Assembly (NCBI GenBank): GCA_964276515.1 | Contig: OZ193909.1 | Span: 11,966,001 to 12,030,000, forward strand | DNA length: 64,000 bases | Reading direction: 5' to 3' | Source: Gordius albopunctatus | Lineage: Eukaryota | Part shown: piece by piece, positions 1 to 64,000 of the stretch | Layout: each line of letters starts with the position of its first letter | Numbering within the stretch: position 1 is the first letter of the stretch | Position numbers and translations under genes: made by a program | Notes under the pieces: generated by a model | The model's input: only the letters and a program-made list of their open reading frames with translations | Databases searched by the model: none | What the model was told of the DNA's origin: nothing

Positions 1-1639
1 TATTAACTAACTTTTGATTCAATTGGGGGGGGGCAAACTTTTTTATGTTAAAAACAAAATTGGCATATTTTTAAATAAGTTTAAAGTCATGTCTTATAAA
101 TGGAAATTTTAAAATTACATTAATTAATAACTAGTTAATACAATTAAAAAATCGTTTTGACAAATTTAGATAGAGTGCTGTTTTTTGAATACTTTCTCGT
201 TCCCCTATAAATCAAGTTTTTGAAATGAATGGATTCAAAAATGCGACAATAAACGTTTTGGCCCCTTTTGATTACGTGCAGTGCGCAAACATATCGATCA
301 AAGCAAATAAGTCGCAAAGCCAACTTAAGGTTTGATAAAAAGAATGTTGGAGCTTGATTAGTATTTGCCCCCTAAATTTTTATTGCAAAATCGCGGTAGA
401 CTTTTAGTTTGATTATTTGATTAGAGTTTAAGGATGAAAAGCTGCGCCACTAAGAGCACTATCATTAAAGCCACTAATAAATGGCGAGGAAGGATAAATT
501 CTAGCGCATAATTGTCAACTCGAGTGTGGATACTGAAATGATTTGTTAAATGAGAATGAGTCGCTGGTTGAAAACAAATTGAAATAATATTGTTTCGACA
601 CGTTAGTAAGTCTGTTGCAAATTCCAACCAGCCTTTTTAAATACATCCTCAAAACTGAGATTAGCGCATTGGCGTGTAGAGAGGGGGTATTTCGGGCTAG
701 AACCCCCCCCCCCCATGACTTTCATTTTATATAATTTTTATATTGTATATTTAATAAAAATAAATATTTGTTGGAATTATATTTTATTATTTTTAGGCTA
801 TTGTTACTTTAAACCTATAAAAATATTTTTTTATCCAAAAAAAGGTACAAAAAAAATTTCCTATCTTAAAAATTTTATAACCCCACCCCTGAGGAAATCC
901 TATTTACGCCTATGTAGTAGCCGTAACCGTAAGATTGAAAGAGGATAATGAATTAAACATTCAAGAGTTTTAAAAAAACATTAAATAATCTAATAGATTA
1001 ACAAAAATTTTAGAAGACGTTTTGATTGTGATTATGTAGGAGATGCCATTAAAAAAATATTCCGATGTTTGCATAAATTTTATGCATAAAAAAATTAGCA
1101 AGGCTATAGGATCAACAAGGCCATTTCTCAACGTGGTTTGGACATTAAATAGTATAACTGAATAATGATACAATATGTTTTGGCGAGTAAAAATTAAGGC
1201 CATGAAATCAATAAGGAAAAATAGTTCAAGAAACACTCATAAATCTAAATCTCTGGCTGGATTATTGCAAGTACCTAACCTAATATAAACTTTAAGAGTT
1301 ATTGAATTAAATTCAAAATTATTTTTTTAATGATTATGGGATACTAGCTCATATCTTTGTAGCATTTTTTAAGTTAAATATATAATAACTATACTGGTCA
1401 GGAAATAATGGACTTATAAAACCAACCTATTCGGTAAAATTTTAGTTTAATAAATTTGGTTATAAATAAAGGGGAGAAAATCCCATTAAATTTTTTACCC
1501 TAGCTCTATTGATTTTTAATATATATTAAAAATTAACATCTCAATATTTTTACATTGAAAAAATTTCCCAGACTTTAGGTAACCCTCCCTTCCCTTTAAC
1601 ACTTAGAAATAAGTGCGTGTTGTTGTTTATCTACTAATA

Positions 1640-1870
1640 CTACCTGCAGGGCCCGACCCGCGGGCTAGGCTTTTGTGTTAAAATGAAACAATGAGCTGGG
1701 TCTGGACGGGCCGTAATATAATCTAACTAGCTCAGGCCGGGCTTAGATATGCGTAAGGCCTGATAAAAGCCCGTTACAAAATCAATTAGATTTTTATTCG
1801 TTTTTTAAAGTATAAAAAAAGAATTGTTTTTATAATGTTCCGATTTATAATTATTTGATGTTTATTAAAT
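1640..1870. mobile_element. partial copy of a GGGCC-rich MITE family (probable relatives near 6295, 16100, 19465, 32065, 34830 and 53570)
   Basis: GGGCCGTAATATAATCTA...AAGCCCGTTACAAAATCAATTAGATTTTT is nearly identical to 32141-32222. Confidence 0.6.
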
Positions 1871-2288
1871 TAACAAGGATTTAATGGATTCCTCTCTTCT
1901 TTATTCATAAATAAAATTTATGAAATTAAAATTTTACCGATTAATTTGCAATTTATTGACGTTTGAAAAACGCCAAAATCGCTGTTTTCCAGCAACTTTG
2001 TCAGCAAATATTTCAAAAACTTTTCATATTAGAAAAAATTTAAAAAAAATATATTCGTGTTTACCGCGAAAAACTCTACCAAAATCTGCAAAGGTTTACC
2101 TGTTGCTTTTTCTTGTTCAACCGTGTTATTTTTCATTATTAATATTAAAGATGATTTATAATACGACGTAATTAGGATATGATGTAAACCATTTATCTAT
2201 CGCTAAGTACAAATCATTTTATGCTATAATGTTTTAAATTTCACATTCTTTTCCGTTTTCATTGATTTTTTTCTATATCTTTTTCAGT

Positions 2289-3137
2289 ATGGAAGAAATA
2301 GTTGTTATTGATCCATCCGATGAAATCACATTTCAGATAACCGATATCAAGCCAGTTGAACGTCCGCTAGTTATTTCAAATAGAATCAACAAATCTCTAC
2401 TATTTAAAATTACTTCCACAAGCCGAGATGTCATAAGGTGCTATCCTTCATCAGGGTTTATATTACCTAATAAAAAAGCAACAATAAATGTGACATACTT
2501 GCCCACCTCCTACAAAAATATAACCGATTATGGTGACAAAATTGTGATTACAATCAATGTTTGTAAAGATAATGAGGCGATTTCGGATGCAGATGAACAT
2601 TGGAAGGCCTTGGATCAATTGACGAGCAAAAAAACATACCAACAAAGTCTTAGAATAATTATACAGAATAGTGTATCCGTCGAACGATTAAGAGCTGCCG
2701 ATAAAGCACGTTATAATATGGCAAGTAGTGATGAAGATGCTATGGATTTTATAGAAGATTATGGCAAAGGTAGTTTCAATAAAAAATATTACGACCATTC
2801 CGCGTCGGACTCTATCTACGCTAAATTAGATAACACTCTGAGTGAAGATAATAATTTGAAAAATCAAATTTCAAAGGCTGAACAAGAACTTAAAAATGTT
2901 AAACATGATCGATCTAAACTGCATAAGGTGAATAGAGAAGCTGATAAAGCTAGATCGAGAATAGAGGCCGATTTAAAAGCAACTATTAAACGTGGCATGA
3001 GAGATCGGATGAAAACAATATACGCTATACAGATATTTTTTATGCTTTTCGCCATTGTCCTAATCAGTTATTGGTTCGAAGAGTTTTTAATGAGATACCT
3101 TGTCATAGATCCAACTGTTATGGCCAAAAAGCTTTAA
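2289..3137 (+). CDS. VAP-like protein (MSP domain, coiled coil, C-terminal TM), intronless, divergent
   Basis: First ATG at 2289 (the ORF track starts earlier, at a TTG). N-terminus VIDPSDEITF...ISNR...LLFKITSTS...YPSSGFILP matches the MSP fold. Heptad region LKNQISKAEQELKNVK. Hydrophobic tail IYAIQIFFMLFAIVLISYWF. AATAAA near 3215. Confidence 0.8.
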   Translation: MEEIVVIDPSDEITFQITDIKPVERPLVISNRINKSLLFKITSTSRDVIRCYPSSGFILPNKKATINVTYLPTSYKNITDYGDKIVITINVCKDNEAISDADEHWKALDQLTSKKTYQQSLRIIIQNSVSVERLRAADKARYNMASSDEDAMDFIEDYGKGSFNKKYYDHSASDSIYAKLDNTLSEDNNLKNQISKAEQELKNVKHDRSKLHKVNREADKARSRIEADLKATIKRGMRDRMKTIYAIQIFFMLFAIVLISYWFEEFLMRYLVIDPTVMAKKL

Positions 3138-3249
3138 AACGAATAATATGTATTACAATCTTGTTGTTGTAAAGCTTAAAACTTATATACTGATACAACC
3201 TCAGTCGGAAAAACAATAAATAAAAAACTTATCTCTTAACCTATTTGCG

Positions 3250-3423
3250 AATAACACGGTTTAAGAAGAAAAATCAAGCGGCAAACTGTTTGCAGATTCT
3301 GGTAGGGTTTTTCACAATAAACAAAAATATATTTTTATTTGCTTCACTCTACCTATAGGGAATAACTAAATATATATTTGGGTTCACCGTAAAAAACTCT
3401 ACGAGAATCAGCAAGCAGTTTGC
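3250..3423. mobile_element. small inverted-repeat element (MITE-like); a related arm lies at 2041-2130
   Basis: 3281-3340 (GCAAACTGTTTGCAGATTCTGGTAGGGTTTTTCAC) is the imperfect reverse complement of 3365-3423. 3250-3340 is also the imperfect reverse complement of 2041-2130. Confidence 0.55.
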
Positions 3424-3743
3424 ACTAGTCTATTGTGTGTTGTTGACCAGTGTAATTATTTAATAGTTCTGCAACTTGAATTAAAAAATATGACAATTAA
3501 TTCATATTAAGTATTAAGTTATTTCACTCTCATAACGTGTATTATTTATATAAAAAAGATAAATATGGCGCGATAAATTTTTCCAGCTATATTATTAAAC
3601 ATTCTTCTTACAATCAATAATAAATGAATGATTCTATAATCTAAATGCGTAAAAAATTTCAAACATTTTCATTCATACAGTTTTTGCCGCCAGTAATTCT
3701 TAAAGTTATAAAACAATGACCACTATTGATCAGAATAATTATT

Positions 3744-4619
3744 TTATTCAAACCAAAACCACGATTTATCTCCGTTACCACATTCGGGTAAATTTGAGTT
3801 TGGGCATTTGTTGTAAAGCTCATCGTCGCTCGCAAAAAACTTTCCAGCGATATAGGATCCAAACAAATATCCAAGTAAAATTATAAAAAATGCCATGTTA
3901 ACAATGTTAGCGACGTGAGTGATTTTTATATGCTTTCGCAAGGTTTTAAGTTCTCGTTCATCCATACATGTTCTTTCAATTTCTCGTCGTAATAATTTCA
4001 TGTTGGCATTTTCCTGAGCCAACAGCCTGTATTCTTGGTTGAGCCAGAATATATCTTCTGAAACCTTACAGACATCATCTTTGTTAAATTCTGTCTTTTT
4101 TAAAAGCTGCTCTTGCTGTTTGCCACGGTTCGATGTTATTGATGACGATGAAGATTTATCCATGTCACGAGATGTAAACATCGGTGACAAGTTGTCAATA
4201 GGGCTACCATCTCTCACAATGTTATCAAGGATGACCGACTTTAATTTTGTGATGAAAACAGAATTTGACTCAGAATTTCCCACCATAATTTTTTTGTAAA
4301 AACTACTGTCGGTAGAGGGACCGTTGTTAGAAGAGCGAACTGCATTTATTACTATTTTTTCATTTGCATCATTTAAATGTTCTCCCCTAGCTTCGTTTAG
4401 TTTAAGGCTTATAATGATTTGAACGGATCCACTTGGTGTTATTATTCCACATTGGGGATGAATTTTATAAAGATGAGCGGCACCCTCCACATATATTTTA
4501 TAAATCACGTTATAATGGCTATTGTTTTTTAACACGAGTTTTTCTTTGGTTGTTCCTTGAATAAATGGACCGCGGAATATAAGATCTTTTTCCGGAATTA
4601 TGCTTAACAAGCCTTCCAT
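3744..4619 (-). CDS. VAP-like protein (MSP domain, coiled coil, TM, short Cys-containing tail), intronless, divergent
   Basis: LLSIIPEKDLIFRGPF...LVLKN...VIYKI...IHPQCGIITP resembles the VAP N-terminus. Coiled coil YRLLAQENANMKLLRRE. TM VANIVNMAFFIILLGYLFGSYIA. Confidence 0.85.
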   Translation of the reverse strand: MEGLLSIIPEKDLIFRGPFIQGTTKEKLVLKNNSHYNVIYKIYVEGAAHLYKIHPQCGIITPSGSVQIIISLKLNEARGEHLNDANEKIVINAVRSSNNGPSTDSSFYKKIMVGNSESNSVFITKLKSVILDNIVRDGSPIDNLSPMFTSRDMDKSSSSSITSNRGKQQEQLLKKTEFNKDDVCKVSEDIFWLNQEYRLLAQENANMKLLRREIERTCMDERELKTLRKHIKITHVANIVNMAFFIILLGYLFGSYIAGKFFASDDELYNKCPNSNLPECGNGDKSWFWFE

Positions 4620-5239
4620 TAAAATTTATATCTCATTTCTTATATGGTGACACTTAATAAGATCATTAGCTAATAACAAATAAATTTGATTGTTAAATAA
4701 CCTCAAATATTTCAATTGTTGTAATTATAAACATTAGAAATGGTAAAAATATATGAGAAGAAAGCGTTTAAATATATTTTAGTTTTAATCAATTTTAAAT
4801 CTTTGATATAAATAAATTATTTTAGGGACAAAATGATATTTTAAAAAACACGAGCATAAGCACAAATGGGGGCCTATAAAAATATTAGTTTTTTGACACA
4901 CTCTTTACTTCGTATATTATACAATTAGTTTATGAAAATAGGGGTCGGGGTTAGTCGGAGAGGGGCTGTTGCTAGCCATTTTTCATTGTCTTACAAATGA
5001 CAAGATTTAAAAACAAAATATTTTGTTTAATAATCTAACTTAGTGTTTTTTGGAATAGAAATAGACTAAAAATACATTATAAAACGACTAAAAGTTTTTT
5101 TCCGTTGCTAAATCCGTATATTAAGTGTTCTTAAGTCAGATTGTCATCTTGACCCTTTTTTATTTGTTTTATATAAAATAAAATCGGGAACCGGTCAAAG
5201 GCACACAGAAATAGCATCGAAATTCGTCATGATTGCTCA

Positions 5240-5690
5240 GATTTTCTCAGGATTTAACATATGTTTCTTGATATGGTGAATTTGTAACAAGTAATATATA
5301 CATAAATTTTTAGAGAATTTATTGGAACTTATCTCATATTATTCATCAGAATTTAACATATTGTCTTAGCACAAAATATTTTATATTACCATGTCCTAGT
5401 GAAATCATAACAAGTAAATATATGAATATATAAAGATTGCATTGAAAAATTTCTCATCATGTATATCAGAATTTAACATATTGTTTTAGCAAATACCTTA
5501 TCCTGATGTTATACTTATAATAAAAGTCATTTATGTATGGAAAGATTTTATTGTATAATTTAGCACTAATATTTTTTAAATACCAACTATGGATTTTTAT
5601 AAAATTACATATTTTATTTATCCTGATGTTTTTTCATACTTATAATAAAAGTCAATCATGTATGAAAAGATTTTATTGTATCATTTTGTT
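5240..5690. repeat. degenerate tandem repeats with a period of about 100-120 bp
   Basis: CAG(A/G)ATTTAACATAT recurs near 5247, 5347 and 5467. TTATCCTGATGTT...ATACTTATAATAAAAGTCA...AAAGATTTTATTGTAT recurs near 5498 and 5618. Confidence 0.55.
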
Positions 5691-6361
5691 TATATACATG
5701 TGATATAATTACATGATGTTAGGCTTATGGTTTAAATTTCGCAGTTTGTTTACCTATTCGATCCCTAGATATAAAGTTAAGAAATTCCTGTATATGTGCC
5801 ATGTTGATTGGATTTATAAATATAATTCGTTTCGTATTTTAGCTTTAACCACAAAGTGTGCTCCTTTTTTTCCTGGTGAGCTATAGTCCGAAATTTATGA
5901 TAGAATTTGGATAGGCCGCGTTCGGGCTTATAAAAATAATAAATGATAGATTCGGCCCGCTCTATTTCAAATCTTTATGTATTCATTTGAAATTTTTTTT
6001 GTTGAATTTCAGATGTTAATTATAATCGCGTTAAAATTATACTTATCTAAATATTAAATTAGCCGACTCCAATTTCCAAAGGGTATGATTTGAGTGGACT
6101 ACGTCTATATATATCTATGATTAACACTTCTCAATTTGAAATGCGGGTTGAATTGATGAGTGAATGAATAAAGAAAAAAATATAATTTTATTTCCTTCGT
6201 TAGTTTAATAAATATTATATAATTTTAAATTAATTTAATACATCATAAAAACACACCTTTGTTTATAATTTATAATACACAAAAAATCTATATGATTTTG
6301 TAACGGGCTCAACGAGCATTTCTACTATCTATGCACGGCCCGAGCCCGCTAAGTTATACCT

Positions 6362-7164
6362 GTCCATTGGCCAAAATGATGAGCAAAAACAAATTCATCA
6401 CCTGTCCTAGTAAATACAGAGTCAGCCGTAATTGTTGCAGACGTAGAGATCTCCCGTACTCGAATGCACGGCTAAATCAATGGCATAATATTCGATCGGG
6501 TCTAGCTAAAGCGAGGTTATATCGCCACCGTCCAATTTTACACTGTGAATAGTGGAGAGCTTGCGTTGGGCCTCGTCGCCTGTCAAAATAAATAAGTTGG
6601 TTCATTTGGAATATAAATAAGCTGGGAGTATAATAGTTTCGCAATTTAAGTCTAAGATCATTCATTAAAGCTAACTAATGGCTAAATAGGCAAACTTGAA
6701 CCGTCGATGTCGCCTTGAGTAATGTAACCCGTATCCAAGACTATGAAGGTATCCCCATACACCGGATCTAAAATTATGCCACCAAATTCTTTGGGAGTCT
6801 CTAACTCTAACCCTTTATAATATTGAGGACCATAGGTGATTGATATAGTTTGTGCCAACAAATTGGATTGCCCATAATAATCAAATTCTACAATTTTGTA
6901 AGTTCTCGCATCTAAGGTGGGCACGATGGCATAAAAATTTCGAGCTGTAGGTTATCTTCCAGCATAACGAATATCCATTCGGGATTGGGCAATTGGTGAT
7001 TTGCGTTAAAGCCACAATACTTAACGCGCTGGTAACTGGTTAATTGATGCGAATGAGAATTCGTACTTAGATCCACGGGGTTTATGTAGCGAGATTCTGA
7101 TAGAAATCATATAATGTGCCTTAATTGCGAGAAGTCAAATGTTTAAAGTAAAAAGCAAACGCAT
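6362..7164 (-). pseudogene. disrupted intronless gene for a secreted YWTD/LRP-type beta-propeller-like protein
   Basis: ATG at 7164 gives MRLLFTLNI*LLAIKAHY (signal-peptide-like), in frame with ORF 6682-6924. Propeller-like repeats GGIILDPVYGDTFIVLDTGYITQGDIDGS and, after a frameshift, IHSVKLDGG...AIDLAVHSSTGDLYVCN. Many in-frame stops. Confidence 0.55.
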
Positions 7165-7377
7165 AGAAAACCATTTTTTTATTGAAAATTGTGAAGGTTA
7201 TATAATTATATAAAATGGCTTTCAAACTTAAGAACATTTTCGCAAAGGTAATCTAAGTGCAAATTACAAGGCTTTGGATCAATTTTGAACCTCTGACTGA
7301 TTTTGACGAGAATATAACATGATCCATCTTCGCCTATAGTTACCCGCTTTCTGTTAATTGATTATAAGAAGTATTGA

Positions 7378-7722
7378 TCTTATATATAAAAATAAACTGT
7401 GTGTGTATATATGCCGCCACTAATTTTGGAAAACTACCAGACCGATTTGGCTCAAAATTTCACAGTTTATTCCATATTCCTTACACTCCGGGGCATGTTT
7501 TAAGATTTGTTTGAGCCAAATCGGTCCAGTAGTTTTCGAGTATTCGTATGCGTTGCACTGTATACGGAAATAGAACAATAGAAGTAGAACATATAGAAGA
7601 CATCAAACTTTATTTTTACTTCAATAACCGCTTTATCATCATATTCATATATGCCCTAAAATTCCAACATAATTTTATACACCCGGGTAAATGGCAAAAA
7701 AACGTTTGCCGGGTTCCTCTAG
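7378..7722 (+). mobile_element. non-autonomous Helitron
   Basis: Starts A|TCTTATATATAAAA and ends with a GC hairpin (CCCGGGTAAA...TTTGCCGGG) then CTAG|T, i.e. inserted in an AT dinucleotide with no TSD. Internal inverted repeat ACCGATTTGGCTCAAA / TTTGAGCCAAATCGGT. Short (TG)n near the 5' end. Confidence 0.75.
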
Positions 7723-8094
7723 TATATTTATATTAAAGACGCTCAAAGCAGATGAAATTTAAATTTTTGTGAGATTTGGTCGAGCAATAAGCGAAGATGC
7801 AATGATGACAATTAAATAATGTCAGGTAAATGTTATTTAAAAGAGCCCTTATAAAAATACTGTTATGAAAGTAGTACTGTTTATAGCTTAAAACATAAAA
7901 TGTTAAAAAATTTCAATAAACAAAGGTAGGGGAGACCGGGGTTAATTTAGCCATAAAAAATTAAATCACGTTCTAAAAAAACTAAAAATTATTTTTACAA
8001 TTTTTTGTTCAAATATATTTTTAAGGTCTTGCTATAGGAAAAAAATTTGATTGGACAGGGAAAAGAAGAGTGTTATCTATATATATAAAGTAAA

Positions 8095-8151
8095 GTCTAT
8101 AACACTACGAACGACGGTCCCAAGTCCGTGTGAAAAAAGTGGAGGGTTGGC
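8095..8151 (+). ncRNA. twister ribozyme (P1-type) at the RTE 5' junction; predicted cleavage between 8100 and 8101
   Basis: U|AA site. P2 CACT(8103-06)/AGTG(8138-41). T2 AC(8107-08)/GT(8124-25). P4 ACGG(8114-17)/CCGT(8126-29). Loop TCCCAA with T1 CCC/GGG(8144-46). Catalytic G8142. Collinear with the rice Osa-1-4 twister as recalled, with compensatory changes in T2 and P4. Confidence 0.85.
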
Positions 8152-11100
8152 GTCAGGTCGGAAACCGGCTGTAAAAAGCAACTCCAAACACCATGGCAGC
8201 TTCAAATACGAACTTATACCAGAATGCTAAGGCGTCCTCCCCAAACGACGCGCATTGCATCATCCGCCCGTGCAATGTGAAAAGAATACAAGGGTCACCG
8301 CCTCACTCACAGCGAAGGCGGTTAAGGAACCTAGTTGTCGAACGGACAAGAGTGGCTAGCTGGAATGTAGGCACGCTGACGGGGAAGAGCATCGAGGTTG
8401 CGCAGACGCTAAAAAGGCGAAGGATACACATAGCGTGTCTACAAGAAACACGGTGGCATGGAACAAAAGCCAGGGAGCTAGGAGATGGTTACAAGCTATA
8501 CTACTCGGGTTCCCCATCACGGAAGAACGGCGTCGGTATAGTGCTTAGCGATTCCTTTAAGGACAAGGTAGTCGAAGTCAAACGATGCTCGGATAGATTG
8601 ATGTGCATAAAATGTTATTTGTGCGTATTCGCCCCAGGTTGGATGTTCCGAAAACGAGAAGGACGAATTCTATGAGAAGCTCGAAGAAGAAATACGCTAC
8701 GTGAAGCCTGACGAGAATCTCATCATCGGAGCAGACTTTAATGGGCACGTTGGGAAAGAAAGGGGCGTGTACGAACGAAATCACGGCGGGCATGGCTATG
8801 GAGTGAAAAATAAAGAGGGAGAGAAGTTACTACAGATGGCGCAAGCTTACGATATGGCCATTGTGAATACCTTCTTTCAGAAGCGTACCGAACATTTAGC
8901 GACGTACAGTAGTGGAAATCACCTACATATTAGTGAAGCGCATAAATTTGTGGCAAGTTAAAGATTGCAAGGTTATACCGGGGGAAGAAATCGCCAAACA
9001 ACATCGGCCAGTTGTCCTCGATATAGCAAGAAAGATTTTTCCCGTAAGGAGAAAAGTCTACACACCAAGGACAAAGTACGAAAAGCTTAAGGATGATCAT
9101 GCAAATGAAATGTTTCACACTCGAGCAACTCCGCTCTTGAAGGTTGCAGGCTTGGAGGGCGACATTAACAAAAGGTGGGGCACCGTTGCAAATGTTCTAA
9201 AGGAAACGGCCTTACAAATATTAGGACGAACTAAGGGCGGCAGAGCTCACAAGCGTGAACTATGGTGGTGGAATGACTCGGTCAAAGAGGTTATAGAAGA
9301 AAAGAAGGCGTTGTACCTACGATGGTACAAAACGAAGAAAGGAGAAGACTACGAGGCATATCGTGAAGCGAAACGCAAAGCTAAGATAGCGGTCGCGATA
9401 GCGAAGAACGACGCTTACACCGAGATGGCAAACAAGCTCGATACCAAGGGCGGCGACATAGTCATGTATAAACTCGCAAAGATCAGGGAGAAAAAAAGTC
9501 GAGATGTCGGGACACTTAAAGTCATTAAAAGCGAAGAGGGACGAACGTTGTGCAAACCGAAGGAAATCATCAAAAGATGGAAAGATTATTTCCAAAATAT
9601 GATGAACAAAACGAATGATAGAAGACCGCTAGAGAGGGTGGAGCCGAACTCGAACTTGGTTTTACCATTTCAGGCTTATGAAATAGGAGCACAAATAACG
9701 AAGATGCGGAAAGGGAAAGCGCTAGGTCCCGATGATCTACCGATCGAAGCTTGGCTTGGGTGCAAAGGAGAAGGAATCGACAAAATGACAGGCCTATTTA
9801 ACGCTATGCTGTATGAGAGTCGTATCCCTGACCAATGGAGGGAAAGTACGATCATACCTATATACAAAGGTAAAGGAGACGCGCAGGAATGTGGCAACTT
9901 TAGAGGTATCAAGTTGACCTGCCACTCACTAAAACTACTAGAAAGGGTGCTAGTGAAAAGGCTCAATGACGAAGTTTCTCTCTCGCCCAATCAGTTTGGA
10001 TTTGTGGCCGGTAAATCAACGATGGACCCAATCTTTGCGTTGAAGCAGACGATGGAAAAATATGGCGACATAAGAAAGAAATTACACATGGTCTTCATCG
10101 ATTTAGAAAAGGCCTACGATACGGTTCCGAGAGACTTAATATGGTGGTCCCTTAGAGCCAGAAATATACCCGAAGGATATGTTCGACTTATCAAGGAAAT
10201 GTATAATGGCGCGGTTGCATCTGTTAGGAGTACCGTAGGAGTAACGAAACCCTTCCGAATAATGATCGGACTACATCAAGGATCAGCGTTAAGCCCATTC
10301 TTGTTTAATCTAATTATGGATACAATAACAAAGGACTTGCACAAGCCAGCCCCTTGGACTATGCTATATGCCGACGATATTGTCCTATGCGATGAAACAA
10401 GAGAAGGGGTTTTTCATCAGGCGAAAAAATGGTCAGAACGTTTCTCGGAATTCGGGTTAAAGGTCAGCGAGAAGAAAACGGTTTACATGCAAACGATGGG
10501 CGGTAGTCCGCAAATGCACAAAATTGACGGTCCAAGGTACACGGAGGTTGATAAGTTCACATATCTTGGCTCGCTATTACATCAAGAGGGAGGATGTACC
10601 GCCGAAGTCCAGTCTCGGATCAAGAAAGCATGGCTCAAGTGGCGCAGCATCTCCGGTGTCATGTGTGACAAAAAGATACCAATTTGGTTGAAAAGCAAGG
10701 CGTACAAAACCATCGTGCGACCGGTCTTGCTTTACGGGAGCGAAACATGGGCTGTAACCTGCGCGGAGGAGAAACTCTTGCAAGTCACGGAAATGAGAAT
10801 GGTGCGATGGAGCTTAGGCTACACCAAGCTGGATCGCATGACGAACGAATCCTTGATGACAAAGATGGGTATACAAGCGACGAAGGACTTCTTAAGAGAA
10901 AATCAACTGCGGTGGTACGGCCATGTATTACGAAGAGACGAAGACGATGTCACACGCCGAACGCTGGAGATGGACGTGCCTGGAAGAAGAGGAAGGGGCA
11001 GACCACGTGCCACCTGGAAACGACTGGTCGAAAAGGATATGGACGTCAAACAGATGGAAATTGGTATGGCATTCACACGACTCAGATGGAAGAGGCTGCT

Positions 11101-11154
11101 GAAAACGTACCCCACGTCTGTGGGATTTTCAACACGATAAAGAAGAAGAAGAAG
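8101..11154 (+). mobile_element. full-length RTE-clade non-LTR retrotransposon (young copy)
   Basis: Perfect 16-bp TSD ATAAAGTAAAGTCTAT at 8085-8100 and 11155-11170. (AAG)n tail directly after the stop. Single APE+RT reading frame. Sharp GC contrast with the flanks. Confidence 0.95.
8193..11140 (+). pseudogene. RTE ORF (apurinic-like endonuclease + reverse transcriptase) with two frameshifts in the endonuclease
   Basis: EN motifs SWNVGTL, IACLQETRW, GVGI, CAYSP, GADFNGHVG. RT motifs FRGIKL, QFGF, FIDLEKAYD, GLHQGSALSP, LYADD, YLG. C-terminal LRWYGHVLRR and GRRGRGRP. Frame breaks near 8610 and 8922. Confidence 0.92.
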
Positions 11155-11167
11155 ATAAAGTAAAGTC

Positions 11168-11455
11168 TATGTATGTATGTATGTATGTATGTATGTATGT
11201 ATGTATGTATGTATGTATGTATGTATGTATGTATGTATGTATGTATGTATGTATGTATGTATGTATGTATGTATGTATGTATGTATGTATGTATGTATGT
11301 ATGTATGTATGTATGTATGTATGTATGTATGTATGTATGTATGTATGTATGTATGTATGTATGTATGTATGTATGTATGTATGTATGTATGTATGTATGT
11401 ATGTATGTATGTATGTATGTATGTATGTATGTATGTATGTATGTATGTATGTATG

Positions 11456-11485
<30 letters not shown>
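11168..11485. repeat. perfect (TATG)n microsatellite, about 79 units
   Basis: Uninterrupted TATG array; it accounts for the spurious MYVC ORFs. Confidence 0.98.
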
Positions 11486-11486
<1 letters not shown>

Positions 11487-14217
11487 GAGCTAAATTCTGA
11501 AACTACCCGCCCGATTCGCGCGAAAATTTAGCCGTAGATGCCCAGGACGGCCAGGGGTAAAATAGCTTTTTCAGAATCCTAAAATTCCTTTTAGTTTCAA
11601 AAATATCTGACATTTCCCGGCCAGTTTTGTTTATAGCATCATATCATATACAATAATGACGCCAGGAAAGTTAGAATATAAGTAGAAATATGTATTATTT
11701 ATTTATAGGATTAATTTAATATTATTAAAAATAAATATTAGACTTATACATTTTATATATTGAAATGGGGCACGAATTTTATCACGTCATGGATTTTATG
11801 AACCCACTATTTTTGGTGTATATATAATAAGACAAACCAATTTACTTATGATAATTTGTCTAACTTATTTGATCCCACATCACCCCCATATGTGTGACAT
11901 TTGTATTTTTTTATATAATACGTTTTTATAATGTACATTTTTATTACATAACTTTTTTAAGGTCGTGTCCCCAAATAAATTATATGCTTCTATGGCCATG
12001 TGATAATAATGGCAGCTCATTAATTTTGTTGCCAGTTTTATTAGTGAGTTTTTAAAAAAATTTTTTGGTAGTTTTAAATTTTCTTATTTAAATTTTTTGC
12101 TTTTTTTAAAAATATCTTTAAAAATTTTTATAGTATGTACAGATGGCTCTAAAGCTAAAATTTATCCACCGTAATTCTGTCTTAATTTTTCCATATATAA
12201 CAAAGTGATGCGAATGATAAAAAAGTATTATTTAAGAGTGGTTAAGAAAATAGAACCTATAGATCAACAACCCCCCAGGAAACAAAAAATAAAAAGTTTT
12301 CTCTCCCCTGCATTCCCCGACAATCTCTTTACCTGCAATTAGTTATTTACGTTTACTTTCCATCGATTGTAAAACAAAACTAAAATTTAGATAAATCAGC
12401 TGCAAAAAATATCCCCACACACTTATAGTAAGTTAGTTAACTTGTCAGACATAATGTATATGGCAATAGTTAACAATAAAATAAACATTTATTAAATAGA
12501 ATATAATGAAAAGGATTAAATAACGCGAAAAATTTAAGTAGGCTCTATTAAAAAGAATTTATAATGGTAATACAAAATCAATTTTTTTACCAATTTTTAT
12601 TTCCAAAGTTCAATCCCCGACCCAAGTCAAACTTTAATGTATTAGAAAATGTTACTAGCTATAGAGATTTGAATTTATGCTATAATTTACAAGATAAAAG
12701 GCTTTTCTGGAGGTTTCAGCAATATTCACTCAGTTTTTTGTCTTAATTTTTTATGGTGTAAAATTCTATAAATGGCATGTTTATAATTCATTAGTTTCAT
12801 AATTACAACAGTTTATGCATCAAATATATTAATTTCTTAAAAAATTTCTGTTTATATTTAACATCTGCTATCGTTCGTCTCATTGGGAAGACCCCGGGGC
12901 TAGAATAGCCTAAATTGCGTTAAAAGATTATTTTTTCAAATTTTCTGTTGGAATATGTTTTGAAGTATTTTTCCAATTTGAGTTAAAAAAAGCAAAATTT
13001 TAATTTTTAAAAGCTCCCGGGGCAAGACTCAGCCTTGTTTAGGGGATATAATAACTTTACTTTTTTGATATTTTGTTTGTAAAACTATCATTTTATTATA
13101 ATTTATATAGAAATACAAAAGTAATATGGCTATTACCCATTAAAAATATGAAATTAAATAAAATGACAACTTGAATTTTCAGCTATACTAGACGGGCTCT
13201 ACTGTGGAAAGATTCTTATATATGGATTGTCATTATGAGGTAAGATTCAATGAAGAATGAAGAATACTAGTCCCCCTCTCAGCCTAGCCTTGATCCCTAT
13301 TTTTTGTACAAGTATTAATTTAACATGTTATATTGAAAATAAAAATTCAATTATTAGAGGGGTTTTTTAGGAAAAAAATCTCTTTATAAGATAAAACTTT
13401 AATTAGTTTAAAATATGTAACCCAAAAAAACTTATACACAGAATACAAAATTTTGTTGAGACTACTAATAGACTCAAAAACATTTTTCCCTATAAAATTT
13501 TTAATTTCTTTCCAAACAAAATATATTTTTGCCTATACTTTATGACAAAATGCACATATAGTTAAAATTTTTATGTTTTACAATTCTCGTTTTAAGATAA
13601 TCACAAGGGTACAATAGCCCCGGTCTCCTTTAATATATAACATTCGGTATGGTCATATTGCTTTTTAGTATCAATTAATTTAAAAACTATTTTCACTTTA
13701 TATTTATGGAAAATGGTAAAATTTTGTTATAAAAAAATTTGATTATTTTAAAAGTCTAAAATATAAATAAAAAATATCAAATGATAATTTTTTTTGGAAT
13801 AGGTCAAAATCTAATTACTTGTTGAATATATTAAATTTTTATTAATTAATGAAATATTAAATAAAGGAGACAGGGGCTATATGTGTCTTGCTTGGGGCTA
13901 CACATGGAATTTTTATAAAAATGTACTTTATAAAGGCGCATTTCAGGCGTAAAAATATTTTTCAAAAATTATTTAGGGAAAAAATTATAAATTTTATATC
14001 AGCATGAAGATTGATGTAGGTTTCTCAATGTGACCTCATTGATATTGTTACAATCATGATGTTTGTTAATAAAAAATATAATTTATAAGAATATTAGAGT
14101 CTCGCCTATGAGACCATACACAGCCTCGGACATATTTTTGATTTCTAGTTTTTCCAAAACTCTTAAGATTAAAAATATGAATTTTTATAGTGTAAAAATT
14201 TTATACTATATTTTCTG

Positions 14218-14650
14218 TTCAAAAATAAAGCTCTTCAAAAAAAGCTGATCAGAAAAAAGCGAATAAAAAATTTAGACCCTAAAATGTGTTCTTAAAGAAA
14301 GCTATTCAAAAAAGCTGATCAGAAAAAAAGCTAATAAATCATTTTTTGAATATCCCATTTTTATACCATTTTTCAATATATATAATATTTTTAGATATCT
14401 TATTAATAAATCTAATTTATTAGATCTTATTTTTAAAAATTCTATTTTTGAATATCTAACCCATTTTTATATATTCAATATTTAAATTTTATTTTCAAAT
14501 TTGCTATACGACATACATCTCATAAGACATCAAGTACATTTTAGGATCTACCTTTTATTAGCTTTTTTTCTGATCAGGTTTTTTTGAAGAGCTTTATTTT
14601 TGAAAACATTTTAGGGTCTAAATTTTTTATTAGCTTTTTTTTGAATAAGA
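14218..14650. mobile_element. foldback/MITE with internally repeated inverted arms
   Basis: AAAAATAAAGCTCTTCAAAAAAAGCTGATCAGAAAAAAGC...TTTAGACCCTAAAATG (14221-14286) is mirrored by CTGATCAGGTTTTTTTGAAGAGCTTTATTTTTG and CATTTTAGGGTCTAAA (14570-14622). Confidence 0.7.
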
Positions 14651-15883
14651 ATCGAATTTATAATTAAAAATATTTCTCAGTTTTTTTTAAATTTTTGTTT
14701 TAAGGCGCTTTAAGTTTGTACGGCTACGATTTACTAAACAATTTATATAGAAAGTTAAAATTTTTATTACGAGTAGATATAAATTTATAACCTTTCAAAA
14801 CAAACGACATGCGCAGTATCCCCCAATGTAAAAAATACACTAATAAATTGTGCTAATTTTTTTTATCAAGGCAAAAGATTTCTGCAATTATATTTACGGT
14901 TAAAACAAAAAAAAATATAAAAAAAACACGCATAGTGCTTGTTTAATTGCTTTTGGGTTCTTTAATAGTGATAATTATAAACATTTATAGGTTATTCTTA
15001 AAAAGTAAAAGAAAATAGTTTCGTTCTTCAATTATAAGATTAACTAGATATCTTCACCTGTGAACTTTCACATGCTAGAGTAATTCCACTTGAATGAGCA
15101 CATTTTTCACTTTAGTAAACATAAATAAAACGTAATTGATAAAATCATCTCGGGGAGTTCATTATATCATCATAATCGCTCGTCTTTCGATGATTCATTC
15201 TATTTTCTAAATAATAATCTTGAAAATTCATAACTTAAAAGACACAGCATTGCCGAGGTGTAAAGTAGAGTCCGTATAATGTTGTTGTCGGCAGATTAAA
15301 CACAACAGTCAACACAATGGCCCCTCAGAGAGAGAGAGAGAGAGACAGTGAACAAAAGGGTGGATAGATAAATAAAACATACCCACCCACCCATGCTTCA
15401 TTATTTTTTACCTGCGAGGGTTGGGAGTAAGGGAGATTTCATTATTTACCTTGTTTGCGCGCCTAGTGTGAAAAGGGTCCCTTTGCAGTGGTGCACAATA
15501 CTTTCTTCATTTCGCCGTCATACCGTCATTGGATATCGATTAAATTTTAAAATTTTAATGGCGCTGAGCTTTAAGACGGGTTTAAAAATGTTGGGGCCCT
15601 TACTAAAGTAACTAGGTCAGGGCAAAGTAAGGGTAAATTAACCTGAACTTCTTTGCACCGTTTAAGGAGCATTTCGCTATCGTTTTATGCACAGACGCGG
15701 TGCCGCACCCCCTTCTACCTTACATTTTGTGATACTTCTTCCACTTGCTCTCACTTTATTCGCATTGTGTAATCTCCTGCATGGCATATAAATGCAAGGG
15801 AATGAAAAAATCCGCCACGCTTTTCTACTAAACACAATTCATAAAGAAAGCATAGACTATGCTCAAGATTTTATCATTCTTCT

Positions 15884-18800
15884 ATGAAAGCTGCTGGATT
15901 AATCATTCTATACCACCTATTGGTGCACATTAATATCATCGATTCTCAGCTAAATCATCTATCATCGCTATTAGAACGTCTCAAATATCAAGGTTAGATC
16001 TTGTTTTCATTATTTAAAAATTATGTACAAATTTTTCTGTGTGCTAAACCTCCTTTCAGGAGGACCTGCATTACAGTTGTATTTTTTAAAGGTTATCCCT
16101 AGTTAATCAGGCCTCGGGCTTGATGCTTCAAGCCAGCCCATGTAAAAAAAAATTTAGCTAAAAGATTTTTAAAAACTTTTTAATAATTACTTTGCTGAGT
16201 AAGCTATTTAGAGGAGACAAATATTTTAATGTTAAATGAAAGGTTCAGGTGGTGTTCTAAATATTCTTTTTTGCAAATTTGCAATTCAAAAGAGTCGGGC
16301 CTGGATCGAGTCGGGTTGAAGAAAAAAAATTCGGGTTCGGGCAAAATTAATAAAAAAGTGTTGGGACGAGCACGGGCCGAAAATTTCATTTTGTAGGCTC
16401 TATCCGCAGTGTATAATATAGAGACTAATTGAGTTTTCTAAGTCTGATCGTATACAAATTGGAGTAGTTTTATACAAATATTTACTACTAACAATTTGTT
16501 ATAATAAAATAAACATTTGCTTTCATGCTTTTGAGGAGGGTTATAACACCGCTATCGCGCCATTATTGATTGTGGCCCTTTTAAGATTGCCATCTATGAA
16601 ATTATCATAATGGAGACAATAGAATAGTTATTTTTTATGAAGAACAATATGTTATTTTTAGTAAAACTTCCTTTAAAAATTTGTATAATTAGGTAGTGCC
16701 CCTATTCATGTGACAACGTATCCAAATTACGACATCGAAGTTCTCGAAGGCAATTCCCAAATCTTTTCCTGCCAGACCGATGGCACAGATCCAGTGGTTC
16801 GTGCTTGGTCAAAAAATGGGCATCGTTTCAACCAAACTCTGACAAGTAAGTCACCAGACGATAACCAATTTTTTCGCTTGGAAGATATTACGATTAAAAA
16901 TGCGGGACAATATCAATGCCATGCCAGCAACGCATACGGATCAGCATTTAGTTTACCAGTGCCACTCAGGGTCTCATTTTTACACGAATTTGACGAGGCT
17001 CCTAAAGAAAATTCAGAGTTTGGAAAATTTGTTATTGGGGAATATGCAATACTCACATCCCCGTTTATTGAAGGTTCTTCCGGGAGTGAGTTTAAATGGA
17101 TCAAAGATGGCCGGCCCCTTACCATACCCCAACACGGGGACATTTATTACAACGAAAAATATACGCAAATCAATCTTAGAAATCACACTATTGTACCGCC
17201 TAAATCTCAATCTTTACTCATGATAAACGGTTTGGATTATGATGATGCAGGATTTTACAAGTGTTCTGCCATGAACTCTATGGTGGGAAAGGTTAGCGAA
17301 TCAAAACCCCAGCATCTCACTATTCATGGTATGTATAGCTTTAAATATTTGATTTCATTTTTCAAATTATTAATCCTTTTATTATGATGAGTATAAAATT
17401 ATTGCAAAATGTAGAATCGGAAGTCAGCGAAAAAGTTGGAAGTGTACCGCACCTCGCATTGAAATCATCAAATTTAACCATAATTCAAGGCATAAAACGA
17501 GCCTCTTTCTATTGTATACCCTATCCAAGGTATATTAAAATAATCGAAATTACTATTTTTATCTTAAATTTTACAGCTTAAAATCATATCGCATGAGTCA
17601 ATAAGATACTATTAAATGCTAATTACTTCCATATAATTTTAGTATCTGACTATTAAGATTTAAATTAAATTGTATGCACATTTTATATGTATTAGTTTTA
17701 TTAACTTTGCGATATTATGTTGTAAAAGCTGGATCGGCATTAAATGGTACCATCAAAATAATCTAATTGAACAAAATTCAACTCATTTTGAGATTTCCGA
17801 AAATGGGAATTATTTTTCCATAAATGGTCCGACTATTAAAGATTCTGGATTCATAACATGCAAAATGGAATTACGTGAATCTCATACCATATTTTTCGTC
17901 GTTTCGGGTAATTTATTTTTGAGATATTTTTCTAAAAAGCGCTCTAAATTTCCCCTGTAATGGTATTAATTTTATTATTTATTAAAAGCTTTTTTAGTTT
18001 GAAGGGTGTTTTTTTATTGTTTGCAAACACAATAAGCAATAGTTGTCATAATTATTTAATACATTTTTAAATCTCAATCCATTTTTCAGGTATAAATTTT
18101 CAATGTTTTAAATATAATTGACTTTTAGGCAGACTATAACTACGATGACAAATTAATTCATAAACGATAAGCATTAACACAGAAAAATTATTATTTTTAT
18201 CTCCAAATTGTTTACTAATATAATTTTTATCATACATATGTACTACATATTGTGTGTATAGAAAAACCAACATTAAGCAATACCGATTTTCAAGTTATTA
18301 AAAAGAATTATAATTCAAACTTCACTTTGGAATGTACTGCGTCTGGACATCCTGCACCAATCATTGAATGGTTCCATAATACAAAGCGGATCCCGGTGGA
18401 TAAGGTTAAATTTTCTTCTATCATACTTTATAAGCGTTTGCTTGTTTAATATAGTATTCCGGGGATAATTTATTTGCCATAAATTCCTTCAACTTTGAGG
18501 ACGATGGCATTTATCAATGCTTGGCTACCAACTTTGCTGGCAGTGTATTATTAACCTATTGGGTTAAAATGATAGGTAAATCTTATTAGTATTAAATGCT
18601 CTAACCACCGAACACTTTGATTTTATCAAGCTAAATATAATTATTCATAGAATATCCACCGATACTCATCAAAGGACTTTTTAATACAACTGTTCTCTAT
18701 GGCTCAAATATAACTTTAAATTGCAAGTTTGCCGCCTTCCCCCATTACAACATTTCTTGGACTAAAAACAGTATGTTAAACTTGTGAAATGTTATTTAAA

Positions 18801-21800
18801 ATATTTTATTATTAAAATACTGCTAGTAATGAAAAATCATGATTTAATGTCTGGATTCACATTGATTTCACCAATTAAATATTAAATAAAAGTAGGGGAC
18901 GCTAAATAATTTTTAATTCAACGCCAAGCCTATGTAACCTGGTGTCGCAAACAAGACTATCATATTCCAGTCATTAGCTAATAAGTCAAATGAAAGAGAT
19001 GAACTTTTACTTTAAATATAGAATTTACTTTATCTTCTCACGAAGATTTTTAATATTTTTGATATTGTTCTTCAACTAGATTATATTGATTTTGAATCAG
19101 AATTAGAAAATCAAATATTTCAACTTTATGTATTACCTAACATGATTAAATGTTTAAAAAATATGTTAATAGATATGCTGCTAGAACACAGTTCGAATTC
19201 ACTATTCATTGAAGCACCACAAAGTGGTCAAACAAAGATGGAGATATTTTGCAAAGCTTCTAACTACATAGGACAAAGCACATCTAGAGCTTTTATTCAT
19301 TTTATAAGTAATATTGTTTCGCAATTTGTTATTTCCCTTTTTAGATTAACAACTTATATCTCATAAGTTTCTTTTTATCGCGCAGCTTTATATTTATTTT
19401 AAAATATGACTAGATAGTTAGCATTTACATTAATTGATGGGCTCCTATAATCTAATAGTAAATACTAGAGATCTGCACGGGAGCCTGGAACATAGAGTAT
19501 GAACGGGCTTTGATAATAAAGAATGTAGCCGTAGGACTCAGGCGATCATAACAGTTATAAAAACTGGTTCGGACGGACATCTTTTAACGCTCCTGGAATT
19601 ATTAAATTTACCCCGGCCAAAAACGAACTATATTAAACAATTTTAGTTTAAATAGATTTTTAGTTTATTTACAAACAAAAATAATTTTCAATGACAAAAT
19701 TGATAATTGTAGTAAGTTTAACCTAAACAGATGGATTTATCAATAGAAATATATCCGTAGGCAAGCAACCCTGAGAAAATCTGACGATTTATTAATAGGG
19801 GCTCGAGCGGGCCTAAAATAAAAGATATTTATTATACCTATAAAGAACGACAAACTTTATATAAAAATCCATGTTTCACGAGCAGTTTGAATCAAACCTA
19901 GATTTATAATGTTTATATATAACAGAAAAAACCAGAATTAAACTGCCTCTGACCATTGGTAACACAACATATAATAATAACTCTATAAACGTTATCATCG
20001 GGCAGCGGGCTGATCTCCCGTGTAGAATAGACCATGATCCTTCCATTAACATAACCGTCACTTGGTACAAAGGTAATGTGATACTAGCGAAAAGCGAATA
20101 CTTGAATGGCAAAAAAAAATTAATTGTTGAAACGGCCAGCGAAAGGTACAGAATAAAAGATATCGGGGATCATGCTTCTTACATTCTTACATTCCCAAAT
20201 GCTAAGAATACCGACAAGGGTTTATATTCCTGTCAAGTTTCATCGACAGCCGGTGATGACATCATACAGTTATACCTACAAATAGTTGGTAAGGGATAAC
20301 CGTCGCATAACCATTGCTAAGATTGTAATCATGGAATATTTAAAACTTTTTTAATTATTGTTTAAAAACTTTTTAAATTCTTACTAAAATTAAAAAACAA
20401 TAATACAGCTATATTTAGTTCATTAAGAAAGCCACCCATCAAAGTATTATTATTAGTGTATTTGATTATTCTTAAGAATTATATTTATATACTTAAAGAA
20501 CTTCCCTATCCTCCGCTCAACTTAATTGCGAGCATTTATAAACCAGCTGAGCGCGCTCAAGTGTTGTTGCAATGGGTCCCAAATTTTAACGGCAATAGTC
20601 CAACCATCTTTCATACAGTGCAATACAAGGAAAAAAGTAATAAAAATTATAATCTATAAATAAATAATTCATACACCTTAAACATATAACTTTTGTTACT
20701 GTATTTTCATAGACTAAATAGACTTGTTTTTGTAGTACACCATAAATAATATCCTTATCTAGTTTTTCTTAAATTTATAATTCGTATTAAAACTTTAGTA
20801 CTAAAAAAGTTATAATGGTTTAAGAGTTCCTAAACATATTTTGCAAAAAAACTCATTCGACAACGCGATAATTTTTACACACGAATGGTTTTATTTATAT
20901 TAGATTTAATATGGAAATCCTACAATAACACCTTTTCGGGTGAAAAAAACACGGCTCTTTTATCTGGCTTGGAGTTTGGAACGATCTACACATTTAGGGT
21001 CCGGGCCATAAATGAAATTGGAGAAGGATCCTGGAGCTCTGAAAGCAATTCAATCCTTATCCCAATCATAGGTATTTCCATTATACATACCCATCGCATT
21101 ATTGAATTATTCAATAATAATTAATAATATACATATATAACTAGCTCCAACCTTTTCGCCAAATCATTTTCACTCCGAAACGCAATCCCCTTCATCCATC
21201 TTACTAACTTGGAAAGTGAGATAACCTATATATAAAATTGTGTCATCATTTAACTTTCGATTAAATGGGTTTATATCTCTTTATCTATAAACATTTCCAT
21301 TATTTTTATTCTGTTATATACTATTATTACGTGAGACGATGAAGTATATTCCTATAAATTAGAGACAGGAAATATGATTACTTTATAAAACCTCACAATT
21401 ATAATACTTAAATAAACACATTATAAAGTAAAGCTTAGCATATAAATTTGTTTAATAAATTCAAAGTACTTTTTTAGAAAAACAAGAATTGTAACTATAA
21501 AACTAATCATTAGGGTATATTAAATTTAGGTCCCCAAAAAGGAAGTATTATCTAGTCACATACTGGGTTACATAATAAAGTACCGATTAACTGGTCTCAA
21601 AAATCAAGATTGGAGCGAAATTAAAATTCCGGCACAATCAGGGAGTGCGGGTGTTCAAGAATATCTATTAGATAATTTGATCACTTGGAAACAATACACT
21701 ATAGCGATGGCTGTTTTTAACAAAGCTGGCTTCGGGCCATACACAGATTATGTCAACGTTTGGACTTTTCAAGGAGGTTTTTTATACTATTAAATTGATT

Positions 21801-24800
21801 TTCTATTGAGACAGGTTAATGAGTTATTTTTAGGCTAGTTCTGCTTGCAAGATCTAATATTTGCAATGCAATCTAATCCCTACTTTATAATTAATTTTGA
21901 TTTTTTGTGCCGACTCTACCTCAATGTTGGAATTTGACGCGTTTGTAAATTAAGTTTAAGCTTCAATCCTAAAACCAATTAAAGTTGTTACAATTTGGTC
22001 CCATGAAAGGTAACATTTTTATTAATAATAGCTGGCAATATAAAATCTTCCAGATTTATTAATATATTATTCAGCCTTCGGCTGTTTGCATAATCAATTC
22101 TAAACTCTTTTATCTAAATCCACTCCAACCTATACTTAAAGTCTGACTTTTCTCAAGTATTTGGTAAATTTATGCATTATACCTATCCTCTTTATAGTTC
22201 CCGAGATAGCTCCACAAGGTGTCACTGCCTCAGTGTTAAATTCCTCGGCCATAAGGGTATCATGGATCCCTCCAGATCCTCAATTGACGAATGGCATTGT
22301 ATCAGGATATCAAATAAGATACATTAATAACCCCAACAACAATTCGTTTGTCGGTGGAAACAACGTTCACACGTTTAAATTGGAATTAGATAGGCTAGAG
22401 TTTTCCAGAGTTGGACTATTCATCAGCAATTACAATATTTCTATAACAATCGCAAATTTAAAACCTTACACCCCCTACACATTCGATGTAAATTGTTTCA
22501 CCGAATCGGGCCAGGGTCCATTTAGTTCCCCGCCCATTCATGCCCAAACTTTGCAAGATGGTAAATATTTGATCTTAAATTATAAGCTTGAAATATATTG
22601 AGTGTCTAAACTTTACATGAAATGTTGTTGTTACTTGAAAGGCCAAATGTTTAAATAATCTCAAATAAAACACGCTATTAGATTTACTTATTAAAATGAT
22701 ATTTATTGAGCTATATTGATATAATTAATAGAAATATTTACTATAGTGATTGGCAAAAACATTAAATAGTCTTTTAATTCAGCATTCTATCCGATTTTAA
22801 TTATTCTATTTTACCAACATTCAGTGCCAACCGAAGTAAGGTCTATCTCCACGTTAAACTTTGTTGGGTCTAAAGCTCTTGTCAAATGGATAGCGCCAGT
22901 TACTTTTAACGGAGTTTTCAATGGTAGTTTTATTGGAAATATTTATCTATTATATGTTTAATAGGGTACAAAATTAGATACCGACCTTCAAATCTACCTA
23001 CGACTAATACAACCGAACTTTACTTGAATACTTCGGAAAATCATGTAACAATTCAAAATTTGCTATATTCCCAAAACTACGTTTTGGACATTTCAGCCCT
23101 ATCAGGGGCAGGAGAAGGTCCCGCAAAATCTATAAGTTTTACATCTGGTCAATTACCAAGTACAAAAGCTGCTAAAATGATAATGAAATTTTATAGTTAT
23201 TTAAAAATAAATTATAAAACTAGTAAAATAATGGTCATATTTTCGATTCTGAATTTAGCTTTACCTAGTCAACCCATTATCAAAAATGTGATACACAACG
23301 TCACTCAAGCTTTCATAAACATGGAAATAACGGATTTGGGAAGTGTTGAATTAAAAGCCATTATCATTGAGGCCCAAAAGGATAAGTATCGTTCAAATAT
23401 TGATGAAAAGATATGGGAGAAAATAGAGGAAAAAGATTATACTAATTCCTCTATCACATCACCTGCTTCGTTAACCATCGACGTTGGTCTTAAGTAAATA
23501 ATATAAATGTTCTGAATATTTTTACCATCGTGAAGAATATATTTTTATAAAATATAAAGGTTGTTAAAACAGTTATATTAATAATGCTTAATAAATTTTT
23601 TGGGGTTTTTAAAAATATATAATTTTATAAATTATAGCCAAAATTTACAGCAAATTAAAGTTCAAAATTTTGAAAATTAGAAATATACAGATATTGCATT
23701 AAATCCTTACTCTAGATCGCTTAATTAACTATAAATTGCGGAAAGTCGTTTTTTGAAAGATGCATAATTTTTAAATTTAATGTTTTTTAATATAGTAAAT
23801 TTTAATAACTTATGTGTGTTTAATTTAAATATATGAAATACATATTTATTCTTAGACCTTACCTTTATTATCGACTACGGTTTATACTGGTTAACGAAAT
23901 TGGCCAAAGTATTCCTAGCAATGCTACAAGTTTGTTTAAAACGGAAGCTTCAAATCCTTCAAATATTCCTGATACGATACACAGGCGGTGCTATCAGGAC
24001 AATTCATGTATAATAACATGGTCACCTTTAAATGAAGATAATTGGAATGGCATCCCAAAAGGCTATGAGATTCAACTAACCTCTCAATGGGACTACAAGT
24101 AGCTTCGTGTTATAAATTTAATTTGTCAATTTTTTTTATTTAATCTCCTACTTTTTAAATTTTTATAAATTACTTTTTTAGAAAGATAAGTCATATCGAT
24201 CCTTATAGAGGCTATTACCAATTTAAAAATTTAAAGCCCCTCTCAAATTATACTATAGTAATCCATACTATGAATCACAAATATTCTAGTCTAAATAATA
24301 CAAAAAGTTGGCTATTCACCTTACCTTCAAGTATTTGAACAATTATATTTAGCAAATTTATAACTTTCTAGAACCAACATCTTTTCCACAGAATTTAAGC
24401 ATGATCAATGTAACTTCTACGTCGGTGGAAGTAATGTTTGAGTGCAAACCAGGTTTGTACGAAATAGTAGATAAAGTTGAAGTACATTTTATTTTATTAT
24501 TGCTCGATATTTATTCAATTTTTAGACTCACGTCTATTCTTTCAAAGATAACATGTACATAAATCAGTCTTATGATTACATATGGAACTTAAATGAATCA
24601 TTATGTTTGCTGACAATCAAAGATTTAGTCCCATTTACGAGTTATCAAATAACCTTAAAGTTTCATAATGTGATGGGTGGAGGCCCGTTAAGCGGTGCTC
24701 TCGCATTTCAAACAGAATCAGATGGTAACGTTTTTTTATAATTATTTGGCTTTCCTATATAATTTTTAAAATTATATGGCATTTTTATTGTTACACTAGT

Positions 24801-27800
24801 TCCTGACCAGCCCATATTTAAAAAATTTGAATTTACTACTGCAAATAATGTGTTGATACATTGGATACCTCCAAATCATCCGAATGGAGACGTAATAAGT
24901 TACGATATTGATTACAAAGAAAAACGATCTAACGCTTGGGATTCATTAAGAATAACACAATTCGATGCCGACAGTCTTACACACGAAGTAAAATATTTTC
25001 CATCGATATATATATTTTTTTTGTAGATCGCTAATTTTTTACCTGATACTATGTATGAATTTGCCCTAAAAGCTAAAACTAAATCGGGATGGGGTAAACC
25101 ACAATTGGCCGATTTTTTTACAAGAAGCCTTAGATATGAAGGTACATTATAAACGTAAAGTTATTTGAAATTTTTTTTTTATTATAGACTTTCCGTTAAT
25201 CATAGTGAGCGATAAAAACAAATTAAAATATTTTAATGCTTGTCCTATTTCAAGATATGATCAAATAAATTATATATTTAGAAAATTTATAATTATCTGA
25301 TAATGTAATTGAAAGGGCTTAAAAATTTGTTATTATCGTGCTCTCTCATTTTCAAAAATTTATTAAATATTAATTAAGAAGGTCAAAATCTTTATGAAAA
25401 ATTACAGTGTATAAATTTAAGGTACTTTGGACTTGTCGAAAATCTATCTACAAAGTCAATTGATTCCGAATAAAAGTATGGCTATAAAAGTAATGTGGAA
25501 TATTGAGGGCGATGATCCTCATTTGCCATGGAGACACTTAGTTTTGCGCTACAAATTAAAACAAATTAATGAGAATGACGTTACTTTTGAACCTCTAAAA
25601 TCAATATACCTTAACCCGAACATTAAAGAATATATTTTATCGAAGTGAGTTTAAAGCATCATTTATATTTATTCCTAACTTTTGCAAAATCAATAAAATA
25701 AACTCATTTTTTATAACAGCGTGAAGCCAGCATCAATTTATTACTTCCAAATAAGGGCCATAAATGACATATATTTAACAAATTGGTTCGGTAACCGTGT
25801 TCATGATTACCTTGCCATTGAGACGACAAGCAGTAAACCAATAGGAATTCCTAAAATTATAAGTTACGATATCATATCAGAACGATCTATATCAATACGT
25901 TGGGAGGTAAATTGTAGTTTGAAATACTTCCAGAAAGATATCTATATTAATTAATATATGATAAGTATTAAACATTTTTATATAGTACAGATATTTGTAA
26001 AATTGCTATGTATTTTTTCAGTTGTTAATAATTGTAAAATCTTATATTTTGATACACCTTTAATAGGGGATAAAAAAATTGTCCTGGAATTCACCTAAAA
26101 TTGGATATGCTGTGTCTTACACCAAAATAACTACACATTACATGCTTACAAAATCCTTTGTGACCTATGTGACAACTAACAAAACGCATGATCTACCCAA
26201 AAAGAAAATAAATTTAAATGCCTCTGATATATTAAAAGGCTTGTCACAATTAACAATTTTTGGCGATGATTTTAAGGGCATATATAAAATTCACATTATT
26301 GCTTACAATGATGCTGGCCATCAAATATCAGAGCCTTTATTAGTCTACATCGGAGATTCATGTAACATGATTTATAAATTAATTTATTTTTAAAAATTGC
26401 CTCACATATCTTAATTAAGGTCCTCGGTAGTCTAATTAATAAAAATATTTTAGAATATGGGCCTGAGTCTCTTTTATTGCGTTTTACTATTGTGCAAATT
26501 TATTCTAAAAAGAGATTACTATATTTTCTCTATCTTTAATCTAATATTCAAATAATATTATATAATAATTTAAAGTTATTTAAATAATAATATGTAGTGC
26601 CAATAACATTTCCTACATTATTACCTGGAAATTCTACAAACTCAACATCATTATCCATTTGTGCTTCGTCGAAAGAACATTTTAATGTTGAAAAGAACGA
26701 GCCATTTGCGACATTTGTAATTAAAAATCTAATGACCTAAATTTTATATTACCTTTTTGTCCGTATATTATTAAATTTTAATATATTATGATAGGTTCGA
26801 TATCGATCTGCAAGCCCCAATTATTCAAACGCTTTAAATAAATATAGCCACCTAAATATTCCTTTCGCATTGCATAACGAACAGGATTGCCATCTTATTT
26901 CCCATCTAGAACCCTTCACGGAATACATATTCAACGGATTTTACTCAAACTTTGGTGGCAATGGATCAATATCTCCACCCCTTGTCATTAGGACTCTACA
27001 ATCAAGTGAAATGATTTCTATGCTAATTTATAAACAATAATAGAGGTTGACTTCCAAACACAATAGTATTCATTGTTTTTTAGCCTAACAAATAACTTTT
27101 TTGACCCATGCTGAGTTTTTTTTAAACTTATGTCGTTTTATATAATACTAAGGGGTTTTAAAGCTAATGAAACAAATATCTATTTCTTGAGTAGTAAGCT
27201 GTCTTCTTTTGTTATTTTGTATATATACCAAATTCAAATTTTAAATGTTGACTTCGTATTTTAGTACCAGGGCCCCCTGCACATTTAACTTTAAAAAATA
27301 TAACAATGGATAGTATGTTTATAACCTGGAACAACCCATCCAAGCCCAATGGTTTAATAGAGGGATATACGATTCAATACTACCCTTTGCTATTTCCAAG
27401 TAATATATAAAAAAATCACAACTTACATTTAAATATTAAAGGAAGTTCGCGATTTGTTACAGTGATATTTACAAATATATAGATGCTGACTGATAGTATG
27501 ATTTATTATTTCTAATATATAGGAGAGAAAATCAAGAAATCAACGATTGGCAACCAGACTAGCTTGTATATAACAGGGCTTAAACCTTATAAAACTTATA
27601 ATATCAACGTAGCTGCTAAAAATGAGTTTGGGATCGGTCCATTTATTTCAACAAATGCAACAACGGGTCCTCAGAAAGGTTTGGATATACATTAAATTTG
27701 AATTGTGTAATGTTCAATATAATACACATCAACTTGAATTATTAGGATCGCCATTAGAACCATATGATTTGACGGTTTCTCATGTTCCCGGGGACCTATT

Positions 27801-29910
27801 TCTGACGTTGCAATGGCAAAATTCAATAAATGATAATCATATTCAAGGTTATTATTTACAAAGCCTACGCGTAGATGACATTGGTCAAGAATGGATTAAT
27901 TCGGTAAGCTTATTGGGCTTTCTTGTATTTTGCGTTATGCAACTACTACCCTTAAACATTGGACGAAGTTTCAATGAATTTTATATTTCTTTAACTTTAT
28001 AATGCCATTTTGTATTCGTAGGCTGCGTTCCAAACTGAAAATGAAACATACGAATTGCCTTTAAAAAAACTTGTTACTTACTATAATTATACTTTTCGAT
28101 TACAAAGTTTTAATACAAATGGTGTAAGCAATTATTCTAAACCCTCTGAATGGATCGAAATATTCCCAGGTATACATTTTGATTAAAATTATTTTTAAAA
28201 TCATTTCTGTTTTCTTAGATATGCTGACACAATCAAATCGACCTTTAGTTGTCTACTATAATCAATGGTGGTTCTTGATAATAGTTGCTTTATCATCCAC
28301 AATTTTGATACTTATAATTATATCGTGGTTGTGCTGCAAGAGCCGAGATAAAAAATATAAAAGTAATATTCCTTAATCAAAAAATATATATTTGTATATA
28401 AATTTTAATAAAAACATAAGGATTAAAATTTATTAAACCTATAACGTATTAATTAAAATAAATGCATAAATAATTGAAGAGAAAATGGCGAGCGAGACAT
28501 TAGGAAATGGTGAAGTTGGCTCGAGTTCGATTTTACATTTAGCGAATCAAAGTGATAACGATACCATTAAAATTGAACATCTAACTCACGATAATACACC
28601 GGGATACCTGAATTCACAAAATTTGCTTAACCACAATTACATAGCAAATAGTTTATACCAAACCGAAGCTATTTTGAGATCTTCACGGCGTAATAGTAAA
28701 ATACGTGGCTCAACACGCGGAAGAAAATCTTCAATAAGACGACTTTCGCAACCCAAGTAAACACTCTTTCCATGCATTGTAAAACTCTAAAAACTTCTGA
28801 ATTAATGGAAAGTCTATTAAATTGTAATAAGGGGTTAAATTTTAGTTCCAAATAAAGATAAGTACTTCTTTGATTAAACTCTTAATTTTATCATATCTGT
28901 CATATATAGTTTTTGTTAAGATTGCGTAAATTAATGATTAATTTTTGATTGTAAGATTTCCCAACGGAAGTGATCTTTCAAGGGTCATTTATCCTGAAGA
29001 CAATGATAGTGAGGCCCAACAATCGACTCTTCCACACCTATTCTATCAAGAAACAATGCCCAAATACCAGAGCCCAGAAAAATTATCCATGAGTAGTTTT
29101 GATCCAAAAAATAACGAGAAAAATCGAAATAAAGTAGCCAATGCATTTTCAAATGATGCCTACACAACAAATTACAATAGCTCAAGTTCCATTTTATCGA
29201 TGTCGGAAAAACCTTTTGAAGCGCATTCTTTCGTTTTAGGTGGAGAAAGTTATCAAGTGAGACTTACCGATAATCGTTATTTGCTAGCGACTTTTTATTT
29301 GTTGGCCTACTCACTGATCTAATATAACTATAATTAAATAACGACAAAAAATAATTAATAACGGCTTACATTTTTTTCAATTCGATTGAGATTAAAGAAG
29401 TTCGCTATTATGGTGTGAGCTAGCATGACTTTTTTACTGTTATATATGCATAAATTCTTTTAGATTAAAAAGAGTCGAAACCATCAGATAAATGCTGAAA
29501 ATCAGTCATACGTAGACAGTGACCCTCAATCTTCGCTTGTTAGTCATTATACTGCCTCCTATCAAGACCGTCGCAAGAAACTCATGGGCACAAATCCCAA
29601 ACATTCAAAAGTAAAAAAAGGCGCAAAAGGTCCGCCACCGCCTAAACGTTCTGATGCTCTTCCCTCTATATCTACTAATTCCGTGTCCACATTTACTTCG
29701 CTGAATAAATCTAAACAATTTGTTAACAAGCATACATCTGCGTCCAACAACTATGCATTTCCATTAAACTCCTCTGAAAGTTATGTATTGCATGAAGGAC
29801 GTGCCTTGGATAATGTAGCTAACACTAAAAGGGAGGATCATGTTAATAAATTTGATATGATGACAGCTGGTACACGAGCACCGCTCCCTCCCTTAGGATC
29901 TTTCGTTTAA
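15884..29910 (+). CDS. sdk: Sidekick cell-adhesion molecule, multi-exon (about 35 exons)
   Basis: Signal exon 15884-15992 (MKAAGLIILYHLLVH) splices in phase to 16693. Six Ig-like domains (16.7-20.3 kb) and thirteen FN3 repeats (20.5-28.2 kb). TM YYNQWWFLIIVALSS matches the Sidekick juxtamembrane motif. C-terminus AGTRAPLPPLGSFV* matches the Sidekick PDZ-binding end. GT-AG introns. Confidence 0.92.
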
Positions 29911-30406
29911 AAGAGGATATTAAGATGCATTGCAAGCCCAAATTCCTCCAAAATAGTGTATATTGCTCAAAGACCGCTTTCTCTGATTAAATATAATAAT
30001 ATTACTTGATTGATTTACAAAATGAAAAATTTATCCGCAATAATAAATATATTATTTATGTATAGAATACTTTAAAGTATTAATAAACGTTAAATATAAA
30101 TAGTAAAGAGGCTTAACAATGTGCTTTGATTGTTCCTCATAATTATATAGCATGGTAATGCATTATGAGTTATTTGATTGCATATATTTGTGGTTAAATA
30201 GCATTTAGATCGGTCTATAAGATGGAATTAAACATGGATTTATTAGAGTGCTTTAAGTCCAGCACTTTCCGAAACCTTTGCCCTTTAATTAAGGCCTTGA
30301 GCTGAGTGTACCTAAAGAAATATATTAGCTCATAATTAGACTAAATTTTGGAAAAATAAAAACATTTATAAAACTATTTAGGTAAAAGATTAAATAATAT
30401 AGTAAC

Positions 30407-33391
30407 TTACACCTTACTACATCTTGTATTGCATTGTCGGGGACAACCTTCGCCGATTGTTTTAGCATCAGAAGTATTTGCTGAGCAACCGAATTTTTTA
30501 TGTAGATCATTGCAGGAGCCCCATAAATTTTGGCAAATTAAATCTATAATATAGCAAATATGAATTTAAGCAAAATGCCTACCACACTTGTCAAAAAGTT
30601 TTCCTACAAAATTTTCATCTTGTGAACATTTTCTTTTTCCAGGACACAACTTGCAACTTTGTTTATGACCGGCAATGTAAGGGATATCCATTTCATTTTT
30701 TATGTTACCTCTAGTTGTAAAAAATACATTATTAAGCACAAGTGGTATACGTCCTACCTGGGACAATAATTACACACCCAATGATAAGTGCGATTAAAAG
30801 GATCATTTGGACAGATCGCCATAGCACATCCTACGTATTTGGTAGAACTCCAAACAAGCTTTAAACAAATTTTAAATAAATTTTATTTAAAGAAACGTCA
30901 TAGTATGTAAATTGTTTAATTAATATATATCAATTTTAATGCTTGAAACGATTCTGAGGGAGTTAAGAAAATTTATATCTATGTTTCGTTTTTATACAAT
31001 ATCATACACAACTTTAAAAAAAACTATATATAAAATTCGTTTATTTCAGTAAAAGTTGTTTTAAATAATATTCATATGTGCTCAAAGTTTTATAAATATA
31101 ATAAAAGCTTTGCTTAAATTATTCGTGTTTTGTATAGCTATTTAACAGACAAATATTTAGAAAGAATTTTGGATGAATGGAAACTATGGATAATCAATTA
31201 TATAAAATAAGCATTAAAAATTCAAAAAGGGAGGCGTTTGGCACGTAGCATTTTACAAGATATTTATTAGATGAATAAACTGTAGCAGCAAAAATCACAA
31301 AAAGATTCTAAAATCACCAGCACTTAGTAAAAAGTACATGAATTGATGCGATTTGTTTGACTAAACGTATTAAATGAGAACCATTATAATTAATTATATA
31401 TAGTTTTAAACTAGAGTTTATATTTTAGTTAAAATCTCATTCCCTAAATGAATTCGCAACTTCTATCCTGAATTACAAACATATTTAAAGCAGATTAAGA
31501 AATATATATATACTAATTGTTTTAATCAGTAGCGTAGCTAGATGGGGGGGGGGCAAGGGCTTCCAAGAGGAAAAACCTGACCCCCTTCCCTCTTCAGGAA
31601 TTTCCTAGCCTCTTTGCCCCCCCAAGCAATTATTTATTATATTTTAGCTTAAAAATAATAATTAAATTTATTATTTTTTAAATAAGTAAATATTTTAACT
31701 GGCTAAGCGACTTCTTAATATTAAGTTTCTGCTTTGTTATTTATTAACATACAATGTAAAAGGACAGGCAGTCAAAACTTAACGTATTTTTAAAGTCCTT
31801 ATCTTCAAATATCAGCTCAAATTAAGTGTGTATTTTATACCGGTTCTTGCACGTGTTCCGGTCGTATATTTAGGATTGGGGCAATATCATTGGTCATTTT
31901 ACAAAAATTATAATTTTTTTGTCAATTTACCAATTCCATTGCTCTAATTTATTTGTACAAACTCACTACACGCTATATAATTATTATAATCCTTTCTATT
32001 GGTTAGTTTAGTATGCTTCATTTATTATATATGAAATTTTTTTTATATTGCGGTAATTTTACTTAGGGACCTGCACGACCTGGGCATAAAAACTCAACCC
32101 TCGGGCCAGTCTTTTGTTTTAAATAACAACTTGCCAGGACGGGCCATAATATAACCTAGCGAGTTCGAGTCGGGCTTGATATGAGAAAGCTGAAAGCCCG
32201 TTACAAAATCATTTAGATTTTTATGTTTTATAAAGTATAAAGAAGAATGTGTTTTTTATATTAATTTATAATTATTTAATGTTGGAAATAAAATTTAACG
32301 AGCATAATTAAAAAAAACGGGCTTGGGCTTGTAAAAAATTAGAGTAGTGGGATTATTATTTTAATGGCCCTGATCGCGCCTTGGTTTTAATTTTCTTATA
32401 AAGGGCGGACTAATTGATGTAAAGGGCCCGTTGCAGGTCTATAATTTTGCATTCGCGTGTGTAGGGCGAAGATAAGAGGGAAGATCTAAGCTTTGGGAAC
32501 ACATTATTAATATGGACTTTAAAAGGTACATTCAAATGATTTTTGAATCAAATAAGGAATATCTGATCATCAAGTTTGACAAATAGCTATGGAAAATTTT
32601 TTTAAATCGCCCTTGACCCCTCTCCGGGTGCAAAATTTAAGTTCGCCTCACCCCTTAAGGGAAAAATGCTGGCTACGCCGCTGGTATTTACTTGTGTGTA
32701 ATGCTTAATTGGTAAGCCATTTTGAGGTCCTCCATATACAAAACCTTTTCCTTCCCTAAACCACATTACTATTATGTCTTCCCATCCACCTAAGCTAGGT
32801 GTGTAAGCAATATTCTGTCCACAACCAGTGTTCCAAAATGCTACAAGATTTTAAAAATAATCTTTAAATGGTTTATATACCTTTGGGCGTTCTTGCTTTT
32901 TCATCGTCATGTCCTTTATAACATTGTTGTACGCGTTTCATTGCCAATTGCGCTGCTTCTTCTAACCATCTCTTTTAACGTAATATAATTTTACGAAACC
33001 TTATTTATTATACATATAGTAGATTCATTTTTTAATTAAGTTTAAAGTAGATCAATAAAGCTCTATAGCATCATAAATTGTAGAACTTAGTAAAGAGAAT
33101 TAGATTAAGTGAGAATACTATTTGAAGCATATCGGTGGCTGGTGGTGTTACGCGACACCGAAACTGATTGTGATTGTTAACAATTGACATACGATCCTCG
33201 GGGCTCGTAATAACAACTTTTATACCATCTTTGTTCCTCATATAATTCTATAAAAAGACATTTAAGTTTATGTCTATATATTTTTCAAATTACCTGCATG
33301 TTTGCTAATGTTGTAGGCTTCCATTCAAACACTAAACCAGTTTCATCGCTCGCTTGGTTGCTATTTGATAGGAGTATGGTATCGACAAAGT
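30407..33391 (-). CDS. CRISP-like CAP/SCP (venom-allergen-like) protein with hinge and ShK-like Cys-rich C-terminus; multi-exon, 5' end unresolved
   Basis: Exons 33294-~33391, 33119-33247 (HNQFRCRVTPPATDML), 32881-32971 (WLEEAAQLA..C..GH), 32692-32840 (CGQNIA..WEDIIVMWFRE..HYTQ), 30758-30858 (LVWSSTKYVGCA..C..VCNYCP), 30583-30710 (GN..PYIAG..CKLCP..C), 30407-30543 (six-Cys tail). The exons join in frame through GT-AG introns. Confidence 0.9.
31528..32683. mobile_element. composite hAT-like MITE in the CAP gene intron, with a nested GGGCC-rich element (about 32065-32442)
   Basis: TIRs CAGTAGCGTAGCTAG / CTGGCTACGCCGCTG. Inner element ends TAGGGACCTGCAC / TGCAGGTCTATA. Homologous in inverted orientation to 53340-54554. 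Confidence 0.7.
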
Positions 33392-33923
33392 CTAAATGAG
33401 TAGATATTTGTAAGCAATTTCAAATTTGTTCATTGAACCATTTTATATGGGTTATTCAAATAACCTGGTGTAATTAACTAATGATTTAAATTTTTTATCT
33501 TTTATGTGAAGGGGAGATTATGATTGGGACTTATATATTAGACAAATCTGTAAATGTAATATCTTTAGATCACATTTTATAACAAATTTGAATATATGTT
33601 TTAAAATATAATTTACAACGGTAATTATAAATGTAATATAGGCACTCATTGGTTGTGTTTTTGGTTTAAATATAACAAACATAAGTAATAAAAATAATAA
33701 ATATTTGGATATTGGTTGACACGGATCATGTATAATTATTTATATTGTCCCAAGATTAGATATCAATGCTTTAAAATGTGGCTAGACAATTAAGTACTTA
33801 AAAAAGTGAGTAATTATACGAAATATACCGAAATAAGATAATTTAATAATATTAAAAAGGGGTGGAGTGAATAGGGAAGATTTTAATCGTGATTATCTGG
33901 TCTAAGGGGGGCGTTTGTGATGA

Positions 33924-34355
33924 TGACACGCGAAGCGAAAAAAGCGAAGTGCATTTTTGTGGTAATTTATCAAACTTTTCATTATTTTGCTTAGTATATT
34001 TATATTCATCGTGAATTTTATCATATATCAATGGTATTGCACGAATATCATTGATAAGATCGTAATTATTTTATAAACATATAAAATTATATAAAAAATA
34101 CATACATAGCAAATTCAATTTTTTAACGATCGCGCGAAAAGTGCAAAATGATTTGTATCTTATTTTCGTTCGCTTTTTGCCACGGGCGAAAATAATCGTC
34201 TGCGGTTGCACTATGAACGCTTCTTATTTAGAATTGTTATTTTCGTGATATATGTGATAAATTCTACGATGAATATAAATATATTAAGCAAAATAATGAA
34301 AAGTTTGATAATTTAGCACAAAAATTCACTTCGCTTTTTTTCGCTTCGCGCGTCA
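33924..34355. mobile_element. foldback MITE with inverted arms of about 105 bp
   Basis: TGACACGCGAAGCGAAAAAAGCGAAGTG...TTATCAAACTTTTCATTATTTTGCTTA is near-perfectly mirrored at 34246-34355. Confidence 0.85.
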
Positions 34356-37300
34356 ATTTTGTACATATAAAATCGCTCTCATAGATTATTTGTTTCTTAA
34401 TCATAAATAAAATAATATATCTTAAAAAATATTATACAAATTCAAAAATTATAGTTATTTGTAAATAGTCAGAATTTAAATTGATTTTTCAAAGGCTTAT
34501 TTATAAACCTAAGCCATCAAGGTACCATTCGATTATACATATTCAAGTTAAGAATACTGATTTAATGTTAAATAAACCATGTATCCCATGATCTCCCAGT
34601 CTCTTCCAACATAACCTTTTATGATAAAATGTGTATTTAAACAATTAGTTTAAATAACTTTGTGATTTTTATACATGATTTGATTCAGATTTGAAACTGT
34701 ATAGAGTTACATTAGGGCTTAGACATTTTTTAAAAATTGGTCTATGAATAAAATTTTTTAATTTTTATTTTATTAAATTTTGTTCTACCCAAATAACATA
34801 TTTTCTCCCGGGTTACAATATATTAGAAATGGGTTGGGCGGGCCCGCAGGCCGGGCTCAGGCTTAATTAAAAAATTTAGATTGATTTGGCTTGAATGCAC
34901 ATAATAGCTTTAAAATAAAAAATAATATTTATTTCAACAAAAATCTGGAATTTAAACATAATCACAGAAGTTATCTATTTCGATATTTTTGGCATAATTA
35001 TATAGATAATGCATTAAAAGTCGAGGAGATAGTGTTAATTTTTAACTTTCTTTCTGGAACATTTCTGTCACTATTCAAATACATATGAACAATATATTTT
35101 TTACGGTAATTTAATGATCATCATGTTTTATTAATTACTTGGCACTAGCTGAGATTAGTTACTTTAAGATCAATAAATGCTTCTTATAAAAAGAAATAAT
35201 TTTTAAACAACGTCGACTTGTTTTTACTATCAATTTCTGGGTTTTATCTGCGGGCTGGGTGTGGGCCGAAAAATTTTTTTGTGTGCGGGGCCGGACCTGG
35301 CCCTAAACGTTCGGCCCATGTAGATCTCTACAATATATATATATTTTCCCATCACTTGTTATTTGTATTGAATTAAAAAAGCAGGGAGGGTGACTACAAA
35401 TTTGAACTAATTAATTTTAAAAATGTTAACAGCTGAGCCTCTAAGAATAAGAATAGTTTAAAATTATATAAAACTGCTTGAATTATGTACATGCAAAATC
35501 TAAAAACCCTAAATCATTAGGAATACACACAAACAATAACCTTTAAAATTAGGGCCAGTTATGTCAAGTAAAATTAATTTTAAAATTGTGTCATGATTTC
35601 GGTTAAATTTTTGTCGGATATCTCGCAATTTAGTGATTGTTCACCTCATTCAAAATTAATAATTAATTAGGCTCAAAATTTAAATTATTATAAATCACTA
35701 GTTTCAAACTTACTATATATAAAAATAATAACAAGAAATTTTTGATAGATGTTCCGCAATAATAACATAGCTTGTCCGTTTGAAGCATACGAATATTTAT
35801 ATAGATAAGGTATATGCATTTTAGGTCAGAGATTGGCTAATACATCGATTTCTTTAGTATGCAGCGATGATAGATTTTTAGATAGTATCAAAGGATGGAT
35901 ATTGTAATCTTAACGCGATCACTATTTCTTAGAATTTATAAGATTTCAAACTTTAATATATTGTAAGTATAAGATTTATGGATTTATGAGCTAGTAAGAA
36001 ATGCCACCCTGCATTTCACCTTTTGAATTGCAATTAAGCTACAAGATTTGGCCTGTAGATAGTAACGTGTTTTTGACAAACATGTGTCAAGCTTTATGTG
36101 TCCCACAATCATTTATAGTTTGTTTTTGAATTGTTTATTTTTATAATGCTTATTGTGGTTTGATGTTTAATACTTTATTTGGTTTTAGACAGAAAGATAC
36201 ATAATGTCTAGCATATAAACATTTGCATAATTTGACAACATCGGTCACAAAAATCTTTGTAATGGGTACAATTTAGATTTTTCTTTGTATGTGTTTCTAG
36301 TGTGTATTGCTCTAGGGTTGATTCTCATTAAAATCCTATTTCCCAGACACTGTGGAACTCTAATTTGAAAATACGCTACCCAAGTACCGATTACCGATTG
36401 CTATTAATATGGTCACCACCTTAGGAAAATAGCACTTCTCCACAAGCTCAAGAGTGTCTTTCATAAAAAATTATATAATTTTATATTTTTAATTGTCCTT
36501 AGGCAAATGCTTATATTATTTATTATGCAAATAGGGGGGTAAAAAAGTAAAATAGTCCATTTGTGCCCAAGGAAAAATATCATTGAATGTACACATAGGT
36601 AATGGTTATGTGTTAATAAATGGTATATGAGTTGCTTGAAATGTCGTTTATAGTTGAGCTTGCCAATTTAAGACTCCTTATTTTATATGAAACGTCTTTA
36701 ATGTGCCACAATATAGTATCGTTATGTTTATTACGTATGTAATTAAAAGTCCATCCCGTTCATTAATTTTTGCATGACCCAAATGAGTCTATCTCAAAAT
36801 AAATATATAAACATATGAAAGTTTACAAATCAATTTGGCCTTAATGCCTTATACTGTTTTACAACTTTAAAATTAAGCGGTTATTTAATCAGAAAATATT
36901 TTAATAGGAGAATACGAAATAGCAAGGCCATACTATAAATATCGGAAATTAAAACACTTTATTTTCACAATTTTTTTGTTTAAATCAAATATAAAGTTGC
37001 GAAATGCCGAAAGTAAATATACAATAATAATATTCGCATATTCTTAATTAAGCATTTAAAACAATTTACCTCCAGCCCCACCTCTAAGTATTGGACTCAT
37101 GCATATTTTAAGTAATTTTAAAAATCTTTCTTATCAAAACAATTAAGATAACAAAATTTATAGCCTGCTAGGAAAGAATATGAATTAATTATAAACTACT
37201 ATATATTTTGAAAAATCTCAACAAGGGATACTATTAAACTTGCTTATCAATTAGTAGAGACCATAGCTAGAGACTTAAGTTCACTTTAGGTGTCAACTTA

Positions 37301-37728
37301 TAATAGTGATAATAGAGGTTTTCGATTGAACCTATAAAATATCGATAAATAAAATTTACTTTATGAAATTGGTAATAAATAACAATATTGTGAGCAAATA
37401 CAACAAACTTTTTTTGCAACCACAGTCGCTAATCTTAAATAAATTTATAATTTGATGTATTAACTCCAAGCTTATTTTAATCGTTAAATTTGAAGGAGGT
37501 ATTTGAAGAAACAAGTCTTTTAAAAACAGTATGAGATCAATCATCCTTTATTTTAGGCTAATTTTCGACTTGTTGATTGATAATTCAGACAATTAATAAA
37601 ATGCGGTTTATCCATTCATCTAAATTGTAAATATTTTTACTTTTATTACATTAATAAAAGCCAAATAAATATAAAATACATTCCCCTTTTAGCGTCACCC
37701 ATTTTTACGTTTTTATTGTGACCTGATG

Positions 37729-37897
37729 TATGGGCGTAGCCAGCTTTGGAATTAGAGGGGGCAATAATGATTTAGGCATTTTTAGGGAGGGCAAATATGA
37801 ACATTTTTTAAAATTTTAGCCATAATTTTAATAAATTTCAACAATTTTTTGGATTTAGAGGGGGGCAGCCGCCCCCCCCCCCTCGGCTACGCACATG
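37729..37897. mobile_element. hAT-type MITE
   Basis: TIR TATGGGCGTAGCC / GGCTACGCACATG; 8-bp TSD ACCTGATG. Confidence 0.85.
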
Positions 37898-39532
37898 ACC
37901 TGATGTATGCCATTAAAGTTATAAGTAAAACCAGTTATCTACGTTTCATTATAAATCCCATAAAAATGGAATAAATATATGAGTTATCACATTAAAAAAT
38001 TAAATTCACAAACGAAGGCGATTATATAAAAATTTGAGTAGTTTGGAGTTTTGATTTAAAGTCTGTTAATAAATCGGGTAAATATCATATTATACAATTC
38101 TTTAATATGCTTATTCTAATTACTAACTTAATTTCAAAATTTAATATACATGTTTTCCCCAATAACATAAGAAATAAACAAATCTACAATTATTCATTAT
38201 TTTTTGCTCAAATTAACTCTATCCGTTAACAGTTTCAATTAATTAATCATTACAAATATCAAAACTATTATTCCCATCATGCAATCAAAATGGCAATAAG
38301 TTTTTTACTGGTCCATATAAACGGAACTATAGAGTATCCTAAAAGTATATTGGTTTGCAATGATTTAAAACCGTTGGATAATTAATACTAACTGTTAAAA
38401 GATATGTAGATTTTTGATGTTTTTCCTCTCAAATAGGTTATTGTTTTATTCGAACTCAGGGCAACACTGTTATGTTCGGGAGAGTTATGTTCGGGAGTCC
38501 TTTTTATGTTTTGCGGTATGGGGTTTGCTTTAGGATCTGTTGATGACCGAATATTTGATGCTAGTTTGCTGGGATTTTTTAGCTGAGCTGAATTTTGTAC
38601 TTAATTACGAATAAAGCCTACCCCTTTTATCTTTTATCCACAATTACAATAACGTATATGCTCTAACTCCTAAGCTAAGACTATGGTAGTGGTGTTTTGG
38701 GAAAGGAGAGAGGAAAGTTGCGTCGGGGAAGGTAATATTTAAGGCGAACATTAAATGTTTAGGATAAACTTTACATTAATTGGCCGAGAATAGATCCTTG
38801 CCCTCTTAAACCTCTATTAATTACCCATTAATCTTAACCCTTTTCTTTGTGGAATCTTACTTAAACCATAAAAATGGATTGCTTATAAAAATCCCTCTAA
38901 TGGTAATTATTCCCATTTATTAACGATTGGCTCTTCAAAGAGAACGGCCATGAAATTTTTTCCACTTCTTTCGCCTCATCCATCACAGTTATAGTACTCA
39001 TTAAAAAATCTGATTTCCTAATCGAACCCATATATGAAACTTTTCTCGATCACCAAGAACGGCTGACGGTAATTACTTTTAACTAGTTTTATAAACGCGA
39101 TAGCAATATACCACAATTACAAAGGGAATACAAGAGGCGGGGATAACACGGGCTGGGCCGGCACGGTGGTGACGTCATGCTTGGGAGTTAAATTGGGAAT
39201 GCCAAAATGTCATTGTGGCTTGTTGATATAACATTTACTATAAAAACTTGCAAATAGTATGAGATTTAAAAATTTAATAGGCTATAAATTATTTTGTAGA
39301 TTGCACTAAGTCTAAATTATTTGGACGTTTACAGACCAATAAATATATGCATACAATTAATTTAAAATATTAGACTTATGTTATATGCGTAGCTATGTTT
39401 TTATAAAATTAACGATTGCCTCATTAACAAATAATTTATACAAGTTACTATTTTAATATGCCAGGTAAATAGATTTTATAGAGGTCAATCATGTGTATTA
39501 GCATCGTTAAATTAAATGTTAATATAATAATC

Positions 39533-39944
39533 CATGGGCGTAGCCAGCTTTCGGATCAGGGGGGGGGGGGGGGGCGAGCAAAAAAAGACCTTTTTTTGGT
39601 ATTTAACGTTAGTAATTAAAATATTTTGCTATTCTTTAGCCTCAACCCACATAAAAACTCATTATTAATCAACAGTACAGTGTACAGAGGATATGTAAAC
39701 GATGTATGAAGGAACTAACACAAACGCAACTACTAATCTCAATATTTAATTTTTATATAATTTAAATTTGCGTCAAAAGGTCGTGAAATAAAATTTTCAA
39801 CATAAAACTTAATTTCAATCAGGGGGGGGGCGAAACACTAATTTTTTCCAATTTTTACATAAATTTACATTAAAAAATAGAAAAATTCTCATTCAGGGAG
39901 GGGGCGGCCGCCCCCCCCCCCTGCCCCCCCTGCCTACGCCCATG
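39533..39944. mobile_element. hAT-type MITE
   Basis: TIR CATGGGCGTAG / CTACGCCCATG; 8-bp TSD TAATAATC. Confidence 0.9.
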
Positions 39945-40317
39945 TAATAATCTGAATACAATAATATACAGCATGTGATAAAATTACATTATTTCAATCA
40001 TTATGAAGGTGTTGAGTATTTAGGGACATTATTTTTGAAAAGAACTTTTTCAATGCCCTATAAATCCTATTGATATAAAAATTTAAGCCTATATTCTTAT
40101 CCTTTCTTTGTCCAAATACTACAACAAATATAAACATAAAGTTTTAAAACAATTTCTTTTAGATATTTTCACTCGAATCTTAACCTTAATTTTAAAGGCA
40201 AAACCGCAGTTCTATATTTTATGTTGTTGGAAGTATTCGCAGAAATTTATTTGCAAATTTTGACATCAAAAATTAATAATTGGCAAATTAATTAATAACA
40301 TAAGTAGATAGAAAATT

Positions 40318-43177
40318 ACACTACATAAGACAGTCCCAATATGTGTGCAAAAAGTGAAGGCTTAATCTCAAATAAAAACCCAGTTGACCCACTCCAAATT
40401 ATGATAGTTTTAAAATAACTCTACAACAGAGGTGCGTCCTCCATAAATGGACGCATTGCATCTCATGAATGTAGAAATGCACTAGGGTTATCGATTGACT
40501 CAAAACAAAGGGGGTTAAAATATTATTTGTGTAGAATGTGAATAACATGCTGGAGTCGTGCCTAATATAGAAGGGACTAGGTGGAATGGAACTTGCTCGG
40601 GTGTTAGGAAAGGGATACGAGTTAATTAACAGTAAGCCACCAAACGGCAGAAACAGGGTCGGCATCGTCCTAAGCGAATCGTTCAAGGACAAGGTGGTGG
40701 AAATTTAAATGATGCTCAGAAAGTTAATGTATTGCAGATCAAGGAGGCCTTTTAACGCTTATGTGCGCCTATGCTCCTATGGACATACAAGCAATACGAC
40801 AGGTAAAAAAGCTAATTATTATGGCGGACTTTAACGCTTACTTAGGGAACGATTGTCTTGAATATGAAAGAAATCATGTAGGATATTGAAGAACAAAAGT
40901 AAAGGGGAGAACTTCTTATCATATAGGCTATGGGTATGGCTTGAAAAACTAAATAAAAGGGGAGAACTTCTTACAGGATCCTAAGCATAAGACTTATCGA
41001 TCGTTAACATATATCTTCAAAAGCACGAAGATCATATTGTGATTATAAACGCGGAAAGCATGTTAGTTAAATTGCCTATCTTTAATACGGCGTAAGGATT
41101 TATGAAGGATCAAAGATCGCAAAGTAATACTATGAGAAAAAATCACCAGACAATCAAGTCTATTTGTTAAGGATATTGAAAGAAATGTGTCTCCTCAAAG
41201 AAGAAATAATTATGGACCTTTAATTAGATACGAGGTTATAAAGTAACGTGACAAACAATATATACCATTCGAAAGCCCTCACACTTTTGGGTGCCAGAAA
41301 GATGGAAGGCACATAGACCACTGTTAGACTCTAACAGAGGACATTAAGGGAATGGCTATTCATGTTCTAGAACATACCAAAGATTGAAAGAAAATTCTAT
41401 ACTGACGGTGGCATAAATCAAAAAAATTTGAAGGAGTATAAATAGGGAGGAAAAGAGAGTTGCAAACAAGGTTCTTACAATAATAGCGAAGAATTCTGCG
41501 TACACCGAGATTGCAAACAAACTGGATTATGAAGATGACAACAGGCTGATGTAAAAACAATAATAAGGGAGAAGTAATGTCGCCATGCGGGAGTCTTCAA
41601 AATAGTCAAAAACGACAATGTTCGAACATATTTTAAGCTGAAGGTGGTAATGGAAAGTACGAAAGGAAGGATGTTTTAAGTAACTTATAATATTGAAAAT
41701 TACAAAGATATCCTTACAATTATTTAGCCAAACATAAATAGTCTAACGAGGGTGAAGACAGAACACAAATGAACAAAATGCTAAAAGGAAAGGCTAATGG
41801 CCTAGATAGATTATTTATGGAAGCATGGGTCGGATACTGGGAGGAAGGAGTTACGATCATGATTTAAAATGATTTTGGGAGAAGAACGAATCTCTAATCT
41901 GGAGAGCAAGCAGGATTAAACCCTTCTTCAGAGGCAAAGGGGACCTTCACGAGTGTACCAATTACAGAGGTGTCAAAGCTGACAAATCCACAATCGAGTT
42001 TATCTTTGCACTAGACAAATAATAAATACATATGAGGAAAGGAGAAGAAACTCACTTTTAAGATGGGGTAAAAGTTAAGTGAAAGAGAAAGTGCCTTTAG
42101 CCTGGGTAGGGGAGAGAGAAAGTAACGTGCGTCTTTTGTAAAGTACAACACTTACATGTAGTCTTAATTCATTTAGAGAAAGATTATGACAGATTCCTGG
42201 CGATTTAGCATTGGTGCTTGGAAAACAAAATATCCTTGAATTATATAAAAAATATTTATGAACACTCAAATTCTTGCTTTAGAACGACGGCTGGGGACTC
42301 AAAACCTTTTCGGTTCAAAAGTGAATAACAAGGATCTGCCTAAGTTCTTTTCTAATTAATATAATTGTATACATGATAACTAAAGACATTTAAAAGCCAT
42401 CTCCTTAGAGTATGCTATATGCCGATGATTTAGTACAATGCCATGAGACAAAGGAAAAAGTTTTCAAAAACCGAAAAGTGGTCAAATTGCTTAGCTGGAT
42501 ATATTTTAAAGGTCAACAATCGAAAAACGGTATACATGGATGTGAAACTTACAGGCCTCCATTGCTAAATGCAGAATTAATGTACCAAAAAGTAGAGAGA
42601 TATACATACTTCACCTCAATACTGCATCAAGAGGAAGGTTGGGCAATCCAAGTCATTGAACATACCCAAAAAAGATACTTTAAATGGCAAAGTATATTCG
42701 GTTTCTTTTGTGACAAGACGATATCTATATGGTTAGAGAGCAAGATTTACAAATTCCATCGCAAGACCGTTGTTTCCCTATGAAAGTGAAACAAGGGCTT
42801 TAAAGGATATGGAAGAAATATTATTAGAAGCCACCGAGATGATAAGGATTCAATGAAGCTCGGGGTATCCTAAACTCGCTATATAACGAATGACTGTCTC
42901 AGATCAAAAATGGGTTTTCAATATATGGCAAACTTGAAAAACAAAAATCGGCTTATGTGGTACGGTCATATATAAAGAAAGCAGATCAATGATGTACAAA
43001 ATGTTTTGGACATGGAGGTGCTGGGGGAGGGAGAGGACTACCTCCTTAGGTGGAAAGGGCAAACGGAAAAGTTATGGGAGGTAAGAAGAAAAATCCCAAC
43101 ATGTCTCTTACCTAATTAAGATAGAAGGAAATTATCGAATCAAACCTCACGACCGTGTAAGCAAATACATGAAAAAA
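40318..43177 (+). mobile_element. old, decayed full-length RTE copy related to the 8101 element
   Basis: Collinear remnants (GGGTCGGCATCGTCCTAAGCGAATCGTTCAAGGACAAGGTGGTGG; MLYADD ORF 42412-42783; TGGTACGGTCAT). TSD AAGTAGATA(G/A)AAAATT at 40302-40317 and 43178-43193 (15/16 match). Many stops and indels. Confidence 0.88.
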
Positions 43178-44203
43178 AAGTAGATAAAAAATTAGTTATT
43201 TTCCCCAATTAGTAAATATTAAAAAAAATATTGCCTTTCTCGCTTTCATTTAAGAATGAACCTAGATCTAATAACTTTAAAACAACCTAAATTGTTTGTA
43301 CATCAAGTAATTTATCATTTTGGAAATTTAGCAGTTATTTTCTTACTACCTTTATAATTGATTACTTATACTGTTAAAATTTTTTTACATAACTAATTAA
43401 ATCATAAAGTAACTGTTCAAACATTTGAACCCGTGACACATTAGTAAAATTTAACTTCAGCTTTAGAAAATTTAAATTCCCTTGCTACACTCCGTTATTT
43501 TGTAATTTTATTTAAAATGGTCGTGATGTTGCTAAAGCAAACGCGTCCCTGTTTCCACAATGAATACAAGTTTATTATGTGTTTTACTAAAAATATAAAG
43601 TCTCCATATAATATTATTATGCTTATAAAGAGCAGACAGTTATAAATTACTGTTACCAAATATACATGTGAAATTAAGAGTTTTTTAAAGTTGTGGTATT
43701 TATGTTATAAATCTTTTTAATTGAATAAAGACAACTAATATATAAAATACTAAATCATGAATTTAGCATCTCGCTGAATAGACCAAATCCCTTAGTAAAG
43801 TAGACAACTTATTCTATTCTTTTTTATTTGACAAGGTATGGTATAGGAAAAGATTTTTTTTATATTTATGATTATAAATTATTATTAAACTATTTGCTTA
43901 TTTAATTAATTTATATTATTTTTAGGAATATTTGCACAAAATGAAAATAATAATTCAGGCCACACATTATAACCATTTATTGCAACATATATACATCGGT
44001 AGTATGTTTAAAATAAAAATATTGATGCAAATAAAGTACAATAAACATTCTGTCCAAATATATTTAATCAAAAGATCATTCAATGATATTGATACAATTT
44101 AGAGCATAAAAGCTTTTAATGAAATTGCTTAATAATTTATACACACCTAACTTTAAATTACTAATGATATTTGTTTACAAAACTCTTTTGGATCAATTAA
44201 TCA

Positions 44204-45595
44204 TCACCGCCTTCTAGTGTATTGTATTAACTTGAGGTAAGGTCCCCGAAACTTTTTGTTCATCAGGCCATACATGAAGGGGTTAATTGAAGAATTGGTT
44301 ATGCTAAGGACCGGTGCTAAGCGAAAAAACCACAAGGGAAAGTGTGTAATGTTTTCCAATATAACAGTTATGTTCCAGGGAAACCAACACAGGGTAAATG
44401 CGACGAAAAATATCAGAAGAAAAATGTTAGTTTTCTGATCCCGCCTACCCCGACGCAATACTGCTGATGTTGGAATGTTTATAAAATTCCTATTAATCAT
44501 ATTAGAATGTTGCGGAGTGATTGCCGCTATATTAAATTTTGGCTCCAGGTCAGTCTGGGTACTAGTTATAGTGTCCGGTGTAACTTTCGAACCACAAGTA
44601 AAAATGTTGTCACTTAAAAGGTGGCGCCTATTAATCATTCCTGTGGCATGTATATCAACTCGCAATTTGGATTTTCTAAAATATAAACATTAGAATATAT
44701 GAGTATGTTAAATTATCTAAATACTAATTTGGACAATATATTTGAATCAAACTTTAAAGATAATTTTTCTTTTAATCCAAATAATTGGCAATTAAATATT
44801 TTATGCCTTTGTTGTTTTTAAATTACTTTTTTATCTACCATATCATTGTTCAATTAAAAATACATTATGATATAATTTTATTGATATATCTTACCTTACT
44901 AATCTAAATATTTTATAGTAGCAATACGAGGCCGCTATCAAAGAGGGTATCATACACAACATGGATATAATAAAACCCCAACTTATCATCGTATGTCTAT
45001 AAGTGTCGCTCCAAAGACAACCCCTAAATTTGGAATGATATCCGAATGTTCCCAAATCAAAATGAGGAATTAATGGAAGCAATGTTAGCACAAGGGATAT
45101 GATCCAGGATAAAAATATCCAAAGCCATATCATTTTACGACCAAAGCAACGATGATAAGTGGCCTGAGGTTTAGCGACTAAAATGAAACGATTTATTCCT
45201 ATTAGCGCCAATGAATACAATGATTCACAAAACATGAATACATTAATGCCACCCATGATCTGACATGTCACTATTTCTTGAGAATACTTATTTTTCAGAG
45301 CTAATGATACGATGAAATACAATGGTCCTGATAATAGGCATATGCTTAAATCTGCTATGCTTAGGTTTGCTACCAATATATTGCCGACGTTTTGAAAAAG
45401 TGAATGATCGAATTTGAAAGCCAGTACAACTCCACCGTTACCTACAATACCGATCAAACACATCACTAGTATAAACCAGAAATAGTTATAAAAGGAAAAT
45501 ATTTGTTGAACGGGATATGTGCTATTGGACTTGTTGGTGTATATCGAGGATAAAGTAGTATCATTAAAATTTAAGCTAAAGTAAGCTTTAGACAT
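44204..45595 (-). CDS. class A GPCR, moody/Tre1/melatonin-receptor-like; two exons (45595-44895, 44675-44204)
   Basis: TM1 GIVGN, TM2 NLSIADL, TM3 ending INRF, TM6 CWFP, TM7 NSSINPFMY. A phase-2 GT-AG intron (44676-44894) joins LVR to KSKLRV. Confidence 0.88.
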
Positions 45596-47022
45596 TGTTT
45601 TATAATAATTGGTAGTTATGGTAAAATCCTTTGATTTAGCGGTGCAGAAAATTGAAATTTAATGTTGAATTAAACATATAAAGTACTTTAGATATTCTTA
45701 AATATAGTTGCTTCTATAAATAGGCATGTTTACCGACATGGGATGTAGATTAATAGTAATTAATGGGAAATGAGGGGGTTTAATTAAAAGTGTATTAATT
45801 TGCAAATTACAACAAAATAAATATATCTAATACTTATGGTGCATCTTATTAATAATACCTCATTGCATACTAACTCCATTAATGTGCAAATGTTCGGATC
45901 TATAATTAGATATATATATTACTTACATTAAGATAATTATATTATAGGTTCATAACCAAACGTTTTTACAATCCTAAAATTATCGAAGAGCTACAGAATA
46001 TTAAATTAAATTTTAAAGGAAAGATATGTATATATATATACTCTTAAAGCTAATTTTCATATTGCTTTAAAATAGTAGTTAAATGTTATATTCAATTTAA
46101 AAATATAAAAGTCATGTAGGTCTCAAAAAAGTATTTTTTAGTACAATTTTTAAAATTTTTGCTTAAAATTCGATTAGCTATAAATATTCACGTTTAAAAA
46201 TAATTCATTTTCAATAAAAATGCTTTTGAAATTGTTAACTCTGGAAATAGTGATGAAAAATGCGTGTAAATCAAAAAATACAAAAAGGACGCAGATGTCA
46301 ACTTTAAAATGCTAAGATTTAACTTTAAAATCATTAAATATTATAACATAAATGATTTTAAAAGCAAGTTTTTAGTAATAATTTGTAAATGCTAAACAAC
46401 CCTTAAAATTTATAGCCAGAGTAAACTTTAAGTACTTTTCATTAAACGCTAGGTTCAAAGGGGAAATAATTATGCTAGAATTTCATATGCCTAAATTTTG
46501 TTTGAAATTCCTGAAAGACAGTAGTAAAGTTGTTTGTAAAACTATATATATAAAACGAAAAGAATTTGGGAGCCAAAAATATAATAGTATCAATATGTCG
46601 TTGTTAAAAATGAAACCTAGGTTGTTGTATTAATCTTTCAAATTTTCGTTCCTATATCAATAAAAAATTTATATTATAGGTAAATCACTTCTTATTTTAT
46701 GACTTCGTTAGCCATATATTCTCTCCCTCTTGTCAATTGTGTAAGTCTCCTTATTTGTAAATATGGTTTTTTTAACCCTAACTTAATCATCTATGGTTAT
46801 CCTAAATTAAAACACCATTGTTTCATTTACTTTGAATCAATTTATAAATTTCCACATACCCGACAGGTACCAGTGTATTCTGTACTTGTCGCAAACATAG
46901 AGGTATTTCATTTAAAAAGTTACAATTTAATTACTTTATCTTTCTTGGTTCGCGAATTATTCTCGCCTACGAACCACCGTAACGCAATTCCGACCTACCT
47001 TCTTTATTTATTTATGTATACT

Positions 47023-47183
47023 CATGTGAGTAGTCAGTCAGCATTAGGAATAATGATTTAAGGAGGGGCAAAATGATCTTTATCTGAAATTTTAGCCATA
47101 ATTAAATAAAATTTCAACCAATTTTTGGATTTAAAGGGAGCAGCCGCCCCTTCCTGCCCCTCCCCTCCTTGGCTACACCCATG
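47023..47183. mobile_element. hAT-type MITE (same family as 37729)
   Basis: Ends CATGTGAGTAGTC / GGCTACACCCATG; 8-bp TSD TGTATACT. Confidence 0.8.
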
Positions 47184-49790
47184 TGTATACTTAACCATAC
47201 GTTTTTGTAATATATTAAATCTGTATAATCTCGACAATATTGTGATTTTAAATTTATTTGAATTTTACGACATTAAAATTTGCCTTAAAGTTGAACGGCA
47301 CATATAGGTTTGGGGTGAGCTTGTGTGCTTAGTGAACATTTTAAATGATTAAATTTTAAAACTATTTTAATGATTTTCTTCTTCTTCGGTAAAAGTTTAT
47401 ATAAAATAGGGGGTGGGTGTAGAATAGTCAAGAATAGCACAAATTCTGTGTCCTTGCGCTATAATAATATTCCAATAGCTGTTTGCCACACTAGTGTGGT
47501 CATTTTAGATATTTGGATGAGGGGTGTCGCTCGGGTATCCACGCCTAGCAGCTGTGTTGACGATGTGATATATTGAGATATAATAATATATTTTGGGAAA
47601 ATCATATTTTAGATTTTTTTTATTTTTGGATAAATAATATTTTTTCCCTATAGCTACACTTGGAGGTCAGCTCCTTCAGATATTTTGCCGTATTCCTGCA
47701 CTTACACTAGCTTCGCTTTAACTCTTATCTTTTCAAGTCTTTTTCGCCTACCTTCGATTTGAACTTTCCTGGTACGCTTTGTGCGGTGAATTTCTTCCCA
47801 TCTCTCAAAATGGTCATACAATCTCAAAAGAAATATGACAGACACATTATATTTATAAATGAAATTATACATCCTAACATTTTAAATATGTCTAGGATTG
47901 AAAAGGGAAAATTAAAGCCTATGAGCGGTCATTAGCTAGACTTTATGCGAAAGTAAAAAAGTGTTATACAGATGCATAAGTTTCTATAGAAATATAAAAA
48001 CCAAAGTTGGACAGGACGGACAGAACGATCCCATAAATTGCATAAAAATTAATAACGAAATAACTTCAAATATTAGACAATTCTAAACTGATCCAAACCG
48101 ACAAATTTTCCAAGGTTGGAGGTTTTCTGGATATTTTAAATGGTAGTGACAGATTTAAATATTTCAACTCATCCCATATTTTGATGGATGAATCCATGAT
48201 CCGTCCTTCATTATGGACATAAATTGCAAGGCAGTTCACAAAAGGCAAGCTCTTGATATTTGGATGTGCGGCCACTAATCTTCTTCCTTGAAACCCCCCT
48301 ACCCAGGTGCTCACATTTTTTTTCATCAAGCAAAATTAAATAGAATCAGGAGGAGCATACTTGACTTAGTTAAGAAGACTCCCTTAAAAATTTGTCCCTT
48401 ATTATTTATCTTTTTATACTTTCTTTACAATCGCTAATTTAGTAAATTGTCTTTCAGAAGTATATCAAAGCTGTGTTTAAATTGTTTCGAAAACTCATTA
48501 TTTCCTTCGAAATTCAAAATTCATGGAAAAAAGATGATTTATTTCGAAAAAGAATATTTATGAGCACCATAGTTGTAACTTCAATACACATATTACACTT
48601 ATCCCGGAAGAGAAATTTTGTCTAAAACCCAGCTATGTATAATAACTTTATTGGCGTCATAGATCGCTTTTATTAAATGTTGATGCCACAAGATAAACAT
48701 TTTAACGCAGGAAATGGTGCTTGCCATTATTTGGACTGAATGCCGATATCAAAATTTCTGGCACCTCTATTGTCTTAATTCTGCAGTTTTAAAAGAGAAA
48801 TGTCTCAAATGAAAAATACGGCCAAGTCTGAAATTAATTCCAAATCTTAGATATAAAAAGGTCAAAGAAATGAAAGAAGTATAATCAACGGGGCTGCGTA
48901 TTTATGTTCATAATGCAATGCCAGACTTCATTGTTGATCATGATTCCAAAAGAATTAAATAATGTTTTCTCTTGCCTAAGTTATTAAACTTGCGCATTTA
49001 AATGTCTCACAGTGGAACCTGAAGGTGACACCCCTTTATTTTCAAAGGTAGGCATTTTTCAAATTTTTTAAATTGTTTTGATATTTAGCGCTTATTGAGA
49101 TGCCCCAATTTTTTTTTGTAAAAATTGGTTCTGCCAAACCGTTAGTGGTACCAGTCGTGTTAAAGCTAAACGTCCTAGTGAAATTATGGCTAATATCCCG
49201 TCCTCCTCTATCATCGTCACCTATATAAAATCATCTAATTTATTGGTAAAGGAATACAAAGTATATTGATGACTTTAATTTTATGTAATAACTTCTTTTT
49301 GGTTATTAGTTAACGTTCATTCATTAAAACTTAAAATATATTTTATTTACAAACAAAAACATATTTAGGAAAACTCGGGCCAGAAAGGGAAGGGAAGGGA
49401 AGTGGGGAGAGAGGGGCAGGAGAGAAGGGGGAACGACTCATCTATACTCCGTATAAAAGTAGCACATTTTCTATGCAATTTATGGGCGAGAAAGGTGAGA
49501 AGGGGCGAGATTGCTTTAAGGGGTGGGCGTAGTAAATGCAAAATTATTAGTTAATTATTAATACAAATTTTCCATTTAATTAAAAAAAATTGGCCTCCCC
49601 GGGTATCGAACTCACTTCCAAGCGGTTTCAGTGCTAAACATGACGAAAAGCGTGACAAGACATTCGGTGCGTGACAAGACATCGGAAAATGGAAAGTGAG
49701 CCCATAAATTGCATAGCAATTAATAATAGCAGAATTAAACATAATATTTTGGGAAATTAATTGTAATTTATATAGGCCTTTAGAAGGTTT

Positions 49791-50219
49791 CATGGGCGTA
49801 GCCAGCATTTGAATTAGTATATTGTATAATTAAAATCAGCATACAAAAATATCATAAATTTTATTCGATTATATTTAAGCCCTAAACTTTGTACTATTTT
49901 AAAGTTAAAATCTGAAATGTTGATTGATTGAGCCTATACTGTAAGTAAAATAAAAATACAAAATTGCAAAACTTTAATTATGGTTACGAGATAATTTAAG
50001 TGTTTAATAAGTATACATTTACAAAAATATAGTATAGTAAGGAAAAAAGAATTCGTTATAATATATTTCAATTAAAATCCTACCCAGCATTGTAATTAAA
50101 GGGAGAAAATAATGATTGAGGGAAGGGCAAAATGATCATTATTTTTTTGGAATTTTAGCAAATTTTTGGATTTAGAGGAAAGCGACCACCCCTCTCTGCC
50201 CCCCTTGGCTATACCCATG
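49791..50219. mobile_element. hAT-type MITE (same TIR family); no TSD seen
   Basis: CATGGGCGTAGCCAG ... GGCTATACCCATG; internal TTTTTGGATTTAGAGG shared with the 37729 copy. Confidence 0.6.
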
Positions 50220-51339
50220 TATGAAATATAGGAACTTTACAACAAATGTAAAATGGGTCATATTTTAAATTATAATGAAATTGATCTAATATCCATAAAA
50301 CGTATAGCCAAATAACTATATTTAAAAAAACCAAAATTTAAGGTGAAAAAGGATATGGAAATCAATATCGAAACATAGTATCTATAAGTAAATGCTGCCA
50401 TTAATAATATTATTATTTGCTATGGGACATTTTTCTGCCCAAATTGATCCCCCGTAAATTGCATAGCACTTGATTAAAACATTTTAAATACACTTCCCCT
50501 CCCCTTCCCCCATTATACTTGTAATAGGGTGATAATAAATTCGATTTCAAAACTATCTAATCGCATAATATTTATTGATTAGAATTATCGATTTTTATCG
50601 ATAATATTAGTTATACCCATCTCGTTTCCTAGCAAGCAAGATAAAATACCGAGGGGTAGTGGGGTGTGGAGTGCTTAAATTAACCCTAAAACAGTATTTT
50701 ATTTGATTCATACATGGAGGAAAGCTAGAGTAGTGCAAAACAAATCTTTTTCCATTTTAGCATTAAAAATAAATTTTTTGAATTTAAAAAGGGGGGGGGG
50801 GCACTGCCCCACCTAATTACGCACTTGTCATAATATATCATAATGCTAGCGAATAAGATATATGTAATCGATGCACCGCTTTATAACCTTACTTAAGATC
50901 GTTTAAAATACTATTTCTAAGTTCCTGCAGATTTAAAGGAAGATTGCAAGTTGTATAAATACTCAATGTTCCCAAATAACATAGTTAATTATGTGATAAT
51001 TAACAAAATAGTCCAAAAACTCTTAATCGAAACAAATATCTTTTTTAACTAGCAAAAGTTGCTAGAATTTACGAATATATATATAATGAATTACATTAAT
51101 GTTGCAGAAATTTTCGGCCTGCCGTACTTTTAATAAATTTCAACAAATTTTTCGATTTAAAGGGGGGGGGGATGCATTTTAGAAGCATATTTTTTGATAA
51201 AGTACAAAATAAATTTTCATGGAATTTAAATCGATTTCTTATTGACACATGACAAGGAAATGAAATTTTTTTTACCATTTGTAACTAAGTTTCCTGCTCC
51301 TAAATTTCTTTTATGACTTATTAGATGCCGCCCTAATAA

Positions 51340-52060
51340 ACGAAATAAATACAATTTGGCCAATGGTCATTTTTTCCATTGGACAGTAGCCAGGACACAG
51401 TCAAAAAGGATATAAATACATACGAGTCAAAAAAAACAAAAAAAATTTAGATTCACACTTTGGCCAATGGTGATTTTTTTCCATTGGTCAGCAGCCAGCG
51501 GACGGCTAAAAAGATATATTATCAATGGTATTAACAAAAACAATAAATTAATTTGAAAAAAAAAATTCGATTTATACTTTGGCCAATGGTCATGTTTTTC
51601 ATTGGTCAGTAGCCAGGACACGGTCAAAAAGTCATATTATCAAGGGTATTAACAAGAACAATATATTAATTTAATTTTAAAAAAAATTAAAAAATTTGCC
51701 CTCTCCGGGATTCGAACCCACATCAGTAAAGGCATAGGCTTCTGTAGGGGGGAGGGCACAAGGACCCATATTACTACAGGCATAGGCCCTTGTAGGGGGG
51801 GGCATAGGTAATTATCAATGTTAACCTATACCAATTCCAAAAACGAAAAAAAAAATTTTCGAATCACAATTTGGCCAATCGTCATTTTTTTATTGGTCAG
51901 CAGCCAGCGCTTGGCCAAAAAGTCATATTATCAATGGTATTAACAAGAACAATATATTAATTTAATTTAAAAACTCTCCGGGTATCGAACCAGCAAGTCG
52001 GAACGTTGGACGGACGGACAACAAAAAGCGAGCCCATAAATTGCATAGCAAAATTAATAA
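51340..52060. repeat. internally repetitive dispersed element (possibly Helentron/HINE-like)
   Basis: TTTGGCCAAT(G/C)GT...ATTGG(T/A)CAG(C/T)AGCCAG at about 51355, 51459, 51578 and 51870. GGACGGACGGAC run near 52007. End motif CCC(A/G)TAAATTGCATA also at about 48030, 49702, 50451 and, inverted, at 49472. Confidence 0.6.
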
Positions 52061-52842
52061 ATTTATCACTGTATGAAAGAAATCATGTAAATCCAATTAA
52101 GGAATATTTATCGAGTAACTAAGACAAGCTTGCATCAATGAAGTAGTCCCTAGCGATTGACATCTACTATTTAAATATTCAAAACCTTATTGAGTTTAAT
52201 AAGCTTGGTGTTTTTGTTTCATGTGGGAACCTAAATACTTGATAAAATGACAACTAACTTAAGTTAAACTAAAATGTCATTTAATTTACCATTCCAATTT
52301 GCATAATAGGCCCTTTTTATGCATTTCCAATATTATAGTTATATATTTAAGTATGATAATTTAAATCGTAGAATTTGATAATATTCAAAAGAATAAATAA
52401 ATCACATTGATCTCTCTAAAAGTTTTGGAAAAGTAATATGATTAAAAGGAATATTTAATAGACAGACGATTAATGCAAGCATTAATGTATTTTGAATTAA
52501 CCATTAAAATGACGCTTGTACAATTAATTTTAATAGCTGCCCACTTATCGATTCTTTCCAAGGTCATGTTAATTTTTCAAAGCTAAATAACTCTTCCCAT
52601 TCTTCCGCACAATCGCATCGAAAAATTAATGATAATTCTTTATATTGAATACTCCGTTACCTCAGATATATTTTTTGCCCTCTAAATTGTGAGTTTTTAA
52701 ATTGTGTGGAAATTGGTGCTACGCCTTATCTTCTTTTTAGTATCCATATTAATGTGAATTAAGTTTACCATATATTAGATGTATTTAATAGTGACAATTA
52801 TGCCATTTATTAGGACAATCACTTTTTACCATATATATTTTT

Positions 52843-53135
52843 TTATATCAAATAGCAAAAAAATCCTATATCTTCATTTAAAGTGGGGTTAAGTCTTCTA
52901 ATAAAGAAGGACTCTAACGTCTTCCTTTCAAAATATGATTTTGTAAAAAGTAGAATTGATTGTTTGAGTTTTGACGTATGATTTTATTTTAAAATGTGGT
53001 TAGATACTCCTGTAGAAAGCTGCCAAGTGTTCTTTAAGCCTAACTCTTAAGTCTCTTTTTGTTTCCCCAATGTAAAACTGGTTGCAATCACTACAAGTAA
53101 TTTTATAGATAACGTTATTTGTCTGTAAATCGGAT
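52843..53135 (-). mobile_element. Penelope-like element fragment: GIY-YIG endonuclease (disrupted)
   Basis: Minus strand reads NNVIYKITCSDCNQFYIGETKRDLRVRLKEH and, after a frameshift, GVSNHILK*NH...RKTLESFFIRRLNPTLNEDIG, the typical PLE GIY-YIG signature. Confidence 0.9.
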
Positions 53136-53140
53136 TCATT

Positions 53141-53182
53141 TATCTGACGATGTCCTCTATGAGGACGAAATATTATATTTAC
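53141..53182 (+). ncRNA. candidate minimal hammerhead ribozyme core (Penelope pLTR type)
   Basis: CTGACGA(53144-50)-T-stem II GTCCTC/TAT/GAGGAC-GAAA(53167-70), followed by palindromic AATATT. Stem I is weak (TAT/ATA). Confidence 0.55.
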
Positions 53183-53339
53183 TACAATAATTTTTTAACA
53201 CCCTCGACAATTCCCGAAAATATATCTATGAAGAAAGAACATTAATTATGAGGGTAAAAATCTTCTTAAAGATTTTTAACTTGTTATATGATATCCTTTT
53301 AAGGTCGTTAAAGAGTATTAGAATGGAAAATGATTTGGG

Positions 53340-54554
53340 CAATGGCGTAGCTAGCATTTTCTCCTTGGGGGGGGGGCCGCACTTAAACCAGTGGGTAGGG
53401 GACAAGTGAGAAAATTTTCCATAGCCATTTGTCTAACTCGATAATCATCAGTTATTCCTTTGGTTAATTTGTTTGAACTTATATTTTTTAAAGTCCATAT
53501 CATTAATATTTCCCCAAATCTTAGATCTTCCCTCTAACCTTCGAATTACACATGAGCAGGCTAAATTAAAGACCTGCAACGGGCCTCTCTATCAGCTAGC
53601 TCCCTGGTTACAGATAAAATAATAAATGATAGACCCCGTCTGCTAATTTTAACAAAGCCCGAACCCAAGCCTCCAAAATTTTGCTTCTTTTTAAATTAGA
53701 TTGTAATGTTACATATGATAATAATAATGCAAAAAATTAAACGTGTCAAAATATTCAATTAGATTACTCTAATGCTAATAGATTTTTAAAGGGAATGACT
53801 AAATCATTTTGAAATGGGCATTATGATATTGGTGAATAATGAATGAGGAGAAAAATAATTAATATAAAACATTAAAAAAGGAGACCTTTCTTTAAAAAAA
53901 TCTAAATTTTGTTACGGGCTTTCAGGTGCCATACTTATGCCTATGCCCGGCGAGCCCGCTAGGTTATATTACGGCCCACCCCCGGTAAGTTGCTCTTTTA
54001 AAGCAAAGGGTCGGTTCGCGGGTTCATTTTTGCAGGTTTTTAAGCAAAACAAACAATGAAACAATGGAATACAATTTTGTATAATGAATAATGCTTCTAG
54101 TTATATAACGGAACTATGCAATCGAAAGGATTATATTATGGCGACTTAAAGTATATGGCGTGAAGTGAGTTTGTACAAATCGATTAAAGCAATGGAACCG
54201 GTGTAAAATGATCCCTCAATTTCTAATAATTTACCGTACATATTTGATTGAAGCTGTTGTTTGGAGCTAAAGACTGGAAAAAATAGGCAAAGTTTTAATT
54301 GCTTGTCAATAAATAACAAAGCGTAAGTTTAATATAAATTATTTTCCCTTGTAGGTTCATTTACGTTTTTACTTTACCTGGTATCAATATATTTCCGATC
54401 CTATTTGATTGCCATTATCTAATAATAATTTTAACATTTAAAAACAATCAACTTCCCAAATGACAAAAAAAATTACATAAAAAACCGTTAAAAATTAAAA
54501 TTTTATGTTTTGCCCCCCCCCCCCCCCATATTCCAAAACGTGGCTACGCCCATG
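53340..54554. mobile_element. second, inverted copy of the composite hAT-like MITE
   Basis: TIR CAATGGCGTAGCTAG / TGGCTACGCCCATG. AAAATTTTCCATAGCCATTTGTC, CTTAGATCTTCC and the nested GACCTGCAACGGGCC match the reverse complement of 32420-32683. Confidence 0.7.
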
Positions 54555-55419
54555 CCTATAAGGCCTTTAAAACATTTAGAATTTTAACGCAGAACTTTTT
54601 TTAATAACAACGGATCATATTTAAAAAACTTAACAATTTTCTAAAAAAAACTGAATATTTTTTGAAAAATTACTGAACATTTTTTTATAAAAATTGAGCA
54701 CTTTCTAATTAAAATCTGAGCGTAGAAAAAACTGCCCATTTTGAATTAAAAATCTGAGCAAATTTTTCACTGTGCATTTAAATAACACCCTATATAAACC
54801 ATCTTGGATGCTAAGGCAATAATTTGGCCAAATTTTGTGGCAATCGGTCGAAACAAAGAAAACGGAGTTACATTTATACATATATATAAATTATATTTCA
54901 CAAAATTTTCTATCAGAATTATTGGTCTGATTGTAGTCAATATTTGTAGACCTGTGTTAATAATGTATAAATTTAAAAATGCATAAACATAATATTTTTA
55001 ATTTTACTCAAAAACCATTTTATTAATCAGTAAAAATAGATTAACTTCTGTTAAATGCAATAATAATTTTATCAGCACATATTTGATCAAAAGCCTCAAT
55101 TAAAAATACAAATACATAATTTCTACATAGTATTAATAAATAATCGACATGTACAAATATAAACGATGATATCATTTAAATTTGGCCCAAAGGAATTTGT
55201 AAATGTCAGTGTTTCATCAATCATAATACTGGGAAAGCTTGAAAAGTTGAATTAGCGGCAACATCGTTTTAAAAAGGATTAAAAAGTTCAAAATAATCAT
55301 ATTCTATGACCTATAATGGTCACAAAAATCAAGGGGAACTATAAAAATTTACAAAAAATAAGCCTTTTTAAACGTAAAGATAGGGGTGGTTAAAACATCT
55401 AACAAGGCTGTCCAATATA

Positions 55420-58400
55420 TTATTGATCGTAAGATTTTAATTTTTCCTCCAGCATTAATTTTCGTTTGGCTAATTTCCATTTTTCGTGATTCAACTTTGC
55501 GTTCAATCGCATCAGTAAATAATTGTGGGCTTTGTGGCGCGAAAGGATGTCTTTCAAACTAAATAAAAGTTAAACATAAATTATGGATGCAATATTAACG
55601 CTAAATTTCATGAAGAAAATTCAAAGGATCGATACGTAAAAGTTGTGATTTATGATTTTATTACTCTTCACTCGTGGGTAGTACAAGACACTTTTGTTTA
55701 GAAATATCAGCCAATACAGATCCGGATAAACCTTCTTTAATCAACTAAATTTTAAATAGAATATCAACGTAAATATTTTGATTTACTTTAAAGCTCGAAG
55801 TTTGTATATCATTTGAGTCTGGGGTACCTATGTTAAATAAATAATAAAAATACATATAAAATTTTATATAAAAGTGAAAGGGTATTGGGCATCGAGTAAT
55901 ACTTGTTTTGGATTCTGAATCTTCATACGTGGCAAAAGATGGCTACAATGTAGAAAATTTGAGTAAAAATATTCATAAATATATACACTACGATTAAAAA
56001 ATGTTTTAATTAAAATACCGGAAATTTTCTGTCTAAAGAGCATGTGCGCTGGTGAATGAGCAATTTGGCTTCGTCAGAGAGGTTAGATAGTTGCAATATA
56101 TCTAGATTTGGGTTTTCGCCGTTTTCGATTTTTTGAGCATTTGGTTTGGTTATGGTTGAAACAGCACAAAATTCTACCCTTTTCTTCAGCTATCACAACA
56201 AAAAATGTCAAATACTATAGTCAAAATGATGGAAAACTTTAAATTTCCATTTTTTTAATTTTCAAGAACAAAATCTTATTGTGTTCATTTAAAAAACAAT
56301 TATTAAGTTTGAGTTTTGAGATTTTTAAATTGATATTTAATAGTGCACAATATGCAGAGTTGTCAAGAACATAGATGACATTTATATATTATGTTTGAAG
56401 GAAATCTTTGGTATGACCATAATAGGAACTAGTCAAAATGACTTTTAAAAATGATATAAATCTTCAAAAATCTCATAAGGAAAATATTATTTCGTGTTAA
56501 GGGTTAATTAAAGATCCAAATACATCAAATAAATTATTTATATATAAACACAATAAATGAACTCGACTTATTGCGTCTAAAATCATTAGGCTTTGTGTTA
56601 CAAAACTCCTAATTTAAAATATTATATCAAATAATTAAATATAATTTCCACATATTTACAAATAGCTAATTGGGTTTTAAAATATAAATAAAAAGTGTAT
56701 GCAGGCAATGACTTTATTTTTCGGCCAGTACCTGTTTCGCAATATTGAAAAGTCACTTCACAGCTGTCAGTCTTGAGGAAAATGAAAAATCTTAAAATAG
56801 GTTAACTTTTATCGTTTTTTCAATTGTTTAAAAGGATAGCTCAAAGATGACGAAGTGAAAAACCTTTAATAGTTAACGTAATTACATGATCACTTATGAA
56901 GGCAAGGAAGGGAATTTCTTCGTCAAGTCGGTCAACACAAAGCAAGAAAATGGAAATCGTAAATCGGGTAGAGAGAATACGCCACGAAGGGAAAATTATT
57001 GTTCATTAAAAAAACGTTTTTGGGCGATATCAAAGGGTGCTAATAAATTATAATAATTAATATTTGAATTCCTTTTTTGATATACTAAACATACTTATAG
57101 TATTACCTAATTAGAATATTGGTAGCTTTATGATTGGGATTTATAATTTGAATACACAACAGACATTGAAGTTTAGATATTTGAATACCTTACGATTTAA
57201 TAATGTTATTCATTTTAACCCCTTATAATGGTATATAAACTAATGCTTCGCGATAAAGAATCACTCTATCTTTTGGTTATATATTAATAAAGTTGAAATC
57301 CTCTACATACTTATAAATTTTTAAACTATATTGAAAGAGCGTCAGTCGAGCTCCTCCGCTCTGCCCATAAACAAACAAATTGTTTCACATTTAAATGCTG
57401 ATTCCAGGTAATTTTGCTATTAAAAAGATAATCAAAATTTTGATTGTTTATTTAGTTTTGTCACGTTCGAAAACCCCCTTTACAGCAAGACCCTGCTATG
57501 CAGTAAATGAATGATAAGGTTACAAGTACTTGAGGATTAGGGGATGCCAATCTCGGCGGGATCACCGGTGGTAACAGGGACAACGATGCTTTGGTATCGT
57601 CCTTCGTTTTCGCTAAATTAATTATATTGCGTTATTAAGTCAGCCTAGTGTAGTCGAGATGATAATTTTCATTTTATAAACTATATAAGCTAATCTTAAA
57701 GAAAGCTAGGTCCTAAAATTTTATCAAATGTTTAGCGACTTAAAGATTTTATCACATATTCTTATTTTTTGCTCACAAGTAAACAACGCAAATTAGGTTG
57801 AATTCAGAATCATACTTTAATCTCATAGTTTCTCAGCATAGCATTAATTAAAGTGTAAATCATTGCCTAATAACCACTGACTGCAATAAAATTCATTAAT
57901 CTTGAAACAAAACTGTATACCAAAACTTGTCACCTGCAAATGCGGTGAGCACAAAATTGCAATTTATTCAATTACCAAACAATTTATTGAGGTCGAGGGA
58001 AGAGCTACGACCGTGTTTGGACCTAGGAAGGGGGAAGGGTGGTGGCAAAGGTTTCATCGTGGCGGTGTTATCGATGCTATTGCCTCTAGATTTAAACTTC
58101 TCCTCCGTACAATGAGTTTCGTTGGGGGTCGGTGGTTTTGAATCTACTATTTCTTGGCTAAAGGCAGATTCGTTAAAAAGGTAGGTCCTTCAATTTCTTG
58201 GCTTAAATAGTGAACACTCAGTATGGATAAAAAGAGAGGAGCACAGAAGTGGCTTATAGGTGGAAGGGGTTTATATCAAATATTATTTGACTAACGTGCC
58301 ATATCAATAGCAAAAATAATGGGTGCTAATTTGTATTAAATCATCATAAGCAGGAGCGAAGTCAAAATTTACATGAGAGCGCTGGGGTAAAAAGTTTGAT

Positions 58401-61400
58401 AATGTTTAAGAGAGGGGCAGAATAAAGATTCTTCAAAAATCCATTCCCTCGGTTACTTATCTTCATATACATTAAAGCCCTATATGGCCCGAGGTAAAAT
58501 GGGTAAAAGGGCTTTAAATTTAGACATTCGTAAATATCTGGACGTTCAAACTTAATGTAATCTCAAAAAATCAATAATCCGCTATGCAGGGAGAAAAGTA
58601 TTTGAATTGGGCCATAATCAATATATAACCATAAATACCTGCTTGAAGAAAGCTCCCCAACCTGTACGTCCCCATCTAAAATTAATAGGCGAAGGGTATT
58701 AGCAATCAATGACATACAGGACAAATGCCCAATTTAGATATTATTAAACACGTCCTGAATACGATATAAAAAATGTCCAGCACTTGTTTAAACAAAAACA
58801 TCGTACCAAAACGATAGGATATTTTGGGAAAGCCGGTCACTCATAAAAGTGGCATCATTTTGCGGAAAAGAGAACACCTGCTGCCTCTTTAAGCACGTGT
58901 TTAAAACTCGGAAAGTAAGAGGAGATGTTTTAGATTTACAAATTTTTTATTAGGTTTAAACTTAAATCCTAATTCAAATTTTTTGTTATAAAAGAGGATA
59001 CCCGACGTAATGTAATAAAGCTTTTTTCTTTTGAACCCTATTAGTTAAACAAATTTGGAGACGGGACTAAAAACACTATTAGGCAGAATAGAGCCAAAAT
59101 GGATGGAACATTTTAAAAATCCATATTCGGGTTCATAATGTAAACCAAACCCCCACTGAAAATAAAAATGGTTGAAACGATGGCTTCACAGAACTCCCTC
59201 ACGTATTTTTTCACACTTTTGATAGTAATCAGTTAAAATGAGAAGCCAATTAAATAATCTTATCCATGTTTGCTTGCTGTAGCGATCAACCTAAAAATTT
59301 ATCCTTGATTGTTGTGTCGGGAGGTTATATTTATATTCAAGTTAAGAATTTATAAAATTAAGCGGGTAGGGTTGAGGTCAAAATATTTCATATTTCGGAC
59401 GGATATGGATTTTAAAGGACTCCGTGAAGATCGCACGCGCAGGTAAAACCAACGAGTAACAAATTAAGCAGGCCTTAAGTATAAACTAAAAGTAAGGAAT
59501 TCGTTTGGAACAATGGTAGTGTGGGGTTGATGAAATGAGAGGGTGGAAATGGGTCTAGATATTTCGGTCGTCCAGCAGCGACCATTGTCAATAAAATTAA
59601 AAAAGGGAAAAAAAGGGGTAAATTACGAGTGAGGAACGAATCACGAGGTTAAATTAAAATTAGAGGGGAAATTAGAAATGAAGGTATATATAGCAAGGTC
59701 TCGACAAGATTTAAGTAATAAAAGCCAGTTTATTATTACGTAATTATACTAAAAATAAGGATTTTTCCTGAAACTAGTTCCTTTGTCTCCTCTCTACAGG
59801 TTTCATTTCCATTCAAAGAGTACCAAACTAACTTAATTTACAGAGGCGTTGTTGTAGCTTTTGTCAGGGCTAATTAACCATTCATTTTCATACTCAATGT
59901 TTTTTATCACATTAATTTATTATATATCATTTTGTTTTTGACTATAATTTTAACCCAATTTAAAAAAGATTTTAAATATAACGCTATATCGTAAAAGAAT
60001 GGGAAGAAATTGCTAGCGTTTTTTATTAAAAATTATGGCATAAAATTAATTAACATTTATAATAGATATGGGTTCAATGATGTCTCAACTGAAATTTAAT
60101 ACAAATTGCCAACAATTCTTAATGTTTATCAATAGTTTACAAAATGATAGGATAGTGCGTAAAAGCATTGGTGTGAAACGGGACTGAGAAACTTACGCAT
60201 GATTATGCAAAATCACTTTTTATTTAACTTTTTTAGAGACTTAATTATATATAGCAAAATTATATGAATTTATCAAAAAAAATAAAAGCGCAAATTTACT
60301 TTCTCGTTACCACTTCGCTCATCATCAGAGAGCAGATTGCCCGGCCCGGCCCGCTGCCCCGGCCCGTGGGCCGGGCAACTGTCCTAAATTTTTGTTTTCG
60401 GGCGGGCCCGGGGGGCACGAAGATAGGATTAGGGCAATTCGGGCTTAATGAGATTTTTTAAATAGTGATATTTTGTTACTTTTTATTTAATTGCATATGA
60501 AAATGCTAAAAAAGTTAAGAAACTTGATTTCGCCATCACAAAGTTTCTCCAATATTCCCTTATCATTCGTCGCTTTCGCTAAGTTACTAATAGAAATTTT
60601 TATGATAAAAAATTTCTATACCTTTATTTTTTTGCTTTAAGTTAAAAGAATTATCCATAAATTGCATTTAAATTCTATTGATAAATTATTGTCTTTTTAT
60701 CAAAAAAGTAAGTTTTAACAGAGCAGAGATTGACTAATTCAACTAGTTTTATTCATTAAGAAGTTTATTTATGGGTAGGGCAAACGGGTTAACTCAAAAG
60801 GGGAGTATAATTTTGTTTATTGTAATATTATTTATTAAATATGTAAACTTTAAACTTAATTAAAAAATTGCAACATAAATATTTTCATGGACATCGGCTG
60901 CATTCAATTAATATTTTGCTATTATATGATTTTTAAACGTTCTAACATGTTTGTCCCTAAATGCATTAGCAAATAACTTATTGAAGTATTGTGACCTAAA
61001 GCGGTGTAGCCAGTGCTATCTGACCAAATTTTTTCGAAAGACTTTTTGACTTATTAGGATTAAAATTAAAGATTAAAAGTTTCATCTGAAAAAATCATTC
61101 GACTTTTAAATAATATAGGAAATTAGATTTTATTTTTGATAATAAAATATTGCATTTTTTTAAAAACGCCATTAATTCCATGCTTATATTTTAATAGTGG
61201 TTGATAGAATTTAAGATGCATAATTTCGGGCCTAACGGGCAAATTTAATATTTCGGGCCGGGCAGTTTGGGCAGCTTTAATGTTTCGGGCGGGCAATGAA
61301 GTTAAAAAATTGAACCGAGCCGGGTTCGGGTATAAAATTCCTAACAAATCTGACCTCTGCTCATCATATAGACTTTTTAATTATATTACAATTTGAACCA

Positions 61401-63927
61401 TTTAACCAAAAATTTCAAAAAGTACTACCCCTTTTAGCTCCTTTAAAAAATGTCAGCCAACAGGATGAAGCAATGAATTTTAATTTAATTCAAAAAATTG
61501 AAAATAACTTGATATTTTTATATAATGTATTGCGAAAATAGAAATATATTGTCATACTAAATGAATCAAATCACAAATTATACACTGCTAGAACTTAAAC
61601 CATTTACAAAAAAAAAATAAAACTTAAATAGTCCTTTTAAAAAAGAATTTTTACAATTTTAATTTTATTTTACAAACCTTCAGGGTGCTCATCAGCACTG
61701 GCTGGTAGCTCGTCATAGTCGTCATCATCCGAAGCATAAGGGGGTACCAAAGGGACATGGTCATCTAGGGAACTTTTAACAGCTACTGGGTGATGAATAG
61801 AGGATAACCCCTGTAAATAAATATGTGAGTACAATTTGATGTCGGATCGAAACGTAAAAATGACGATCTTCAGCGACCATTTTAGATAGGATAATTTTTG
61901 GTGATGGTGCGGGTCTCATTTATTAGAGTAATTTCAGCCATTTTGGGCCAAAATCACGCTCGGCCGCGTTTTATTAATTTTACCATTTTTGTCATATTTT
62001 TTAATTTAATGGCGCTATTCACTTAAATTCTGCATCTTGTTCCTAAACAAATTTCCTATCAAAGTAATTTAACAAATAATCACAAACTTTTGCGGTTAAT
62101 TTTTTGTGGTCAATAAAATTAGTGGAAACTGTTTAGACCACATATTAAATCACCAATTTCACAATGTGCACTCCTTTATGACCCATTATCAGATTTCAAT
62201 CGTCAAAAGTTTGCGGTTTTAATGATTTTTCACTAATTTGACGTCAAAGAATTGACGGAGGGTTTTTTATATTTTTTTGATAGAGAATTTTTTGGGAATA
62301 AAATGCACCAAAATTTAAGTGAAAAGCGCCATTACTTTCAAAAAGATGACAAAAATAATTAAAACGCGCTCGAGCGTGATTTTGGCTCTTTGAAAGTCCA
62401 TGACTTAAAAAGTATAGGTCTATAGTAGCCCAATTTTAAAAAAATTACCATGACCCGCCCGCAACCTCACCGAAAATTTCCCAAATCTGAGATGGTTTGA
62501 AAGGGTTTTGATTTGTCATGGAATGGCCTTAAATCAAAATTATAGAAATAATAGCATACTTGGATGTAAACCTACATTGTTGGATCTTACAAATTATTAT
62601 ATTTAATTTTGAGTCCTACTATAAATCAGTATAAATTAAAAATCTCAATCAAACCTACTTATGAGATTAATAAGTTAAAAGACTATCTGCAATGAATCAT
62701 GCACTTCAGGACATATATGGTTTAAGTAAAAGTGGGGAAGATATAAAAAAACTAAAATCTAACATAATTATGAATTAATAATTACATTAGTTTGATTGGG
62801 AAGGACGGGTAAGAAATCAAAATTTGCTGGAGTTAACTCATTAAGCTCTTCATTCATCTCAACATTCTCTTTATCATCCTTATTTGGAGGTGTTGAATCA
62901 TTCGTTTTGCAATCATGAAATTCATTATCATTTGGTATTGTAGGCACAAAACAATTGAAATGTAGGGTTGTTGAAATGTCATCATCCTTTTTCAGGGAAT
63001 TGATTTTATCACATCTACCGTTCACAAACATTTCACCATCCAAATGCTGCGTTACAAAAGTATCTGGACATGAGTGCAACTGTTTTTTCTCAACTATTTT
63101 ATATCCTGGTTTAAAGTCATTTGAAAAACTCTGTGATAAGTCCTCAGTTTCAATGTTATTTTCGTCTTGTCTAAATGTTTCAGCTACTTGTTTAATACAT
63201 AAAGAATTTAGGGGCAAAGTTTTACTCCGCCGAACTGAAGAAGGCAGTTTGTTTATATTAGATGTTACAAATAATTTTTCTTGAGGATAAATATGCTCTT
63301 CCTTTGATTTGATATAATTTTCTTGATAAATAAACGTTTGTTTAAGTCCTGCAACACATTTAGCTACACTACTATGTTCACCTATTAAAAATAACAATTT
63401 AGTATAAGAAATTACATAAAAATTGCAAAAATATTATAATACTTATTAATTTCTGAATGTTTAAAGGTGATAAATTGCTTGGTAATTTATCAGGTATATC
63501 ATATCCATTTTTGCGTATTACAATAAGATGCATGGCTATAATAAATTCAACCAAGGATAAGGCACCATCTTTTTTTTGATCTGAAAGGTGCCTGAAATTT
63601 ATTGTTATACATAATAATTATTTTTAAACTTTTACCAAATTTTAGCTAGTTCCTGTGTAGAAAGTCCAGATTTTTTGAAATATAATTTTGCCTTGGAACC
63701 TATAATAATGATTAAATTTGATACAATTGAAAACCTGTTATATGTTTATCATAATGAGGCTGTAGTGATTTAAACTGCTTAAAATAAAAGTTTAGATATT
63801 CTTCTTTTAAAGGCCATGTTTCGCAATTCGCAACATTATTGAGCTCGGTTAATATATGATTTGAGGTAGAACTTAAGGAAGGAATGCTATTTAAGGTAGT
63901 TATATTAAGGTGCACTTCATTAGACAT
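55420..63927 (-). CDS. REPS: RalBP1-associated Eps-domain protein (REPS1/2 homolog), multi-exon
   Basis: EH domain over three exons ([74 protein letters not shown]). IHHPVAV exon at about 61.7 kb. [14 protein letters not shown] at about 58.0 kb. PPVIPPR at about 57.55 kb. C-terminal coiled coil [17 protein letters not shown], stop at 55420-55422. Confidence 0.88.
60326..61359. mobile_element. non-autonomous hAT element in a REPS intron
   Basis: TIR CAGAGAGCAGATT / AATCTGACCTCTG; 8-bp TSD CTCATCAT; subterminal CGGGC repeats. Confidence 0.88.
61900..62470. mobile_element. foldback MITE in a REPS intron
   Basis: AAAATCACGCTCGGCCGCGTTTTA...AATGGCGCTATTCACTTAAATT is mirrored by AATTTAAGTGAAAAGCGCCATT...TAAAACGCGCTCGAGCGTGATTTT. 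Confidence 0.75.
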
Positions 63928-64000
63928 TTATAAAAAAAGTTTCATCAATCATATGTGATATTTTATATACTGTCAATTAGTTACCTATATTATTTGAATA

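Follow-up and report, generated by a model that had tools for sequence, protein, structure and literature searches.

The RTE-like element described here has its first base where a twister ribozyme is predicted to cut, and the ribozyme probably serves, largely independently of the flanking sequence, to release the RNA of the element from transcripts that read through from the host. The element lies on the forward strand of the window (the whole 64,000-nucleotide stretch of DNA analysed here), as do all of its features given below, and occupies positions 8101–11154 (3054 bp) between exact 16-bp direct repeats. These repeats are the two copies of the target-site duplication (TSD) ATAAAGTAAAGTCTAT, at 8085–8100 and, identically, at 11155–11170; its length would be 15 bp if A11155 were assigned to the tail. 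Since the element begins at A+1 of the twister core, both U(-1) and the 5' strand of P1 fall in the TSD.

Elements of the RTE clade are about 3 kb long and contain a single open reading frame encoding an APE endonuclease followed by a reverse transcriptase (RT), with no separate ORF1. The element at 8101–11154 has each of these traits, together with a microsatellite-like (AAG)n 3' tail (about 11140–11155) and the 16-bp TSD. Its single APE and RT frame (8193–11140) encodes Pfam Exo_endo_phos and RVT_1 domains and carries two frameshifts in this copy, such that it is read in pieces at 8175–8675, 8611–8961 and 8900–11140; the first ATG lies 92 nt after the predicted cut and its frame enters the endonuclease domain. 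Relatives of the protein at 40–46% identity occur in fish, plants, insects and nematodes, and no named RTE reference was among the protein-search matches; the element is called RTE-like, an assignment to RTE-type LINEs by anatomy and domains. Searches for relatives by RT confirmed none of 7 candidates in viral contigs and none of 20 in prokaryote contigs. The 3' TSD copy runs into a perfect (TATG)79 microsatellite (79.5 units, 11168–11485) that begins within it; nothing like it follows the 5' copy, and the element sits at the edge of the array. Elsewhere in the window two single-ORF proteins, each about 295 aa long, are encoded in convergent orientation, one with an MSP domain (2238–3137, forward) and one similar to it by eye (3744–4625, reverse; a VAP-like pair), and a rhodopsin-family GPCR on the reverse strand (44204–45658) for a piece of which the sole match among 620 candidates (E <= 1e-10) is a protein of the hairworm Gordionus named melatonin receptor 1C-like, at 56% identity. 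By this match the host would probably be a nematomorph or related to one.

The ribozyme was recognized by a match to the type P1 twister family (Rfam RF03160) at 8096–8150, with 42.9 bits (E 2.6e-8) against a curated gathering score of 67.2 bits; at gathering thresholds an Rfam scan of the window gave no match. With a score below that cut-off, no P3 and a P1 derived from the host, the ribozyme is filed as a T-variant-like twister. According to the RF03160 alignment the element-encoded core spans 8101–8146 and comprises P2 (8103–8106/8138–8141), P4 (8114–8117/8126–8129) and two pseudoknots (8107–8108/8124–8125 and 8119–8121/8144–8146), in which 13 of 13 pairs are Watson–Crick. It retains the conserved A8101 at +1, the predicted general base G8142, the L4 sequence GUCCCAAG and GAGGG. 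The features of T-variants, which have 0–7 As at the cut, are likewise found here: a conserved core of the 2A variant, a relaxed P1 with one mismatch, and a position at the 5' end of an APE and RT LINE whose TSD adjoins AA. The predicted scissile U|A step, and thus the predicted site of twister self-cleavage, is 8100|8101, where T8100 is the last base of the TSD and A8101 the first of the element. An HDV-like ribozyme had been the first candidate for the element 5' end and was dropped, as the Rfam match is to a twister.

Two observations count against the preferred reading at this point. Cleavage at 8100|8101 is a prediction from sequence with an Rfam score under the gathering cut-off, and in an unconstrained fold of 8060–8200 rival helices sequester both the P2 5' strand and the segment GGAG/UUG; unconstrained folding is, for a pseudoknotted RNA, uninformative (z about +1). 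In that predicted fold the segment containing GGAG/UUG and the catalytic G (8141–8151) pairs with the downstream sequence GCAACUCC (8179–8187), a pairing that could possibly represent an alternative fold of the 5' UTR, with the ribozyme off or after cleavage.

The closest published system is Perere-3, an RTE element of S. mansoni that bears twister T-variants at its 5' end, where the TSD adjoins AA and forms the 5' strand of P1 (PMC8501958). From Perere-3 and from twister biochemistry, the course of events at the present element would be that a host promoter reads through it, the core, once folded, cuts ahead of AA, and the resulting 5'-AA RNA is translated and copied through target-primed reverse transcription. 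In the Perere-3 study, continued activity of a copy was proposed to hinge on where it had inserted (Figure 5D model, PMC8501958); both the TSD-completed layout and this licensing model are therefore already in print for Perere-3. An earlier case of completion by host sequence is R2, in which the host 28S rRNA completes the HDV-like ribozyme of the element (PMC3774820). A literature search found no paper that combines twister, ribozyme and Nematomorpha.

The anatomy of the flank agrees with the first-pass annotation of this DNA, which had noticed that the bases upstream of the cut, GTCTA-T (8095–8100), belong to the target duplication and would supply the missing part of the ribozyme. These bases are inside the exact 16-bp repeat, the boundary between TSD and element coincides with the predicted cut, and the TSD thus supplies N(-1) and any 5' partner of P1. 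The host-derived P1 5' strand (8095–8099) can form four of five pairs with the element-encoded 3' strand TTGGC (8147–8151), exactly as had been read (G8095–C8151, T8096–G8150, C8097–G8149, a T8098/T8148 mismatch and A8099–T8147), and the final T restores U|A in a register, 8100|8101, that agrees with the Rfam twister-P1 alignment. In sequencing runs the TTGGC strand has only about 1–2% variants. As the last three letters of the 3' TSD copy are also the first TATG unit, T8100 is most simply read as host DNA, which is not proven. Were the TSD instead to end at A8099, T8100 would be non-templated or derived from the parent element and its match to T11170 would be due to chance. T makes up 35–42% of the background and T11170 also belongs to the TATG microsatellite, both of which are consistent with such an origin; the exact 16-bp match includes T8100, however, and the host reading needs no further assumption, so that a non-host T8100 appears improbable.

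The host-derived pairing itself is at the level of chance. With both elements and the microsatellite set aside, at least four of five pairs to UUGGC are possible at 10.1% of background sites in the window, and 3.1% have T(-1) as well, and the gain from P1 in a constrained fold is -0.1 kcal/mol, which 18% of background flanks equal or better. T is 35% of background bases, and 42% in AT-rich stretches. No 4-mer is expected to pair with random flanks at more positions than the 16 made only of G and U (2.0 of 4, compared with a mean of 1.5), and UUGG is one of these. The four pairs at 8101 would then be luck, aided by a strand that can pair at about half of random positions.

It might be expected from this layout, and the first-pass annotation suggested, that mobilization of a new copy depends on whether its insertion site rebuilds the ribozyme. 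The published biochemistry argues against such a requirement. Substrates with CAA, GAA and AAA cleave in vitro, any base serving as N(-1) (PMC8501958), twisters that lack P1 cleave at nearly the wild-type rate (PMC5408937), and in a high-throughput survey defects in P1 were without effect on cleavage and P1 was dispensable (PMC11662667). About half of the sister junctions listed below also lack T(-1), and the suggestion in its strict form is not supported. In the form that it shares with the Figure 5D model, flanks are random, and copies turn into sources only where the flank offers a U(-1) and P1 good enough for rapid cutting in vivo. Rates do differ among T-variants, some 3A, 4A and 7A variants being slower (PMC8501958), so the flank can modulate activity, a point that also counts against a largely flank-independent ribozyme. 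UUGG is kept in both Perere-3 and the present element, which hints at a role for the strand, and a census of daughter copies is blind to selection on a few source copies. Set against these points are the dispensability of P1, the tolerance of imperfections in it and of any N(-1) in the studies just cited, and the -0.1 kcal/mol that is all the native P1 adds here; the well-paired copy at 8101, having two frameshifts, is no evidence of a licensed source. Selection of source copies by their flanks is consequently judged unlikely.

The homologous copies in the supplement of PMC8501958 permit the flanks to be counted, and the first-pass annotation had asked whether full-length copies are enriched for T at -1 and for complementarity to TTGGC. 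Motifs were counted at positions -1 to -3 in the DNA-letter parts of that supplement, a set of mixed species (mainly Schistosoma in the part covered) in which copies may be repeated, above all in the A class, and which derives partly from published twisters biased toward U. Before an intact AA the base at -1 is T in 691, A in 315, C in 250 and G in 156 of these 1412 cases, such that T reaches 48.9% where 32.5% is expected from the 65% AT given in the paper, an enrichment of about 1.5-fold; T is 63% of T, C and G together (48% expected), and C exceeds G (p 4e-6). The RNA-letter counts (U588 A222 C182 G110) were excluded from the tests, because part of them is already in the DNA set and U-ascertained published twisters are among them. 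The base at -2 is a purine able to pair in 369 of 690 cases where T stands at -1 (p 0.07), in 109 of 250 with C there and in 84 of 156 with G; the pooled count in this supplement (562/1096, p 0.42) is at background, as is that of P1 partners at -3 after AT (105/240). Only the first of the two enrichments is thus observed in this Schistosoma-type set: a modest excess of T(-1), with no enrichment of P1 complementarity at -2 or -3. Liu et al. (PMC8501958) ascribed the flank bias to AT-richness, and a test of enrichment at -1 or in P1 was not found in the covered sections of that paper, whose figures and scanned Supplementary Tables 1, 5 and 7 may hold a tally.

Junctions of the family itself were obtained from assembly contigs of 4 of 22 sequencing runs (X1–X4) aligned to the 5' junction; what is counted is contigs and not verified insertions, diverged subfamilies are among them, and the window itself may come from X1. 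Base frequencies rest on these counts, with summed depth set aside. A contig that starts at 8099 has A(-2) and T(-1), one that starts at 8100 has T(-1) and not A(-2), and one that starts at 8101 has another base at -1. In all four runs the 5' ends of the family cluster at the predicted cut, 8100/8101. Among the junctions listed, those at 8100 (T) and 8101 (non-T) number 24/32 in X1, 18/30 in X3 and 25/35 in X4, and X2 has none at 8100 and 3 at 8101; with a shorter stretch, X1 has 6 (8099) and 17 (8100) against 19 (8101) and X4 has 12 (8100) against 22 (8101), the fractions of T being lower bounds in every case except X1 on the shorter stretch. T(-1) is therefore present in 23 of the 42 listed X1 junctions (55%; p 0.006 against a background of 34.5%, p 0.065 against 42%) and in at least 12 of 34 in X4, which is not significant. 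The pairing A(-2) is seen in 6 of the 23 listed X1 junctions with T, compared with a background of 35–39%, and the most frequent base at -2 in all five listed rows of 8100 junctions is T, a base unable to pair with U. T(-1) is, by these junctions, no requirement, and they bear no sign of selection for P1. The notion that T(-1) is more common than background accordingly stands for the Schistosoma-type set, within the limits of that supplement, and possibly for the present family. By these counts, P1 complementarity plays no part in the choice of new flanks, of which about half are without T(-1).

In many of the X1–X4 contigs the match covers the twister and the first 88 nt, beyond which the sequence resembles that of an older copy in the window (see below), with 62–84 loose contig ends at 8188 in X1, X3 and X4 among the matches listed; the family has at least two subfamilies. 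Several contigs have short internal skips between 8143 and 8267, which may mark non-autonomous derivatives.

An alternative proposal was that 5' joining is guided by a P1-like pairing of UUGGC with the top strand of the target. The four of five pairs at the 8101 copy and the weak trend at -2 after T would be in keeping with such guidance, yet there is no enrichment pooled at -2 or at -3 in the supplement counts, the plurality base at -2 is T in each of the five junction rows, and the old copy pairs poorly. By the logic of the sequence, moreover, the strand present in the cDNA is the complement of UUGGC, for which GTCTA could not be a partner. Guidance by P1 is thus very improbable.

That old copy, a decayed copy of a related element at 40318–43177 (forward strand), had been offered as a second case, being likewise preceded by T. 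It is indeed preceded by T, and it supports nothing beyond this. Its degenerate twister has one A at the cut and an A in place of the general-base G, its probable TSD (40302–40318, 17 nt, forward strand) has one mismatch to 43178–43194, and the single A may itself belong to that duplication. Read by hand, the flank makes three of five or one of five P1 pairs depending on the register.

An excess of T(-1) with no excess of P1 partners fits a one-base joining chemistry or a nick preference, and does not fit P1-guided joining. Selection of source copies cannot shift a census of daughter flanks, and a real excess would thus have to come from the chemistry of integration. Reverse transcriptases of non-LTR elements append non-templated bases, mostly A in R2, and jump best onto an overhang complementary to these at +1 or +2 (PMC8857657, PMC10830420, PMC3774820). 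There is reason to think, at a little under even confidence, that a non-templated dA (or dG) on the cDNA anneals to a 3' T (or C) of the top strand during 5' joining; G as the second-choice base would give C over G, and the canonical UAA would be regenerated in about half of copies as a by-product of dA capture. Against this step, full-length L1 5' ends are mostly direct joins with no microhomology (PMC4245944).

For the joining step alone, the excess could instead arise from an endonuclease that nicks the top strand preferentially after a pyrimidine. The excess of C over G at -1 in the supplement is consistent with such a preference, both inferred nicks at the present locus, as read from the TSD alignment, are pyrimidine|purine steps, and sequence signatures at the first nick have been described for RTE elements (PMC6007223). 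The profiles of PMC6007223 concern the first and not the last base of the TSD, however, and 0A/1A ends in the Liu supplement have no excess of T, which is found in 58 of 132 T/C/G cases (44%, compared with 63% for intact AA; Fisher p 3e-5), a control confounded by its inclusion of point-mutated As. Capture by dA is favored, and a nick preference is held to be less likely; neither would need P1.

Several features are shared with Perere-3 as described in PMC8501958: a single APE and RT frame, a twister core at the exact 5' end, a 5'-AA start, a TSD that adjoins the cut and forms the P1 5' strand, a short-repeat tail and a GAGGG-UUGG 3' strand (Table 1). The UUGG at 8147–8150 equals the P1 3' strand of Perere-3 although its partner is random host DNA, and a longer motif occurs 1217 times in the supplement. 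The two elements differ in P2 (CACU/AGUG in Perere-3, CUCC/GGAG here), in the P3 hairpin that is lacking here, in the tail (GTAA in Perere-3, (AAG)n here) and in the distance from the cut to the first AUG (about 112–147 nt in Perere-3, 92 nt here). Core motifs of the present family had no match in that supplement. On its ribozyme P2 and P3 and on these motifs, the element at 8101–11154 would stand apart from Perere-3 and is not filed under that name. As in R2, the host target is part of the ribozyme and processing of a co-transcript makes the 5' end; R2 is site-specific, and its host strand is constant, essential and retained on the cleaved RNA (PMC3774820), whereas the flank of a twister-RTE element is variable and cut off, and P1 is dispensable.

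With a generic twister pattern, 1 locus was found among viral contigs and a further 21 came from metagenomes, and tblastn matched the protein of the element at none of these 22, so no flanks were gained from them. The plant-type type-P1 twisters among them (L002–L022) share the RF03160 core, L4 and pseudoknots; most have a complementary P1 of their own (of the GTGCC/GGCAC type), which the present element does not. Most are near-identical, lie behind G-rich tracts and have a perfect P1, and in L014 the 3' half of the core is joined to unrelated upstream sequence.

A broader conjecture, and an unlikely one as it stands, is that twister RTEs are built as plug-in-anywhere ribozymes: the non-templated A of the RT would capture targets ending in T, UAA would be remade in about half of copies, and the G/U-only UUGG, common to flatworm and hairworm-like hosts, would be kept for its capacity to half-pair with almost any flank. 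As the core idea is in print, the present locus mainly extends twister-RTE elements to another lineage, probably a nematomorph-like one, in the form of a minimal twister lacking P3. What is added is a set of numbers, with an enrichment of about 1.5-fold for T(-1) and none for P1 partners. The literature cited here, in the parts covered, calls the start of LINE second-strand joining poorly understood. Because the ribozyme fixes the RNA's 5' end to the base, one-base microhomology becomes countable, and, if an unbiased census agrees, twister-defined 5' ends would be a natural read-out of how this joining starts.

Follow-up and report, generated by a model that had tools for sequence, protein, structure and literature searches.

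A twister ribozyme core at the 5′ end of an RTE-like retrotransposon in the nematomorph Gordius albopunctatus

Introduction

Twister ribozymes are known at the 5′ end of an RTE-clade retrotransposon of Schistosoma mansoni, Perere-3, in which 113/113 full-length copies have a twister variant (Liu et al., 2021; PMC8501958), a precedent to which the first-pass annotation of the DNA described here had correctly referred. The Perere-3 TSDs adjoin an AA and form P1, and its twisters cleave in vitro after any base, including variants that cut after C, G or A, and also in a yeast reporter (PMC8501958). A 2020 review states in a single sentence, marked “in preparation,” that elements of the RTE superfamily have conserved, truncated twisters at their 5′ end (PMC7761336); there, this claim for the whole superfamily comes without data or a species list. 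A comparable release of promoterless elements from host co-transcripts is known for HDV-like ribozymes, which occupy the 5′ end of R2, Baggins and some RTEs, although their fold is unrelated to that of twister, and R2 is site-specific in rDNA (PMC6765202). Within the literature covered, outside which most subscription papers fall, we found no data paper on twister and retrotransposons or RTEs beyond Perere-3 and none that pairs Nematomorpha with a ribozyme; RTE is also unmentioned in the available part of a nematomorph genomics preprint (10.1101/2024.06.11.598342).

We analyzed a stretch of 64,000 nt from Gordius albopunctatus (GCA_964276515.1, contig OZ193909.1, positions 11,966,001 to 12,030,000; hereafter the window), which contains two related insertions, copy 1 and copy 2. 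Copy 1 has the same 5′ design as Perere-3/SR3 (RTE clade; T-variant twisters), but belongs to a nematomorph, hence another phylum, and its cleavage is a prediction. The shared layout extends to the target: the TSD adjoins AA exactly in copy 1 and within 1–2 nt in copy 2, and targets vary. The two systems differ in that P3 is present in the Perere-3 examples of Table 1 and absent from copy 1, T2 is GC/GC in Perere-3 and AC/GU in copy 1, the tail is GTAA rather than GAA, and the distance from the T-variant to the AUG is about 112 or 147 nt, compared with 92 nt from the cut to the ATG in copy 1 (PMC8501958). The principle of a twister-headed RTE is already published; the G. albopunctatus element probably adds a new animal group.

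Insertion boundaries and genomic setting of copy 1

8085–8100, + strand: left TSD, 16 bp, an exact repeat whose bases 8095–8099 form the 5′ strand of P1 and whose last base, 8100, is U(−1)
8101–11154, + strand: full-length RTE-like non-LTR retrotransposon (copy 1), 3,054 bp, 47% GC compared with 28–30% in the flanks
11155–11170, + strand: right TSD, continuing into the (TATG)79 microsatellite at 11168–11483

The two TSD copies are identical at 16/16 positions, the word is present twice in the whole window, and exact shared words of at least 16 nt occurred in 0/4,938 random pairs of host-DNA segments (300 and 100 nt). Beyond the TSD copies the bases are unlike (A8101 versus G11171), so that 8101 is the first base not derivable from the target. 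The claim that the TSD fixes the first base of the element at 8101 therefore holds as a bound, since microhomology could conceal a start before 8101. The (TATG)79 microsatellite starts within the right TSD and hence lies outside the element, as either target or later expansion; matches to mir-297 in the window were rejected as this microsatellite. The title of one paper reportedly connects RTEs with microsatellite birth.

Copy 1 sits between a minus-strand frame (6682–6951) and a plus-strand Ig/FN3 gene with its first recognizable exon at 16689, and no host transcription unit spanning copy 1 could be mapped. The Ig/FN3 gene (16689–29910, +) is a multi-exon, receptor-like gene for which a close homolog was not found and the first exon was not located. 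On the other side of copy 1, 6349–6951 (−) is a relatively GC-rich region whose short frames look coding but match no Pfam family; this region may be a broken gene or an exon. A 28-bp inverted repeat (93%) at 7429–7537, about 550 nt upstream of copy 1, is perhaps the remnant of a small DNA transposon. Farther upstream are two convergent, apparently intronless genes (2238–3137, +; 3744–4625, −), whose products look VAP-like, each having an MSP domain and a hydrophobic stretch at the C terminus. A neighboring GPCR has one match among 414 candidates, from Gordionus sp. (56%), so that this one gene by itself already pointed to a nematomorph as the likely host.

Coding region and classification

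8193–11140, + strand: endonuclease and reverse transcriptase (RT) reading frame, with the first ATG 92 nt past the cut and two frameshifts
11141–11154, + strand: 3′ UTR, 14 nt of GAA trimer repeats, after the stop codon at 11138–11140

The reading frame encodes an endonuclease domain (PF03372) and an RT domain (PF00078), and its three frame pieces together cover single homologs that are about 1,000 aa long. Both frameshifts are in the endonuclease part (near 8600–8620 and near 8916), and as sequenced copy 1 cannot encode an intact protein. The best 120 of 1,875 homologs have 38–44% identity, and none of these 120 is labeled RTE. In a tree of 24 RT segments, built without a named RTE reference or outgroup, the copy 1 RT forms a long branch within no well-supported group (≤48% identity to any row), and the RTE label is therefore founded on anatomy. 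RTE elements are characterized by one ORF for an apurinic endonuclease and RT, a length of about 3.2–3.9 kb, TSDs, and a very short 3′ UTR with AT-rich tri- to pentamer repeats (PMC1291365). Copy 1 fits this anatomy, with its 3,054 bp being slightly below the lengths of the published examples. No RT relatives were confirmed in viral contigs.

The twister core

8095–8151, + strand: type-P1 twister without P3, predicted to be cut between 8100 and 8101 (covariance models and read-off pairs)
8103–8106/8138–8141, + strand: twister P2, 4/4 Watson–Crick
8107–8108/8124–8125, + strand: twister T2 (AC/GU), 2/2 Watson–Crick
8114–8117/8126–8129, + strand: twister P4, 4/4 Watson–Crick
8119–8121/8144–8146, + strand: twister T1, 3/3 Watson–Crick
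8095–8099/8147–8151, + strand: twister P1, 4/5 pairs (one U·U, one U·G), partly target-derived

The complete twister core that the first-pass annotation had read from 8101 onward is borne out by these helices. Rfam model RF03160 (twister-P1) matches 8096–8150 over all 68 model positions with an E-value of 3.2e-8 in 501 nt (4.1e-6 across the whole window), although its score of 42.9 bits lies below the gathering threshold of 67.2 bits, so that this check succeeded by E-value and fell short by score. A second covariance model was constructed from 12 equal-length P3-less twisters from elsewhere (12/18 candidates, none from the window), and scores 8101–8146 at 49.8 bits, with an E-value of 5.4e-13 under a rough calibration. 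Minimum-energy folding of the copy 1 head does not return the twister fold, which is expected because the fold is a double pseudoknot.

We took A7, G13, G30, G45, A46, and G48 as the mutation-sensitive core bases of Osa-1-4, a rice twister. Copy 1 retains five mutation-sensitive core bases as A8101, G8124, G8142, A8143, and G8145, and has A with a compensating U at the G13 position. G8142 corresponds to G45 of Osa-1-4, which we take to be the general base. Osa-1-4 has the same minimal architecture (type P1, no P3; PMC5113685), and 36/43 of its positions 7–49 are unchanged in copy 1; the seven substitutions comprise two compensatory pairs plus C15G, U18C, and A36G, and L2 is 2 nt longer. The compensatory changes proposed for T2 and P4 were confirmed as G13A/C31U and C20A/G35U (positions as in the header of the Kobori matrix), whereas the uncompensated changes, G50U among them, had not been listed. 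A further contrast is that P1 of copy 1 is partly built from target DNA. The twister identity of the copy 1 head and the placement of its 5′ end at the predicted cut site agree with the second insertion in the window, with the related families on other contigs, and with the Perere-3 precedent.

Expected ribozyme activity

8069–8076, + strand: host 8-mer, 23 nt upstream, perfectly complementary to 8099–8106, so that the cut site and the 5′ strand of P2 are predicted to be masked

Relative activities of Osa-1-4 mutants were taken from the supplement of PMC5113685 by counting columns in the PDF text, with the key value found in both of its rows; they describe separate single and double mutants, whereas copy 1 combines all changes at once. 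G13A alone scores 0.17 and G13A/C31U 0.89, and the T2 swap, which is the pair carried by copy 1, is thus a proven rescue. The P4 swap tells little, as C20A (0.86), G35U (0.90), and the double mutant (0.94) are all active. U18C (0.96) and A36G (1.03) score close to 1; C15G scores 0.54 by itself, 0.84 with A36G and 0.09 with C31U (PMC5113685). The counterpart of a G8142A mutation, G45A, kept a relative activity of 0.52 at the 2-h end point (PMC5113685), and G8142A would therefore be a weak inactivation control at end point.

Among natural twisters, about 94% are active (McKinley et al., PMC11662667); P1 is dispensable and flaws in it are without effect, mean cleavage is 0.85 for twisters without auxiliary stems, and upstream P0 stem-loops are inhibitory (0.40 versus 0.85 cleaved) (PMC11662667). 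The complementarity of the host 8-mer at 8069–8076 to the copy 1 head is probably due to chance. The minimum-energy fold of 8060–8175 has −23.1 kcal/mol compared with −11.5 kcal/mol for the nested twister helices, pseudoknots being excluded from the calculation, and a transcript of 8070–8170 would include most of the masking 8-bp hairpin (8069–8076/8099–8106).

A second insertion in the window

40302–40318, + strand: left TSD of copy 2, 17 bp with 1 mismatch, its last base homologous to A8102
40317–40361, + strand: decayed twister remnant heading copy 2, with P2 4/4, P4 3/4, and T1 2/3 pairs kept
40319–43177, + strand: copy 2, a full-length but decayed relative, whose alignment with copy 1 has 2,715 columns and 66% identity
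43178–43194, + strand: right TSD of copy 2, 17 bp with 1 mismatch

Copy 2, which is absent from the first-pass annotation, lies in a target unrelated to that of copy 1 and has its junction 1–2 nt inside the twister core; both copies in the window (2/2) carry a twister or its remnant. In the remnant, the homolog of G8142 is A and one T2 base is lost. The Rfam scan does not detect the remnant, the model from outside twisters ranks it second of 12 matches in the window (13.2 bits, E-value 0.099), and comparison with the first 46 nt of copy 1 gives an E-value of 8e-6. The 0A/1A variants of Perere-3 likewise start 1–2 nt off, but without TSDs (PMC8501958).

Twister-headed relatives on other contigs

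Loci with the twister core pattern were drawn from viral (11), metagenome (at least 121), and prokaryote-genome (at least 120) contigs; long flanks were obtained for 80 metagenome and 80 prokaryote-genome loci. RTE-like ORFs were sought with a profile based on no more than 40 full-length homologs. Among the 252 loci listed, an RTE-like ORF lies downstream in the sense orientation at 16, upstream at one, and antisense at none. For the loosely parsed metagenome twisters listed with at least 600 nt, an RTE ORF was found downstream in 9/34 compared with upstream in 1/45, and 25/34 have no downstream RTE ORF. Rfam twister-P1 matches all of the 11 related loci (11/11), every one under the gathering threshold (37–65.8 bits); the Rfam gathering cut-off thus overlooks such RTE-linked twisters.

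Clustering by downstream sequence gave 10 families, four of which have independent flanks (34 members) and were used further; in three of these four, at least one member has an RTE ORF. We kept the 21 members that have 32 nt of flank and pair perfectly in P2 and T2, the AA not being required by the parse; the 13 dropped members include imperfect or 5′-truncated copies, and the junction result is one for intact heads only. In 67 pairs from these 21 loci of four families, identity is 13–26/67 per position at the 12 positions before the AA and 67/67 at both As. A TSD ends exactly at the cut in three elements, one full (L072, 13 bp) and two short (L097 and L118). Across eight long loci, the TSD ends cleanly at the cut in one and is ambiguous by one base in another (L040), and none was found in the other six, whose contigs mostly end early.

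The short elements (L118, about 210–385, −, 175 nt; L097, about 230–379, −, 150 nt; lengths including the right TSD) are non-coding and start at the twister AA. L118 looks like a twister-headed SINE-like element, with the TTG tail of the full element L040. None of the viral-contig twister loci (0/11) has an RTE ORF; three of them (L003, L007, and L011) hold complete type-P1 twister cores, with two matches 363 nt apart in L011. Among the prokaryote-genome loci listed (at least 120), three have an RTE-like ORF, all on short contigs (L157, L211, and L231), and the combination of twister and RTE-like ORF in these three is probably eukaryotic contamination. The other pattern loci on prokaryote contigs would mostly be chance or bacterial matches.

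Base preceding the cut

Among 20 independent flanks, T precedes the cut in eight, C in seven, G in three, and A in two (flank T, 36%), and the P1 strand pairs at 2.2 of 5 positions compared with 2.1 in controls. We therefore rejected the idea that choice of insertion site rebuilds P1 or supplies the U. Of 115,328 host positions, 3.1% would be expected to offer a good P1 together with U, and the presence of this combination in copy 1 is an accident of roughly that frequency. The earlier description of the boundary as a cut between U and A consequently stands for the AA start, whereas the U is incidental, as is the 5′ strand of P1, both being supplied by the target; the meaningful coincidence is the start at AA, given that the relatives prefer neither U nor P1 pairing.

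Hairpin downstream of the twister

8152–8177, + strand: hairpin followed by GTAAAAA, with stem 8152–8158/8164–8169 and a bulged A8155, common to other RTE-linked twisters

A hairpin with a GTAAAA-like motif lies just past the twister in nine further loci (L027, L037, L040, L084, L231, L043, L062, L066, and L157), in two spacing types and with some compensatory changes. Downstream sequence of family F2 (L055, L072, and relatives) is unlike this hairpin type. Pairs were counted in 11 rows of one spacing subtype, chosen by eye from 21; in these rows, which are related and from which the structure was itself chosen, and with the copy 1 row one column off, the six hairpin pairs are 90.5% paired compared with 21–52% when slid. 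Two of the pairs change on both sides, and 7/500 shuffles of the 11 rows match the covariation score; the percent-paired measure is matched by 36/500. RNAalifold found no structure in all 21 mixed downstream regions, because the two spacing types misalign. Conservation of the 3′ hairpin in RTE-linked twisters is thus suggested by the sequences. Identification with the published P0 was rejected, as P0 lies upstream of the twister.

The RT of copy 1 is less than 50% identical to that of any relative. It is possible, though we would not lean toward it, that the twister core, independent of the target, and the bulged-A 3′ hairpin with GTAAAA constitute an ancient 5′ module common to the RTEs of distant hosts. 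The hairpin might then replace P1 or recruit ribosomes to an uncapped RNA, and the copy 1 family would keep a minimal form that lacks P3 and has a swapped T2.

Mechanism and alternatives

Very probably, copy 1 represents an RTE-like element whose first 46 bases match a twister core, whose boundary lies at the predicted cut, and whose RNA, before being copied, is released from a host-driven transcript through self-cleavage. Host transcription would run through the element; P2, P4, T1, and T2 would fold, and the RNA would be cut 5′ of A8101 regardless of the upstream sequence, P1 being dispensable. By analogy with Perere-3, translation of the uncapped RNA may start at the ATG, which lies about 90 nt downstream. 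The endonuclease and RT would insert the copy by target-primed reverse transcription, as established for the class, and the new copy would start at the AA right after the TSD, which is the start displayed by the sequence. Every further target would in turn contribute its own, random base ahead of the cut and its own 5′ strand of P1.

That the twister match or the TSD arose by chance is effectively refuted: the Rfam score under the gathering threshold and the failure of minimum-energy folding to return the fold point that way, but two models give E-values of 3e-8 and 5e-13, no random pair reached the 16-mer, and the layout is repeated in copy 2. An improbable alternative is that the 5′ end is set otherwise, by an internal promoter at the AA or by RT stopping at the structured head, with the twister kept mainly for translation or packaging. 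The start of copy 2 within the core would agree with this, as would reporters of Perere-3 in which the ribozyme also promoted translation (PMC8501958). However, families with unlike downstream sequence share their breakpoint at one pair of bases, the site of chemical cleavage, copy 1 retains the bases of the catalytic core, and the Perere-3 twisters cleave there in vitro and in the yeast reporter (PMC8501958).

Compatible with release by self-cleavage is another reading, which we regard as somewhat unlikely, namely that the family uses its twister while copy 1 itself is dead in place, with a masked cut site, a weakening core change, and a frameshifted protein. The predicted 8-bp hairpin, with its lower energy, the reduced cleavage of natural twisters with P0 (PMC11662667), the lowered activity of Osa-1-4 with C15G, and the two frameshifts would fit this reading. 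Against it, the core pairs are all intact, the energy model leaves out both pseudoknots, C15G is accompanied in copy 1 by A36G, a combination that retains most activity in Osa-1-4, and twisters without auxiliary stems are on average largely cleaved (PMC11662667).

Significance

Within the literature covered, the link between twister and RTE has so far been documented with data in one flatworm only. The nematomorph case, together with several unrelated metagenome families, suggests that release by twister is a general promoterless way of life for RTEs, and that use by RTEs is a main reason why twisters abound in eukaryote genomes.
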